A program made the translations under genes and the position numbers. Below the pieces are notes generated by a model that saw only the letters and a program-made list of their open reading frames with translations, was not told the DNA's origin and did not search any database. A stretch of 57,643 nt of DNA. Origin: Bacteroidaceae bacterium (GTDB lineage: Bacteria; Bacteroidota; Bacteroidia; Bacteroidales; Bacteroidaceae). Shown piece by piece: positions 1 through 57,643 of this stretch (the stretch's first letter is position 1; the number at the start of each line of letters is the position of its first letter). Where the stretch lies: the NCBI GenBank assembly GCA_045544835.1, contig JAZPZS010000001.1:1-57643 (forward strand). Reading direction: 5' to 3'.

Positions 1-16
1 TCCTTGGCCAGGACTT

Positions 17-38
17 GTAATGTGAGCGCTCACATTAC
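17..38. promoter_or_regulatory. Perfect 22-bp palindrome GTAATGTGAGCGCTCACATTAC
   Basis: I read it directly. The 14-bp core TGTGAGCGCTCACA equals the core of the idealised symmetric lac operator. It could instead be the terminator hairpin of an off-window gene. Confidence 0.35.
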
Positions 39-185
39 TTTCTATTGCGAGCTTCGGCTGCACTCGTTGGGAAATTGCAAGTGCACTTGCATTTCACTCG
101 TTTGCACGAACCTTGCACTGTCAATTGACACCTAAACCTTAATTATTAACCCGAAAATTCAGAAGCGAGATTTACATCCGGAGGT

Positions 186-218
186 AATTCTCAATTCTCA
201 ATTTTCAATTTTCAATTC
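186..218 (+). repeat. Heptamer tandem repeat (TTCTCAA/TTTTCAA)x4 immediately upstream of the HU-like start codon
   Basis: The sequence is aattctcaattctcaattttcaattttcaattc. A 19-nt identical stretch recurs inside argS (11285-11313, opposite strand). Confidence 0.8.
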
Positions 219-226
219 AAAAAGCT

Positions 227-643
227 ATGAGCGTAAACTATGCCGTAAAGAAATGCAAGAACCCCGCTGGGGTAGAGGGCACCGACTACTACTCTTGCCG
301 TGCCATCAAGACCAATGACTACACCTTCGACGAGCTGGCCGAAGACATCAGCCTGGCCACCACCGTGACCAAGCCCGACGCACAGGCCGTGCTGGGTGTC
401 ATCAAGCTCTTCATCACCAAGGCGCTGCTCGCCGGCCGTTCCGTGGTGCTCAATGAGCTGGGCCGATTCCAAATCTCGCTGCAGAGCAAGTGCTTCACCG
501 CTGAGGACCTCAGCGACAAGGAGTTCGTCCCCTCATCGAAGATCAAGGGACACCGTATCCTCTTCCGCCCCGAGGCGGCACTGAAGAAAGAGGTTGCCAG
601 CAAGCTCTCGCTGAACCGCATCGCCTCGGAGGTGAAGGAGTAG
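227..643 (+). CDS. HU-related DNA-binding protein (long Bacteroidales HU-like type)
   Basis: 138-aa ORF. It has an HU-fold-like core 'FDELAEDISLATTVTKPDAQAVLGVIKLFITKALLAGRSVVLNELGRFQISL' and a beta-arm-like tail 'KIKGHRILFRPEAALKKEV'. The layout upstream of a tiny membrane peptide and a cell-wall hydrolase is typical for this Bacteroidales family. Confidence 0.75.
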   Translation: MSVNYAVKKCKNPAGVEGTDYYSCRAIKTNDYTFDELAEDISLATTVTKPDAQAVLGVIKLFITKALLAGRSVVLNELGRFQISLQSKCFTAEDLSDKEFVPSSKIKGHRILFRPEAALKKEVASKLSLNRIASEVKE

Positions 644-673
644 TTTCTGTGCCACTCGATGTGGCACGAAACT
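642..673 (+). terminator. Hairpin overlapping the HU-like stop codon
   Basis: The hairpin is AGTTTCTGTGCCAC-TCGAT-GTGGCACGAAACT, a 13-bp stem with one bulge. No U-run follows, so terminator function is uncertain. Confidence 0.35.
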
Positions 674-850
674 AACAAAGACGTTAACGATGACGAAAAC
701 CTTCCGCATGATGTCATCCTGACGACTATAAGGAGGAAGGATCTCGCGCATGAACTATGCAAAATGCTTGCGTGAGACACTGCAAGATTCTTCCTCCGCT
801 TCGCTATGTCAGAATGACAACCCAACCCTAAACACTAAACTCTAATCACA

Positions 851-943
851 ATGAAAGTAAATTGGAAACAAGTCCTTAAAATCGTAATCACCGTACTCAC
901 TGCCCTGGCTGGCGCCTTGGGCGTAGCTTCCTGTGCGGTATGA
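851..943 (+). CDS. 30-aa small hydrophobic peptide (smalltalk-like)
   Basis: It is below the ORF-track cutoff, so I read it by hand: ATG at 851, TGA at 941-943, translation MKVNWKQVLKIVITVLTALAGALGVASCAV. It has one hydrophobic helix and a C-terminal Cys. Size, sequence pattern and position next to the HU-like gene match my memory of the Bacteroidetes 'smalltalk' small-protein family. Confidence 0.5.
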   Translation: MKVNWKQVLKIVITVLTALAGALGVASCAV

Positions 944-1008
944 GTACCTTCCTCCGTGCGCTGCTGCTCCTCGGCAGCGCACTCACACTAATCGCGTAAA
1001 TTTTTATC

Positions 1009-1191
1009 AACCACGGATTACGCCGATTACTCGGATTCCTCTTAGCCTGTCAACAGATTTAACTGATTTCACAGATTGGCGCACACGCTTCGCTTGTGCT
1101 AGCCTCCGGTGTGATATCACTCGGCAGCTGTGCCGACAAAGTGCGAGCAGAGCGATGCACATAATCTGTGTAATCCGTGAAATCTGTGGTT
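1009..1191. mobile_element. MITE-like element bounded by inverted arrays of CACRGATT-type octamers
   Basis: The left end is AACCACGGATTACGCCGATTACTCGGATT (1009-1037). The reverse complement of the right end (1163-1191) is AACCACAGATTTCACGGATTACACAGATT. It has no coding capacity and sits between the smalltalk-like and M15 genes. Confidence 0.5.
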
Positions 1192-1222
1192 TAATAAAAA
1201 AAATAATATCAGTTGAAAATCT

Positions 1223-1630
1223 ATGAAATACTTTACCATAACCGTATTAACAAGCAGCGCCACAGCGCTGCGCGAGGGCATCAACAACCGCCCATCGAAG
1301 TGTGCCTACCACCTGTTGCACGTATTAGTTGACCAACTCCTCGACCCTATACGCGAAGCGTGGGGCGAGCCTATCGTGGTGAGCAGCGGGTATCGCTGCA
1401 AGCAGCTCAACGCCATGGTGGGTGGTGCCAAGCACAGCCACCACATACTGGGCTGTGCTGCCGATATCATTAGCGGCACGAAGGCCGACCACCGCCGCCT
1501 GTTCAAGATGATAGAGCAGATGCAGCAGGAGGGACGCATACGGTTCACTCAATTGATTTGGGAAGGCGACGGTCGCTGGATCCATATCTCCTACGTGCCG
1601 GGCGACCTCAGGTGCCAGGTAATTGCTTAG
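1223..1630 (+). CDS. Peptidase M15A-type zinc D-Ala-D-Ala / cell-wall peptidase (endolysin-like)
   Basis: 135 aa. It carries the motifs 'VSSGYRCKQLN', 'GGAKHSHHILGCAADI' and 'WIHISY', consistent with the H-x-D...H zinc site of the Peptidase_M15_3 fold. Confidence 0.75.
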   Translation: MKYFTITVLTSSATALREGINNRPSKCAYHLLHVLVDQLLDPIREAWGEPIVVSSGYRCKQLNAMVGGAKHSHHILGCAADIISGTKADHRRLFKMIEQMQQEGRIRFTQLIWEGDGRWIHISYVPGDLRCQVIA

Positions 1631-1655
1631 GCGCTTCGAGCACAGCAATAATCCA

Positions 1656-1737
1656 AAATAGGACTTTTTCTACACTGATATATATTATAAATATATATTC
1701 TCTTGTCAGTGTCGAAGAAGTCCTATTTCTTATTTCC
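1656..1737 (+). terminator. Long imperfect palindrome (23-bp arms, 21/23 complementary) downstream of the M15 gene
   Basis: The arms are 1656-1678 (aaataggactttttctacactga) and 1706-1728 (tcagtgtcgaagaagtcctattt), around an AT-rich core and followed by cttatttcc. A third half-copy, aataggactttttc, lies at 1741-1754. Confidence 0.45.
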
Positions 1738-1812
1738 CCGAATAGGACTTTTTCATCAGAAAAATAGGTTAAAGTTGCACGATTTGTCCTAACCGCGAAA
1801 GACTTGTTTAGG

Positions 1813-1820
1813 TACTTTTG
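1813..1820 (+). promoter_or_regulatory. Bacteroidetes -7 box TACTTTTG
   Basis: It matches TAnnTTTG, 36 nt upstream of the ATG at 1856. Confidence 0.5.
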
Positions 1821-1855
1821 TGGTGAATAGGCAATTATTAACAAAATCAACGGAT

Positions 1856-2383
1856 ATGAAAAGACTATTGACACTGATGCTGGGGCTTGGCCTAGCCATG
1901 GCCGGCTGGGCCGAGGAGGAGCCGAAGATGTACAGCCACGTATACCTGAAGCTGCACGACGGCAACACCTATGAGATTCCTATCGAGCACGGATCGCAGA
2001 TATATTCCTATGCCCGAGGCACAGGAAAGAACACCTATTTCGTGGTAGACGTCACCGGCAAGGACTGCTACTACCAGTTTCGCCGCGAGGAGATAGCGGT
2101 GATGAAGCTGGTGGAAGACACGGTGACACATACCGATATCGACGTAGTGCCCGAGGAGCGGCCGGTGATGGACGACGCGCACCAGTCGAAGCTGCACTAC
2201 CGCCAAGGTGAGCTGCTGGCCCACCACACCCTCGATGGGGAGCTACTCATCATCGCGGACATCCGTGGCCGACAGGTGTATGCAGCACGCGTGGAGGCGC
2301 CCTTTGCCCTCGACCTGGGATTCCTGCCCGAGGGCATATACATAGCCAAAGTAAACGAACACACCCTTAAAATCAGAAAGTGA
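1856..2383 (+). CDS. Small secreted protein with T9SS C-terminal sorting domain
   Basis: I start at the internal ATG (MKRLLTLMLGLGLAMAGWA signal peptide) rather than the GTG at 1820. The C-terminus 'LIIADIRGRQVYAARVEAPFALDLGFLPEGIYIAKVNEHTLKIRK' fits the T9SS CTD pattern. A TAnnTTTG box lies at 1813-1820. Confidence 0.7.
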   Translation: MKRLLTLMLGLGLAMAGWAEEEPKMYSHVYLKLHDGNTYEIPIEHGSQIYSYARGTGKNTYFVVDVTGKDCYYQFRREEIAVMKLVEDTVTHTDIDVVPEERPVMDDAHQSKLHYRQGELLAHHTLDGELLIIADIRGRQVYAARVEAPFALDLGFLPEGIYIAKVNEHTLKIRK

Positions 2384-5300
2384 TGAGACGGACGATGCAC
2401 TATATGGTGGCCATGGCAGCAGCGCTGTGGATGGCCCTGCCCCAAGTGAAGGCACAGACGGTGAACCTGGACTTCGACCCAGGCATTATGTATGTAAAGC
2501 GTAATGAGGGTATGCATATCAGCTTCCAGGAGGGCAACGAGTGGGAGATTACCTTCACGGCCCTCGATACGCTGGGCAACGAATACTACTCGCCCGTGGG
2601 TATGGAGCTCAAGGGCGGTGTATATGGCGACTCTACCTATGTGGTGCTGCAGACGATAGACAGCATACTGATGTACCAGCCCGAGCCGGTGATGCAATCG
2701 GGCGTATTCGTCATTACGGAGGAGTATTTCCCCTATATCGCACAGGTGGACAGCAATACGACGATACACTTCTATGCCGATGTGCCACTGCCCCTCCCCG
2801 CAGAGGGCCAGAAGGTGGTGTGTAACACCTTCAAGGAGCCGCTGCGCCTGGGATTCATGGGCACGGTGCTGGAGAAACGGCGCGAAGGAAACGTCATCGT
2901 GATGGTGTGTGACCCCACGGTAGAGAGGATACGCGATTTCTACCAGGAGTTTATCTATTGTGGAAAGGGAGGTGAAACAAAAGAGGAAACCGAAGCAAGA
3001 GAACGGATAGAGCGCACCCACAGAATGCGCCGTGGCGTAGTGGTAAGAGCAGCTGAGGAGGAAGAACCCAGTATTGACGATCCCGACATAGAACTCAGCA
3101 TTGACATCAATCTGTTTGGAAAAAATCTTCCTTTCCCCTCAAATGCTCCCGATAAGACACTCGAAGAAATCACCAAGAAGGTGACTGGAAAGGGAGAAGG
3201 AAAATTTGATGCAGGAATCACACTAACAGGCACAGCCAAAGGATTGCTGACCATTATCGCCGATCAAAAAGATGAGAAGGTGGGTATAGAGGTAAGCCTT
3301 GAAGGCAAACTATCGGGAAAGGCTAGCGTGAGCGGCAGCGTACAGGGAGCAGTGCCCCTCAGGTTCGGCAAGGCAGTAAGCAAGAAACTACCATTAAACT
3401 CAGAGGCTCTCTTGGCTGCTGGATTCTTCTTGCGCGGTCAAGCGGAGGTATCCATCTCATCATCAGTGGAGTGTAGCGCTACGGGCTATTTAGCCCTTCA
3501 ATATGATGAGGAACAGGGATGGCACATACGTACCAACGGCTCGAGCAGCATGGGCGATATGGCCGGTCTGAAAGGTGAACTGAGTGGGATGGCTGCCTAC
3601 ACCTTGGGAGTATTGGGAAAGGGACAGATTCTCAATAAAAAATATGATGCCGACATTGGTCTATACCTCGATGGAATAAATCTGGAGGGCAAGATTACAG
3701 CCGACCTCAATTCGAATATCAAGGAGGATAGCCCCAAGGACCTGTATACACAATATAAGACGTACAGCGGAGGAAATCACCTTGTACGCTCATCGCAAGT
3801 TGCTGCTGAAGTGAGCACTAAAATCAAAGATAAGGATAGGAAGCTGGGAGGAAAAATTGTCATTGCACAGGTTGAATATAATTTCGCTCCCGAAATATCA
3901 GGAGAATCAGTAGTCGCTATTGATGACCTGGAACAACAGAATAAGGTGAGTGTGAGAGTGAAGAACAACGGCATGAGCCTCTGGGCAGCTGATGTGGAGC
4001 TCTGGATATACGACGAGGACGAGAAGGCGTGGGCCAAGAAGGTCGTATTGGGCAAGATGGGTGCGCTGGATGATAGCGACTTTGACTTTACCGCCAATCT
4101 GGAACTGGAGAAGGGGCATACCTATACCTTCTGTCCTGTGTATCAACCCATAAACACGAATATGCATATCTCGGACAAAGCCATATCCGAGAATTGGTAT
4201 GTCCCCTATAATGTGAAAATGCCGGAGCCCGAGCTCGACAAGCACAGAACGGTGACATTGCGCGCCACCCACGAGGTTGCACATATCCCTGGCGCGAGAG
4301 CGGGATTCCTCTATACCGACAAGATGACGGACAAAGGACAGATCAAAGAAATAGAGCCATCGCTCGAAATCGACGGTACCATAGAGGCCGAAATAGATAT
4401 GCCCGTTACGGACTTCACCGTGCAGGCATTCGTAGAGGTAGACGGGAAGAGGAGCTATAGCGAGCTCCATAAGCTGACACCATTGACGGATGAGACACCC
4501 ATCATATTGCCCACAACGGACGTCACATACAATTCAGCCACATTCAACATGAGGCTATGCGTGGGATTTGACGAATACCTGAATTTCTTACCCGAATTTG
4601 AGTATACCGCAGAAGGAGACAACACCCCTCAAACCATAGCTGTGGACACAAAGAACATAAAAGATGGAGTGGCCAGCGTCAAGGTCGAAGGCCTAAACGT
4701 AATGACCAACTATACAGTAAAAGCCATAGTCCGCTATGCAGGAAGCACATACGAATCGCAGAAAACAGACAAATTCACCACATCAAGTCCCATTGACAAC
4801 ATAGAGGTAACCCCATCATACACCTCTGCAAAGTTCAGTGCTATGGTCATGGAAGAGTATGATGTGGAGAACGTAACGGTGAAGCTGTTCTTGGCTAAGG
4901 ACAAGAAGCTCAATAATCCGAAGGAAATCCAAACCGAACTGGAGGAGGAGTTTGAAGGCATCGTGGCCACATGCGACGTGGAAGACCTGGAGATGGATGA
5001 GACCTACTACTACAAGATAGAGGTGAGGAAACTCGCCGAAAAGGAGGTATACTACAGCGATGTGCTGCAGTTCAATACACTGAATGGACTGTCGGCCACC
5101 ATCAGTAAGCCTATCGTGAAGTCTACGTCAGCAACCCTGCGCGGAAAAACTACCGACTACGTGCTCAACGCCATCAAGGAGGGTAAGGCCTATTCAGGAC
5201 GCTTCTACTTCAGCAAGAGCAAGTCGAGCGTGACGAACCGCAAGAGCGACTACGTGGATGTGACGATAACGAAGGCCGACATAACCGCAGAGATAGAGGG

Positions 5301-5772
5301 ACTGACCAGCGAAACCAAGTATTACTGCATGCTGGCGCTCGAACTGGACGGCGAGAACGTCAACAACAGTGAGATCATCTCATTTACCACCCCTGACCCC
5401 TATGATGTGACCACCCTGGATGCCGTAGTGGAGGATGCAACGGTGACACTCGCAGGAGAGCTGACCCTCGAAGCCTATGATGAGATCAAGTCGGACCAGT
5501 ACAACACCATCTACGCCGGATTTGAATATGCTCTCACCAAGGAGGCACTGATGAGCGACACGAAGGAGGGAGTCACCCGACTGCTGGAGGTGAGCCTGGA
5601 GAAGAGCGAGACTGATGCCCTCTTCCATCATACACTGGAATTTGACCCTGGAAGTCTTTATTATTACCGCGCATTCATCTATGTGGATGGAAAGGACTAT
5701 CCTGCCAATATCAAGACATTCCAGACACTGGAATATGACGGTGACCTCATCCCGCTAGCCAAGAAAAAATGA
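2383..5772 (+). CDS. Secreted 1129-aa protein of unknown function with at least five C-terminal Fn3-like repeats
   Basis: The ATG at 2383 overlaps the upstream TGA (TGATG). Signal peptide is MRRTMHYMVAMAAALWMALPQVKAQ. A Gly/Ser-rich beta-region lies around residues 270-480. After that come repeated ~90-aa modules ending in '..NYTVKAIVRYAGSTYESQKTDKFTT', '..ETYYYKIEVRK..VLQFNT', '..ETKYYCMLALE..IISFTT' and '..SLYYYRAFIYVDGKDYPANIKTFQT'. I recognise no catalytic motif. Confidence 0.7.
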   Translation: MRRTMHYMVAMAAALWMALPQVKAQTVNLDFDPGIMYVKRNEGMHISFQEGNEWEITFTALDTLGNEYYSPVGMELKGGVYGDSTYVVLQTIDSILMYQPEPVMQSGVFVITEEYFPYIAQVDSNTTIHFYADVPLPLPAEGQKVVCNTFKEPLRLGFMGTVLEKRREGNVIVMVCDPTVERIRDFYQEFIYCGKGGETKEETEARERIERTHRMRRGVVVRAAEEEEPSIDDPDIELSIDINLFGKNLPFPSNAPDKTLEEITKKVTGKGEGKFDAGITLTGTAKGLLTIIADQKDEKVGIEVSLEGKLSGKASVSGSVQGAVPLRFGKAVSKKLPLNSEALLAAGFFLRGQAEVSISSSVECSATGYLALQYDEEQGWHIRTNGSSSMGDMAGLKGELSGMAAYTLGVLGKGQILNKKYDADIGLYLDGINLEGKITADLNSNIKEDSPKDLYTQYKTYSGGNHLVRSSQVAAEVSTKIKDKDRKLGGKIVIAQVEYNFAPEISGESVVAIDDLEQQNKVSVRVKNNGMSLWAADVELWIYDEDEKAWAKKVVLGKMGALDDSDFDFTANLELEKGHTYTFCPVYQPINTNMHISDKAISENWYVPYNVKMPEPELDKHRTVTLRATHEVAHIPGARAGFLYTDKMTDKGQIKEIEPSLEIDGTIEAEIDMPVTDFTVQAFVEVDGKRSYSELHKLTPLTDETPIILPTTDVTYNSATFNMRLCVGFDEYLNFLPEFEYTAEGDNTPQTIAVDTKNIKDGVASVKVEGLNVMTNYTVKAIVRYAGSTYESQKTDKFTTSSPIDNIEVTPSYTSAKFSAMVMEEYDVENVTVKLFLAKDKKLNNPKEIQTELEEEFEGIVATCDVEDLEMDETYYYKIEVRKLAEKEVYYSDVLQFNTLNGLSATISKPIVKSTSATLRGKTTDYVLNAIKEGKAYSGRFYFSKSKSSVTNRKSDYVDVTITKADITAEIEGLTSETKYYCMLALELDGENVNNSEIISFTTPDPYDVTTLDAVVEDATVTLAGELTLEAYDEIKSDQYNTIYAGFEYALTKEALMSDTKEGVTRLLEVSLEKSETDALFHHTLEFDPGSLYYYRAFIYVDGKDYPANIKTFQTLEYDGDLIPLAKKK

Positions 5773-6335
5773 CCATAGCAACCCACATAACCCACTACCT
5801 GCCGGCAGCAATCATTGCATTGCTGCTGGCAACGGTAGCTACGCTCGCATGGAGGCTCATGCAGGCTGTGCGCAGACGGAGGGTGCTGGAAAGAAGGGTG
5901 GAACAACTGCAGATGAAACTCATGGAGGAAGAAAAGAGGGGTACTGACGATGAGGAGAAGGGGGAAGCGCAGACAAGCAAGAGCCAGGAGATAGCCCTGA
6001 CGAAGCTGGACGAGGTGCCCGACAACGTATTCGTAGCCCATGTGGACCAGCTCATCACCCGCAACATCGCGAAAACCGAGTTCACAGCCTGTACCATAGC
6101 CCAGGTGCTTGCCCTGTCGAGAGCACAGCTGGACCGACGGATAAAACGACTGACAGGGAAGACACCTTCCGCCTACCTGCTGGACCGGCGGATGACCTAT
6201 GCACGCGAACTGTTGCTGACCACGAAGATGCCTATCGCCGAAATAGCCGTGGCTTGCGGATTTGAAGACACCTCGTACTTCACCCGCGTATTCAAACAGC
6301 ACTATGGCACCACACCGTCGGGAATGAGGGGGTAA
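5769..6335 (+). CDS. Membrane-anchored AraC-family transcriptional regulator
   Basis: 188 aa. It has an N-terminal TM helix 'YLPAAIIALLLATVATLAWRL', a charged coiled-coil 'RRVEQLQMKLMEEEKRG', and a C-terminal AraC HTH 'IAEIAVACGFEDTSYFTRVFKQHYGTTPSGMR'. Its ATG overlaps the upstream stop (ATGA). Confidence 0.85.
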   Translation: MTIATHITHYLPAAIIALLLATVATLAWRLMQAVRRRRVLERRVEQLQMKLMEEEKRGTDDEEKGEAQTSKSQEIALTKLDEVPDNVFVAHVDQLITRNIAKTEFTACTIAQVLALSRAQLDRRIKRLTGKTPSAYLLDRRMTYARELLLTTKMPIAEIAVACGFEDTSYFTRVFKQHYGTTPSGMRG

Positions 6336-6338
6336 TTT

Positions 6339-6370
6339 AACCACAGATTACGCGGGATTTCACGGATTTT
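6339..6370 (+). repeat. Solo copy of the CACRGATT-type repeat array
   Basis: The sequence aaccacagattacgcgggatttcacggatttt lies directly after the AraC gene stop. Confidence 0.6.
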
Positions 6371-6394
6371 CCAACGATCTTTACAGAAAAACAT

Positions 6395-6402
6395 TACCTT
6401 TG
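6395..6402 (+). promoter_or_regulatory. Bacteroidetes -7 box TACCTTTG
   Basis: It matches TAnnTTTG, 21 nt upstream of the hybrid kinase ATG. Confidence 0.5.
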
Positions 6403-6422
6403 CAGGGAAAGATGCTACCGAT

Positions 6423-9224
6423 ATGAAAAAACTACACCTGATACTGTCGTGCCTGCTGGCAATCGGAATATGCTCGTGCAATGATTCCACACCCAGCTAC
6501 TCGGAAGCCGAGAAGGATGCAGCAAAAGCTACCGTGGCAAGAGTGCAGAAGAGCGACTCGCTGGACTTCTACATCGGCTACTACACACAAGCCAAAGACC
6601 ACTATGCACTGGCAGTAGCCTACAACGCCTTGGGACGCAACCACCGCAACAAGGCCAACTATGCCGAGGCACTCGATGCACACCGCAAGGCTGCAGAATA
6701 TGCCGTGATGGCTGTGGACACCCCGGAGATCGTGCAAGCCTACAACAACCTGGGTACCGACTACCGACGGCTGGGCGAACTCAAGGAGGCTTCGCTGCAC
6801 CACTACAAGGCACTGGAATACTGCGAGAAGTACAGCGACAAGAGCAGCTATGCGGCAGTGAAGAACCGCGTGGTGTCGCTCAACGGCATCGGCAACATAC
6901 ACCTGAGCATGGGCGACATGAAGGTGGCCGAAAGGGCTTTCCGCCGTGCACTGGCGGGTGAGACCCAGCTGGGCAGCGACCTGGGACAGGCCATCAACTA
7001 TGCCAACCTGGGAGCCATCTTCGAGAGCTACGAGCAGTACGACTCGGCCAAGGTGTACTACACCCACTCAATGGAGTGCAACCAACGGATAAACTCCACG
7101 CTGGGCATATCGCTCTGCCACGACCACTTCGGGCGGCTCTACGAGATAGCCGAGCAGTATGACAGTGCGTTAGTGGAATACGGCAAGGCATACGCGCTGA
7201 TGCAAGGAAACAACGACAGCTGGCACGCCCTGAAGGCAGCCATTGCCATAGCCCGCGTATATATGCAACAGGGCAAGCGCACACAGGCCTACCCCTACCT
7301 ACAGGAGGCAGTGGCCATGGCCGAAGCCACCCAGTCGCACGGACACATGGCCGTGGCATGCCGTATGCTGGCTGCATACGAGGAGCTGTGTGGCAACCAC
7401 AAGGCGGCACTCGCCCACTACAAGCAAAGCGTGGCCTACAACGACAGCGTTTACAACGCCGAGAACCAGCAGCAGCTGCGCGACTCCTATGTGGACTATG
7501 AGAAGGGGCAGAGCCTGCAGCAGGTGGAGACCATACGCACGGCTTACGAGGGAGAGGTGAGAGCCAAGAAAATGGTAATGGCCATGGCGATAACAGTGAT
7601 TGTAAGCGCGGTCGTAGTGATAGCGCTGCTATGGTATGTCCTGCACACACGACGCAAGGGACTACAGATGCTACAACGTATGGAGCGTATGCGCACCACC
7701 TTCTTTACCAACATTACCCACGAATTCCGCACACCGCTCACCGTGATTCTCGGACTGAGCGAAGAGCTGCAGCGAAGGAGCGACAAGGATACGGAGCAAC
7801 AGCAGTACCTGCAATCCATACAGCGACAGGGAAAGAGCCTGCTGGATCTGGTGAACCAGCTGCTCGACATCACCCGACTGGCATCGGGCAACGGAGAGGC
7901 ACAATGGTGCCGGGGCGACATCGTAGCTTACGTGAAGAGAACCGTAGCGGGATATACCGACTATGCCCGGTTGCGCAAGGTGAACCTCACCTTCCATAGC
8001 GAGAAACCGCAGATACGGGTGTGCTTCGTACCGGAATATATCGACAAAATCATACGCAACCTGCTCTCCAACGCCATCAAGTATACACCCGAGGAGGGCT
8101 ACGTGGCAGTAACACTGGCCCAAGAGGGCGGACGCGTGGTGATGCACGTAAAAGACACGGGACGGGGATTCGCCAAGGAGGACCTACCCCACGTGTTTGA
8201 GCTCTTCTACCAAGGCTCGAACAACAACACGGGATTTGCAGGCACGGGCGTAGGACTGGCCTTCGTGAAACAGATGATGGAGCACATGAACGGTACGGTC
8301 ACAGCCTGCAACCGCCACGAAGGAGGCGCAGAGCTGACACTGACGCTGCCTCTGAAGCAACCTGCAGAGATAACCCAACAATGCACCGTATGGAAAGAGG
8401 ATGACACCCTGAAGAGTACCTCGTCAACGCTCATCGAAGAGAACCATAAAGATAAGCAGCCCGAAAAAGAGCGCAGCATGATACTCGTGGTAGAGGACAA
8501 CGAGGACATCACCCGCTACATCACCGCCTTGCTGACCCAGCGCTATGAGGTGCGCACGGCAGCCAATGGCTATGAAGCACTGCTCATGGCCGAAGAACAG
8601 CACCCCGACCTCATCATCACCGACCTGATGATGCCGGAGATGGACGGCTACGAGCTATGCAACCGTGTACGCAGCTCGGAACTGCTATGCCACATCCCAC
8701 TCGTGGTAGTCAGCGCACGAGGAGAGGACGAAGACCGCATACGTGCCCTCGAGAACGGTGCCGATGCCTACCTGCAGAAGCCCTTCAATGCCGAGGAGCT
8801 ACAGGTCTATGTAGAAAATCTCATCAGCCAACGCAAGATGCTGCAGGAGCGCTTCGCACAGATGGTGACCAAGGGTATAGACTCGGGATGGAATCTGGAG
8901 GACGAGGACCGCAAGTTCCTCACCCGACTCAACGGGATGATACTGGACAATATGGGCAACGCGGATTTCAACGTGGAGATGCTGGCCGACAAGATGCATG
9001 CAAGCAGCTCGAAACTATACCGCCACATACGTACCCTCACGGGCTACAGCACCCAGTCGTACATCCTGCGCATGCGCATGGAACGTGCCAAGGAACTGCT
9101 GGCAACAACAAACAATAGCATAAGCGAAGTGGCTATGCGATGTGGATTCTACGATGCCGCCTACTTCACCCGCGTGTTCCGCAGTTTCCATGGCTGTACC
9201 CCCTCACAGATGAAGAAGAACTGA
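6423..9224 (+). CDS. Hybrid sensor histidine kinase/response regulator with TPR sensor region and C-terminal AraC HTH
   Basis: 933 aa. Elements seen: lipoprotein-like signal (LLAIGICSCN), TPR-like repeats, one TM segment, H-box 'FTNITHEFRTPLTVILG', HATPase 'DTGRGF...GTGVGLAFVKQMME', receiver 'ILVVEDNEDI...DLIITDLMMPEMDG...KPF', and AraC HTH 'ISEVAMRCGFYDAAYFTRVFRSFHGCTPSQ'. Confidence 0.9.
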   Translation: MKKLHLILSCLLAIGICSCNDSTPSYSEAEKDAAKATVARVQKSDSLDFYIGYYTQAKDHYALAVAYNALGRNHRNKANYAEALDAHRKAAEYAVMAVDTPEIVQAYNNLGTDYRRLGELKEASLHHYKALEYCEKYSDKSSYAAVKNRVVSLNGIGNIHLSMGDMKVAERAFRRALAGETQLGSDLGQAINYANLGAIFESYEQYDSAKVYYTHSMECNQRINSTLGISLCHDHFGRLYEIAEQYDSALVEYGKAYALMQGNNDSWHALKAAIAIARVYMQQGKRTQAYPYLQEAVAMAEATQSHGHMAVACRMLAAYEELCGNHKAALAHYKQSVAYNDSVYNAENQQQLRDSYVDYEKGQSLQQVETIRTAYEGEVRAKKMVMAMAITVIVSAVVVIALLWYVLHTRRKGLQMLQRMERMRTTFFTNITHEFRTPLTVILGLSEELQRRSDKDTEQQQYLQSIQRQGKSLLDLVNQLLDITRLASGNGEAQWCRGDIVAYVKRTVAGYTDYARLRKVNLTFHSEKPQIRVCFVPEYIDKIIRNLLSNAIKYTPEEGYVAVTLAQEGGRVVMHVKDTGRGFAKEDLPHVFELFYQGSNNNTGFAGTGVGLAFVKQMMEHMNGTVTACNRHEGGAELTLTLPLKQPAEITQQCTVWKEDDTLKSTSSTLIEENHKDKQPEKERSMILVVEDNEDITRYITALLTQRYEVRTAANGYEALLMAEEQHPDLIITDLMMPEMDGYELCNRVRSSELLCHIPLVVVSARGEDEDRIRALENGADAYLQKPFNAEELQVYVENLISQRKMLQERFAQMVTKGIDSGWNLEDEDRKFLTRLNGMILDNMGNADFNVEMLADKMHASSSKLYRHIRTLTGYSTQSYILRMRMERAKELLATTNNSISEVAMRCGFYDAAYFTRVFRSFHGCTPSQMKKN

Positions 9225-9248
9225 CATCAGCCATCACCATAGACCATC

Positions 9249-10172
9249 ATGCTACCCATACATTTCGCTCCGCTACAAGGACACACCGATGATGTGTACC
9301 GCCGCATACACCACCAACTCATAGGAGGCATAGAGCGCTACTACACCCCCTTCGTGCGGGTGGAGGCAGGCGACATACGCTCCAAGGACCGACGCGACAT
9401 AGACCCGAAGAACAACGCTAGGGTTCCGGTGACCCCGCAGCTTATCTTCAAAAACGTGAAGGAGCTACTCTACCTCATCAATGAGATAGAGACACTGGGA
9501 TACCAATCGATAGACCTCAACATGGGTTGTCCCTTTCCCCTACAAGCAAAGCATGGACGCGGATCGGGACTCCTCGCCCACCCCGACATCGTGGCCGAAG
9601 TGGCCAGCATCATCAAGGGGAGACCTCAGCTGACCTTCTCGGTGAAGATGCGTCTGGGATGGGACAACGCAGAGGAATGGAGCCCCATCGTGGATATCCT
9701 CAACGACACTCCCCTCGCCCACATCGCCCTGCATCCGCGCACCGGCACACAGCAATACAAGGGAGCCATCGACCACGAAGCATGGACACGCTTCTACGAA
9801 GCATGCCACCACCCCATCGTGTATAATGGAGACCTCACGACACTAGAGCAACTGCACGAGATGGAGGAGCGATATCCGCGACTGGCCGGCCTGATGATAG
9901 GGCGAGGACTGCTGGCACGCCCCTCGCTGGCACGTGAGTATGCCGAAGGGTGCGAGTGGAGCCACGAAGAGCACGTGCGTACACTCCGCACGCTACATGC
10001 CAAACTGATGGAGGAGTATGCCCACATCGTCAAAGGCGATGCACAGCTACATCACAAGCTACGCACCTACTGGGAATATACAGAGCCATTCATCGGGCAC
10101 AAACCATACAAGAAAATCATGAAGAGCGGCAACCTCAGGAACTACCTGAATGCCATCGAGGAGCTGCGATAG
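9249..10172 (+). CDS. tRNA-dihydrouridine synthase family protein
   Basis: 307 aa. Dus-like motifs are 'APLQGHTD', 'IDLNMGCP', 'GRGSGLL', 'SVKMRLGW' and 'ALHPRT'. Confidence 0.8.
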   Translation: MLPIHFAPLQGHTDDVYRRIHHQLIGGIERYYTPFVRVEAGDIRSKDRRDIDPKNNARVPVTPQLIFKNVKELLYLINEIETLGYQSIDLNMGCPFPLQAKHGRGSGLLAHPDIVAEVASIIKGRPQLTFSVKMRLGWDNAEEWSPIVDILNDTPLAHIALHPRTGTQQYKGAIDHEAWTRFYEACHHPIVYNGDLTTLEQLHEMEERYPRLAGLMIGRGLLARPSLAREYAEGCEWSHEEHVRTLRTLHAKLMEEYAHIVKGDAQLHHKLRTYWEYTEPFIGHKPYKKIMKSGNLRNYLNAIEELR

Positions 10173-10227
10173 CAACTCCCCAAAACGAGCAGACGGATGC
10201 TCCGTGTCAAACATAGATGACAAGACA

Positions 10228-10923
10228 TTATTTTCGTCCGAAATCAGCAGGTATTTCGCCCCATTGGTCGGTTTCCCATTTGACGATGGGAGTGGTCACG
10301 CGGTGTGCCTTGAGCCATGCCTCGGCGCGTTCGATGAGCTGAAACAGCGGTTCGGTCTCGGCAGTGCGATCAAGCTGCGTCTTGCAGCACTTCTTGCGTA
10401 CCCAGCTGATGGCGGTGCGGCTGTCGCTGTAGATGGTCATCTTGAGACCCCGCTGGTCGAGTAGTGCCAGTGCATGTACGATGGCGAGAAATTCGCCGAT
10501 ATTGTTTGTGCCATACACAGGACCGAAGTGGAAAATCTCCTTGCCATCACCCAAGTATACGCCACGGTACTCCATCGGACCTGGGTTACCACTGCAGGCG
10601 GCATCTACGGCGAGAGCATAAGCGGCCTCCCCCAACCCCTTCCCGAAGAGGGGGCTTTCAGTCATCGCGGAACCAGATTTCCCTCCTTGACTGTGGTTCT
10701 TATGGGCATCGACCATCGGTTGTGAGGAGATGGGGGAGGCTTCCTTTTTCCTCTTCACATACTCATACGCCGGTGAGGCGTAGGCACGCTCGGCCTCCTC
10801 CTTCGAGTCGAAGGATTTGTATACTGCGCCCTTAACACCCTTTATCTGTGCCTGGCAGTCGTCCCAATTATGGTAGATGCCAGGGGTGAGTCCGCTCCAA
10901 ACGACGTAGAACTTCTTTTTCAT
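10228..10923 (-). CDS. rnhA: Ribonuclease HI with N-terminal hybrid-binding (caulimovirus viroplasmin-like) domain
   Basis: I start at the internal ATG (MKKKFYVVWSG...). The N-domain reads 'FYVVWSGLTPGIYHNWDDCQAQIKGVKGAVYKSFDSKEEAERAY'. The RNase H core shows 'AVDAACSGNPG', 'TNNIGEFLAIVHAL' and 'IYSDS'. Confidence 0.85.
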   Translation of the reverse strand: MKKKFYVVWSGLTPGIYHNWDDCQAQIKGVKGAVYKSFDSKEEAERAYASPAYEYVKRKKEASPISSQPMVDAHKNHSQGGKSGSAMTESPLFGKGLGEAAYALAVDAACSGNPGPMEYRGVYLGDGKEIFHFGPVYGTNNIGEFLAIVHALALLDQRGLKMTIYSDSRTAISWVRKKCCKTQLDRTAETEPLFQLIERAEAWLKAHRVTTPIVKWETDQWGEIPADFGRK

Positions 10924-10948
10924 ATGAAAAAAGGGAAGAATTAAGAAG

Positions 10949-10997
10949 GAAGAGTGAAGAGTTTGGCTCCGCGATGTATGCAACCTCTTCACTCTTC
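10949..10997 (-). terminator. Hairpin downstream of argS (13-bp perfect stem GAAGAGTGAAGAG/CTCTTCACTCTTC, 23-nt loop)
   Basis: I read it directly. On the minus strand the stem is followed by a pyrimidine-rich tract ending in TTTTTT. The right arm sits within a CTCTTCA-type heptamer tandem. Confidence 0.45.
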
Positions 10998-11017
10998 ACT
11001 CTTTACTTTTCACTCAA

Positions 11018-12802
11018 TTACATTCTGTCGGGTACTTCAATACCGAGTAGTCCCATACCCAAGCGTATAATCTTGGCCACGTTGGCCGAGAGCACGAGGC
11101 GGAAGCGCTTCACGGCCTCGTCCTCCTCACGCAGGATGCTGTAGTCGTGGTAGAACTGGTTGAACTCCTTCACCAAGTCGTACACATAGTTGGCAATCAC
11201 CGAGGGAGTGTAGCTTACGCCTGCCTCCTTCACCACGGCGGGGAACTCGGCCAGCTTCTGTATCAATGCCATCTCCTTCTCATTAATTGAAAATTGAGAA
11301 TTGAAAATTGAAAGTTCCATGTCCGCAGCTTTGCGCAAGATGGACTGGATGCGTGCGTAGGTGTATTGGATGAAGGGACCTGTGTTGCCGTTGAAGTCGA
11401 TAGACTCCTTGGGGTTGAAGGTCATGTTCTTGCGGGCATCGACCTTGAGGATGAAGTACTTGAGTGCACCTAGTCCTACGATACGGGCGATGTCCTCGGC
11501 CTCTTCGGCGGTAAGTCCGTCGAGTTTGCCCAGCTCCTTCGAGGTGTCGCGTGCGGTGGCTATCATCTCGGCCATGAGGTCGTCGGCATCCACTACAGTG
11601 CCTTCGCGGCTCTTCATCTTACCCTCGGGCAGCTCTACCATGCCGTACGAGAAGTGCACGAGATCCTTGCCCCAGTCGAAGCCGAGCTTGTCGAGCAGGA
11701 TAGAGAGTACCTGGAAATGGTAGTTCTGCTCGTTGCCCACCACGTAGATCATCTTGTTGATGGGGTAGTCCTGGAAGCGCAGCTTGGCCGTACCGATGTC
11801 CTGGGTCATGTATACCGATGTACCGTCGCTGCGGAGCAGGAGCTTGTGGTCGAGGCCCTCACCGGTGAGGTCGGCCCATACCGAGCCATCCTCCTTGCGG
11901 AAGAAGAAACCCTTCTCCAAACCCTCCATCACCTTCTCCTTACCTTCGAGGTAGGTCTGTGACTCGTAGTATATCTTGTCGAAGTCTACGCCCATCATCT
12001 TGTATGTCTCGTCGAATCCGGCATATACCCACTCGTTCATCATCTGCCACAGGCCGCGCACCTCGGGGTCGCCAGCCTCCCACTTCACGAGCATCTCACG
12101 GGCCTCGGCCATCAGGGGCGACTTGGCCTCTGCCTCCTCCTTGGTGCAGCCCTCGCGCTCCATGATCTCGGCTACCTCGGCCTTGTAGTGCTTGTCGAAG
12201 GCCACGTAGTAGTCGCCTATAAGGTGGTCGCCCTTCTTGCCCGATGTCTCGGGAGTCTCTCCTTCGCCATACTTCTGCCATGCCAGCATCGACTTGCAGA
12301 TGTGTATGCCGCGGTCGTTCACGATGTTGGTCTTCACCACGCGGTTGCCGTTGGCCTCCATAATATTGGCCAGCGCATAGCCCAAGAGGTTGTTGCGCAC
12401 ATGGCCCAGGTGGAGGGGTTTGTTGGTGTTGGGCGACGAGTACTCAATCATTACGAGGGGCGACTCGTCGGTAGCTGTTTGTATGCCATACTTGGCATCG
12501 CTGTCGATTGTGCCGAGCAGCTCCACCCATGCCGATGCCGCAATGGTGATATTGAGGAATCCCTTGATGACATTGAACGCCTGCACCATGGATTCATGTG
12601 AGGCCAGGTATTCGCCTATCTCCTGGGCCGTCTGCTCGGGTCCCTTACGTGAGGTGCGCAGGAAGGGGAACACGACGAGTGTCAGATGACCCTCAAACTC
12701 TTTCTTTGTCTTCTGCAGCTGTACCTGTGCAGGCTCTACCGCCTGTCCGTACAATGCCTGTATCGCCTCTACGATACTCTTTACCAGTTTTTCTTCTATC
12801 AT
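11018..12802 (-). CDS. argS: Arginine--tRNA ligase
   Basis: The class I HIGH motif variant 'PNTNKPLHLGHVRN' is present, along with the 'KMKSREG' (KMSKS-like) motif and a DALR anticodon-binding tail. The start is set at MIEEKLVKS (ATG 12800-12802), 28 nt downstream of a TAATTTTG box. Confidence 0.95.
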   Translation of the reverse strand: MIEEKLVKSIVEAIQALYGQAVEPAQVQLQKTKKEFEGHLTLVVFPFLRTSRKGPEQTAQEIGEYLASHESMVQAFNVIKGFLNITIAASAWVELLGTIDSDAKYGIQTATDESPLVMIEYSSPNTNKPLHLGHVRNNLLGYALANIMEANGNRVVKTNIVNDRGIHICKSMLAWQKYGEGETPETSGKKGDHLIGDYYVAFDKHYKAEVAEIMEREGCTKEEAEAKSPLMAEAREMLVKWEAGDPEVRGLWQMMNEWVYAGFDETYKMMGVDFDKIYYESQTYLEGKEKVMEGLEKGFFFRKEDGSVWADLTGEGLDHKLLLRSDGTSVYMTQDIGTAKLRFQDYPINKMIYVVGNEQNYHFQVLSILLDKLGFDWGKDLVHFSYGMVELPEGKMKSREGTVVDADDLMAEMIATARDTSKELGKLDGLTAEEAEDIARIVGLGALKYFILKVDARKNMTFNPKESIDFNGNTGPFIQYTYARIQSILRKAADMELSIFNSQFSINEKEMALIQKLAEFPAVVKEAGVSYTPSVIANYVYDLVKEFNQFYHDYSILREEDEAVKRFRLVLSANVAKIIRLGMGLLGIEVPDRM

Positions 12803-12829
12803 ATAGTTATAATTCTTCCTATGAAGATG

Positions 12830-12837
12830 CAAAATTA
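12830..12837 (-). promoter_or_regulatory. -7 box TAATTTTG for argS
   Basis: The plus strand reads caaaatta, 28 nt upstream of the argS ATG. It is embedded in the recurrent promoter cassette. Confidence 0.55.
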
Positions 12838-13000
12838 CTGCAAGACAACCGAAAAAGCAAGTTTACATAACTATATTTTCTTCCTTACCGCTCGGCACAA
12901 ACTGGGCAAACTTAGCTATGCTTTTGTTCCTGTTCAGTTATATTTTTTCCGAACAGCAGACTGACTTCTGCTTGTATGAGCAAACAAAAAGATGGTAATG

Positions 13001-13033
13001 AAAAACAAAGAGAGCATGCATACGCATACTCTC
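13001..13033 (-). terminator. Rho-independent terminator of the fabG-etfBA-acd operon
   Basis: The minus strand shows GAGAGTATGC-GTAT-GCATGCTCTC followed by TTTGTTTTT. It lies 26 nt after the acd stop. Confidence 0.65.
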
Positions 13034-13058
13034 TTAACAATTCAATTATCCTAGTTAA

Positions 13059-14768
13059 TCATGCCTTGCGAAAATAGGCCATTTCATCGGGGTTTATCCT
13101 GCTGATATAGCCTGCATGCTTGTCGACTTCAGCTTCGGCCCAGCGTACGAAAACATTGGCCGAGGTAGCGAAGAGATCGGCATTGGCCGTAGCATCCTGC
13201 AAGAGCAGGTAGCCCATGATGATGTAGCCGGCCATCTCGACGAGGCGACGGGCGGTGAGGTCGATAAGCTCTTGCGACTCGTGACCGGTGACGGTGGCCA
13301 CAGCCTCCTCGTAGCGGGCGGCCATAGCGTCGAGGCGTGCCTTGAGCGGAGCCATCTCGGGCGATACCTCCCACTGGGCAAACTCCTTCATCGCATTCGC
13401 ATAGAAGCCTGAGGTGGCGTAGCGGATGGCTGCCACTACCTGCAGCTGGGTGGTGCCCTCGTAGATGCTGGTGATGCGGGCATCGCGGTAGATGCGCTCG
13501 CAAGCATAGTCCTTCATGAAGCCTGAGCCGCCGTGCACCTGGATGCAGTCGTAAGCGTTCTGGTTGCAGAACTCACTGCCAAGACCCTTCGAGAGGGGTG
13601 TGAAGGCATCGGCCATCTTGGCGTAGTACTTTTGCTCCTTGCGCTCCTCAGGGGTGAGCTTGCGCTCCTTGCTGATATCGTCGAGCGCCTTGTAGATGTC
13701 GACGTAGCGCGAGGTCTGATAGAGGATGGTGCGTGCAGCGTCGAGCTTGGCCTTGATGTTGCTTATCATCTCGGCTACGGGCGCCATCTCGATGATGGCC
13801 TTGCCAAACTGACGGCGATCGCGGGCATAGGAGAGTGCCTCCTCATAGGCGGCCTGCGAGATGCCCACAGCCTGAGCGGCAATGCCGAGGCGGGCACCGT
13901 TCATCAGTGCCATCACATATTTGATGAGTCCGAGGCGGCGCTCACCACAGAGCTCGGCCTTGGCGTTCTTGTATACAAGTTCGCAGGTGGGACTGCCCTT
14001 GATGCCCATCTTGTTCTCGATGCGGCGTACGGTGACACCACCGTTACGCTTGTCGTAAATGAACATGGAGAGGCCGCGGCCATCCCTGGTGCCCTCTTCG
14101 GAGCGGGCAAGCACGAGGTGTATGTCGCTGTCGCCGTTGGTGATGAAGCGCTTCACACCGTTGAGGTACCAGCAACCGTCGGTCTCGCTATAGGTGGCCT
14201 TGAGCTGTACACTCTGGAGGTCGGAGCCTGCATCGGGCTCGGTGAGGTCCATACTCATGGTTTCGCCGGCACATACGCGGCTGATGTAGTGCTGTTTCTG
14301 CTCCTCGCTGCCAAACTCATAGATGGTCTCGGCGCAATCCTGCAGAGCCCACAGGTTCTCAAAGCCTGCATCGGCACGGCTCACCATGTCGGCGGCAATC
14401 ATGTAGGGCACGCTGGGGAAGTTGAGTCCACCAAAGCGGCGGGGCATAGCCATGCCCATGAGTCCAGCCTTGCGGCAGGCATCCATATTGATATCGGTAC
14501 CTGAGGCATAGCGCACGCGCCCGTTCTCGCAAACGGGACCTTCGTGGTCTACACCCTCGGCATTGGCGGCAATGATATCGCCACATATCTCACCGATGAT
14601 CTCGAGTACCTTATCATAGTTGTCCATAGCGTCCTCATGGTCTTGAGGAGCATAGGGGTATTGGTCTTTTTCTGCGAAGTCGCGTTCGCGGAGCTCCACG
14701 ATGCGCTTCATCAACGGATGGTTCAAGTAATGCTTGAGTTCCGGACTGTCGGTATAAAAGTTGGCCAT
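13059..14768 (-). CDS. Long-form acyl-CoA dehydrogenase (about 570 aa, with C-terminal extension)
   Basis: ACAD motifs are 'LTEPDAGSDL', 'KRFITNG' and 'IYEGTTQLQ'. It sits immediately downstream of etfBA. Confidence 0.9.
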   Translation of the reverse strand: MANFYTDSPELKHYLNHPLMKRIVELRERDFAEKDQYPYAPQDHEDAMDNYDKVLEIIGEICGDIIAANAEGVDHEGPVCENGRVRYASGTDINMDACRKAGLMGMAMPRRFGGLNFPSVPYMIAADMVSRADAGFENLWALQDCAETIYEFGSEEQKQHYISRVCAGETMSMDLTEPDAGSDLQSVQLKATYSETDGCWYLNGVKRFITNGDSDIHLVLARSEEGTRDGRGLSMFIYDKRNGGVTVRRIENKMGIKGSPTCELVYKNAKAELCGERRLGLIKYVMALMNGARLGIAAQAVGISQAAYEEALSYARDRRQFGKAIIEMAPVAEMISNIKAKLDAARTILYQTSRYVDIYKALDDISKERKLTPEERKEQKYYAKMADAFTPLSKGLGSEFCNQNAYDCIQVHGGSGFMKDYACERIYRDARITSIYEGTTQLQVVAAIRYATSGFYANAMKEFAQWEVSPEMAPLKARLDAMAARYEEAVATVTGHESQELIDLTARRLVEMAGYIIMGYLLLQDATANADLFATSANVFVRWAEAEVDKHAGYISRINPDEMAYFRKA

Positions 14769-14906
14769 AGTTATTATTAAAGGAGTTAAAGGGAGTTAGA
14801 GGGAGATATCACTTCGTTCTTTGGGAGATAAAAGGCCAATAGTTTGGTACACCGCGTACGGTACATTTGGCATCTATCTCCATTTATCTCCCTTTATCTC
14901 CACAAA
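14769..14906. repeat. Intercistronic palindromic repeat, copy A (etfA-acd gap)
   Basis: The words GGAGTTAAAGGGAG / GGAGATAAA(A)GGCCA on the left are mirrored by TGGC...TATCTCC...TTTATCTCC on the right. Its right end extends into the last codons of etfA. Confidence 0.8.
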
Positions 14907-15929
14907 TCATTTACTATTCTTCTTATAATACTTAATCATTTTGGGTACCACATCCTCTACGCGACCGGTGATGACATAGTCGGCGATGGTGTTGATGGGA
15001 GCGTTAGGGTCGCTGTTGATGGAGATAATCATGGAGCTCTCCTGCATGCCGGCGATATGCTGTATCTGCCCGCTGATGCCGCAGGCGATGTAGAGCTTGG
15101 GACGCACGGTGACACCGGTCTGACCAATCTGACGGTCGTGGTCGGCAAAGCCGGCATCCACGGCAGCACGGCTGGCACCTACCTCGCCATGCAATTCCTT
15201 GGCCAGATCGAAAAGGAGTTGGAAGTTCTCGCGCGAGCCTACGCCATAGCCTCCGGCCACCACGATGGGTGCTCCCTTGAGGTTGTGCTTGGCCCGCTCC
15301 ACGTGGCGTTCGATGACCTTCACCACATAGTCGGTGTCGGGTACATACTTGGCCACGTCGTGACGGACGATCTCGCCTTGATGGTTGGCATCGAAGATTT
15401 CCTTCTTCATCACGCCTTCACGCACGGTAGCCATCTGCGGACGGTTCTCAGGGTTGACGATGGTGGCCACGATGTTGCCACCAAAGGCAGGACGAATCTG
15501 GTAGAGCAAGCCCTCGTAGTGCTTGCCTGCTTTCTTGTCGTCGTGCTCACCAATCTCGAGGGCCGTGCAGTCGGCAGTGAGGCCACTATGCAGTGCCGAT
15601 GACACACGCGGGCCGAGGTCACGTCCGATAACGGTAGCACCCATCAGGGCTATCTGTGGCTGCTCCTCCTTGAAGAGGTTGACCAACACTGAAGTGTGAG
15701 GCAATGAGGTGTAGGGATAGAGTCCCTCGGCATCGAACAGATGGAGCACGTCTACACCATAGGGCATCACCTGAGCGGCAATACCATCGAGGTTGCAGCC
15801 TGCGGCCACAGCCTCCAAGCGACAGCCGAGCTGGGTAGCCAGCGAGCGTCCCTTGGTGAGCAGTTCGAGACTCACCTCTGCCACGCGGCTATCTTCCTGT
15901 AATTCTAAGTATACGAATAGGTTGTTCAT
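14907..15929 (-). CDS. etfA: Electron transfer flavoprotein subunit alpha
   Basis: 340 aa. It carries the FAD-binding signature 'YIACGISGQIQHIAGMQESSMIISINSDPNAPI'. Confidence 0.9.
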   Translation of the reverse strand: MNNLFVYLELQEDSRVAEVSLELLTKGRSLATQLGCRLEAVAAGCNLDGIAAQVMPYGVDVLHLFDAEGLYPYTSLPHTSVLVNLFKEEQPQIALMGATVIGRDLGPRVSSALHSGLTADCTALEIGEHDDKKAGKHYEGLLYQIRPAFGGNIVATIVNPENRPQMATVREGVMKKEIFDANHQGEIVRHDVAKYVPDTDYVVKVIERHVERAKHNLKGAPIVVAGGYGVGSRENFQLLFDLAKELHGEVGASRAAVDAGFADHDRQIGQTGVTVRPKLYIACGISGQIQHIAGMQESSMIISINSDPNAPINTIADYVITGRVEDVVPKMIKYYKKNSK

Positions 15930-16073
15930 AATTCTATTATTTGGGGAGTTATAGGAGTTAAAGGGAGATAGTCGCTTCGCGCCTTGGGGAGATAAAGGCC
16001 ATTAGCTTTTTTCGCGCGAAACAACTATTGGCCTTTAACTCCTTTTATCTCCTTCTATCTTCCTTTATCTCCA
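15930..16073. repeat. Intercistronic palindromic repeat, copy B (etfB-etfA gap)
   Basis: The first ~85 nt are nearly identical to copy C (cataattctattatttg..aggagttaaagggagatagtcgctt..ggagataaaggccattagc). The central pairing is GGAGATAAAGGCCATTAG with CTATTGGCCTTTAACTCC. Confidence 0.85.
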
Positions 16074-16877
16074 TCAAGAAATCGTATGGTTCTCCACCAG
16101 TTCCACAATCAAGTTCTCAATCTCTGCATCGGTGTCGCCCATTGCCTTGCTCTCCTTGGCCTTGAACACGATGTTCTGTATGGCCTTCACCTTGGTGGGT
16201 GAGCCCGAGAGACCGCACTGTGCTACATCGCCATCGATGTCGGCCACGCTCCACTCGGTAATCTCGGCATTCTTGTGGGTCATCAGCAACTTGGCATTGC
16301 GCGGGCGGCAGGGTGCTGCCGAGCCATTGACGGTGATGACGATAGGCAGGGGCCCCTCAACGGTCTCGACGCCTCCATCGATGTGGCGCTTCACGGTGAT
16401 GCGGCCATCCTCTACCTTGAGTATCTCCTCGGCATAGGTTATCTGGGTGAGTCCCAACTTCTCGGCCACCTGCGGACCTACCTGAGCGGTGTCGCCATCG
16501 ATGGCCTGACGGCCTCCGATGATGATGTCGTACTCGCCTATCTTGCGGATGGCTGTAGAGAGGGCATACGATGTAGCCAGGGTGTCGGCACCGGCAAAGG
16601 CACGGTCGGTGAGCAAGTAGCCACCGTCAGTGCCGCGAAACATGCCTTCGCGCACAATCTCTGCCGCGCGGGGCGGACCCATGGTGAGCACCTTGACCGT
16701 AGTGCCGGGATACTGCTCCTTGAGGCGCAAGGCCTGCTCCAAGGCATTCAGGTCCTCGGGATTGAAGATTGCAGGTAGTGCCGCACGGTTGATTGTGCCG
16801 TCGGTATTCATGGCATCCTTACCCACGTTGCGTGTGTCAGGCACCTGCTTGGCCAAAACTATAATTCTTAGGTTCAT
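16074..16877 (-). CDS. etfB: Electron transfer flavoprotein subunit beta
   Basis: The start is set at MNLRIIVLAKQVPDT (ATG 16875-16877), a typical EtfB N-terminus. The longer track ORF would read through the intergenic repeat. Confidence 0.9.
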   Translation of the reverse strand: MNLRIIVLAKQVPDTRNVGKDAMNTDGTINRAALPAIFNPEDLNALEQALRLKEQYPGTTVKVLTMGPPRAAEIVREGMFRGTDGGYLLTDRAFAGADTLATSYALSTAIRKIGEYDIIIGGRQAIDGDTAQVGPQVAEKLGLTQITYAEEILKVEDGRITVKRHIDGGVETVEGPLPIVITVNGSAAPCRPRNAKLLMTHKNAEITEWSVADIDGDVAQCGLSGSPTKVKAIQNIVFKAKESKAMGDTDAEIENLIVELVENHTIS

Positions 16878-17035
16878 AATTCTATTATTTGAGAAGTTAG
16901 AGGAGTTAAAGGGAGATAGTCGCTTTGCTAAGGAGATAAAGGCCATTAGCCTTTTCGCGCGTAAGGACATTAGGCATTTATCTCCTTTATCTTCCTATAT
17001 CTCCCCTTATCTCCACAAGTCATTTACTATTCTTC
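16878..17035. repeat. Intercistronic palindromic repeat, copy C (fabG-etfB gap)
   Basis: See copy B. Its right end, ctccacaagtcatttactattcttctta, matches the right end of copy A (ctccacaaatcatttactattcttctta). Confidence 0.85.
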
Positions 17036-17782
17036 TTACATCGCCATTCCGCCATCGACCTGCAACACCTGTCCGGTGACATAGGCAGCGAGGTCCGAAG
17101 CCAGGAAGAGGGCGGCACCTGCGATATCCTCACCCTCGCCGGCACGGCGCAGAGGTATCTGCTTGGCCCACTCGGCACGCAGCTCTTCGCTGAGCTTGCC
17201 CGTCATGTCGGTATTGATGAATCCCGGTGCTATCACGTTGGCACGTACACCACGCGAGCCCATCTCGGCAGCGATGCTCTTGGTGAGGCCGATGATGCCT
17301 GCTTTCGAGGCTGCATAGTTGCACTGCCCGGCATTGCCGTGTACGCCCACTACGGACGACATGTTGATGATGCTGCCGCTACGCTGGCGCATCATGATGG
17401 GTGTGCAGAGGCGGCAGAAGTTGAAAGCCGACTTCAGGTTGGCCGAGATCACCTCGTCCCACTGCTGCTCGCTCATGCGCATGAGCAAGGTGTCGCGCGT
17501 GATACCCGCGTTGTTTACAAGGATGTCGATACGTCCAAACTCCTTCACCACATCGGCCACAAGAGCCTCGGTAGCGGCATAGTCGGCTGCATCGGCCACA
17601 TAACGCTTTACCTTCACGCCCAATGCGGCAATCTCCTGCTCGGTCTGCTCGGCTGCTGCACTGGGAGTCACATGTGTGAATGCTATGGCAGCACCCTCGG
17701 CAGCAAAGCGCAGGGCCACGGCCTTACCTATGCCACGCGAAGCACCTGTAACGAGTGCCACTTTTCCTTCTAACATTTTCAT
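17036..17782 (-). CDS. fabG: 3-oxoacyl-[ACP] reductase-type short-chain dehydrogenase
   Basis: 248 aa. It has the 'TGASRGIG' Rossmann motif, 'NNAG', and a catalytic 'YAASKAG'. Confidence 0.85.
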   Translation of the reverse strand: MKMLEGKVALVTGASRGIGKAVALRFAAEGAAIAFTHVTPSAAAEQTEQEIAALGVKVKRYVADAADYAATEALVADVVKEFGRIDILVNNAGITRDTLLMRMSEQQWDEVISANLKSAFNFCRLCTPIMMRQRSGSIINMSSVVGVHGNAGQCNYAASKAGIIGLTKSIAAEMGSRGVRANVIAPGFINTDMTGKLSEELRAEWAKQIPLRRAGEGEDIAGAALFLASDLAAYVTGQVLQVDGGMAM

Positions 17783-17827
17783 AATATCTCTTCTTATTCT
17801 ATTAATTATCGCCTTGGTGAAACATCA

Positions 17828-17960
17828 TTATCACAGGCTTGATAAAAAATTATCATAGGTGCGAAAAAACTTTTTCACAGGCTTGAAAAATTATTTTCAC
17901 AGGTGTGAAAAAAAATTGTCATCGGTATGAAAAATCCATTTCAGATAGGGGAAAAGTCTA
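17828..17960. repeat. Six tandem units with exact 22-bp period, consensus TTWTCAYAGGYKTGAAAAA
   Basis: The TCAYAGG cores start at 17831, 17853, 17875, 17897, 17919 and 17941. Unit 4 is an 18-bp palindrome, TTTTCACA-GG-TGTGAAAA. The array lies between the fabG ATG (17782) and a TAACTTTG box (17995-18002). Confidence 0.85.
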
Positions 17961-17994
17961 GCTCATACCTTGAATGAAATTCTTTTCCACAGCA

Positions 17995-18002
17995 CAAAGT
18001 TA
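17995..18002 (-). promoter_or_regulatory. -7 box TAACTTTG, candidate promoter of the fabG-etfBA-acd operon
   Basis: The plus strand reads caaagtta. It would give a leader of about 200 nt containing the 22-bp array. Confidence 0.45.
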
Positions 18003-18201
18003 GAAATTGTTTCTATACCATCAAAAAAACGACAAGATTTCACGTATGAAACAATCCCACAATTCGCCCCTTAGTCACAAAAAAAATATTGACCGACCAC
18101 AAAGTATCGAAAAAAAGCGCGATTCCATCGGCATTTTTAGGCAAGAGTTATCATCTTCACTCATGCCCATAATATAAATGGGGGGGAATGATACCTAAAG
18201 G

Positions 18202-18230
18202 AAAAAAGAGCGCGAAAATCATCGCGCTCT
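18202..18230 (-). terminator. Rho-independent terminator after the CE12 gene
   Basis: The minus strand shows AGAGCGCGA-TGATTT-TCGCGCTCT followed by TTTTTT. It lies 16 nt after the stop at 18246. Confidence 0.7.
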
Positions 18231-18245
18231 ATATATCTTATACCA

Positions 18246-19544
18246 TTAATTGCCGTCGGGCTTGAGTATCTCCACGAACCGGCTGTCGTCCCACTGGAAG
18301 GCAGCACGGTCGTCGGGGTGTGCCGGGTCATAAGGCACGTAGTCGGGGCGCAGAGACTTCAGGATACCGAGGTCGAGCTTCTTCATGCCCTCGATGATGC
18401 ACTTGCTTATCTGGTAGGCTCCGTAGGGGTTGAAGTGGGTATTGTCGGCCAGGGGCTTCGCCTGACCCGGATAGGTGTTGGCAGGATAGTGCACGAAGGC
18501 GCCCTTCGATGCCTCGGGACCCATAGCCTCGTAGAGCACGCGGGTCATGGCATGGAGGTCGATGAGGTGAACGCCCTCACGGTTGGCAAGGAAGCGGGTA
18601 GCCTCGGGATAGTCGAGATGCGTGTCGGTAATCTTGCCCTCGGCATTGAAGCTGCGGCGCTGGGTGGGAGTCACCAGGATGGGAGTGGCACCACGGCGGC
18701 GAGCCTCATCGACGAAGATTTTCATGTTGTACATGAAGGAGTAGAAGGCACCGTCGCCCACACCCTTGCGTTTCTGGTCGTTGTGGCCAAACTCCACCAC
18801 GATGTAGTCGCCGGGCTTCACCTGCGTGAGCAGCTTCTTCAGGCGCTTGGCACCGATGAAGGTCACAGCCGTCTCGCCCGACTCGGCATAGTTGGCAAAA
18901 CATACGTTTTCATCGAAGAATCGGGTAATCATCTGACCCCAGCTGGCCCAAGGCTCATTGTCCTGGTCTACCACGGTAGAGTTGCCGCAGAGGAAGATGG
19001 TGGGCACATCGTCGACCCGCTCGATGGTCATCTCCATGATTTGGGGAGCGGGGCCGTTGACCTCGATGGTGAGCTTGTCGTCCCAGTTGAGCTTGCCCTT
19101 CTCACGATCCTTGATACGCACGTGCTCGGTGCCCTCGATAAGGGTATTGCGTTTGTTGATGGTGAAGGAGCAGGTCTTGTACTCGCCCTTCTTGGTGGCT
19201 ACGCGCTCATAGAACAGGCGGCGGCTCTCGCCACGCAGTGTGGTGACACCTGCTTTGCGGCGATTGCCCACCACGACATTCACACGATAGTTGCCGTCGG
19301 GCACATCCACGGAGAAGTAGAAGGGCTGTTGACTTGTGGGTTGAGTATCTGCTCCTATAAAGTCATATCCATACCCATTCCCTGCGCTATACAGGGTCTC
19401 GGGTGTAACAAGAACATAACCCTCCTTGGCCTTCTTCTTGCCCGAGAAGTCAAACTTGTAACTGGTAGTCTGTGCGCTCAGCAGGGTGCAGCAGCACACG
19501 AGGAGCAAGGTGATGTGTTTTCTCATAATGATTATGTTTTTCAT
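18246..19544 (-). CDS. Rhamnogalacturonan acetylesterase-like SGNH hydrolase (CE12) with N-terminal beta-sandwich domain
   Basis: A signal peptide is present. The SGNH blocks are 'IFLCGNSTVVDQ...WASWGQ', 'EFGHNDQK' and 'DNTHFN'. An alternative start is the ATG at 19526. Confidence 0.75.
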   Translation of the reverse strand: MKNIIIMRKHITLLLVCCCTLLSAQTTSYKFDFSGKKKAKEGYVLVTPETLYSAGNGYGYDFIGADTQPTSQQPFYFSVDVPDGNYRVNVVVGNRRKAGVTTLRGESRRLFYERVATKKGEYKTCSFTINKRNTLIEGTEHVRIKDREKGKLNWDDKLTIEVNGPAPQIMEMTIERVDDVPTIFLCGNSTVVDQDNEPWASWGQMITRFFDENVCFANYAESGETAVTFIGAKRLKKLLTQVKPGDYIVVEFGHNDQKRKGVGDGAFYSFMYNMKIFVDEARRRGATPILVTPTQRRSFNAEGKITDTHLDYPEATRFLANREGVHLIDLHAMTRVLYEAMGPEASKGAFVHYPANTYPGQAKPLADNTHFNPYGAYQISKCIIEGMKKLDLGILKSLRPDYVPYDPAHPDDRAAFQWDDSRFVEILKPDGN

Positions 19545-19590
19545 TCAGTTTGAATAATTTGAAATACAATTGGCCATACCTAATCTTTAG

Positions 19591-19628
19591 GTAAACGAAG
19601 AGTTGCCAGTCGGCAACTCTTCGTTTAC
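19591..19628 (-). terminator. Perfect 17-bp-stem hairpin between the GH105 and CE12 genes
   Basis: The hairpin is GTAAACGAAGAGTTGCC-AGTC-GGCAACTCTTCGTTTAC. No U-run follows on the minus strand, so it may be an intercistronic RNA stabiliser or attenuator rather than a full terminator. Confidence 0.4.
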
Positions 19629-19651
19629 TTTTATACGTTCTATTGGCTCTA

Positions 19652-20794
19652 TTAGGGATAGAGTATCTGCGCCTGCAGCTTATAGAGCTCAGCGCCAGCA
19701 AGGAGCACACAGCCGAGACCGTAGTCCTCGAAGTCGGGCACACTGTCGTAGGTAACGGGCTGGCCTGCCGAGGGGTCCTTACCTGTGCCCTGCATATAGC
19801 CGAGGAACCCGTTGGGGTGAACAGCCTTTTCTACGATAGCATTCCATGCACGTATCATGGGCTCTTCGTAGGTCTTGGCATCGAGGATGCCGTTGCGGAT
19901 ACCCCATGCCATACCATACACGAAGAGGGCTGTGCCAGAGGTTTCGGGACCGCCATAGTTGGTGGGGTCGTGGAGGCTCACGTTCCAGAAGCCGTCCTCG
20001 CGCTGGCACTTGATGAGCGCCTTGCTCATGGCCTTGAAGTCGCGCAGGTAGTCCTTATAGTGCTTCTCGTTCTTGGGAATCTCGTTCATCACGCGCAGCA
20101 GGGCAGCATATACCCAACCGTTGCCACGGCTCCAGTAGCAATCCTCACCATTAGGCTCGGTGTAGGGAGGATCGTAGTCGGCATCGCGCCACCAGAGGGC
20201 ATCCTTGGGGTTGTACATGCCGTTCTCGCCCAGTTGGTTGCGGGTGTACTCGTAGAGGTCCCACATCTTGTCGTAGTAGCGCTGGTCGTCGTACAGGTTG
20301 CCAAACTTGGCAAATACGGGCATGGCCATCTGTATGGCATCGATCCACCACCAGTCGTCGGCCTGCGGAGTGTTGACCATAGCGTCGATAGATACCTTCA
20401 CATTTTTTAGCATCACGGGGTCGGGGCAGATGCGGTAGAGGTCTATGTAGGTCTGGCCGCAGCAGTGGTTGTCGGCATGGCGTGTGGTATTGCCATTGCG
20501 CATACCCCACTTATGAGCGCTTCCCCAATCATAGGCGTATTTATAGAAGTCCTCGCGCGGGTAGATCTCATGCAATGCCATGAGGCCTTCGTAGTAGACG
20601 GCACGGGTCCATAGATTGCTGGGGCGCTCACGCTTGACAAAGGTGGGTTTGGCAGGGTCGGGCCACTTCTTCATGAAGTAGTCATTGACCAACAACATCG
20701 TGTTGAGAATTTCTTTCTGTGTAGGCATCTCCTGTGCCTTGAGCGAGCCTGTACATATGAGTACAGCAAGCAGGGTCCAAAGGGTACGTCTCAT
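19652..20794 (-). CDS. Unsaturated rhamnogalacturonyl hydrolase-like (GH105 / Glyco_hydro_88 fold)
   Basis: 380 aa with signal peptide MRRTLWTLLAVLICTGSLKAQ. Motifs are 'WWWIDAIQMAMP' and 'YWSRGNGWVYAAL'. It is adjacent to the CE12 gene. Confidence 0.75.
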   Translation of the reverse strand: MRRTLWTLLAVLICTGSLKAQEMPTQKEILNTMLLVNDYFMKKWPDPAKPTFVKRERPSNLWTRAVYYEGLMALHEIYPREDFYKYAYDWGSAHKWGMRNGNTTRHADNHCCGQTYIDLYRICPDPVMLKNVKVSIDAMVNTPQADDWWWIDAIQMAMPVFAKFGNLYDDQRYYDKMWDLYEYTRNQLGENGMYNPKDALWWRDADYDPPYTEPNGEDCYWSRGNGWVYAALLRVMNEIPKNEKHYKDYLRDFKAMSKALIKCQREDGFWNVSLHDPTNYGGPETSGTALFVYGMAWGIRNGILDAKTYEEPMIRAWNAIVEKAVHPNGFLGYMQGTGKDPSAGQPVTYDSVPDFEDYGLGCVLLAGAELYKLQAQILYP

Positions 20795-20828
20795 TCGTAT
20801 GATTATTATATGTGATTAATCTGTTCAG

Positions 20829-20836
20829 CAAATTTA
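20829..20836 (-). promoter_or_regulatory. -7 box TAAATTTG for the GH105-CE12 pair
   Basis: The plus strand reads caaattta, 35 nt upstream of the ATG at 20794. Confidence 0.5.
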
Positions 20837-20971
20837 GGGCAAACAAAAAGAAAAAGCAAAAATTTATAAAGAAAACTTGCTTTTTGGAAGGGTTATAGAA
20901 GCTATGAGGCCTGGAGTCACTGCCTAAGGGCAAAATTCGGGATAACCTTTCATAATTAGATGAATTATCAC

Positions 20972-20979
20972 TACCTTTG
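20972..20979 (+). promoter_or_regulatory. -7 box TACCTTTG for yicC
   Basis: It matches TAnnTTTG, 39 nt upstream of the ATG at 21018. Confidence 0.5.
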
Positions 20980-21017
20980 CGTCTGAAAGCAGATTATAAG
21001 CAAAAAAGAGAGACGCT

Positions 21018-21893
21018 ATGATATTATCAATGACCGGCTATGGCAAGGCTATAGCCACCTTCGGCAACAAAAAGATATGCGCCGAAATAAAGTCGCTCAA
21101 CAGCAAGGCATTGGACCTCTCCACCCGCATCGCCCCACTCTATCGCGAGAAGGAGATGGAGATACGTACGCTCATCGCCCAATCGCTCGAACGCGGCAAA
21201 GTAGATTTTAGCCTATGGATAGAGGAAGATGCCGCACAGCAAGGTACGCCAATAAACAAAGCCATCGTAGAAAACTACTACGCACAGGTAAAGGCTATCA
21301 GCGAAGCTACTGGCATACCTGAGCCCTCCGATTGGTTTGCCACACTGCTGCGCATGCCCGATGTGCTGACACGCACCGAGATAAAGGAGCTTGGCGAAGA
21401 GGAATGGATAGCAGCACGCGGTGCCGTGACGCAGGCCATAGAGCAACTGATGGACTTCCGTCGCCAGGAAGGAGCCGCGCTGGAAAAGAAGTTTGGCGAG
21501 AAACTCAACAACATAGAGAACCTGCTACACAGCATCGAGCCTTATGAGAAAGAGCGTACCGACAAGATACGTGAGCGCATCCTCGAAAGTCTGCAAAAGA
21601 GTCTTGGAGTGGAATACGACAAGAATCGATTTGAACAGGAACTCATCTACTACATCGAGAAACTCGATATAAACGAGGAGAAGCAACGCCTCACCAATCA
21701 CCTCAGCTATTTCCGCGAGACCATGCGCGAAGGACATGGACAAGGCAAGAAACTCGGATTCATTGCTCAGGAGATGGGTCGCGAAATTAACACCACAGGC
21801 AGCAAAAGCAATCATGCCGAGATGCAGAACATCGTGGTGAAGATGAAGGATGAGCTGGAACAAATCAAGGAACAGGTACTGAATGTAATGTAG
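21018..21893 (+). CDS. yicC: YicC family stress-induced protein
   Basis: The N-terminus is 'MILSMTGYGKA' and the C-terminal region reads 'LGFIAQEMGREINTTGSKSN'. Confidence 0.9.
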   Translation: MILSMTGYGKAIATFGNKKICAEIKSLNSKALDLSTRIAPLYREKEMEIRTLIAQSLERGKVDFSLWIEEDAAQQGTPINKAIVENYYAQVKAISEATGIPEPSDWFATLLRMPDVLTRTEIKELGEEEWIAARGAVTQAIEQLMDFRRQEGAALEKKFGEKLNNIENLLHSIEPYEKERTDKIRERILESLQKSLGVEYDKNRFEQELIYYIEKLDINEEKQRLTNHLSYFRETMREGHGQGKKLGFIAQEMGREINTTGSKSNHAEMQNIVVKMKDELEQIKEQVLNVM

Positions 21894-21993
21894 TTTGGTC
21901 AAGGGATGATGGATTTAGAATTTAGAGTGCCATCCGATGGCAACAGTCCTCAGCCATCATCCATAAGCCATAAACCAACAACTCACAAAAACC

Positions 21994-22557
21994 ATGGGCA
22001 AACTAATCATCTTTTCCGCCCCTTCAGGGTCAGGCAAGTCCACCATCATCAACTATCTGATGCGACAAGGCTTAGGGCTCGCCTTCTCCATCTCAGCCAC
22101 AAGCCGTGCCCCACGCGGCAACGAGCAGCATGGCGTTGAATACTTCTTCCTCAGCCCCGAGGAGTTTCGCTCACGTATAGTCGCAGGCGAATTCCTTGAG
22201 TATGAAGAGGTGTATCCCGATCGCTTCTATGGTACTCTAAAGGAACAAGTGGAACATCAGCTCGAAGCAGGGCAGCACGTCGTATTTGATGTCGACGTTG
22301 TTGGAGGATGCAACATCAAAGAGTATTATGGTGACCGCGCCTTATCGCTCTTCATACAGCCCCCATCCGTAGAGGAACTGCGTCGTCGCCTAGAAGGACG
22401 TGGCACCGACTCGCCAGAGGTAATCCGACAGCGCATTGACAAAGCGGAATACGAGCTGTCGTTCGCTCCTAAGTTCGACAAGGTAATTGTCAACGACAAC
22501 TTGGAAGAGGCGCAAGCCGAGGCATTGGCAATAGTGAAACAATTTATAACGAGCTGA
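21994..22557 (+). CDS. gmk: Guanylate kinase
   Basis: The P-loop 'SAPSGSGKST' and the motifs 'SATSRAPRGNEQHGVEYFF' and 'EYEEVY...YGT' are present. Confidence 0.95.
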   Translation: MGKLIIFSAPSGSGKSTIINYLMRQGLGLAFSISATSRAPRGNEQHGVEYFFLSPEEFRSRIVAGEFLEYEEVYPDRFYGTLKEQVEHQLEAGQHVVFDVDVVGGCNIKEYYGDRALSLFIQPPSVEELRRRLEGRGTDSPEVIRQRIDKAEYELSFAPKFDKVIVNDNLEEAQAEALAIVKQFITS

Positions 22558-22579
22558 AAGAGTTCACCTCCCCACAGAG

Positions 22580-23191
22580 ATGAAACGTATAGGTATTTTC
22601 GGAGGTTCGTTCAATCCCGTACATCTCGGGCACACCGCCCTGGCTGCCTACATCTGCGAGCAGGGGCTGACCGATGAGGTATGGATGATGGTGAGTCCGC
22701 AGAACCCGCTGAAACAAAACTTAGAGCTGTTGGACGAAGGCATTCGGTTAGAGATGCTACGCCTAGCCGTAGTTGACTATCCTGAGTTAAAGGCCTGCGA
22801 CTTCGAGTTCCATCTTCCCCGCCCCTCTTACACCTACCACACCTTGCAAGCACTGCATGAAGCATATCCTGAGTACGAGTTTAGCCTCATCATCGGAGAG
22901 GACAATTGGCAATACTTCGACCGATGGTACCGCCATGAAGAGATTGCAAGCGAACACCGCCTTATCATATATCCAAGAATAGACAAGGAACAAGATGTCA
23001 CAGGCAAACTGAATGGCCCTTCACTGAGAATTGAAGGCCCGCAGTCCACCACCGTTCCTTCATCACCATCCTTCCTCCCCTACAGCTCTACTGAGGTGCG
23101 CGAAGCGATAGCCAAAGGAGAGCCCTACGAACACATGCTACACCCAACCGTCGCAGAATACATCAAACAACACAATTTATACATACAATGA
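22580..23191 (+). CDS. nadD: Nicotinate-nucleotide adenylyltransferase
   Basis: Motifs are 'GIFGGSFNPVHLGH', 'SPQNPLK' and 'SSTEVREAI'. Confidence 0.9.
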   Translation: MKRIGIFGGSFNPVHLGHTALAAYICEQGLTDEVWMMVSPQNPLKQNLELLDEGIRLEMLRLAVVDYPELKACDFEFHLPRPSYTYHTLQALHEAYPEYEFSLIIGEDNWQYFDRWYRHEEIASEHRLIIYPRIDKEQDVTGKLNGPSLRIEGPQSTTVPSSPSFLPYSSTEVREAIAKGEPYEHMLHPTVAEYIKQHNLYIQ

Positions 23192-23823
23192 GACGCTACC
23201 TCTTAGCCATTACCCTACTGATATGCATCTGGCCCAACTCTTCATGGGCCCAGACCGACACGGAGAGATATTCGCCAACTCCCGACTACATGCAGCAACT
23301 GCTCTCTGACATCATCGCCACAGACTGCAAGACTCTTCAGTTCAGCGATGGGGGCGGGCATTACATCGGTTATTCCCGCCACAACAGTTTCTTCGGTTGG
23401 GGCAGCTATCGCACCGACAATGGCAATCGCTGGATAGGGCAATGGAACAAAGGGAAATGCATCTTCGGCATCCTCATCAAAGGGACGATAGGGCGCGTGG
23501 GATCAGACACCCATTACGTGGAATACGACCTCACCAGCGGAGCCATCAGCCACATTGTCAAGGATGGCGAGCGCATCAGCTATAACACATCACAGGCCAA
23601 AGCCTCTCCCTACCGGTTTGTACGTATCAACTACGAAGGAGGTGACTACTACATAGGCGAAACGTACAATGGCCGACGCCACGGCTTAGGCATATATCAC
23701 TGGAGCAATGGCAACCATTGGTACGGCACCTTCAATAACGACTACCGGCAGGGATATGGTGCCCTTTTCTGCACTGACGGCACCATTGACCATGGACTTT
23801 GGCTAGGCAATGACAAACAATAA
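23188..23823 (+). CDS. Secreted MORN-repeat protein
   Basis: A signal peptide is present. The repeated units 'YIGETYNGRRHGLGIYHWSNGNHWYGTFNNDYRQGYGAL' are typical of MORN repeats. There is an ATGA overlap with nadD. Confidence 0.65.
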   Translation: MRRYLLAITLLICIWPNSSWAQTDTERYSPTPDYMQQLLSDIIATDCKTLQFSDGGGHYIGYSRHNSFFGWGSYRTDNGNRWIGQWNKGKCIFGILIKGTIGRVGSDTHYVEYDLTSGAISHIVKDGERISYNTSQAKASPYRFVRINYEGGDYYIGETYNGRRHGLGIYHWSNGNHWYGTFNNDYRQGYGALFCTDGTIDHGLWLGNDKQ

Positions 23824-23835
23824 ATTCGTTCGTTG

Positions 23836-23869
23836 AAACTTGCTTTTTCTCTCGCCTTGCACTAACTTT
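23836..23869 (+). repeat. Promoter-cassette copy 1 (34-bp, defective -7 box TAACTTTA)
   Basis: It is 34/34 identical to 23923-23956 (aaacttgctttttctctcgccttgcactaacttt). The next base is A instead of G. Confidence 0.85.
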
Positions 23870-23922
23870 AATTTATGCTTCGCAGAAACAGAAGTTTGGC
23901 TGCGGCTCGGAAAAATGCAAGT

Positions 23923-23957
23923 AAACTTGCTTTTTCTCTCGCCTTGCACTAACTTTG
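23923..23957 (+). promoter_or_regulatory. Promoter-cassette copy 2 with intact -7 box TAACTTTG (purD promoter)
   Basis: The -7 box lies at 23950-23957. It is preceded by the palindrome GCAAGTAAACTTGC (23917-23930). Confidence 0.6.
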
Positions 23958-24077
23958 TACAAACTTAAGAATATACTAAAGAGCATCACCATGGAGATTG
24001 GTATCAGAAATATCGTACCCAAGTATCCCGCAAAAGAGAAAATGGCTTATTTCCCCGACATAGAAATGGTTAGAACA

Positions 24078-25349
24078 ATGAGAGTATTATTATTGGGCAG
24101 CGGCGGACGCGAACATGCCCTGGCTTGGAAGATCAGCCAAAGTCCGAAAATTGAGAAGTTATACATTGCCCCAGGCAATGCCGGCACGAGCGAAGTGGGT
24201 GAAAACGTAGCCCTCGCTGCAACAGACTTTGAAGGTATCAAAGCCTTCGTGCTTGCCCATGATATCAACATGGTAGTAGTTGGCCCCGAAGACCCATTGG
24301 TCAAGGGCATCTATGATTACTTCCGCGATGATGAGCAACTGCAAGGAATCCCCGTGATAGGTCCATCAAAGGCCGGTGCCACCCTCGAGGGAAGCAAGGA
24401 CTTTGCCAAAGCCTTCATGATGCGCCATGGCATCCCTACCGCACGCTACCAGACCTTCACACAAGAGACGTTGGACGAAGGCATTGCTTTCCTGCACACC
24501 CTTCAAGCACCTTATGTCCTGAAGGCCGATGGCCTATGCGCAGGCAAGGGTGTACTCATACTCCCCACCCTAGAGGAGGCTGAGAAGGAACTACGTGAGA
24601 TGCTGGGTGGTATGTTCGGCTCGGCATCGGCCAGCGTGGTCATCGAGGAGTTCCTCAGCGGTGTAGAATGCTCCGTATTCGTCCTCACCGATGGGAAGAA
24701 CTACAAGCTGTTGCCCGAAGCAAAAGACTACAAGCGCATTGGAGAGGGCGACACAGGCCTCAACACAGGCGGCATGGGTTCCATATCACCCGTTCCATTT
24801 GCTGACGCAGCCTGGATGCAGAAGGTAGAGGATCGCATTGTACGACCCACCGTAGAGGGATTGGCAGCTGAAGGCATCGACTACAAGGGCTTTATCTTCT
24901 TCGGTCTTATCAACGTAGAAGGTAACCCCATGGTAATCGAATATAACGTGCGCATGGGCGATCCCGAGACGGAGAGCGTGATGCTGCGCCTGAAGAGCGA
25001 TATCGTAGACCTCTTCGAAGGTGTAGCAGAAGGTAATCTCGGCGAACGCACCATAGAGTTTGATCCCCGAAGCGCAGTGTGTGTAATGCTCGTATCGGGC
25101 GGTTACCCTGGCGACTACAAGAAAGGATACCCCATTACAGGATTCGAAAAGGTAGAAGGCAGCTATCTCTTCCATGCCGGTACAACTCTTAAGGATGGTC
25201 AAGTAGTGACCAACGGTGGGCGCGTCATTGCCGTTAGCTCCTATGGCAACACCCAACTGGAAGCATTAGCCACCTCATTCAAGAATGCTCAAGCACTGCA
25301 CTTCACCGACATGTATTGCCGAAGCGATATAGGCAAGGATATTCTTTAG
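24078..25349 (+). CDS. purD: Phosphoribosylamine--glycine ligase
   Basis: The start is set at [19 protein letters not shown], the canonical PurD N-terminus. An ATP-grasp core is present. A TAACTTTG box lies at 23950-23957. Confidence 0.95.
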
Positions 25350-25359
25350 AAGCTTCTTA

Positions 25360-26310
25360 ATGAAGAAATTCGCCCATTTCATAGTACATAACAGCATGGC
25401 GGCATACCTTGCCGCCCTGCTCTGTTTTTGTAGTTGGGCAATACAAAGCTTTACAAACGGCCATTCAGCTATAGGCATGCTGACCACCTTTGTCATATAT
25501 GGGGGGATGAGTATTCTCACCGTACGGACGAATGACATTTATGGGCGAGGTGCCTCTCGCACCACACTTCCTGCCACATTCTTCCTATTGGCTTGTTCCC
25601 TTCTCCCCACTTTGGCTACTCACCTTGTCCACGCAGTGCTATTCTGTATCCTCGCTTGTGCCTTCTACCTATTACTGTCAACCTACCGCAACAGACAAGC
25701 CATGGGAAGGTACTTTCTGGCCTTTGCACTCATCGGATGCGTTGCTCTCAACATCCCCCAACTGCTATGGGCCACTCCCCTACTCCTGCTTAGCTGTAGA
25801 GTACTTCAATCGCTGCACATACGAACCTGCTGCGCAGCGCTCTTGGGGCTCCTCCTCCCTTTCTGGATAGCATTTGCCGTACTTTATCTCACGGACCAGA
25901 CAGGAGAGATTCCTCTATACGCGAACAAACTGCTTCATCACGGGACCTCTCTTGCAACAGAGTCATCCACGCCTCTTTGGCAACATCCGTTCATGTCCTT
26001 TGCCTGGCTACTTCTTCTGTTCCTACCAGGCAGCGTCAATGTATTCAGCAACAAAAGCCTTACACAACAAAGCCGTGGCAGTCACTATTTCATCATGGCT
26101 GCTACAAGCAGTATACTGCTGCTCGTAGGTATATACCCCACGCTATACCAATCATTTTATCCTATATTGGTACTCATGGTAGCCCTTATCGGAAGTACAC
26201 TTTTCGCCAATCACCTCACACGCGGTAAACGTATTTACTTGTTGGTTGTTATTGTGATGTGGATTCTCCTTATCAGCAGTAAGCTATGGATGCCCTATTT
26301 GACATACTAA
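25360..26310 (+). CDS. Polytopic integral membrane protein of unknown function
   Basis: 316 aa with about 9 hydrophobic helices. I recognise no motif. Confidence 0.6.
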   Translation: MKKFAHFIVHNSMAAYLAALLCFCSWAIQSFTNGHSAIGMLTTFVIYGGMSILTVRTNDIYGRGASRTTLPATFFLLACSLLPTLATHLVHAVLFCILACAFYLLLSTYRNRQAMGRYFLAFALIGCVALNIPQLLWATPLLLLSCRVLQSLHIRTCCAALLGLLLPFWIAFAVLYLTDQTGEIPLYANKLLHHGTSLATESSTPLWQHPFMSFAWLLLLFLPGSVNVFSNKSLTQQSRGSHYFIMAATSSILLLVGIYPTLYQSFYPILVLMVALIGSTLFANHLTRGKRIYLLVVIVMWILLISSKLWMPYLTY

Positions 26311-26750
26311 TCAATTACGGTACCTGGGGTATGTTTATTGCCGCTTTTCTTGCCGGCAGCATACTTCCCTTCAGCAGTGAGGCAGTCATGATAGCCCTCC
26401 TTGCCATTGGCATCAGCCCATGGGAACTGTTGTTCTATGCCGCCATAGGCAACTCACTTGGCGGCATCAGCTGCTATTGCATAGGAAGACTCACCACGCC
26501 TGAGCGTGTGCAACGCCTATTCCGCATCAAGCCTAAATATATGGAACGTGCCCATAAGCTGGTTTCGCGTTGGGGAGCTCTGATGGGCCTCTTCTGTTGG
26601 CTGCCCTTTCTTGGCGATGCCATCCTCGTCACATTGGGCATCATGCGTTCCAATGCCCTTACCACCAATATCATGATGATACTGGGGCGCACGTTGCGCT
26701 ATGCGACTGTACTGCTCGCCGCACTCGGAGCTGGCCAACTACTCACTTGA
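26286..26750 (+). CDS. YqaA/DedA-related small membrane protein
   Basis: 154 aa. The motif 'FIAAFLAGSILPFSSEAVMIALLA' is typical of the YqaA (VTT-domain) family. Confidence 0.7.
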   Translation: MDALFDILINYGTWGMFIAAFLAGSILPFSSEAVMIALLAIGISPWELLFYAAIGNSLGGISCYCIGRLTTPERVQRLFRIKPKYMERAHKLVSRWGALMGLFCWLPFLGDAILVTLGIMRSNALTTNIMMILGRTLRYATVLLAALGAGQLLT

Positions 26751-29544
26751 CCACTACCTTGCTCCCTTTATGGATATAGATACCTCTCTGTAACTGCCCC
26801 TCCTCAACTGAAGCCGCATTATCAAGAACACGACGACCGTCGAGAGAGAACACCGTAGAGGCAGAAGACCTATCACCCTCATTTGTCATTACGGAAGTAT
26901 TACCCTCTTCTATAGAAACCGTCAGTGGATTGGAAATAGCATTGGCAATACTCGTAGTTCCACTATATAACGCCCTGAATGTATAGGTTCCCACCACAGG
27001 TTGCTTAACGGTGTAGACTGCAGTCCCCTCAGCATCAAGCGCCATCGTTCCTATAATGTGTCCATCACAATGAAGCTGGATATAACCTTCATTCGCTCCA
27101 CTGACACTAATCCTCAAGTCAAATGACTTATCTGCTTGGGGAGTCCCAACCGTATCAATAGTCACAGTAGCCTCCTCGGCACGCTCTACCGCGCTCACAC
27201 GGTAAAGGCCGCTGGCATGCGCATTCAAGGTATCAGCAAACTCGCTGCCGCGGAATGTGCCTAATAAGGTATTACTCCACATCTCCGTAATAGAACAAGA
27301 TTGTCCCTCTGCAAATCCCAGTTCAGCAAGGTCAAGTGGCATCACGCTAAATCCATCAGGAGCAGGGTCTTCGGTAAACACTCGGAACTCCATGGTAACA
27401 TTGCTTCCCGAAGGAGCATTCTTCACCTCGTCATCATAACCCACAACGGATTTAAAGGCTACGTACTTGTGTCCTTTGGGAAGGGTGAATGTCAACATCG
27501 ATGGTGCATTCGTTCCATATCCCTTTGCATATGTAGTACCCTTCACCCTGATAGCATTGCCATCGTTGCTAAGGTTCTTGCGTGGAGTGTTCCATCCGTT
27601 AATCGGGTTGGCGTCCCATGTGAGCACATCGCCTAAAGGCACTTCGTTGCCAGCAGTGTCTATCAACACAGGATTAGCCCAGTCTGCGTGGTCGTATCCC
27701 AAGCCATCACCTCCGTTTGTCACCACAAGATACAACTTATCGGCATCGGCTATGTCGGCTACTAACGTCTGTCCATTGTTTTTCTCATTCGTACGGCTGA
27801 CGAAACCACTTGTTGCCACCTGCTTACACGGATCTACACGCAACACTTTGGAACCTGCATTCCAATCAGTAGTTTCCTCACGAAAGGTAGCATCCTCCGT
27901 GAAGACCATGAATTCCACAGACGACTTACTGCCTTGGCTAGTACCCGTCACATCCAGTCCAGCCTTTGCAGTAAACCGGATTGTATTTTCAGGTATCTCA
28001 AACAAAAGGATAGAATTAGCATGTGTAGCAATTCCCTTCTTATAGGTAGTCCCGTCAATTGACAACATCCCTCCATTGAGGTTTTTGTTTGTAGCGATTG
28101 CTCCCCACCCACATGTTCCTCGGACGTAAGAGAGAGTGGTCAAATCTATCACGCTGCTGTCACTAAGCAATAGTTCAGGCTGAATCCAGTCGGCATGGTC
28201 ACAGTCATATCCGTCACCACCATCCGTCACTACAAGAGCCAACTGAGTGGTTCCTTCAGGAATATCCACAGCTACATCGGTAGCATACCCCGTAGTCAAG
28301 TATGATATGGTACCGCTACGATAAAGTACATTCTTCGGATTTACAAATTCCGATCCTCCTGCGTTGAAGAGTGCCACGAACTTATCGCCATTGGCAGGGT
28401 CATCTGCTGTCCATACGATACGGCTATCGCTACGGCTCAACTGCCGGTTACCTGTAGAGTAGCTATGCATATACAGCACCTCGCGATTGGTGAGCAGCTT
28501 GTTTTCCTCCTCTCTATTCTGTGGCAAATGTCCGCCATACATCAAGGGAGACTTGAATATGGTCCACAGATTCATCATGGTGTATTTCTCGTCCTCGGTA
28601 AAGTTGCTCCACCGCTCTGCACCACGCTCACCACGTATGCTTATACGCCCTAAAGGAAGCATGTCTGCATCGGGCCATGTACCTGGAGCAATGTATGGTG
28701 CCCATTTGGCACACACTTGGAACTGATAGTTCAATTGGCTCCAATTGTCCCAAAAGTCATCGACCGTACGCCACATGTTAGCATGAGCATGCACATGCTC
28801 CACCCGATCCAAGGGTGTCTCGCCTGGCGATATACTAAGCACAATGGGACGTCCGCAGTTATCAATCGCCTTGCGTATCATCTCAATCTCAGCCGTATGG
28901 TAAGGACGGGCAATATCGTCAATCTTAATAAAGTCGACACCCCACTCGGCATAAAGTTCAAAGATGGAGTTGTAATACTCCTGTGCACCTGGTTTGGAGT
29001 AGTCGACCTTATAGTTATCGCGCAACCACGTACATGCCGAGTCATTATTGGCAATCATGTCACAGGTTATACCGTCAGTACCTTTCACAGGCAGTTTCTT
29101 CTCAGCAGCTATCTTGGGAAGGCCGCGCATGATATGGATACCGAACTTCAAGCCCTTTTCATGCACATAGTCGGCCAATGCCTTGAAGCCCACTCCATTG
29201 GCAGCCGAGGGGAAACGATTCAGAGCCGGTGTATATCGTCCATACTCATCGTACACATAGATAGGATTTGTCTGGTTATATCCGCCTGCCTTGTCATTCT
29301 CAACGAACCAACGAATATCTACCACCACATACTCCCAACCATATTCAGCCAAATGCTCGGCCATATAATCAGCATTGGCCTTCACCTCACTTTCCACCAC
29401 CGTAGGACCGAAGCAATCCCAAGAGTTCCATCCCATCGGTGGAGTCAACGCCCACGTCTGAAACTGAAGTTCCTTTCCATTCTGTGCCAACATCTGCGAC
29501 ATCGACACCATCAACACAGCCAGTGCTACCAATACTTTTTTCAT
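26743..29544 (-). CDS. GH27 alpha-galactosidase-like enzyme with two NPCBM-like modules and T9SS CTD
   Basis: A signal peptide is present. The GH27 signature is 'PPMGWNSWDCFG' with 'VDFIKIDDI'. Two modules carry 'GGDGYDCDHADWIQPEL' and 'GGDGLGYDHADWANPVL' (NPCBM-like). The C-terminus 'VFSLDGRRVLD...RGIYIHKGSKVVVK' fits a T9SS CTD. Confidence 0.85.
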   Translation of the reverse strand: MKKVLVALAVLMVSMSQMLAQNGKELQFQTWALTPPMGWNSWDCFGPTVVESEVKANADYMAEHLAEYGWEYVVVDIRWFVENDKAGGYNQTNPIYVYDEYGRYTPALNRFPSAANGVGFKALADYVHEKGLKFGIHIMRGLPKIAAEKKLPVKGTDGITCDMIANNDSACTWLRDNYKVDYSKPGAQEYYNSIFELYAEWGVDFIKIDDIARPYHTAEIEMIRKAIDNCGRPIVLSISPGETPLDRVEHVHAHANMWRTVDDFWDNWSQLNYQFQVCAKWAPYIAPGTWPDADMLPLGRISIRGERGAERWSNFTEDEKYTMMNLWTIFKSPLMYGGHLPQNREEENKLLTNREVLYMHSYSTGNRQLSRSDSRIVWTADDPANGDKFVALFNAGGSEFVNPKNVLYRSGTISYLTTGYATDVAVDIPEGTTQLALVVTDGGDGYDCDHADWIQPELLLSDSSVIDLTTLSYVRGTCGWGAIATNKNLNGGMLSIDGTTYKKGIATHANSILLFEIPENTIRFTAKAGLDVTGTSQGSKSSVEFMVFTEDATFREETTDWNAGSKVLRVDPCKQVATSGFVSRTNEKNNGQTLVADIADADKLYLVVTNGGDGLGYDHADWANPVLIDTAGNEVPLGDVLTWDANPINGWNTPRKNLSNDGNAIRVKGTTYAKGYGTNAPSMLTFTLPKGHKYVAFKSVVGYDDEVKNAPSGSNVTMEFRVFTEDPAPDGFSVMPLDLAELGFAEGQSCSITEMWSNTLLGTFRGSEFADTLNAHASGLYRVSAVERAEEATVTIDTVGTPQADKSFDLRISVSGANEGYIQLHCDGHIIGTMALDAEGTAVYTVKQPVVGTYTFRALYSGTTSIANAISNPLTVSIEEGNTSVMTNEGDRSSASTVFSLDGRRVLDNAASVEEGQLQRGIYIHKGSKVVVK

Positions 29545-29573
29545 ATAGATACTTATGTTCTTTGTTTTCGGTA

Positions 29574-29581
29574 CAAAAATA
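29574..29581 (-). promoter_or_regulatory. -7 box TATTTTTG for the GH27 gene
   Basis: The plus strand reads caaaaata, 30 nt upstream of the ATG at 29544. Confidence 0.5.
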
Positions 29582-29604
29582 CATTTTTCCGATGAAAAAA
29601 CTTT

Positions 29605-29931
29605 GAATCTGTTTTAAATTTATCGCTAATATGTTTTTAGAATCTGCTTTTACCTTCAGTGAAGTTGCTGCACTCGACAGAGCCTGCAAGCAGTCTTTGT
29701 TCTCGCTTAATCGCAACTTTCGGTTTATCTGAGGTTCTTTTTGGCATCTTTGCACTCTCAATTCTTGCAAATAGGCCACTATTTATCTTTAATGAGGATA
29801 GGCTGTACTCGCTGAGCATTGTAAGCGAGCTTACATGCGCTCGTTGGCACTATCCTTGCTGCGCCTTGACAGCGCAAATATACACAAAAAACACCTCTCA
29901 GCTAAACTCGAAATAATTTTAAAACAGATTC
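29605..29931. repeat. 327-bp cassette bounded by 19-bp inverted repeats (18/19 match)
   Basis: The left IR is GAATCTGTTTTAAATTTAT (29605-29623). The reverse complement of the right IR (29913-29931) is GAATCTGTTTTAAAATTAT. An internal minus-strand TATATTTG lies at 29875-29882. Confidence 0.7.
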
Positions 29932-29962
29932 TTAAAGATTCACATTTTTATTGCAAATACAT

Positions 29963-29994
29963 AAAAAAGAGAGGGGTGCGCGTGCACCCCTCTC
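29963..29994 (-). terminator. Rho-independent terminator of giant gene 1
   Basis: An 11-bp GC-rich stem GAGAGGGGTGC/GCACCCCTCTC has a 4-nt loop and is followed on the minus strand by TTTTTT. It lies 49 nt after the stop. Confidence 0.8.
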
Positions 29995-30042
29995 ACTATA
30001 GACTAGCAAATCCGTTTAGAAACGGTTTGCTCCATTCTCCAC

Positions 30043-33000
30043 TCACTTAACCAAAACTTTCTTTCCGTTGATGATGTAGATACCTCTTTCGAGAGTCTTC
30101 ACATCACCCTGAACAGCCTTACCAGTGATGGTGTAGATTACAGCGTTCTCAACAGCCTCGATAGCCTCAATGCCGTCAACGATGTTCACGGTAATCACAC
30201 ATTCAGCCTTCACGCCGTTTGCAGCGGTAGCTGTGATGGTAGCAGTACCATTAGCAACAGCTGTTACCAAACCGTTAGCATCTACAGTAGCCACCTTCTC
30301 ATCAGAAGAGGTCCATGTGATAGCCTTATCGGTAGCATTCTCAGGAGCTACAGTAGCAGTGAGCTGTACGGTAGCACCAGCCTCGGTAAGCTCAGCCTCA
30401 GTCTTGTCGAGAGTTACGGTAGCAACCTCTACAACAGAAGCCTCATACTTCTCACCTGCAACGAGGTAAGCTACAGCGTTAACGAAGAGAGCCTTACCAG
30501 CCTCGGTCAGATAACCTTCGGGTTGTGCACCATCCACAGGGATGATGAGCCAGCCCATATCGCCTACCCAAGCCTCACCGATACAATCAGCACCGTTAGC
30601 AGTACCGAGAGTAGTCTGAGCAAGCTTTTCATCAGCGAATGTACCATTCTGTTGGAGGTAGCGACCAGTTTCCTTAGCCATATCATTGAATACGGTGATT
30701 GTATCACCTGCGATACCACCAAAGATAGGATGCTCAGCAACAGTCTTCACCAAGAAGCGTGAAGGATTGTCAGCTGTACCAGGGTTATCTCCGTTGGTAC
30801 CATAGTGCTTGTACCAGAATGACTTGGTAGAGAGTACGGGAACCTTGCCTACCAACAGGTTAGCAGTCTTAGCCAAATTAGTTCCAGAACCAGTATTACC
30901 TGCTACTACTACTACATCATACTTACCTACGAAGTCATTAGCCACAATCTCTTCAGTCAAGCTAACGTCATCGTAGTTGAGTGCTGTAACATTGTAGTCT
31001 GCTGCTACGAGGGCATTGTAGATAGCCTCAGTTGATTCAGTAGCACCGCAGAGGTAAGCTACATCAATCTTATCTTCTACGCCCAAGCAGTGGAGCTGGA
31101 AGTTATCAGCCTTGAACCAGTCATTGTTTACAGTAGCCACCTTAACGAGGAAGTCACCACCTTCGTGAGCAACGCTGTCAACAACTACTACACTACCTGT
31201 GCCCTTACCTCCCTGGCAGAGATGCTCGATAGTCTTATTGCCTGCAGTAATATTGAGCAGAATGTCATCAGAAGCCACAACCACGCTCAGTGCATAAGTA
31301 CCTGCGGGGAGCTCCTTCACTGTCTGCTGTACATAGATACCTGTACCGTACCATGTATTAAACAGGTAGTCACCATCACAGCCTGCCATAGTATATGTAC
31401 CGTCAGTATTGGGCTTCACGCCAGTATCGTTGGCCTTATTAGCCTCCCAACCAGTGAGGTCGCCAGTTTCGAACGACGGGTTAACAAGCATGAATGTAGC
31501 ATCGAACTTGTAGCCCTCATTAGCAATAGCATTGGTTACATATGCGAGATATGCAGCCTTAATGTCAGCAACAGCAGTCTCAAGAGCCTCTATGGTAGCG
31601 ATGTTATAGCCAGCATAGTTGCTGTTTTCGAGAGCCATCTCCATTGCCATACGTACCTCATCAGTTGCAGCGACAGAGTTGTCAGCAGCATTCCAGAAGA
31701 GATTCTTTATTACATTGTACTCGTCACCTACAACATATGCCTCCAATACAGCAGCCTCAGCCTTATCCATCTCAGCCATCATAGAATCGAGCAATGCCAT
31801 GTCGGTTACATTGTCGATGGTGTCCTTGATAGCCATAGCGGCATCCATTACCGGCCAGAAGTAGGTATTATTGATACCGTTCCAAGCATAGCCGAGCTGC
31901 TCCTGAGAGAATACCTCCATTGCTGTATATCTCTCAACGAATGCAGCTTTTCGGATATCAGCAGGAACATCACCCGTGTAGGCCAACTCGATATTGGTGA
32001 TACCAACCCAAGTAGCGCCCTCGATGTTGAGGCCGAAGGTCATCTTGCCATTCTTTACCAATACACTGTCGATTACAGGCTGCACATACATACCTGTCTT
32101 CTCAACAACAACAGCTTCAGTGTTAGCAACAAATGAGGTTGCACCATCGGTAAAGGCATAAGCCGATACGGTATAGTAACCGTTGGGCAGAGTAGCCTCG
32201 TAGGTCAAGGTACCAGTGAAGTTCGCACCATTGTTCCAAGCCTCGATGTAACCGTTCTTCTTCAGCGTCTCTGTGTTCTTATTGTCAGAGTTCTGGTACT
32301 GATAGTTGCGATTAAAGTTGCTATCGAATGCTTTCACCCAACCGTTGGTAGAGTTACCAACACCCTCTACGAGGAAGGTATAGTCGAATGAGAAGTCCTT
32401 GTTAGGAATAGCATTCACAACATACTGACGACGTGCATACTCCAAAGTATCGGCGAGAGCCTGAAGAGCAGCCAAGTCAGTAATACCTGCCACATTGTAG
32501 GTCAAGCTTACCACATCCTCGAATGCTGCTGCAGCCTCGGGAGTCTTAGCTGTAGAGTTATCCTGGATATCATAGCAAGCGAACTTAGCGGGAGTGAATA
32601 CATCATTGAAGAATACTTCAATAGCCTTCACCTCAGCAGCCAACGCAACCATAGCGGGGATAAGCTCGTTCATCTCTACGATAGAAGCATTGTCAATATC
32701 TTGTGCGATAGCCCAAGACTTGTCAGACAACTCCATGTAGCGAGCGTTAACACCGCTCAGTGAATACAACGACATGCTAGAACCAGCAAGCATATCATAG
32801 TCGTTCTTCACTTCCATGAAACGATCCTTGATAGTATATTTCTTCTCGAGTTTCATCGAACCAAGACCCATCCAAGAACGCATCTCGTCGAAATCGCATT
32901 CATAACCGATACTCAGAGTTGTTTCCTCAGCAAGAGTGAACTCAAGTACGTTAGTGTAGAGGTCATTGGTATAGAATGCAGTAGCACCTTCTTCAGCGCT

Positions 33001-36000
33001 ATTAGCGTATGCGCTCAAACCTTCTACACTACCCAAGGTCTTTACAAGAACCTTATTTTCACCAGCAACCATATAGCCAAGAGACTTAGTCGGATTAGTG
33101 CTGTAGGCTTCACCTTGACGGAAGAATGCCTTACCAGTCAAACGATATTCGCCTGCAGGAAGTGTAACATCCTGCTTGAGACTTGCAGCTGTAGGAGTTT
33201 CCAATGAACCCCAACCGGCATAGAATGCCAAGAACTTGCACTTTTCTGCAAAATGGTCATCAACACCTGCGCCTGTCCAACCAGTTTCAGAAGAGAGGTC
33301 ACCATTTACTATACGCTCAGCGGTGATGTCAATCCACTCAGCAGCAGGCTCTGCACCATAGAACAGAACCTCTACATTGTCGAGACCCATCCAGTTGGCG
33401 GTAGTGTTAACACCTACGAGACCGATGGTAAGCACACCGTCAGTAACGATAGTCTCTACGGTTACTCTTTCGGGCACTTCATTAGGAGTAGCCACAGCCA
33501 AAGAGTCACCATTAGCTACCCAATAAGCTCCTGTGGTATAACCCTCTGGATCTTCATTGTACTGAGCAGTAGCCATCACGTCAGCAGACACACGGTAGAT
33601 ACCGTTAGGCATATCCAAGAGAGCCTGTACGGTAGCAGTGTTGCCAAGACCTGTTCCTGCGTTCCAACGTTCCTGGAACTTGTTCAACTCGGCACCTTCA
33701 CCAGTATAAACATTATTGCTTTGGAACTGCCATCCTGAAGCAGCTGTCCAACCATTGATAGTACCATTAGCCATATCAGGGTTGGTTACAAACTGCGTGA
33801 AAGCTACAGGAGCTGTCAAGCTTGCAGCAGGTGCAGTTGCATTGATGGCCACACTACGCTCTGCACGAGCGATAGCTGCCTCAAGCGGAGCAACAACTGC
33901 CACGAGAGTTTCTTGAGTAGGAGTCGCAAGAGCAGCCTCAGCAACAGCTACAGCTGCATCAAGCTCAGTCTTAGCGGCTTCCGCATAGGTAGCCTCTACG
34001 GCCTTAGCGGTAGCTACAAGAACAGTCACTGCATCAATATACTCTTGCAACTTGGCTAGCTCGATTTCTTCAACGGTAGCAGTACCATAGTAAGTCAAGC
34101 GGAAGTTGTCGAATACCAACCAGTCAGCCGATGCACCCGTATTGTTGGCCACACCAATTACAGCAGTGCCATCAGTTACGGTAAAGTAAAGCTCATGCTC
34201 ATAGTAACCTGCGTTGAAGAACTTAGATGCATGATTTCTGTTGTTAGGAGCAGTACCGTAAGTACCATAAGCATCACCTACGCCATCAAGCTTACCAGCC
34301 TCATCCATAACACTCATTACCAATACACTATCGGTATTAGCGAAGAACTTCACATCGTAAACCTCTGTACCTGCATCGCGAAGAGCCACTGCTGCATCAA
34401 CACCACCCATTCGGTACAGACCCTGAGCCTGAAGCTTATAGGTACCATTGGGCAGGCCTGTCAAGGTCTGGGTCACGGTAGAGATACCTGCATTCCACTT
34501 CTCTGCACAGAAGTTGTCGTTATCGCCAGCTACCGAAGGACCACCTGTCCAAGCAGAAATGGCCTGGTCGTTACGTCCGAAGTTTGCACAAGTGATCAGT
34601 GCTGTTACATGATAAGGTGTAGTAGCGTCGGCTGCAACCATATCGGCTACGATAGACTCCTTGGTGAGCAACTGCCAGTAGCTGCCATCGTTAACCTCAG
34701 CAGCAGTAACAACAACATTACCGCCATCATAGCCTACGTATGCACCATCCTTGGCAATGGTATAGATACCCTCACCTACCTCATCAAACACGAAATCTTT
34801 CTTTGCCTGGTCCACATAGAGGCCATCGCCCAAGTAGCTACCATAAGTAGACTTCAAACCGTAGACATTACCGCTACCCTCAGCGACAAATGCTACAGCA
34901 TCCTCACCGAACGAAGCACGTGTACCCCAATCGTTTCCACCCTTCAAGAAGGCATTAGACTTTACATTATATAAATAATAGGTAACACCGTTCTCGATAG
35001 CAGCACCTACCCAAGGAGACTCTACGGTAACGGGAGTTTTTAATGTAACCTCGCTCCAATCAACAACGGTCAACTGCTTGTTGCCCTTATATTCGCCAAG
35101 TGTAGCAGTAATCTTACCGCTCAGCCAGCCGCCTACAGCATAGTCTGCAGGAATGTTGTAGTCATAAACTGCCAATGTATCAACACCATCGGTGATAGAC
35201 ATATTGTTGCCACTCAGATAGGTAATCTTAGCCTTATTGACGTTCAAGTCCACTACATTACCTACTTCAAATGCCAACAACTCGGCAATAGTGTTGAACG
35301 AAGGATTAGACGGAGCCACAGGAGCTACGGTAACCTCGCCAGCCTTAAAGAGGTAAACGGGTTTCTGAACACTTGTGTAAGCGCAGAAGCGGGGGCTTGA
35401 AGCATTGTACTGAAGTACGCGCTCGGTAGTCACAGCATGTGTAATCACTGCATTGTGACCATACTGGTTGAACCCGATAGTCCATGCTGAACCCTCTGCA
35501 TCGTTAACCAAGTAGTTTCCACTAGCCCAATGTAGATAGGCACCGTTCAACTCATCCTTGAATTTCCAAGCGCCAGCTTCGCCTTCCAATGTGAGAGCAT
35601 AAGCTACACCTTCAAATTTAGCAGGAGCCTCAGCAATAGCAGTTGCTACTACAGTCTCTACAGTATAGTTCTCGCTTATAGTCAATGTATCTGAGGGCAC
35701 ACGAATCTTATCGCTCTGGTCAGACAGAGCTACCCAACCGCCGTCAACCTCAGCCATGATGAGGTACTTGCCACCAGCAACGAGGTCAGCCTCATTCTGC
35801 ACCATAGTATATACTACAGGATCGGCAGGAGTCTCAGGCTCAACGGGAGTTTCCTCAGCAGCCTGACGTACAATCACGAACTTGGTGATGAAGAGATTGG
35901 TTCCACCATCATTACGTGTCAACGTAATCGTCTTGCTACCGGCAGCCTCAGCGGGAACGAGGTAACCATGAGTGTTAGGCTCTGCACCATCATCATCATA

Positions 36001-36429
36001 GTCAGCATCAGTATCATCAGCGCAAATGTTGGTGAACACTTTGGTATCAGCTACTGTGGTACCATTCTCATACAGAAAATAAATAGTAGCCTTCTTGCCA
36101 TCAGCTTCCTTGTTACGATACGCTGTCACAAAGATTGAGTCACCCTCTTGGAGAGCCTCATTCAATGTAATAACGATACGAGTTGCATTGGCCGAAGCTT
36201 CCGTATCGGCCACATTCGCTTTCTTGCCGTTCAGGCAAAGGGAATGATACCCTGCGTTGGGATAGTTAGCACGGTCATCAGAACCCATAACGGAAGCCGC
36301 CGTACCACCCTTCTCAATCACTGTACCCTCGGGAGACTCCCATGAGTACACCACATTACCGGATGTCTGGGCAAACGACATGAATGCCACTACGACAGCC
36401 GATAAGAAAGAGATAAATCTTCTTTTCAT
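30043..36429 (-). CDS. Giant (2128-aa) multi-module T9SS cargo surface protein, paralog of 43089..51020
   Basis: Signal peptide is MKRRFISFLSAVVVAFMSFAQ. At least five jelly-roll/CBM-like modules carry a recurring '(F/C)xE(K/R)W' motif and end in 'W(V/M)G(L/F/I)(D/T)N(V/F/I)'. They alternate with Ala-rich helical linkers (FIVAR-like). A flavodoxin/GATase1-like segment reads 'YDVVVVAGNTGSG...HPIFGGI'. A Big_2 domain and a T9SS CTD '...ERGIYIINGKKVLVK' follow. Confidence 0.85.
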   Translation of the reverse strand: MKRRFISFLSAVVVAFMSFAQTSGNVVYSWESPEGTVIEKGGTAASVMGSDDRANYPNAGYHSLCLNGKKANVADTEASANATRIVITLNEALQEGDSIFVTAYRNKEADGKKATIYFLYENGTTVADTKVFTNICADDTDADYDDDGAEPNTHGYLVPAEAAGSKTITLTRNDGGTNLFITKFVIVRQAAEETPVEPETPADPVVYTMVQNEADLVAGGKYLIMAEVDGGWVALSDQSDKIRVPSDTLTISENYTVETVVATAIAEAPAKFEGVAYALTLEGEAGAWKFKDELNGAYLHWASGNYLVNDAEGSAWTIGFNQYGHNAVITHAVTTERVLQYNASSPRFCAYTSVQKPVYLFKAGEVTVAPVAPSNPSFNTIAELLAFEVGNVVDLNVNKAKITYLSGNNMSITDGVDTLAVYDYNIPADYAVGGWLSGKITATLGEYKGNKQLTVVDWSEVTLKTPVTVESPWVGAAIENGVTYYLYNVKSNAFLKGGNDWGTRASFGEDAVAFVAEGSGNVYGLKSTYGSYLGDGLYVDQAKKDFVFDEVGEGIYTIAKDGAYVGYDGGNVVVTAAEVNDGSYWQLLTKESIVADMVAADATTPYHVTALITCANFGRNDQAISAWTGGPSVAGDNDNFCAEKWNAGISTVTQTLTGLPNGTYKLQAQGLYRMGGVDAAVALRDAGTEVYDVKFFANTDSVLVMSVMDEAGKLDGVGDAYGTYGTAPNNRNHASKFFNAGYYEHELYFTVTDGTAVIGVANNTGASADWLVFDNFRLTYYGTATVEEIELAKLQEYIDAVTVLVATAKAVEATYAEAAKTELDAAVAVAEAALATPTQETLVAVVAPLEAAIARAERSVAINATAPAASLTAPVAFTQFVTNPDMANGTINGWTAASGWQFQSNNVYTGEGAELNKFQERWNAGTGLGNTATVQALLDMPNGIYRVSADVMATAQYNEDPEGYTTGAYWVANGDSLAVATPNEVPERVTVETIVTDGVLTIGLVGVNTTANWMGLDNVEVLFYGAEPAAEWIDITAERIVNGDLSSETGWTGAGVDDHFAEKCKFLAFYAGWGSLETPTAASLKQDVTLPAGEYRLTGKAFFRQGEAYSTNPTKSLGYMVAGENKVLVKTLGSVEGLSAYANSAEEGATAFYTNDLYTNVLEFTLAEETTLSIGYECDFDEMRSWMGLGSMKLEKKYTIKDRFMEVKNDYDMLAGSSMSLYSLSGVNARYMELSDKSWAIAQDIDNASIVEMNELIPAMVALAAEVKAIEVFFNDVFTPAKFACYDIQDNSTAKTPEAAAAFEDVVSLTYNVAGITDLAALQALADTLEYARRQYVVNAIPNKDFSFDYTFLVEGVGNSTNGWVKAFDSNFNRNYQYQNSDNKNTETLKKNGYIEAWNNGANFTGTLTYEATLPNGYYTVSAYAFTDGATSFVANTEAVVVEKTGMYVQPVIDSVLVKNGKMTFGLNIEGATWVGITNIELAYTGDVPADIRKAAFVERYTAMEVFSQEQLGYAWNGINNTYFWPVMDAAMAIKDTIDNVTDMALLDSMMAEMDKAEAAVLEAYVVGDEYNVIKNLFWNAADNSVAATDEVRMAMEMALENSNYAGYNIATIEALETAVADIKAAYLAYVTNAIANEGYKFDATFMLVNPSFETGDLTGWEANKANDTGVKPNTDGTYTMAGCDGDYLFNTWYGTGIYVQQTVKELPAGTYALSVVVASDDILLNITAGNKTIEHLCQGGKGTGSVVVVDSVAHEGGDFLVKVATVNNDWFKADNFQLHCLGVEDKIDVAYLCGATESTEAIYNALVAADYNVTALNYDDVSLTEEIVANDFVGKYDVVVVAGNTGSGTNLAKTANLLVGKVPVLSTKSFWYKHYGTNGDNPGTADNPSRFLVKTVAEHPIFGGIAGDTITVFNDMAKETGRYLQQNGTFADEKLAQTTLGTANGADCIGEAWVGDMGWLIIPVDGAQPEGYLTEAGKALFVNAVAYLVAGEKYEASVVEVATVTLDKTEAELTEAGATVQLTATVAPENATDKAITWTSSDEKVATVDANGLVTAVANGTATITATAANGVKAECVITVNIVDGIEAIEAVENAVIYTITGKAVQGDVKTLERGIYIINGKKVLVK
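30184..30423 (-). other. Big_2 (bacterial Ig-like group 2) domain of giant protein 1
   Basis: The sequence 'VTLDKTEAELTEAGATVQLTATVAPENATDKAITWTSSDEKVATVDANGLVTAVANGTATITATAANGVKAECVITV' matches the Big_2 pattern. Confidence 0.8.
32365..33318 (-). repeat. About 315-aa module of giant protein 1, collinear with 47307..48254 of giant protein 2
   Basis: Protein-level matches include 'VTLPAGEYRLTGKAFFRQGE' vs 'VTLPAGIYRLTGKAFFRQGE', 'NVLEFTLAEETTLSIGYE' vs 'NVLEFTLTEETTLNIGYE', 'YDIQDNSTA' in both, and 'FSFDYTFLV' in both. Confidence 0.85.
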
Positions 36430-36704
36430 AAAGTAGTAATTTTGGTTAATAAATAAGTTAATTAGTTTGTTTTTCTATTCGTTTTAACGAGCGAATTTAG
36501 ACATTTTTACATTCTCGGCCAATTTTAAGAAGATTTATTTACCCGAAAAAGCCGTTTTTATGTTGCATAACATGTTTTTACCCAGTCTCACTGTGGTGAA
36601 ACTGGAGTCTCTATGCAATGGGACTGGAATTTCTCTGTGGTGAGACCCGAGTCTCACTGCAAAGAAATTTTTTGGTACTCATACAGAAGCACCATTGATC
36701 TTTT

Positions 36705-36737
36705 GACCACAGAAATCACACAGATTACTCGGATTCC
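36705..36737 (+). repeat. Solo copy of the CACRGATT-type repeat array
   Basis: The sequence gaccacagaaatcacacagattactcggattcc lies just downstream of the histidine kinase gene end. Confidence 0.6.
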
Positions 36738-36783
36738 TGTACTTGTATGTCGCTCACACCCGTCTTGGAGAATGGCCGACAGG

Positions 36784-38061
36784 TTAGCGGTGGGAAGCGA
36801 CCATGAAGCAATGTCTGTTGCTTTCGTAGGAATAGGTGACGGTGAGGTTGCTGACTTCACAGATAGCCTTGACAATGGAGAGGCCGAGGCCGTTGGAGTG
36901 TCTCTTGCCATGATGTGCCTTGTAGAAGCGATTGAAGAGGCAAGCGCTATCGAGCGGTTCTCCGTCACCGGTATTGGATATGCTGAGTGCACCGTCGGCA
37001 ATGTAGACATCCACAGTGCCGCCATCAACATTGTGCAGGCAAGCATTGCGCAGGAGGTTGGCGACCAAAGAGCCGATGAGCTCGTCATTGGCTGTGAGTG
37101 TCCACTGCTGCTTGTCGTAGACATTGATACGGATATCGCGAGAAGCATACACCTCGGCAAGAAGGTCGGCCTGACGGTGCACCTTTTCGTTGATGCTCAC
37201 AGCTGTTTGCTCTATGTATTGGTTGTTCTCAATCTTAGAGAGGAAGAGCAATGATTTGTTGAGGCGGATGAGCTCCGAGATGGTTTGCTGCATCTTGGCC
37301 AGTTCGCCCATCTGCTGCTCAGTGATTGCAGGGTCGTCCATCATCAGTTCGATACGGTTCTGGCAGATGGCCAATGGGGTCTGCAACTCGTGCGATGCAT
37401 CACCGATGAAGCGGCGTTCACGCTCGTAGGCTTCTTCCACACGGTCAATACAGTCATTCACCGATGCGATGAGATGGCTAAACTCCGTGACATCCGTATC
37501 GTCGACAAGCGGTTCATGGTGACCTATGCGGTAATCGTCGAGATGGCGGAGCACACGATAGAGGGGACGAGTGTGACGGACAAACACCCAAGCGAAGACG
37601 GCAATGACGACAAGGAGCATGGCAACCAACAAGATGAAGGTCGACACGAGTATGGTGCTGATGACCTCGTTGCGTTCATACACAGGGGTCATCACCGTAA
37701 GCCGCCGGTACGACCCGTCGGCACACTCAAACACGGTGTGCATGACACGCGCCGGCTCGTCCTCGTGACGCGATGCCACATAGATATTCTTGTACTCATA
37801 CTCAACCCTCTTGCCAATGCCCAGCTCTGAAGTGGAGAGCACACGCAGGAAATAGGTATTGTTGGATCCATCGGCACTGTCGGGCAAAGTCTCGCCAGCA
37901 AGGTAACGACGGATAATCTGCTCGGAATATACCTCTAACTGATCGTCCACCTCATCGATGAGTTCATCGCTAAGGATAAAGTAGAACGCCGCTGCCCACA
38001 CTCCGAAGATAAGGATGAGCGGCAAGATGAGGCTTCGGAGGGCATGTGTGGTAAGTTTCAT
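36784..38061 (-). CDS. Two-component sensor histidine kinase
   Basis: 425 aa with two TM segments. The H-box is 'DASHELQTPLAICQNRIELM' and the HATPase region is 'NLLRNACLHN...ISNTGDG...NGLGLSIVKAI'. Confidence 0.9.
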   Translation of the reverse strand: MKLTTHALRSLILPLILIFGVWAAAFYFILSDELIDEVDDQLEVYSEQIIRRYLAGETLPDSADGSNNTYFLRVLSTSELGIGKRVEYEYKNIYVASRHEDEPARVMHTVFECADGSYRRLTVMTPVYERNEVISTILVSTFILLVAMLLVVIAVFAWVFVRHTRPLYRVLRHLDDYRIGHHEPLVDDTDVTEFSHLIASVNDCIDRVEEAYERERRFIGDASHELQTPLAICQNRIELMMDDPAITEQQMGELAKMQQTISELIRLNKSLLFLSKIENNQYIEQTAVSINEKVHRQADLLAEVYASRDIRINVYDKQQWTLTANDELIGSLVANLLRNACLHNVDGGTVDVYIADGALSISNTGDGEPLDSACLFNRFYKAHHGKRHSNGLGLSIVKAICEVSNLTVTYSYESNRHCFMVASHR

Positions 38062-38735
38062 TTCTCAACCAGTTTATATCCCATACCATATACAGCAACA
38101 ATCTCGATGCCTGAGTTCCATGCCGTGAGGCGCTTACGCAGGTTCTTGATCTGTGCATACACGAAATCGTAGCTGTCCACATCATCGAAATGGTCGCCCC
38201 AGATGGCCTCGGCCAACATGCTCTTGCTGACAAGGCGGCCAGGGCGTTGCATAAAGTAAAGCAGAACGTCAAACTCCTTTCGCGAGAGGTCGACCTTCGT
38301 GTCGCCTACCCACACATCAAAGGTGTGGGGATCGACCTTCACGTTGCCGCAACTGATGAACATCTCGCCACCTTGATTGCCTCGACGCATGACACTCTTG
38401 ATACGCGAAAGCAATTCGGCCAGATGGAAGGGCTTGGCCAGATAATCATCGGCACCGAGGTCGAGGCCCTCGACCTTGTCCTCTATCGTATCGCGTGCCG
38501 AGATGATGATCAGGTTGCCAGCCTTCTTCATTGCCTTAAGTTCACGCAGAAGGTTCAGCCCATTCCCATCGGGAAGGTTGATGTCGAGGAGGATACAATC
38601 ATACACATAATCGGAAATCTTGACAAGTCCCGTACGATAGTCGGGCGCCACCTCCACGACGTAGCGTTCACGCTCCAATGTCTCGCGCAATATCTCTTGG
38701 AAAGAGAGGTCGTCTTCGATGATTAGGATTTTCAT
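38058..38735 (-). CDS. OmpR/PhoB-family response regulator
   Basis: The receiver reads 'MKILIIEDD...CILLDINLPDGNG...ADDYLAKPF' and the winged-helix reads 'LSRKEFDVLLYFMQRPGRLVSK...YGMGYKL'. It overlaps the kinase gene by 4 nt. Confidence 0.92.
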   Translation of the reverse strand: MKILIIEDDLSFQEILRETLERERYVVEVAPDYRTGLVKISDYVYDCILLDINLPDGNGLNLLRELKAMKKAGNLIIISARDTIEDKVEGLDLGADDYLAKPFHLAELLSRIKSVMRRGNQGGEMFISCGNVKVDPHTFDVWVGDTKVDLSRKEFDVLLYFMQRPGRLVSKSMLAEAIWGDHFDDVDSYDFVYAQIKNLRKRLTAWNSGIEIVAVYGMGYKLVEK

Positions 38736-38760
38736 AGGATTAGGATTAAGAATCAGAGAA

Positions 38761-39744
38761 TCAGTCCACCACCCAAGCGGGGTTATGCGCTTTGGTATCC
38801 TTGGGATTGTAGTGCAATGCCTTGGGATCGGGAATACGTATGCGATAGGTACGCCCCGACTTGTTGTTCATCGTATACTCGCGCAACCAAGGGTTCTCTT
38901 CCTTGAGTTGGGCAACGGTCACTCCATGCTGCTTGGCAAATGCGGTGAGGTCATCAATCTGCTGGGTAGTAGTAACAATCGTCTTGGGAGGGATGTAAGG
39001 GTATAGCTGCTCACTACGCAACACGAAACCATATGCCTTGGGATTCTCCAGCACCCTCTTGGCTGCCAATATGCGGAACATATAACGCGAAGTTTCCTCG
39101 ACGAGCCATAGGTCCAACGCCTTGCTTGCTCCCTGCTGCTCGAGCCGACGCGATATGCCATTCTGCCCAGCATTGTAACTAGCCGCCACGGTCATCCAGT
39201 CGCCATACATCTCATATGACTCCTTGAGGTAGTCACATGCCGCGCGTGTGGCCTTCTCCAGGTTGTAACGTTCATCGATGTTTTCGTTCACCTCCAATCC
39301 GTACTTACGGCCAGTAGCTTGTATGAACTGCCACATACCTGCTGCCCCCACGGGCGACTTGGCCAGCGGACTCAGATTACTCTCTATAACCATCAAGTAC
39401 TTCAGGTCATCGGGCACACCACACTCCTTCAAGATAGGTTCCACTATGGGGAAGTAGCGGTTTGCCCGCTTTATCATGAGTAATGTCAGTTGGTGCGAAT
39501 AGGTGAACGCCGTAATCTCACGGTCCATGCGCTCGCGCAGGTCGGCACGGTCGAGGCGTATCACCTCATCGGCAAACGCCACTTCGGCAGGGACCTGTGG
39601 AGCGACGGTCGGCGTTGCCACTTCAGATTGTGGCATCTCATTACTACCTACCACTTGGTTTCCGAGTAGCAATGGCAATGCGGCACCTACAGCCATCCAA
39701 AGGGCCGCAAAAGCTGTATGATGCAATAGTCGTTTAGGGTTCAT
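38761..39744 (-). CDS. Lytic transglycosylase (SLT domain) protein
   Basis: The SLT motif is 'LMVIESNLSPLAKSPVGAAGMWQFIQATGRKYGL' with 'AASYNAGQNG'. I chose the start at MNPKRLL (ATG 39742-39744), 2 nt after the CYTH stop. The track ORF start at 39765 would overlap the CYTH gene by 19 nt. Confidence 0.8.
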   Translation of the reverse strand: MNPKRLLHHTAFAALWMAVGAALPLLLGNQVVGSNEMPQSEVATPTVAPQVPAEVAFADEVIRLDRADLRERMDREITAFTYSHQLTLLMIKRANRYFPIVEPILKECGVPDDLKYLMVIESNLSPLAKSPVGAAGMWQFIQATGRKYGLEVNENIDERYNLEKATRAACDYLKESYEMYGDWMTVAASYNAGQNGISRRLEQQGASKALDLWLVEETSRYMFRILAAKRVLENPKAYGFVLRSEQLYPYIPPKTIVTTTQQIDDLTAFAKQHGVTVAQLKEENPWLREYTMNNKSGRTYRIRIPDPKALHYNPKDTKAHNPAWVVD

Positions 39745-39746
39745 CG

Positions 39747-40223
39747 TCACTCTTCTTTTCCCCATGTGCTGTAGGGGTGTTTACTGATGTAAGCATTGTA
39801 ATAGCGCGGATTGCCAGTGACCTCTGCACCGAGAAATGCAGGGCGGTCAAAAGCTTCATTAACCTCAGACAGTTCAATCTCTGCGAAGACTAGTCCTTCG
39901 TTCTCACCATGAAACTCATCGACCTCAACAATATGCTTCCCATTGCGCACAAGATAGCGTGTCTTCTCTATACGCCCGGCACGGCAAAGCGAAAAGAGTT
40001 CGCGAGCATCCTGCAAGGTAATCTCCTTCTCCCACTCGAAGCGACTTATGCCATCCATCGAAGGGCCTTTAATGGTAAGGTATCCCTGGTCGCCACGAGT
40101 GCGCACCCGTACCGTATGCCCATGGCCACTACAGATATAGCCCTGCAATATCTCCGAACTATCGTAAGCCAACGTACGATAGCTGCCGTCGGTGACAAGG
40201 AATTTACGTTCTATCTCCTGCAT
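39747..40223 (-). CDS. CYTH-domain protein (CyaB/ThTPase-like triphosphate tunnel enzyme)
   Basis: 158 aa with the N-terminal 'EIERKFLV' signature and later 'VEVDEFHGENEGLVFAEIE'. Confidence 0.85.
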   Translation of the reverse strand: MQEIERKFLVTDGSYRTLAYDSSEILQGYICSGHGHTVRVRTRGDQGYLTIKGPSMDGISRFEWEKEITLQDARELFSLCRAGRIEKTRYLVRNGKHIVEVDEFHGENEGLVFAEIELSEVNEAFDRPAFLGAEVTGNPRYYNAYISKHPYSTWGKEE

Positions 40224-41335
40224 TATTCCTCTTCCGAATTAGACATGAGGTACGACTTGATGAAGCCGTCAATCTTACCATCCATCACACCACCCACATC
40301 GGAGGTCTGATGTCCCGTGCGATGGTCCTTCACGCGACGGTCGTCAAAGACGTAGCTTCGTATCTGCGAGCCCCACTCAATCTTTTTCTTTCCAGCCTCC
40401 ACCTTGGCCTGCTCCTCCATACGATGCTGCAGTTCGCGGTCGTAGAGCTGCGAGCGCAGCAAGCGCAGTGCATTCTCCTTGTTCTTGGGTTGGTCGCGGG
40501 TCTCGGTGTTCTCAATCATGATCTCCTCCTGCACCCCAGTATAAGGGTCGGTATATTGGTAACGCAAACGCACGCCCGACTCTACCTTGTTCACATTCTG
40601 TCCACCGGCACCACCGCTTCGGAAAGTATCCCATGAGAGCAGGGCAGGATTGATTTCAATCTCAATGCTATCGTCAATGAGCGGTGTCACAAATACTGAA
40701 GCGAAGGAGGTCATGCGCTTTCCCTGTGCATTATAAGGGGACACACGCACCAAGCGGTGCACACCGTTCTCGCTCTTCAGGTAACCGTAGGCAAAGGGAC
40801 CCTCGAGCTCCATGGTCACGGTCTTGATACCCGCCTCATCACCATCCTGAAGGGTTGAGATGCGGAGGTTGTAGCCGTTGGTCTCGGCCCAACGCATGTA
40901 CATACGCATCAGCATCGACGCCCAGTCCTGTGCCTCGGTGCCACCGGCACCGGCATTGATCTTGAGCACGCAGTCCATATTGTCGGCCTCCTCGCGCAGC
41001 ATGTTCTTCAACTCCAACTCCTCGATGGCCTCAAGTGCGGTAGCATAGGCGGCATCCAGCTCGGCCTCGGTGATGAGCTCGTCCTTGCAGAACTCGAAGG
41101 CTACTTCCACCTCGTCGGCAAGGCTCTTCACGTTCTTGTACCCATCGATCCATGCCTGCAGCTCCTTCACCTTCTTCATCTGCGCCTCAGCCTTCTTGGC
41201 ATCGTCCCAGAACCCCGGCACCTGTGTGCGCAGCTGTTCCTCCTCTACCTGTATCTTCTTGTCCTCGATGGCGAGGTAACGGTTGAGCGCCTCCGTGCGC
41301 TCCTTGATATCCTTCAGTTGGTCAAGTGTAATCAT
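40223..41335 (-). CDS. prfB: Peptide chain release factor 2 (single uninterrupted ORF)
   Basis: 370 aa with the 'SPF'-region, 'RSGGAGGQNVNKVESGVRL' (GGQ) and 'DHRT'. No internal in-frame stop occurs near codon 25. A TAATTTTG box lies at 41367-41374. Confidence 0.95.
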   Translation of the reverse strand: MITLDQLKDIKERTEALNRYLAIEDKKIQVEEEQLRTQVPGFWDDAKKAEAQMKKVKELQAWIDGYKNVKSLADEVEVAFEFCKDELITEAELDAAYATALEAIEELELKNMLREEADNMDCVLKINAGAGGTEAQDWASMLMRMYMRWAETNGYNLRISTLQDGDEAGIKTVTMELEGPFAYGYLKSENGVHRLVRVSPYNAQGKRMTSFASVFVTPLIDDSIEIEINPALLSWDTFRSGGAGGQNVNKVESGVRLRYQYTDPYTGVQEEIMIENTETRDQPKNKENALRLLRSQLYDRELQHRMEEQAKVEAGKKKIEWGSQIRSYVFDDRRVKDHRTGHQTSDVGGVMDGKIDGFIKSYLMSNSEEE

Positions 41336-41366
41336 TTAATTTTTCGGGTTTTTGTATTTCAATTTG

Positions 41367-41374
41367 CAAAATTA
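41367..41374 (-). promoter_or_regulatory. -7 box TAATTTTG for the prfB-CYTH-SLT-RR-HK operon
   Basis: The plus strand reads caaaatta, 31 nt upstream of the prfB ATG. The downstream genes are separated by 25 nt or less. Confidence 0.55.
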
Positions 41375-41766
41375 GTGCAAGGCAAGTGAAAAAGCAAGTT
41401 TCAACGAGTGAAGGTAATGGAAAAGTTTACTTTTCTATTGCTGAGTGCCGACGCGGAGCATTAGCGTCGGTTAACTTACTGTTTTCCTCCTTCGCACCTC
41501 GGCCATTCAAGCAAGCTTGATGGCTCTCGGTTTGGCGTCGGTTGCGACGGCAGCGCGGAGCATTAGCGCTGCTTGCGACAAAGGGGAGGTTTATCTCCCC
41601 CAGAGGAGCGTGCTTTAGCACCATACCTTTATCTTCTCAAAGGAGCACACTTTAGTATTAGCCCCCCCATAAAATCAAGTTTACTTGCATTTTCCGAGTT
41701 GCCCCCAAATTCAAAGCGTGGCAACAGGCATTAAAGCCCCAACAAGCGAAGGGGAAACAACAGCAA

Positions 41767-41795
41767 GTGGGGCGGCTGCTTTGCAACCGCCCCAC
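41767..41795 (-). terminator. Hairpin terminator after the 418-aa cohesin-like gene
   Basis: The hairpin is GTGGGGCGG-(11 nt)-CCGCCCCAC. The minus strand follows with TTGCTGTTGTTT. Confidence 0.5.
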
Positions 41796-41823
41796 TACTA
41801 TTGTGATATCCCTATGGGAACAT

Positions 41824-43080
41824 TTATTTCTTCACCATCTTGAAGACACGCGTGGTGCCGTCTTCATACTCAGCAGACACGATGGTGATGCCGTGTTCGG
41901 GTGAATCTACCTCGACACCGTTTTCCTTGTAGTAACGGCGCGATACGATGCGCATCTGCGACTGGGCGATGTCGGTACCAATGACAGCCAGCTCGGCAGT
42001 CTCACCGCTGCGTACGGCAATGGCGCTCACTACGGCATCCTCAACCACCTCAAACGGAGCGGTATAGATGCTACCCTCTATGGGGTCACCATTGATAGCA
42101 TAGAGGATGGTCACGTCTTCATCTTCACAAGAGATAGTCACCACGCCATTCTCACAGGTAATCACCGGTGTGGGCAGCTCTTCTATCTCAGTAATGATGA
42201 TGGTATCGACCTTCTCGATCACGAGGGTATCAACCTCTACGATGGTCTCGGTGACAACGAGAGTATCAACTACGGTCTCGGTGACAACGAGAGTGTCAAC
42301 GATAGTGATGTAGTCTACATCAGAGAACACGACATCTTCCGTAGCGGTCTCTTCATACATATTGTCTTTGACAGCAACAGGCACTCCATTACGCTTCATG
42401 CTGCTCACCTGATAGCCCTCGAATGGGATAAAGTAGAACTTGATCTCACTGCCGTCCTTGAAAGCTTCTGTGCGAACGTATGAGCCATTAGGTTCTATGA
42501 CATTGCCTCCGAAGATACAGCGTCCATACTGACCGGCATTCACCGCCACACTACGATTCGGGATTACAATCACAGGTTCCTCTGAATACGTGATCTGAAA
42601 GTCAACCTGTCCTAAATCGTACTCTGCTACAGGATCGGATGTAGAGAACAGCATTTTGCTGAGTGTTGCCGTATAGTCACCCACTGCTACCTCATCTGTG
42701 GCCACAATGCGGAAGCTGACAATCTCGCCTGACGTTCCCTTGAACGTAGCATTTGTACTGGAGTATGCAGCGATTCGGATAGTTCCGTCATCCAAGACAT
42801 TAGGCGCCACCTGATGGGTCGATTTCTTACGGGATGCGTTCAGTGTGACATCAAGCACCTCTTCCTCATCCTCGTTGATCATTGTTGCCACATCGAAACC
42901 GTCGGGCAGTTTCAAGTCTACCTGAAATGCCGTGAACGCCAATTCATTGGCAAGTTCCACAGACACGAGTACAGAGCTACCCTTTTTCAGTTCAACATTG
43001 TTGACTGTCACGGTGTTCTGAGCTTGCAGGGCACCGAGTGCCACTGCAAGTCCTACAATCATAGAAAACATTCTTTTCAT
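41824..43080 (-). CDS. Secreted 418-aa protein: N-terminal cohesin-like module, middle beta domain, Fn3-associated-like module, possible T9SS CTD
   Basis: Signal peptide is MKRMFSMIVGLAVALGALQAQ. The cohesin-like module reads 'LKKGSSVLVSVELANELAFTAFQVDLKLPDGF...IRIAAYSSTNATFKGTSGEIVSFRI'. A later stretch is 'VTISCEDEDVTILYAINGDPIEGSIYTAPFEV'. Its start lies 8 nt after the stop of the giant gene. Confidence 0.75.
   Translation of the reverse strand: MKRMFSMIVGLAVALGALQAQNTVTVNNVELKKGSSVLVSVELANELAFTAFQVDLKLPDGFDVATMINEDEEEVLDVTLNASRKKSTHQVAPNVLDDGTIRIAAYSSTNATFKGTSGEIVSFRIVATDEVAVGDYTATLSKMLFSTSDPVAEYDLGQVDFQITYSEEPVIVIPNRSVAVNAGQYGRCIFGGNVIEPNGSYVRTEAFKDGSEIKFYFIPFEGYQVSSMKRNGVPVAVKDNMYEETATEDVVFSDVDYITIVDTLVVTETVVDTLVVTETIVEVDTLVIEKVDTIIITEIEELPTPVITCENGVVTISCEDEDVTILYAINGDPIEGSIYTAPFEVVEDAVVSAIAVRSGETAELAVIGTDIAQSQMRIVSRRYYKENGVEVDSPEHGITIVSAEYEDGTTRVFKMVKK
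42244..42303 (-). repeat. In-frame 30-bp tandem repeat (2 copies plus a degenerate third at 42211-42243)
   Basis: The unit ggtctcggtgacaacgagagt(a/g)tcaac occurs twice. It encodes 'DTLVVTETVVDTLVVTETIV'. Confidence 0.8.
42631..43020 (-). other. Cohesin-like module of the 418-aa protein
   Basis: It shares the pattern 'AFQ(F/V/L)D(L/V)xLP(E/D/A)G' and '(I/L)RV(A/V)AY(S/A)..NASF.G..G' with the two modules at the C-terminus of 43089..51020. Confidence 0.6.
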
Positions 43081-43088
43081 AATTCTCC

Positions 43089-46000
43089 TTATTTTACGAT
43101 TACTTTATTACCATTTACTACATATACTCCGCAGGGCAAGATTATGGTGCTCTTTCCGGCCTCCACTGTAGCCTGACGCACAAGTCTTCCTGTAGCAGCA
43201 TAGATGCTTACCGCAGTATCGGTACCGCACTCTACCACCACAGCACCTTCTGTGCCATATACCCGGAATGTGCCTATAACTGTGCCATCAACGTATGTGG
43301 CATCACTACGCATCAGTACGTTGACAGCAGGAGCACGGTTCTCCAGACCATCTACCGAAGCAAAGAGTCCATCGGTAAGGACAACCTCAGCATCGGCCGA
43401 CAACTCATTGGAGGTGTTCAACACAAGGTTGAGCAACGCACCTCCATCGTTGTTGAAGGAAGCATTGTCCATAGCGTATGCCACGACACGTATGGTACCA
43501 TCAGACAAGGTGTTCCATGCCATCGTATGACTCGCCTTTGCACGTCCTGTGAGTGCAACATCGGCAATCTCTACGCCAGCGGGGAGCTGCACATCCAGCT
43601 GGAAGGCACTATAGTCCTCGCCATTGCACAGCGCTACAGGAAGGACTACGCCACCATTGCTCATAAACTCAAGGTCACAGGCGTTGAGTACCGGCATTGA
43701 CACTTCACGGCGCAAGTCACGGCGTACAGGAGCCTTAGAGGAACTTTCGGTGAGCACTAAGTGCAATACGCCTACGACATCTACCATCGTAATTTGGCCA
43801 TCACCATTCAGGTCTGCAGCATTGGCGTTGAAGTTCTTCTGCTCCTTCTCCAATACGGCGTTAACCGTCATCACCACGTCAATCATCGTTACGTTTCCAT
43901 CGCTGTTGACATCACCGGGCAGGGTGTTCTCAACGGTCAGTGTGGCGGTATGATCAGCGCCCAACTTCTCCGTATCATTGCCTTCTTCATCCTTCGTCAC
44001 CATGCGGATGTTACGCATAGCGATTACATAATCGCCCTCGTCCACATCATCAATAGCTACTGCAACATTGACAAGCACTCCGCTATTGCCCACGAATGAT
44101 GCATTGGAAGTCGAGTAAGCTGCTACTCTCAAAGCACCATCAGCTTGAGGCTCAACGGCAAGTACGTGACTGCTCTTCGAGCGGTCCTTGTTGAATGCGA
44201 TGTCGTAGAGCACCTCATCATCCTCCATAGTAGATACCACAGAAACGCCTTCGGGCAGATACAGGTCAAACTGGAATGCGTTCACCGCTGTAACATTATC
44301 CATCTCGATGGGGATATTCACTACGCTGGAAGCGCGACCCTTCACATCCTGCGCCTTCATGGCGTAGTCAGTAGAGATTACAGGAGTGTCCTCAATCACA
44401 GTGAAATCAAGATTATCATATCCATTCTCCACGCCATCCTCAGTTAAGAACATACCATTGTAAAGCCACCAGAAATATCGGCCAGCAGTAGTAATAGGAG
44501 ATTCCAGTTCTAATATTACGGTCTTCTTGTCTTCGCTAATGGTCACATCCTTCTTGATACTTGTCACAGGAGTATTACGAAGGTCCACGATTGTCAACCC
44601 CTCAGTGGGCATATTTACTTCGACAATCTCTCTGTCGAAGTTCAGCACAATTGTTTCGAGCTTACTAGATTCTCTTGGAGAATAGCTTACCAGAGGGAAT
44701 GTTTCGTAGATTGTGAAAGTGAGAGTCGTCTCGGGGAACACCTCGCCATCGACACTCTTGATAGCACCTGCCGGAATGGTGTAGGTATAGGTGTCTGCAG
44801 TGGCGATCCGTTCGTATGTTCCCTTCTCATCCAGGAAGTGCAAGAATATATGAGAACCATTTGTATTCTCGACCACGATGCCTTCCCTTATGGTAAATTC
44901 CTTACCCGTATTGATGCCTCTAACAACGATACCACCCTCGGGAAGCGTAAAGATTACCTCCTCATTGAACGATAGCTTAAGGTACTCTGCCATTGGTTCA
45001 GGAATCTCACTATCGGGAGTAACGCCTACAAGCTGCAACGAAGGAACTGTATCGGTCTGTGCGGGATATTCACGGATGTACCATGCCGAAGGAGTATCGA
45101 GACCACCATACCAAGACACGATGCCTGAACTGATACCAAAGACACCTCCGTAATCACCGATGCTATCGCTCGGAACGCCCTCATTGTGGTCGCCGGCATG
45201 AACGGTGTGGATGTTGCCTCCACCATATTCATTCTCCACTCTGAATTTGAGACCGAACTGGCCTACACCGAGACAAGTCAGGTATACCGTACATGGCTGT
45301 TCGGCCAAGTGGAACTTCGCACTGTCGTTATAACTTGCATAAAGCCCTGTGGCAACATTCTTCACATTGTAGAAATACTGAGTCTCCGATATCGTCGTGC
45401 CATTACCAAGGTTTATATCCATATTCCAAGAGAGGTGTACGCCACTGTCGCCCAATACGGGTTCGAAGACGAACTCCTGCTGCAAGCTGTCGGGACAAAG
45501 ATCTCCCCACCAAAGTGTGTTGTCAGACGCATTGATTGTAATCGCCTTTTCTACCGACTGCAATTCGTAGAATGCGGGAAGGGCCGACACGATGCGGTAT
45601 GCCTTGCCGGGCTCGGGCAGACGGAAGGTCTTGTCGCTTGACTCGAACTGTTCGACAGCCTGTGACAGTTCGGCAACCATCGCCTCACACTCAGCCTCAG
45701 AAGGTTCGCCAAGCAACAATGCCTCGGCCTCGGCAATGGCATCGAGCAGATAGCTGAAGTCCTCTACATAATAACCCAGTTCGGAGCCTGAATAGGGGTT
45801 GTATCCCTTGGCCCTGTTGAGCAGCACCTCCAATGCATCACGATGAGGAGTGTCGGCTATATCGATTACCATCACGGCAGGGAAGGTCTGTTCTTGACCG
45901 ATTATGTTACCATTCTCAACGGAGTAGGCACGGGAAAGCATTCTGAAACTGAACGCATCGTAGCCACCGTCGGGGAGCGTTATCTGGAGGTAGTGATCTC

Positions 46001-49000
46001 CAGCAGGCATGTTCTCCCATGCAGAGTGGAAGTATGTTTGTGTGCTGCCATCGAAGAGAGCTGGGATGCCGCCACCATCCAGATGATTGGGGTTCAACGT
46101 GTTGTGGTCGGCATTAGAGGTGACATTCTCTTCGGTCAGCTCTATTCTGTTTCCATCACTATCATAGAACTCCAGTTCTGAGAGGCAGAAGTACTTGTCT
46201 CCCCTACCATTCCAATTTACCGTCATGCGGAAAGTCTCCACCTTATCTTCGAAACGATACAACGGGGAGGTATAACCTACAATTCTATTATCTTCGTCAT
46301 ACATCGTTGCACCCGTAATCCAACCGCTCAAGCCAGAGTAGTAATTGATTGGCATGATGGCATACTTTGTATACTCTACTGCTGTCACATCACGATAATA
46401 TGCTGCGGGAGTTTCAACGGCTCCGGTGGAATCAGTGCCATGAATCACGTTGCTCACACAGAAATCGCTGATAGTAAAGGTCCCGTCTTCAAGGCGAGTG
46501 ATGGTCAACGGAGCATTGGTAAGATTTGTATCGGTCAGACGGAAACAGCCCCTATCTTCACGATAGAACGTTAGGTATGCTCCCTCACCGGGATCAATCA
46601 CGGCTTTGCTGGGATCATCAGTTGAGGGAGTAAGCTGGATACCGCCATCGTCATTGGGCTCAATCACCCCATATCCGACAATTTCGGTGATAACATATCT
46701 ATCCGTTTCCTGATAGTATACCACCTCCATGGCAAACTGTTGGTATCCGATAAAATCATCGCTGAGCACTTCGAATTCTTCGGCTCTCACCGTATATATC
46801 CCCGCCCAGTTATAGGCTTCAGTGACAGTTGTGTCGGGGACAACGGGGGTATCGGGCAAAGCACCAACGTATGAAAGTTTCACATTGTCAAATCCTACCC
46901 AGTTAGCCCCAGAGTTTACACACTTGACGCCAATGGTCAGTTCGCCTGTAGTAACAGCAGCACTTTCCACGGTGAAGATTTCGGGGACACCGTCGTATGT
47001 AGCTACAGCAACAGAATTGTCGCCTGCAAAGAGGTAAACACCCGTAGCAGCCGCCTTTTCATCTGTAGCATGCTGGCGGGTAGCATTGACAGTCGCGGTT
47101 ACACTATAGATACCTCGGGGAAGGTTACCGATTGTCTGATAAGCCGAGGTGCTACCAAGACCACCGGTATAGGGCACCCATTTCTCCTGGAATTTGTTTA
47201 GTACAGCATCGCCATTTGTATATGAACCACTTTGATATGTCCAGCCACCTTCCCAGCCATCGACAATATTACCGGTAGTCTCCCCATCCATGTTAGGATT
47301 AACTACCAAGAAGGTATAGTCGAATGAGAAGCCCTCGGCAGGAACAGCGTTCAATACGTATGCCTGACGTGCAGCCTCCATCTCGGCTACCTTAGCCTCG
47401 AGTTCGGCAACAGTTGTTACAGAGTATACATTGAGAGCAGCGGTGAGTGCATCTTCGAACGCCGTTCTAACTTCATCTGAGTTTGCGGTAGAGTTATCCT
47501 GAATGTCATACATCGCCAGCTTGGTAGATGCGAATGTGCCCTCGTAGTATTCCAACACGGGCTTCATCTCGGCCATTGAGGTGGCCATCAGCTCCATAGC
47601 GGCTTCTACATCGGTCTTGAGTACCTTCTCGCCTTCAGAAATAGCATAGTTGAGCGGGTCTACTACAGCCATCACCTCTGACCACTTCTCCTGCACAGCG
47701 TTGAGACTATACATAGTCATGTTGTTTTGGCCAAATGCTAAGAAAGCCTCGGCCTGTGCCATAAAGTTGTCCTTGAGGGTAATCTTCTTCTCGAGTGTCA
47801 AAGCACCTACAATGAACCAAGACCTTATTACATCAAATGTCGTCTCATAACCTATGTTCAAAGTGGTCTCTTCGGTAAGTGTAAACTCAAGAACATTATC
47901 AAACGTTTCATCTGCGTAAAGTGCATCGGCTCCGGCAGGGAATTCGTCGGCCGTGCCGTTAGCACTTCCCAAGGTCTTAACCAGAACCTTGTTGTCACCA
48001 GCAATAAGGTAACCGAGAGACTTGCTTGGATTATCCTGTGGATTTTCACCTTGACGGAAGAATGCTTTACCTGTCAAACGATAAATGCCAGCTGGCAGAG
48101 TCACTTCCTGTTTCAGATAGCCTTCAGTTCTTGCCAGAGAGTTCCAACCTGCATAGAACTCCGCAGCTTTAAGACTTACATCAAATTTGTTATCATATTC
48201 CAAGCCTGTAACAGTCCACCCCTCCTTTGAGGACAAGTCTGCATTCACTATATTGTCTGTAGCATCTCCCCAAGAACCACCAGTGAGGTCATAATCCTCG
48301 TCATTCCCAGGAGTGCTGGGCAACTCATAGTCAGGACCGTATGTGGTTCCTACGTATGTGAACTTCCAGGCACTGGTTGAGCTGGCCGAGAAGATTCCCT
48401 GAGAGGGGAGAGTTACTCCTGACTGCGATGCCCAGATTGCGAATTCCGTATCCTCCTCACGGAACATAAGGAAGAGGCCGTCATCGGCAATGTTCTCAGT
48501 AGTTTCTGCTATTCGGATGTAGGCAACGTCATAGAAAACCTCCATGAAGAGGTTGCCGGTAGCAAGGTTTCTGATTACCACCTTGTCGGTAACACCTACG
48601 ATGGTATCGGTCATATCAAATGCCCAGAGCATAGTCTCATCACTGCTGTCGGTTGCTTTCCATCTGGGGTACTGACCTCCATCATCATAGATGGACATGC
48701 CTGCTGCGTAGTCGTTGACACCATCAATGGTGAACACGGGCAGGCACTTGCTTGCTTCGAAGGCTGCGATGAAGTGCTCGACAGATGCAGCGGTAGCAGT
48801 GTCTGAGCCGACGATTGCCGAAAGGTCTTCATAAGCACTTGTTCCATATTGGCCGAGGGCGGGCTGCGACGAATGATTGTCGGCATTGGCAGCCAGCAGT
48901 TCCTGTGCCTGAGCAACTAAGTAGGTCTTTCTTGCTCCTTCGGGGTCGGCAAGTATCGCCATGGCTTCGGCGGCATCGAAGTCGCCGGCCTCGGCAATGA

Positions 49001-51020
49001 GTACGGCATTACCGTTGTCGATGGTTCCCCAGCTGTCAACAGTCATCTGGCCTTGATTGCCCAGATTGATGTAAGCATCTGAGTAATCTCTGAAGCGCAC
49101 CTGCACACGGCCGGTCTCTATGGATGAGGCATCGGCAAACGCAATGGCATCTCCCACGTAAGGAACCAATGAGGCATCCTCTGCGACAAACTTCTTGGCA
49201 CTCACGCTGTAGAGATAATAATCTGTACCGTTTGCCGAAAGGATAGCAAACTGCTGGCGAGCATCCGCAGCATCAATGCTCAGTCCCTCGGTGCTTGTAG
49301 AGGAGAATATCGTGCCCTCAGCATCTACAGCCCATGCACCGCGACCAGCCGTGTTGATGGTGTAGCACTTGGTGGGGTCGGCATCGAAGAGTGAGGTCAC
49401 AGGACCTGAGGGTGTCTCAGGACCGACAGGCAGATCGAGGATTTCGTATGTGGTACCTACGAACGTGAACTTCCACGCTGAAGCGGAGTTAGCCGACTGG
49501 TCGTTCCAGCGCACGACACTCTTTCTTCCTTCATCGGCGTGTACGGGGTATCCCACACCTTCGGTGTAGAACAGGAAGAGTCCGTCATCGGCTATGCCCT
49601 CGGAGGTCTCTGTCACCTGTACGAAGGATGCTCCCCAGAAGAGGTTTCTGGTAGCCAGGTTCTTGACCACGACCTTATCGGTAACGCCAACAACGGTTTC
49701 GTTCATATCGAATACCCAGAGCATGGACTCGTCGGTACGGTCCGTCTCTTTCCAGAGCAGGCTGCCATCCACGTTTTCGTAGATTGACATACCGGCGGCA
49801 TAGCGGTAGACACCGTCGATGGTGAATACGGGCAGGCACTTGGCTGCCTCAAAGGCTGCGATGGCCTCTTCGAGCTCCTCCTTGGTGAGATTCTCATCGT
49901 CGGCCACTGCGGCCAGGGCTTCATAGGCCGATGTAGAATACTGACCGATGGCCGGAACCGATGAATGGTTGCCTGCATGGGCTGCCACGAGCTCCTTGAC
50001 TTGGGTCTTAAGGGCTTCCAGCTCCATCTGCTCGCCAGTCAGGAGCATAGCCAGGGCTTCGCCGGCATCGAAGTCACCGGTTTCGGAGATCAGCACCGCA
50101 TTGCCGGCATCGATGGTACTCCAGCTATTTATAACCAGACCCTCCCTTTCATTTACATTGACATAGGATCCGCCGAAGTCCTTGAAATATACCATCACGC
50201 GGCCTTCCCCTACGACTGAGGCATCAACGAACTCAATAGCGTCGGCAATGCCTGCGACCAGGGTGCGGCCTTGCTTGATGAACTTCTTCGCACTTACACT
50301 GTAGAGATAGTAGTCCTCATCATTCAATGAGAGGATGGCAAACTGCTGGCGGGTATCGGCGGGGTCGATGTCAAAGCCCTCGTACCCGGTAGATGAAAGC
50401 ATCGTAGCGTCGGCGCTCACTGTCCATGCTCCGCGGCCAGCCGTGTTGATGGTGTAGCATTTGGTGGGGTCGGCATCGGCCAGACTGGAGATACTCGGCT
50501 TCACCTCCGGTGCTTCGGGAGGATAGGTGCCCGTATACGGCTCTATCACGAATACGGAACCTGCGTCATTGGCAGCATAGGTGGTGTAGGCATCGTTGTA
50601 CGTGAACTCATTCCAATATTCCGAACTCTGCGTATTGCCCTTGGGGCAGATACAGAGTCCGGTAGTCCCGTCACCATAGGGAGTGACCCCGATGGTCCAT
50701 TCAATGCCGGCATCCGTCCACGAGGTCACGCTGGCCACCTTCTTCGTGGTGGCGGCGTTGTGGATGTAGCAGGCCTCTGCCGTTCCCGTGAAATAGAACA
50801 ACGACGCCAGTGTAATGTCATTGGCATCCCTGAGACCTACGTTGTCGCCTGCGTAGTACAAATACTTGCCCGATGTGGAGCGCGTGTTACTGATGGTGTA
50901 GAACACGGGATTCTCCAAGTCCGTAGACATCTGGGGCAGAGCGGTAGCACCCTCGGCTCTTACCGCAATGCTACATAGCAGCGTGGCTACCATGAGCAGG
51001 AAGTGTCTTGCGTTTTTCAT
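43089..51020 (-). CDS. Giant (2643-aa) multi-module T9SS cargo protein with F5/8-type-C-like, cohesin-like and dockerin modules
   Basis: The start is set at MKNARHFLLMVATLLCSIAVRAEG (ATG 51018-51020). It contains a tandem 364-aa duplication, jelly-roll/helical modules collinear with giant protein 1, and a discoidin-like module. The tail reads cohesin-like, dockerin, cohesin-like, T9SS CTD ('...ILPCGVYVVNGNKVIVK'). Confidence 0.85.
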   Translation of the reverse strand: MKNARHFLLMVATLLCSIAVRAEGATALPQMSTDLENPVFYTISNTRSTSGKYLYYAGDNVGLRDANDITLASLFYFTGTAEACYIHNAATTKKVASVTSWTDAGIEWTIGVTPYGDGTTGLCICPKGNTQSSEYWNEFTYNDAYTTYAANDAGSVFVIEPYTGTYPPEAPEVKPSISSLADADPTKCYTINTAGRGAWTVSADATMLSSTGYEGFDIDPADTRQQFAILSLNDEDYYLYSVSAKKFIKQGRTLVAGIADAIEFVDASVVGEGRVMVYFKDFGGSYVNVNEREGLVINSWSTIDAGNAVLISETGDFDAGEALAMLLTGEQMELEALKTQVKELVAAHAGNHSSVPAIGQYSTSAYEALAAVADDENLTKEELEEAIAAFEAAKCLPVFTIDGVYRYAAGMSIYENVDGSLLWKETDRTDESMLWVFDMNETVVGVTDKVVVKNLATRNLFWGASFVQVTETSEGIADDGLFLFYTEGVGYPVHADEGRKSVVRWNDQSANSASAWKFTFVGTTYEILDLPVGPETPSGPVTSLFDADPTKCYTINTAGRGAWAVDAEGTIFSSTSTEGLSIDAADARQQFAILSANGTDYYLYSVSAKKFVAEDASLVPYVGDAIAFADASSIETGRVQVRFRDYSDAYINLGNQGQMTVDSWGTIDNGNAVLIAEAGDFDAAEAMAILADPEGARKTYLVAQAQELLAANADNHSSQPALGQYGTSAYEDLSAIVGSDTATAASVEHFIAAFEASKCLPVFTIDGVNDYAAGMSIYDDGGQYPRWKATDSSDETMLWAFDMTDTIVGVTDKVVIRNLATGNLFMEVFYDVAYIRIAETTENIADDGLFLMFREEDTEFAIWASQSGVTLPSQGIFSASSTSAWKFTYVGTTYGPDYELPSTPGNDEDYDLTGGSWGDATDNIVNADLSSKEGWTVTGLEYDNKFDVSLKAAEFYAGWNSLARTEGYLKQEVTLPAGIYRLTGKAFFRQGENPQDNPSKSLGYLIAGDNKVLVKTLGSANGTADEFPAGADALYADETFDNVLEFTLTEETTLNIGYETTFDVIRSWFIVGALTLEKKITLKDNFMAQAEAFLAFGQNNMTMYSLNAVQEKWSEVMAVVDPLNYAISEGEKVLKTDVEAAMELMATSMAEMKPVLEYYEGTFASTKLAMYDIQDNSTANSDEVRTAFEDALTAALNVYSVTTVAELEAKVAEMEAARQAYVLNAVPAEGFSFDYTFLVVNPNMDGETTGNIVDGWEGGWTYQSGSYTNGDAVLNKFQEKWVPYTGGLGSTSAYQTIGNLPRGIYSVTATVNATRQHATDEKAAATGVYLFAGDNSVAVATYDGVPEIFTVESAAVTTGELTIGVKCVNSGANWVGFDNVKLSYVGALPDTPVVPDTTVTEAYNWAGIYTVRAEEFEVLSDDFIGYQQFAMEVVYYQETDRYVITEIVGYGVIEPNDDGGIQLTPSTDDPSKAVIDPGEGAYLTFYREDRGCFRLTDTNLTNAPLTITRLEDGTFTISDFCVSNVIHGTDSTGAVETPAAYYRDVTAVEYTKYAIMPINYYSGLSGWITGATMYDEDNRIVGYTSPLYRFEDKVETFRMTVNWNGRGDKYFCLSELEFYDSDGNRIELTEENVTSNADHNTLNPNHLDGGGIPALFDGSTQTYFHSAWENMPAGDHYLQITLPDGGYDAFSFRMLSRAYSVENGNIIGQEQTFPAVMVIDIADTPHRDALEVLLNRAKGYNPYSGSELGYYVEDFSYLLDAIAEAEALLLGEPSEAECEAMVAELSQAVEQFESSDKTFRLPEPGKAYRIVSALPAFYELQSVEKAITINASDNTLWWGDLCPDSLQQEFVFEPVLGDSGVHLSWNMDINLGNGTTISETQYFYNVKNVATGLYASYNDSAKFHLAEQPCTVYLTCLGVGQFGLKFRVENEYGGGNIHTVHAGDHNEGVPSDSIGDYGGVFGISSGIVSWYGGLDTPSAWYIREYPAQTDTVPSLQLVGVTPDSEIPEPMAEYLKLSFNEEVIFTLPEGGIVVRGINTGKEFTIREGIVVENTNGSHIFLHFLDEKGTYERIATADTYTYTIPAGAIKSVDGEVFPETTLTFTIYETFPLVSYSPRESSKLETIVLNFDREIVEVNMPTEGLTIVDLRNTPVTSIKKDVTISEDKKTVILELESPITTAGRYFWWLYNGMFLTEDGVENGYDNLDFTVIEDTPVISTDYAMKAQDVKGRASSVVNIPIEMDNVTAVNAFQFDLYLPEGVSVVSTMEDDEVLYDIAFNKDRSKSSHVLAVEPQADGALRVAAYSTSNASFVGNSGVLVNVAVAIDDVDEGDYVIAMRNIRMVTKDEEGNDTEKLGADHTATLTVENTLPGDVNSDGNVTMIDVVMTVNAVLEKEQKNFNANAADLNGDGQITMVDVVGVLHLVLTESSSKAPVRRDLRREVSMPVLNACDLEFMSNGGVVLPVALCNGEDYSAFQLDVQLPAGVEIADVALTGRAKASHTMAWNTLSDGTIRVVAYAMDNASFNNDGGALLNLVLNTSNELSADAEVVLTDGLFASVDGLENRAPAVNVLMRSDATYVDGTVIGTFRVYGTEGAVVVECGTDTAVSIYAATGRLVRQATVEAGKSTIILPCGVYVVNGNKVIVK
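43092..43271 (-). other. T9SS C-terminal sorting domain of giant protein 2
   Basis: The sequence is 'TFRVYGTEGAVVVECGTDTAVSIYAATGRLVRQATVEAGKSTIILPCGVYVVNGNKVIVK'. Confidence 0.8.
43272..43700 (-). other. Cohesin-like module 2 of giant protein 2
   Basis: The sequence is 'GGVVLPVALCNGEDYSAFQLDVQLPAGVEI...TIRVVAYAMDNASFNNDGGALLNLVLNTSNELSADAEVVLTD'. Confidence 0.6.
43755..43922 (-). other. Type I dockerin module (two EF-hand-like Ca-binding repeats)
   Basis: The sequence is 'LPGDVNSDGNVTMIDVVMTVNAVLEKEQKNFNANAADLNGDGQITMVDVVGVLHLVL'. Two D-x-N-x-D-G-x-(I/V)-x-x-x-D loops are each followed by a helix, which is the canonical dockerin duplication. Confidence 0.85.
43923..44369 (-). other. Cohesin-like module 1 of giant protein 2
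   Basis: The sequence is 'VKGRASSVVNIPIEMDNVTAVNAFQFDLYLPEGVSVV...ALRVAAYSTSNASFVGNSGVLVNVAVAIDDVDEGDYVIAMRNIRM'. Confidence 0.6.
45852..46259 (-). other. F5/8 type C (discoidin)-like module
   Basis: The sequence 'FCLSELEFYDSDGNRIEL...IPALFDGSTQTYFHSAWENMPAGDHYLQITL...FSFRMLSRA' has the 'FDG..T.(W/F)HS.W' pattern of discoidin domains. Confidence 0.6.
48339..50477 (-). repeat. In-frame tandem duplication of a ~364-aa (1092-bp) unit within giant gene 2
   Basis: The motif 'DADPTKCYTINTAGRGAW' starts at ORF-track residues 214 and 578. Both units continue through 'QQFAILS..DYYLYSVSAKKF', 'CLPVFTIDGV..YAAGMSIY' and 'SAWKFT(F/Y)VGTTY'. Confidence 0.9.
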
Positions 51021-51371
51021 GACTATAAGACTTAAAGTTAATAAAAGATTGGTTTCTCTCTTGCCTATAAGTCCTCCAAAGTCAGCGGTAATAATGTGTT
51101 TGACTACCAGATACAAGAAAAGCGCAAGGACTTGTCGAGCTCATCGAAAATCTGGTATCGCCAAACACCGTGAAGAGAATGAACCGAGAAACAAATACCT
51201 CACGCTGTCGTATATACCTTCGTGGGGTACAGCACAGGCCGTACACGGTGTATACAAACAGAATGAGCGCATCGTTGTTCTCACCCCTCTTCGTTGAAAT
51301 TGGCGATTTCGATTTCCGGGTAAAAGCAAGAAACGCTTTCTTGACCCGAGGATTTCTTCCCTCAGGTGCTA

Positions 51372-51379
51372 CAAAATTA
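51372..51379 (-). promoter_or_regulatory. -7 box TAATTTTG, candidate promoter of giant gene 2 (about 350-nt leader)
   Basis: The plus strand reads caaaatta within a recognisable copy of the promoter cassette (gaaaaagcaagttatcttgtatttttt). The ATG is at 51020. Confidence 0.45.
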
Positions 51380-51456
51380 GTACATATCAAATGAAAAAGC
51401 AAGTTATCTTGTATTTTTTCTGAGGTGTCGTTCCATTTAAATCTATGGACAACAGC

Positions 51457-51496
51457 AAAATCGGGTCTACCCTCCGTGCGTGGAGGGTAGACCCGA
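51457..51496 (-). terminator. Rho-independent terminator of nadB
   Basis: A perfect 15-bp stem TCGGGTCTACCCTCC/GGAGGGTAGACCCGA has a 6-nt loop and is followed on the minus strand by TTTTG. Confidence 0.7.
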
Positions 51497-51544
51497 TTTG
51501 AAAAAACGGTAGACCCAATTTTTCTCGTGGGTAGACCCAATTTT
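51486..51544. repeat. Three direct repeats GGTAGACCC(G/A)ATTT with exact 22-bp spacing
   Basis: GGTAGACCC starts at 51486, 51508 and 51530. The first copy forms the right arm of the nadB terminator. Confidence 0.8.
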
Positions 51545-51572
51545 CCTTATGGCACCTTCACTTCACCGTGCC

Positions 51573-53141
51573 CTATGCTTTCTTCGGATAGTCTATTGTA
51601 TAATGTAGACCGCGGCTCTCCTTGCGCTCCATCGCCTGACGGGTGATAAGGTAGCCTACATTAATCATATTACGCAGTTCACACAACTCGCGCGTGGCCT
51701 TGCTGCGCTTGAAGAGAGCTTCGGTCTCTTCATAAAGAATATCGAGGCGGTTCCATGCTCGCGTCAGTCGAGTGTTGCTACGCACGATACCCACGTAAGC
51801 CTCCATAATCTGGTTCACCTCCTTCATGCTTTGGGTGATGAGTACGCGTTCCTCAGTGCTGATAGTACCCTCATCGTTCCATTCGGGGATATCCTCATTA
51901 TAATCGTAACGTTCGATTACGCTCAACGCATGCTTGGCTGCCGCATCGGCATAGACAATGGCTTCGAGAAGCGAGTTTGAGGCCAAGCGATTGCCACCAT
52001 GGAGACCAGTGCATGAGCACTCACCGATAGCGTAAAGGCGACGTATACTGCTCTGCCCGTCAAGATCCACTTTAATACCGCCACACAGATAGTGAGCTGC
52101 TGGGGCTACCGGAATATACTCTTTAGTAATGTCGATACCGATGGAAAGGCACTTTTTGTAGATATTGGGGAAGTGTGCCTTAGTCTCCTCGGGATCCTTA
52201 TGCGTGACGTCGAGGTATACGTGCTCGTCGCCACGTGTCTTCATCTCATTGTCGATGGCGCGAGCCACAATATCACGCGGAGCAAGCGAGAGGCGCGAGT
52301 CATACTTCTGCATAAACTCCTTGCCGTCCTTGGTGCGGAGCACACCGCCATAACCACGCATGGCCTCGGTAATGAGGTACGAGGGGCGATCGCCGGGATG
52401 GAACAATGCCGTAGGATGGAACTGTATAAACTCCATATCTTTCACGGCTCCTTTGGCACGATATACCATAGCGATGCCATCGCCTGTAGCCACGAGCGGA
52501 TTGGTAGTCTGCCGGTATACGGCTTCGCAGCCTCCGGTCGCCATCACGGTAACCTTGGACAGGTAGGTGTCAACAACGCCCGTATCTTCATCGAGCACAT
52601 AAGCCCCATAACAACGTATGCCCGAAGTGTGGCGGGTAACGATAATGCCCATGTGGTGCTGGGTGATGATCTCTACAGCAAAATGGTTGGTGAGTACAGT
52701 AATATTAGGATGCGCCTTCACTGCCTCGATAAGTGAGGTCTGTATCTCGGCACCAGTATTGTCCTTATGATGCAGAATACGAAATTCAGAATGGCCTCCC
52801 TCCTTGTGAAGGTCAAAATCGCCCTGCTCATTCTTGTCAAAGTCCACTCCCCAACGAATGAGTTCCTCAATCTGCGCAGGTCCTCCTTTGACTACTTTCT
52901 CCACAGCTGCGGGATCGCTGATGTAGTCTCCTGCAATCATCGTGTCCTCAATGTGTTTGTCAAAGTTGTCCACAGCAAGGTTGGTTACTGAGGCTATGCC
53001 TCCTTGGGCATAATAGGTATTGGCCTCTTCGAGCCCTGCCTTACAGATGAGAGCCACCCTACCTTTGTGCGCCACCTTGAGCGCGAAACTCATTCCAGCT
53101 AGTCCTGAGCCGATAACGAGAAAATCGTATTTGTGTACCAT
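51573..53141 (-). CDS. nadB: L-aspartate oxidase
   Basis: The FAD motif is 'DFLVIGSGLAGMS'. Other motifs are 'AQGGIA', 'HPTAL' and 'GECSCTGLHGGNRLASNSLLE'. Confidence 0.95.
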   Translation of the reverse strand: MVHKYDFLVIGSGLAGMSFALKVAHKGRVALICKAGLEEANTYYAQGGIASVTNLAVDNFDKHIEDTMIAGDYISDPAAVEKVVKGGPAQIEELIRWGVDFDKNEQGDFDLHKEGGHSEFRILHHKDNTGAEIQTSLIEAVKAHPNITVLTNHFAVEIITQHHMGIIVTRHTSGIRCYGAYVLDEDTGVVDTYLSKVTVMATGGCEAVYRQTTNPLVATGDGIAMVYRAKGAVKDMEFIQFHPTALFHPGDRPSYLITEAMRGYGGVLRTKDGKEFMQKYDSRLSLAPRDIVARAIDNEMKTRGDEHVYLDVTHKDPEETKAHFPNIYKKCLSIGIDITKEYIPVAPAAHYLCGGIKVDLDGQSSIRRLYAIGECSCTGLHGGNRLASNSLLEAIVYADAAAKHALSVIERYDYNEDIPEWNDEGTISTEERVLITQSMKEVNQIMEAYVGIVRSNTRLTRAWNRLDILYEETEALFKRSKATRELCELRNMINVGYLITRQAMERKESRGLHYTIDYPKKA

Positions 53142-53166
53142 TGTCGTTTATTGACGTATAACAGCT

Positions 53167-53174
53167 ACAAAATT
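53167..53174 (-). promoter_or_regulatory. -7 box TAATTTTG for nadB, within a full promoter cassette
   Basis: The minus strand reads ctcagaaaaaggcaagtaaacttgcattttcgttcggcttgcacTAATTTTG. It lies 25 nt upstream of the ATG at 53141. Confidence 0.6.
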
Positions 53175-53288
53175 AGTGCAAGCCGAACGAAAATGCAAGT
53201 TTACTTGCCTTTTTCTGAGTCGCCACCAATGTTCAGCGCTTGCTAAATCCCAAGAACCGTGATTGGATGACGTTGTAAGCATCCCAAA

Positions 53289-55280
53289 CTATTTCTTCCG
53301 TTTGCGTCGTGCCCAGCCCTCTTCCGAGAAGTCGGGTTCGGGACCGCGCAGGTCGTTGTCGTGCTGGAAGAATTGTTTCCAGTCGTCCTTCCTCATGGGA
53401 CCGCGCTTGCTGGTGTAGCCGCGCTCTTCGCGTGAGGGCTTGGTGCGGCTGCCTTTAGCTCCCCCGGAGGGGGCAGGACCTTGCGGATTGCGATTCTTGT
53501 TCTTCTTCTCGAATCGGGCAAAGCCGTTGTCAGAATTGCCCATTTCATCGCGTTTTTTCGGTTTGCGCTGTCTGTTGTCTGGCGTCTGTTGTCTGTTGTC
53601 CGTTGACTGTTGACCCATATCCTCTCCTACAGGCTCCACCACGACGTGTTGTCCGTTCACGTGGGCGTGGCTCAGGGCGCGTGTCACCGTGTCGGCCTGA
53701 CGCTCGGGCACCTCGAAGAAGGAGAAGTTCTGCATCAGGTCGATGCGCCCCATCTCGATGCGCTCGTGGCGCACGTGGCGGTTCACCAGGTCGATGATTT
53801 GCGAGGCGTAGAATCCGTCGCGCTTGCCGCGGTTCACGAAGAAGCGCACATAGCCCTGCTCTGCCTTGCGGGGCCCGTCGCCCTTCTCGCGGCGCTGGCG
53901 GGGTGCTCCTTCGCCTTTCACCTTTGACCTGTCGCCCTTCGAACTTCGTTCCACCACGGGCTCGGGCTCGGGGGCATTGCTGTAGTACTCCACGAAACGG
54001 CCAAACTCACGGGTCACCACGCGGCGTATGATGTCTTCCTTGTCCAGCCAGTCGAGCTTGCGGTATATGGCGGGGAGGAACTCGGCTATCTCGGCTTCGT
54101 TGACCTCGGTCTTCTCGATGTCGTCAATCACCTTCCACAGCTGCTTTTCGCAAATCTCCTTGCCTGTGGGCAGGGTTCCCTTGACGAACTCCTTGCCGAT
54201 GACCTTTTCTATTTCGCGCATGCGGCCGCGCTCGCGCAGGTTGATGATGGCGATGGAGGTGCCTCGCTTGCCGGCACGTCCGGTGCGCCCGCTACGGTGG
54301 GTGTAGTTCTCCGTGTCGTCGGGCAGGCCGTAGTTGATGACGTGGGTGAGGTCGTCCACATCGAGTCCGCGTGCTGCCACGTCGGTGGCTACAAGGAGCT
54401 GGATGCGGCGCTTGCGGAACTTCTGCATCGTAAGGTCGCGCTGCTGTTGCGACAGTTCGCCGTGCAGGGCATCGGCATTGTAGCCGTCCTGGATGAGTTT
54501 GTCGGCTATCTCCTGCGTCTCCATACGGGTGCGGCAGAATACGATGCCATAGATATGGGGGTAGTAGTCGACGATGCGCTTCAGGGCGAGGTATTTGTCC
54601 TTCGCGTGCACCATATAGTATACGTGGTTCACGTTCTTGGCGCCCTCGTTCTTGTTGCCTATCACGATTTCGTGGGCATCGGTGAGGTAGTTCTTGGCAA
54701 TAGCGGCAATCTCCTTGCTCATGGTGGCGGAGAAGAGCAGCGTGTTGCGGTCGGCAGGCACATCCTCGAGGATGCGGTTGATGCTGTCGGTGAAGCCCAT
54801 ATTGAGCATCTCGTCGGCCTCGTCGAGCACTACGTCGCGCACGGTAGAGAGGTCCACTACGCCGCGTTCCATGAGGTCGATGAGGCGGCCCGGTGTGGCC
54901 ACGATGATATGTACGCCGCGACGCACGTTGCGTATCTGGTTTTCGATGGAGGTGCCGCCATACATGGGCACCACGCGCAGTCCCTCCACATACTTGGAGA
55001 AGGCGGCGAGGTCATCGGCAATCTGCAGACACAGCTCACGGGTAGGACTCAGGATGAGCGCCTGTGCATAAGGTAGGGTAGGGTCGGCCTTCTGTATGAT
55101 GGGCAGTCCGAACGCTGCCGTCTTGCCCGTACCCGTCTGTGCCAGTGCCACTACGTCGTTGCCATTGCCCAGCAGGTAGGGTATCACCTCTTCCTGCACG
55201 GGCATGGGTTGCACGAATCCCAGTTCGCTGATGGCTTCACATATCTCGGGCATCACGCCCAGTTCTTCGAATGTCTTCAT
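53289..55280 (-). CDS. deaD: DEAD-box ATP-dependent RNA helicase (DeaD/CsdA-like) with DbpA-type RNA-binding domain and basic tail
   Basis: Helicase motifs are 'AQTGTGKT', 'PTRELCLQ', 'VLDEADEM', 'SAT' and 'HRSGRTGRAG'. The C-terminal part reads 'FFVNRGKRDG...IGRIDLMQNFSFFEV', followed by an R/K/G-rich tail. Confidence 0.92.
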   Translation of the reverse strand: MKTFEELGVMPEICEAISELGFVQPMPVQEEVIPYLLGNGNDVVALAQTGTGKTAAFGLPIIQKADPTLPYAQALILSPTRELCLQIADDLAAFSKYVEGLRVVPMYGGTSIENQIRNVRRGVHIIVATPGRLIDLMERGVVDLSTVRDVVLDEADEMLNMGFTDSINRILEDVPADRNTLLFSATMSKEIAAIAKNYLTDAHEIVIGNKNEGAKNVNHVYYMVHAKDKYLALKRIVDYYPHIYGIVFCRTRMETQEIADKLIQDGYNADALHGELSQQQRDLTMQKFRKRRIQLLVATDVAARGLDVDDLTHVINYGLPDDTENYTHRSGRTGRAGKRGTSIAIINLRERGRMREIEKVIGKEFVKGTLPTGKEICEKQLWKVIDDIEKTEVNEAEIAEFLPAIYRKLDWLDKEDIIRRVVTREFGRFVEYYSNAPEPEPVVERSSKGDRSKVKGEGAPRQRREKGDGPRKAEQGYVRFFVNRGKRDGFYASQIIDLVNRHVRHERIEMGRIDLMQNFSFFEVPERQADTVTRALSHAHVNGQHVVVEPVGEDMGQQSTDNRQQTPDNRQRKPKKRDEMGNSDNGFARFEKKNKNRNPQGPAPSGGAKGSRTKPSREERGYTSKRGPMRKDDWKQFFQHDNDLRGPEPDFSEEGWARRKRKK

Positions 55281-55304
55281 ATAGGTGTTTACTTATTATC
55301 ATTA

Positions 55305-57641
55305 TCAGAATACCTTCGTCTCCGTGCAGCGTATGCGCAGGCTCTCGCGGCCTACCGCCACGTGGAAGTCGCCCTCCTCGAGTGTCCATCGGTTGCCCAT
55401 GCCTACGAATGCCAGGTCGCGGGCTGCGATGGCGAGCTTCACGGTGCGTGTCTCGCCCGGTGCCAGGGCCACCTTCTCGAAGTCGCGCAGGCGCTTGTTG
55501 TCGGGGCTGATGGTAGCCACCAGGTCGCTCACGAAGAGTAGCACGCTCTCCTTGCCGGCTACGGTGCCCGTGTTGGTCACGTCGATGCTGAAGGTGATGC
55601 TGTCCGCCGCCGCAAACTCTGTCTTGTCGGCCCGCAGGTTGCTATACTCGTAGGTGGTGTAGCTCAGTCCGTAGCCGAAGGCATACTGCACGTCCATCAC
55701 TGCATCGTAGTTGTAGCTGCCCACCATCTGTCCGCGGCTCTCGCAGGGCTTGTAGTCGTAGGTCACCAGTGCTCCCGTGTGGCGAGGGTAGGTGTAGGGC
55801 AGTCGGCCGCTAAAGTTGGCCTCGCCCGCCATCAGTCGTGCCAGCGCCTCGCCACCGTAGTTGCCCGGCAGGAAGGTCTGCACCACAGCCCCTGCCAGCG
55901 GCTCTATGTCGGCAATCACGCGGGGTCGTCCCTCGTTGAGCACCAGCACGATGGGCTTGCCCGTAGCGCCCAGCGCCTTCACCAGCTCGCGTTGATTGGC
56001 GCTCAGCGTGAGGTCGTCGATGTTGCCCGGTGTCTCGCAGTAGGAGTTCTCGCCCACCACAGCCACTATCACATCGGCATTGGCGGCCGCCGCTACGGCA
56101 GCCTCTATGTCGGGCTTGTTCTCGGCTTGCCAGTTGCCTCTGGCGGCCCATGTCGTGCCCTCGCAGAGTGTCACGTTGTCGTGCCCGAACTTATCGGCCA
56201 GCGCGGCATATATCGTCTTGTACTTGCCTATCTTGCGTGCCACCTCATCGGTGCGGTCACCCTGCCAGGTGTAGCTCCATCCGCCATTGAGCGAGCGCAT
56301 GCTGTTGGCGTTGGGGCCGCATACGAGCAGGCGTGTGCCCTGCTTCAGCGGCAGCAGATTGTCGTTGTTCTTGAGCAGCACCATACACTCCTCGGCAATG
56401 CCTATGGCCTCGGCAGCCAGCTTGTCAGAGCCGAAGTCGGGAAACTCCTTGGCCAGCTCCTCGGGCGCGATGTCCCATGTCTTGCGGTCCATCAGCCCCG
56501 TGCGGAATTTGAGTCGGAGTATGCGGCGCACGGCATCGTCTATGCGCTCCATGGGCACGCGTCCCTCGTGCACCAGCTCCAGCAGCAGGTCGCAGAACTC
56601 CACCTCGTAGGGCACCATCGACATGTCTATGCCCGCATTGATGGCCATGGCTATGGCATCCTTCTTCGATGCGGCCACGTGGTCGCGCTCATACATGTTG
56701 TTGATGTCGGCCCAGTCGGTCACTATCATGCCGTCCCAGTTGAGGCCCTCCTTGAGCCACACCGTGAGCAGCTCGTGGTTAGCATGCATGGGTATGCCGT
56801 CGTTCACGCCCGAGTTCACCATGAGCGACAGGGCCCCTGCCTGTATCGCCTTGCGGAAGGGTTCGAAGTAGCGCTCCCTCATCTCGCGGTCGGTCACGTG
56901 GCTCGGTGTGCGGTCCTTGCCGCTCACGGGCACTCCGTAGGCCATGTAGTGCTTCAGGCACGCTGCCACATGCTGTCTGTCTATGTGGTTGGGGTCGCTG
57001 CCCTGGTATCCGCGCACGGCGGCAGCAGCCATCTCTCCGTTGAGGTACACATCCTCGCCGTAGCTCTCCCACTGGCGGCTCCATAGCGGGTTGCGTCCCA
57101 GGTCCATCACCGGTGAGTACACCCACGGTATGAGGCATGCGCGGCTCTCGTAGGCCGATACCTCATTCACGCGGTGCGGTATGTCGCGGTTGAACGATGC
57201 CGCCTGTCCCACCTCCTGCGGGTACAGTGTGGCGCCCCACGTGTAGCTCGCCCCATGTATCTGGTCCACGCCATAGATCTGCGTCACCCCGCAGGCCTCC
57301 ATCGAGCGATGGTTGAGCGTGCGTATCAGCCTTGCCCACGACTCGGGAGTCTGTGCCAGTCCCAGCGGCACGTTCAGTATGCTGCCCACCTTGTAGCGGT
57401 CTATCACCTTGGCCACCGCCTCCTCGTTGAGCACCACGGAGTCGCGGTGCCGGTTGTCGGTGATGACATCGATGGTGAGCTCACACATCTGTCCCACCTT
57501 CTCCTCCAGCGTCAGCTTGCGTAGCGTGCGCTCCACCTTGGCTTCCAACTTCCTGTCGTGCGGTATGGCCGGTGCCACCCCCTGTGCCACCACTGCGGTA
57601 GCCAGCAGCATCGATGCTGCCCATAGCAAATGTCTTTTCAT
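55305..57641 (-). CDS. GH3 beta-glucosidase/beta-xylosidase-like enzyme
   Basis: 778 aa with signal peptide [23 protein letters not shown]3 motifs are 'KHYMAYG' and '[10 protein letters not shown]' (nucleophile Asp region). A C-terminal Fn3-like domain is present. The gene is complete, with its start 2 nt from the window end. Confidence 0.9.
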
Positions 57642-57643
57642 CG

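What the first reader, a model, noticed from the sequence alone, without database searches (positions are those of the whole stretch)
41824..44369. Cohesin-like / dockerin / cohesin-like tail on a 2643-aa T9SS cargo protein, plus a co-transcribed cohesin-like partner
The C-terminal ~430 aa of giant protein 2 read, in order, as follows.
- A ~150-aa beta-module: '..VVNIPIEMDNVTAVNAFQFDLYLPEGV..LRVAAYSTSNASFVGNSGVLVNV..'.
- An unmistakable duplicated dockerin: 'GDVNSDGNVTMIDVV...ADLNGDGQITMVDVV'.
- A second copy of the same beta-module: '..VVLPVALCNGEDYSAFQLDVQLPAGV..IRVVAYAMDNASFNNDGGALLNL..'.
- A T9SS sorting domain.

Eight nucleotides downstream starts a 418-aa secreted protein whose N-terminus is a third copy of that module ('..VLVSVELANELAFTAFQVDLKLPDGF..IRIAAYSSTNATFKGTSGEIVSF..').

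The window therefore holds one dockerin and three candidate cohesins on cell-surface-anchored proteins in a Bacteroidales genome. There is no cellulosomal context: no scaffoldin, and no GH5/9/48 enzymes bearing dockerins. This suggests a self-assembling or partner-recruiting surface complex built on T9SS anchoring. Options include head-to-tail polymerisation through the intramolecular Coh-Doc-Coh arrangement, or docking of the 418-aa protein. I do not know of a characterised system of this kind.
Basis: partly seen in the sequence, partly recalled or inferred. Interest (0 to 1): 0.78.

Follow-up and report, generated by a model that had tools for sequence, protein, structure and literature searches.

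The report
Cohesin-dockerin tail on Bacteroidales surface protein
A giant secreted protein of an uncultured gut or rumen Bacteroidales bacterium ends in two cohesin-fold modules flanking a dockerin, and the next gene starts with a third cohesin; this is one case of a very large, uncharacterised, non-cellulosomal "plug-and-socket" system that probably assembles surface proteins.

Summary
The 2643-aa protein (window 43089-51020, minus strand) ends in Coh1, a dockerin, Coh2 and a C-terminal sorting tail. Eight nucleotides downstream, a 418-aa secreted protein starts with Coh3.

- **Dockerin:** passes Pfam at 44.5 bits (cutoff 22.9) and has two intact calcium loops, conserved in orthologs.
- **Cohesins:** the three modules are homologous (E 1e-16 to 1e-27). 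Each falls below Pfam's Cohesin cutoff. AlphaFold models match solved type I cohesins (TM 0.73-0.80).
- **Sorting tail:** just under the T9SS model cutoffs, but orthologs' tails score better.

This is not a one-off. A profile of the module finds at least 10,004 protein clusters, including proteins with up to 14 cohesins and a T9SS tail. In 79 Bacteroidota loci, 36 of 47 cohesin-only genes sit directly downstream of a dockerin-bearing gene.

Best explanation: a T9SS-linked, non-cellulosomal cohesin-dockerin system that joins the giant protein to its operon partner and/or to copies of itself. Binding was not tested.

Dockerins had been noted in rumen Bacteroidetes before. I found no description of the cassette or the operon rule, but my literature search was badly limited. 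Verdict: new variant of a known kind, interest 0.6.

The parts
43089..51020 (-). Gene for the 2643-aa giant secreted protein: signal peptide, about 2200-aa passenger of unknown function, then Coh1-Doc-Coh2-CTD
   Evidence: ORF and translation. Pfam hits are DUF5013, Dockerin_1, and sub-threshold Cohesin and DUF6383. The passenger has no PDB sequence relative.
43917..44375 (-). Coh1: cohesin-fold module, residues 2216-2368, fused to the dockerin without a linker
   Evidence: PF00963 scores 19.8 bits, below the 24.1 cutoff. The AF2 beta-sandwich has pLDDT about 87-95. Foldseek matches cohesins at TMt 0.73-0.77. It is a positional ortholog of Coh1 in L001, L002, L004 and L080.
43746..43919 (-). 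Type I-like dockerin, residues 2368-2425, with two calcium loops: DVNSDGNVTMID (nt 43878-43913) and DLNGDGQITMVD (nt 43779-43814)
   Evidence: PF00404 scores 44.5 bits against a cutoff of 22.9. PDB sequence hits are 6KG9, 1DAQ and 2MTE. AF2 predicts three helices. The loops are conserved in 16 relatives.
43707..43745 (-). Flexible linker between the dockerin and Coh2, residues 2426-2438
   Evidence: AF2 pLDDT is below 50 at model residues 217-229. Across the family the Doc-to-Coh spacing has a median of 15.5 aa.
43281..43706 (-). Coh2: cohesin-fold module, residues 2439-2580, lacking the acidic hairpin insertion present in Coh1 and Coh3
   Evidence: BLASTP to m1 gives E=5.6e-16 and to m3 E=1.2e-18. 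AF2 predicts a beta-sandwich. It is a positional ortholog of the post-dockerin cohesin in L001-L004.
43092..43271 (-). C-terminal sorting domain (T9SS type A-like, DUF6383), residues 2584-2643, ending GVYVVNGNKVIVK
   Evidence: DUF6383 scores 23.2 bits vs 23.7, and TIGR04183 19.3 bits vs 23. Among related tails, 7 of 12 hit DUF6383 (best 2.9e-7) and 7 of 12 hit TIGR04183 (best 2.6e-6). AF2 predicts a seven-strand domain. The same tail occurs on two other secreted proteins in the window.
41824..43080 (-). Gene for p418, the 418-aa secreted partner, starting 8 nt after the giant gene's stop codon with an AAGGAG-like motif overlapping that stop
   Evidence: There are 116 homologs. Synteny is conserved in L080 and L001-L006.
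42571..43020 (-). Coh3: N-terminal cohesin-fold module of p418, residues 21-170, directly after the signal peptide (residues 1-20, cleavage motif AQA/QN)
   Evidence: PF00963 scores 18.9 bits, sub-threshold. AF2 pLDDT is 84-94. Foldseek matches are 6KGC_A (TMt 0.80, rmsd 2.5 A), 2JH2 (0.78), 3UL4 (0.75) and 2XDH (0.74).
42304..42555 (-). Second beta-sandwich domain of p418, residues 176-259, FN3/Ig-like
   Evidence: AF2 pLDDT is about 84. The top Foldseek hit, 2W1N, is a cohesin+FN3 double module.
42184..42300 (-). Variable tandem repeat linker of p418, residues 261-299, with units like VDTLVVTETV
   Evidence: TRF finds a 30-nt period at 42244-42300. AF2 pLDDT is below 50. Repeat number differs widely among orthologs.
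41827..42165 (-). C-terminal part of p418: Fn3_assoc/CHB_HEX_C_1 domain (residues 306-363) and a conserved 42-aa tail ending KMVKK
   Evidence: PF13287 scores 32.5 bits and PF13290 31.7 bits. The tail is conserved. hhalign against the CTD profile gives only 3% probability.
41766..41796 (-). Terminator-like hairpin (14-bp stem, 10 G-C pairs) just after p418, marking the end of the two-gene unit

Best explanation
**What it is (shown).** The locus is a two-gene unit of a non-cellulosomal cohesin-dockerin system, here tied to T9SS-type export. The system is widespread in gut, rumen and environmental Bacteroidota. The modules are a canonical, internally symmetric, two-calcium-loop dockerin and three type I-like cohesin folds.

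**Export (inferred).** The giant protein is exported by Sec. It then crosses the outer membrane through the T9SS, using its C-terminal type A-like sorting domain. After the tail is removed, the protein is held on the cell surface with its C-terminus nearest the membrane. The Coh1-Doc-Coh2 cassette would therefore form the membrane-proximal base, and the roughly 2200-aa passenger would project outwards.

**Binding (inferred).** The dockerin binds a cohesin in trans, in a calcium-dependent way. The most likely partner is Coh3 of the co-transcribed p418 protein, because a dockerin-bearing gene followed by a gene with N-terminal cohesin(s) is a conserved operon rule. Coh1 is fused to the dockerin without a linker, so it probably cannot bind that dockerin in cis. 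Coh1 either buttresses the dockerin or offers a socket for another molecule. Coh2 hangs on a flexible linker of about 15 aa and offers a further socket.

**Result (inferred).** The outcome would be hetero- or homo-oligomeric clusters of surface proteins, not an enzyme-collecting cellulosome.
For: **Domain identity**
- The dockerin scores 44.5 bits against a cutoff of 22.9 and hits cellulosomal dockerins in the PDB.
- Both calcium loops are intact and conserved in orthologs.
- Related dockerins are strongly symmetric between their two halves.
- The three modules are homologous.
- The family profile's best PDB hits (7 of 10, including the six best) are cohesins: 2XDH, NagJ and 5N5P.
- Nine of 15 family members hit PF00963, best E 7.6e-10.
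- AF2 models have pLDDT 82.4 and 72.5. They match type I cohesins at TMt 0.73-0.80 and type II cohesins only at 0.45-0.57.

**Export**
- The tail family hits DUF6383, Por_Secre_tail and TIGR04183.
- The same tail is on the 2128-aa protein and on the alpha-galactosidase in the window.

**Functional link between the two genes**
- The gap is 8 nt, and a strong hairpin follows p418.
- Synteny is kept in a strain whose p418 is 97% identical and whose giant protein is 96.6% identical over the shared part, and in L001-L006.
- In 79 loci from species representatives, 36 of 47 cohesin-only ORFs have a dockerin ORF directly upstream on the same strand and only 2 have one downstream. A two-sided binomial test gives about 5e-9 (my arithmetic).
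- The rule holds when the dockerin protein is quite different. Draconibacterium L067 has two S8 peptidases with Doc and CTD, followed by a three-cohesin protein that passes PF00963 at 34 bits.
- Coh1, Coh2 and Coh3 are separate positional orthologous groups.

**Geometry**
- The Coh-to-Doc linker has a median of 0 aa (n=206). The Doc-to-Coh linker has a median of 15.5 aa (n=170).
- In the AF2 model the Coh1-Doc junction is confident and the Doc-Coh2 linker is disordered.

**Scale**
- At least 10,004 clusters match, and 106 of the top 149 also carry a dockerin.
Against: - No binding was measured or modelled. No multimer prediction was possible, and neither model coordinates nor PAE could be inspected.
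- None of the three modules reaches Pfam's Cohesin cutoff.
- The giant protein's tail is slightly below the T9SS and DUF6383 cutoffs.
- No T9SS machinery gene lies in the window.
- p418's own C-terminal tail is not recognisably a T9SS CTD. If p418 stays in the periplasm it could not meet the dockerin.
- The window holds three cohesins but only one dockerin, so most sockets have no partner in view.
- pTM of 0.51 means the model says nothing about domain-domain contacts.
Confidence: 0.6

Rival explanations
1. Self-assembly only. The dockerin of one giant molecule binds Coh1 or Coh2 of a neighbouring giant molecule, giving head-to-tail chains or a lattice at the cell surface. p418 would not be the dockerin's partner and would bind dockerins encoded elsewhere in the genome.
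For: - The C-D-C(-T) cassette is the commonest architecture: 37 ORFs in the loci and 30 of the top 149 representatives.
- Arrays such as CDCDCDCT exist.
- One dockerin with two cohesins per chain allows polymerisation plus branching.
- The symmetric dockerin halves are compatible with dual-mode binding.
Against: - This model does not explain why a cohesin-only gene follows the dockerin gene in 36 of 47 cases.
- It does not explain dockerin proteins that have no cohesin of their own yet are still followed by a cohesin protein, as in L067, L041, L042, L047 and L071.
Confidence: 0.2
2. Intramolecular arrangement. The dockerin folds back on Coh2 in cis, or packs on Coh1 as an X-module-like buttress. 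This would make a rigid, calcium-stabilised stalk below the passenger, with no recruitment of other proteins.
For: - The Coh1-Doc junction has no linker across 206 junctions and is modelled with confidence. This resembles the X-Doc dyad of type II dockerins (own knowledge).
- The flexible Doc-Coh2 linker, IQR 13-23 aa across the family, is long enough to allow cis binding.
Against: - pTM is 0.51 despite high per-domain pLDDT, so no fixed arrangement is supported.
- D-C-T and lone-D proteins, small C-D proteins and poly-cohesin proteins exist. These make sense only if binding occurs in trans.
- Conserved adjacency to the partner gene also argues against this model.
Confidence: 0.12
3. The cohesin-fold modules are only structural spacers or bind glycans, and the dockerin is merely a calcium-binding stabiliser. 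No cohesin-dockerin pairing would occur.
For: - All three modules are below the Pfam Cohesin cutoff.
- Identity to solved cohesins is only 11-18%.
- Many non-cellulosomal dockerin-like modules have no known partner (own knowledge, Peer et al. 2009).
Against: - The two module types co-occur tightly: 106 of 149 top cohesin-module proteins carry a dockerin, and the genes are adjacent.
- Residues are invariant across the family at F-Q-x-D-L-x-L-P and at the His before strand 5.
- The well-fitting single-domain Foldseek matches (TMt about 0.6-0.8) are cohesins, not CBMs.
Confidence: 0.08

Closest known systems
Cellulosomal type I cohesin-dockerin pairs of Clostridia (C. thermocellum OlpA/OlpC/CipA, C. 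acetobutylicum CaCohA2-Doc0917, A. cellulolyticus ScaB; PDB 3UL4, 4DH2, 6KGC, 5NRM)
   Same: - The cohesin jelly-roll fold is shared (TMt 0.73-0.80).
- The dockerin has the same duplicated F-hand design.
- Single-cohesin anchoring proteins such as OlpA and OlpC resemble p418 in having an N-terminal cohesin plus other domains.
   Different: - No dockerin-bearing CAZymes and no cellulose-binding scaffoldin are present here.
- The host is Gram-negative, with a T9SS-type C-terminal tail instead of SLH or sortase anchoring.
- Coh and Doc are fused without a linker.
- Sequence identity is only 11-18%, and the modules are sub-threshold for PF00963.
Non-cellulosomal cohesin-dockerin complexes of Clostridium perfringens glycosidases and toxins (NagJ/NagH/NanJ; PDB 2W1N, 2JH2, 2OZN, 2VO8)
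   Same: - These are non-cellulosomal and link large secreted multi-domain proteins to each other.
- The Coh+FN3 double module 2W1N is the top Foldseek hit for p418.
- The NagJ cohesin is among the best profile hits.
   Different: - These proteins are from Gram-positive bacteria and are secreted enzymes.
- They have one Coh or one Doc per protein, not a Coh-Doc-Coh cassette.
- No conserved downstream partner gene is known for them (own knowledge).
Archaeoglobus fulgidus protein carrying both a cohesin and a dockerin (cohesin structure 2XDH), and the survey of non-cellulosomal modules by Peer et al. 2009
   Same: - Cohesin and dockerin occur in one polypeptide in a non-cellulolytic organism.
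- 2XDH is the best PDB hit of the family profile (E 0.007) and has TMt 0.74.
   Different: - The host is an archaeon with no T9SS.
- It is a single case, not a family of more than 10,000 clusters with a fixed operon order.
Adaptor scaffoldins of Ruminococcus flavefaciens (ScaC: one cohesin plus one dockerin; PDB 5LXV)
   Same: The Coh+Doc architecture is shared. The small 200-230-aa Coh-Doc proteins that follow many C-D-C genes in Prevotella loci look like such adaptors.
   Different: ScaC plugs into a cellulosome. Here the cargo proteins are giant proteins of unknown function, S8 and C10 peptidases and LRR proteins.
T9SS cargo with type A C-terminal domains (P. gingivalis gingipains, F. johnsoniae ChiA)
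   Same: - A signal peptide is combined with a beta-sandwich tail of about 60-70 aa ending in a K-x-x-V-K-like strand.
- Sub-threshold to significant hits to TIGR04183 and PF18962 occur across the tail family.
   Different: No described T9SS cargo is known to me to use cohesin-dockerin pairing. Known assemblies rely on A-LPS linkage and PorV-type shuttles (own knowledge).

Membership tests
Dockerin type I (PF00404) | Profile score above the curated cutoff | tested here: met
   44.5 bits (43.1 in the full protein) against a cutoff of 22.9.
Dockerin type I (PF00404) | Two duplicated segments, each with a 12-residue calcium loop (D-x-N/D-x-D-G ... D at position 12) followed by a helix | tested here: met
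   The loops DVNSDGNVTMID and DLNGDGQITMVD are read directly. They are conserved in relatives. AF2 places helices at model residues 169-179, 189-192 and 202-214.
Dockerin type I (PF00404) | Calcium-dependent binding to a cohesin | not testable with these tools
   No multimer prediction or experiment was available.
Cohesin (PF00963) | Profile score above the curated cutoff | tested here: inconclusive
   m1 scores 19.8 bits and m3 18.9 bits, and m2 is not reported; the cutoff is 24.1. Homologs of the same module family pass: best E 7.6e-10 among 15, P0034 at 75 bits, P0132 at 47 bits and the L067 partner at 34 bits.
Cohesin (PF00963) | Nine-strand jelly-roll beta-sandwich superposable on solved cohesins | tested here: met
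   Foldseek on p418 gives 6KGC_A (TMt 0.80, rmsd 2.5 A), 2JH2 (0.78), 3UL4 (0.75) and 2XDH (0.74). On the giant cassette it gives 5NRM (0.77), 3UL4 (0.75), 2XDH (0.74) and 4UMS (0.73). The tool does not say which of Coh1 or Coh2 was matched.
Cohesin (PF00963) | Binds a dockerin on the 8-3-6-5 face | not testable with these tools
   There is only indirect support. The family-invariant surface motif Q-x-D on strand 3 may correspond to the N37/D39 contact residues of C. thermocellum Coh2. This comes from memory and was not verified here.
T9SS type A C-terminal sorting domain (TIGR04183 / PF18962; DUF6383 PF19910) | Profile score above the curated cutoff | tested here: inconclusive
   For the window tail, DUF6383 scores 23.2 bits vs 23.7, and TIGR04183 19.3 bits vs 23. 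Among related tails, 7 of 12 hit DUF6383 (best 2.9e-7), 6 of 12 hit Por_Secre_tail and 7 of 12 hit TIGR04183 (best 2.6e-6).
T9SS type A C-terminal sorting domain | Located at the extreme C-terminus of a protein with a Sec signal peptide, and folded as a small beta-sandwich | tested here: met
   Residues 2584-2643 are the last 60 residues. AF2 predicts seven strands with pLDDT about 80-87. The N-terminal signal peptide is read from the sequence.
T9SS type A C-terminal sorting domain | T9SS machinery present in the genome | not testable with these tools
   Only the window is available, and no T9SS gene is in it. Two other secreted proteins in the window share the tail.
T9SS type A C-terminal sorting domain (applied to p418) | Recognisable CTD at the C-terminus | tested here: inconclusive
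   There are no Pfam or NCBIfam hits, and hhalign against the CTD profile gives 3% probability. However, most partner proteins in other genomes end in clear ...GVYI.NGKKVVVK tails, and p418 keeps a similar Y-x-x-x-G ... G-I-T-I-V ... K-M-V-K-K pattern.
Cellulosome | Scaffoldin with several cohesins plus dockerin-bearing glycoside hydrolases | tested here: not met
   The window has no multi-cohesin protein. Its GH3, GH88 and alpha-galactosidase proteins carry no dockerin. The dockerin proteins found in related loci are giant proteins of unknown function, peptidases and LRR proteins.

The most novel reading that the evidence does not exclude
Bacteroidota possess their own large cohesin-dockerin "surface assembly code", coupled to T9SS export. 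Cognate dockerin-cargo and cohesin-partner pairs would be encoded side by side in operons. Poly-cohesin T9SS proteins with up to 14 cohesins would act as outer-membrane scaffoldins. The system would organise giant adhesin-like proteins, S8 and C10 peptidases and LRR proteins into defined complexes on the Gram-negative cell surface. That would be a non-cellulolytic counterpart of the cellulosome, largely invisible to Pfam-threshold surveys.
Probability: 0.45. Interest if true: 0.75.

Novelty: new variant of a known kind. Interest (0 to 1): 0.6.

Why it matters
**The prevailing view.** Cohesin-dockerin pairing is usually treated as a feature of Gram-positive cellulosome producers. Papers on rumen Bacteroidetes state that these genomes lack cohesins and dockerins (PMC5831590). 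Others detect dockerins in them but no cohesins (PMC10266427).

**What the data here show.** Bacteroidales cohesins exist in very large numbers but mostly fall under Pfam's cutoff. They come with dockerins in fixed cassettes on T9SS-type cargo, and they obey a simple operon rule.

**What follows if the pairs bind as predicted.**
- It would explain how dominant gut and rumen Bacteroidales arrange giant surface proteins and proteases on their outer membrane.
- It would give testable cognate pairs, including in a cultured Draconibacterium.
- It would add orthogonal plug-and-socket parts for surface display in Gram-negative bacteria.

Tried and rejected
- **Locus search with the broad alignment.** It worked with the tighter alignment A2.
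- **Sequence searches of the PDB.** Whole p418 gave no hit, and the 2210-aa passenger gave no hit. The passenger's function therefore stays unknown.
- **p418's tail as a T9SS CTD.** hhalign of the tail against the CTD profile gave 3% probability, and my CTD HMM does not hit it. I therefore do not claim that p418 is T9SS cargo.
- **Cellulosome reading.** Rejected, because there are no dockerin-bearing CAZymes and no scaffoldin in the window.
- **Carbohydrate-binding-module reading of the beta-modules.** Rejected, because all the well-fitting single-domain Foldseek matches are cohesins.
- **Multimer test.** A Doc against Coh multimer prediction could not be run. Model coordinates and PAE are not exposed, so cis docking could not be read from the monomer model.
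- **Covariation test.** A mirror-tree test of Doc against partner Coh was considered. I dropped it because shared phylogeny in 36 pairs would confound it.
- **Literature.** 11 of 13 full-text searches timed out (and the look-up). Peer et al. 2009 is not held. The claim that no characterised Bacteroidota system exists therefore rests on limited searching plus my own knowledge.
- **Source organism.** The window's organism could not be named. The nearest named records are "Bacteroidaceae bacterium" MAGs from buffalo and other animal guts.

Full report
**1. Observation**

The minus-strand ORF 43089-51116 encodes a 2643-aa protein when read from the ATG at 51020. Its N-terminus, MKNARHFLLMVATLLCSIAVRA, looks like a signal peptide. 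Its stop codon is followed by 8 nt (GGAGAATT) and then the ATG at 43080 of a 418-aa ORF, here called p418. p418 starts MKRMFSMIVGLAVALGALQA/QN. A 14-bp G+C-rich hairpin follows p418 at 41766-41796.

- m1: giant residues 2216-2368.
- m2: giant residues 2439-2580.
- m3: p418 residues 21-170.
- Pairwise BLASTP E-values are 7.9e-27, 1.2e-18 and 5.6e-16.

A profile built from them finds no further copy in the six-frame translation of the window, and there is only one dockerin.

**2. Domain identities**

*Dockerin.*
- PF00404 scores 44.5 bits against a cutoff of 22.9.
- The best PDB sequence hits are cellulosomal dockerins 6KG9, 1DAQ and 2MTE.
- Both 12-residue calcium loops, DVNSDGNVTMID and DLNGDGQITMVD, are canonical. 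They are conserved in relatives down to 25% overall identity.
- Dockerins in related loci are strongly symmetric between their two halves, as in dual-binding type I dockerins.

*Cohesins.*
PF00963 gives 19.8 bits for m1 and 18.9 bits for m3 and does not report m2, against a cutoff of 24.1.
- The family is nevertheless cohesin. Nine of 15 aligned family members hit PF00963, best E 7.6e-10.
- The best PDB hits of the family profile (7 of 10, including the six best) are cohesins, though weakly: 2XDH at E 0.007, then NagJ and 5N5P.
- More distant members pass the cutoff clearly: P0034 at 75 bits, P0132 at 47 bits and the L067 partner at 34 bits.
- AlphaFold2 models of the giant protein's last 433 residues (17 sequences, mean pLDDT 82.4) and of p418 (26 sequences, mean pLDDT 72.5, cohesin part 84-94) were compared with the PDB.
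- All well-fitting single-domain matches are cohesins. For p418 these are 6KGC_A (TMt 0.80, rmsd 2.5 A), 2JH2 (0.78), 3UL4 (0.75) and 2XDH (0.74). For the cassette they are 5NRM (0.77), 3UL4 (0.75), 2XDH (0.74) and 4UMS (0.73).
- Type II cohesins fit worse, at 0.45-0.57.

*C-terminal tail.*
- The last 60 residues form a seven-strand domain.
- They score just under the cutoffs: DUF6383 23.2 vs 23.7 and TIGR04183 19.3 vs 23.
- Among 12 related tails, 7 hit DUF6383 (best 2.9e-7), 6 hit Por_Secre_tail and 7 hit TIGR04183 (best 2.6e-6).
- The same ...G[IV]Y[IV]..G.KV.VK ending is on the 2128-aa protein (30043-36429) and on the NPCBM alpha-galactosidase (26743-29544) in the window.
- A T9SS-type sorting tail is therefore probable. 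No T9SS machinery gene lies in the window.

*p418.* From N- to C-terminus:
- signal peptide;
- Coh3;
- a second beta-sandwich (residues 176-259);
- a disordered tandem repeat (residues 261-299);
- an Fn3_assoc/CHB_HEX_C_1 domain;
- a conserved 42-aa tail.

The tail is not recognisably a T9SS CTD (hhalign 3%). Most partner proteins in other genomes do end in clear CTD-like tails.

**3. Context from elsewhere**

- The closest relatives all come from metagenomes.
- A closely related strain has the same gene order: helicase, NadB, giant, p418, prfB, CYTH, SLT, response regulator, histidine kinase, second giant (L080). Its p418 is 97% identical and its giant protein 96.6% identical over the shared part.
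- A scan of one genome per GTDB species with a single 9-residue motif gave 108 confirmed loci. Nearly all are in rumen or gut Bacteroidales MAGs: Bacteroidaceae, Prevotella, Muribaculaceae, Paraprevotella and Alloprevotella. A few are from Draconibacterium, Prolixibacteraceae and Calditrichaceae.
- An exhaustive profile search of 1.84 billion cluster representatives found 10,004 proteins at E<=1e-3 and 1,765 at E<=1e-30. Many have 3-14 copies of the module.
- The top hit has 14 copies, CarboxypepD_reg domains and a Por_Secre_tail.
- Among the top 149, 106 also carry a dockerin. The commonest architectures are C-D-C-T, C-C-D-C, poly-C and C-D-C.

**4. Operon rule**

I scanned all ORFs of the 79 loci with my own cohesin, dockerin and tail profiles and mapped them.
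- Cohesin and dockerin genes lie in same-strand tandem arrays.
- Of 47 ORFs that have cohesin modules but no dockerin, 36 have a dockerin-bearing ORF directly upstream and 2 have one directly downstream. A two-sided binomial test gives about 5e-9 (my arithmetic).
- In these partners the first cohesin begins right after the signal peptide.
- The rule holds across very different dockerin proteins. Examples are C-D-C-T giants (L001-L006, L080 and the window), D-C-T giants (L003, L075), and two or three tandem S8 peptidases with dockerin and CTD followed by a three-cohesin protein in Draconibacterium and relatives (L067, L071, L041, L042, L047).
- A peptidase C10 with a dockerin occurs in a Muribaculaceae MAG (L012). 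The same type was noted in the rumen by Bensoussan et al. (PMC6487960).
- Coh1, Coh2 and Coh3 each resemble their positional counterparts in other genomes more than their paralogs in the same genome. The three positions are therefore old and distinct.

**5. Geometry**

- Across 206 cohesin-to-dockerin junctions, the spacing relative to the profile ends has a median of 0 aa (IQR 0-1).
- Across 170 dockerin-to-cohesin junctions, the median is 15.5 aa (IQR 13-23).
- In the AF2 model the Coh1-Doc junction is confident and the Doc-Coh2 linker is disordered.
- Coh1-Doc is thus a rigid dyad and Coh2 is tethered.
- This argues against Coh1 binding its own dockerin. It leaves open an X-module-like buttress role for Coh1.

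**6. Mechanism**

*Shown:* module identities, conservation, export signals, operon linkage and family size.

*Inferred:*
- The giant protein is exported by Sec and the T9SS. It is held on the surface by its C-terminus, so the cassette sits at its base.
- The dockerin binds a cohesin in trans, with calcium.
- The operon partner's Coh3 is the most likely socket.
- Coh1 and Coh2 give further sockets for other molecules, producing oligomeric surface assemblies.

Confidence is about 0.9 that these are true cohesin and dockerin homologs. It is about 0.6 that they mediate surface assembly, and about 0.4 that p418 is the direct partner.

The rivals are self-polymerisation only, cis closure or buttress only, and no pairing at all. 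They are listed with their refuting tests.

**7. Comparison with known systems**

- This is not a cellulosome. The window has no scaffoldin and no dockerin-bearing CAZymes.
- In its working it is closest to the non-cellulosomal cohesin-dockerin complexes of Clostridium perfringens, to single-cohesin anchoring proteins such as OlpA and OlpC, to adaptor scaffoldins such as ScaC, and to the Archaeoglobus protein that carries both modules.
- It differs in the Gram-negative T9SS setting, the linker-less Coh-Doc dyad, the C-D-C-tail cassette and the fixed partner gene.

**8. Novelty**

- Dockerins assigned to Prevotella and Bacteroides, and a few Bacteroidetes cohesins, were reported from a rumen metagenome without binding tests.
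- Other papers state or find that Bacteroidetes lack cohesins. That fits their sub-threshold Pfam scores.
- I found no description of the cassette, the operon rule or any tested Bacteroidota pair. However, 11 of 13 literature queries failed, so prior work may exist.
- I rate it a new variant of a known kind, with interest 0.6.

Noticed in passing
window 42184-42300 (p418 residues 261-299): An in-frame tandem repeat (30-nt period, units like VDTLVVTETV) varies greatly in copy number among p418 orthologs, which range from 370 to about 730 aa. AF2 predicts it as disordered. It is full of D-T-[L/I/V] triplets, which match the general O-glycosylation motif of Bacteroidetes (own knowledge). It may be a glycosylated spacer of variable length.
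   Followed up: partly
window 48309-50432 (giant residues about 197-904): The giant protein's N-terminal passenger contains two tandem copies of a unit of about 350 aa (53% identical). A closely related strain (giant protein 96.6% identical over the shared part, L080) has only one copy, giving 2279 vs 2643 aa. The passenger therefore varies in copy number between strains.
   Followed up: partly
window 30043-36429, minus strand: A second giant secreted protein (2128 aa) has a Big_2 domain and the same C-terminal sorting tail. It shares a 470-aa region (40% identity, DUF5013) with the cohesin-dockerin giant, but has no cohesin or dockerin. A two-component system (36784-38735) lies between the two giant genes, and this layout is conserved in L080.
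   Followed up: partly
window 26743-29544, minus strand: An alpha-galactosidase with three NPCBM domains ends in the same ...GIYIHKGSKVVVK tail. Glycoside hydrolases of this organism therefore also use the sorting tail, but without dockerins.
   Followed up: partly
window 2380-5772, plus strand: A 1130-aa ORF with a signal-peptide-like start has no Pfam family at E<=1e-5.
   Followed up: no
L067 (Draconibacterium sp. IB214405, contig NZ_JAXBMA010000002.1) 845-16115: A cultured isolate carries an operon of two S8 peptidases, each with a dockerin and a T9SS tail. These are followed by a three-cohesin protein that passes Pfam's Cohesin cutoff, and then by a BspA-type LRR protein with a T9SS tail. 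It is a tractable model for testing the system.
   Followed up: partly
proteins P0015-P0018, P0021, P0022 (small Coh-Doc proteins from metagenomes); loci L010, L012, L015-L017, L019, L023, L038: Many C-D-C genes are followed by small (200-290 aa) signal peptide-Coh-Doc proteins, which look like adaptors. Several such proteins from metagenomes end in a short tail finishing ...(D/E)PQ, whose meaning is unknown.
   Followed up: no
representative proteins P0031, P0032, P0038 and others: Some proteins carry 8-14 copies of the cohesin-family module plus CarboxypepD_reg domains and a Por_Secre_tail. These are scaffoldin-like T9SS cargo.
   Followed up: partly
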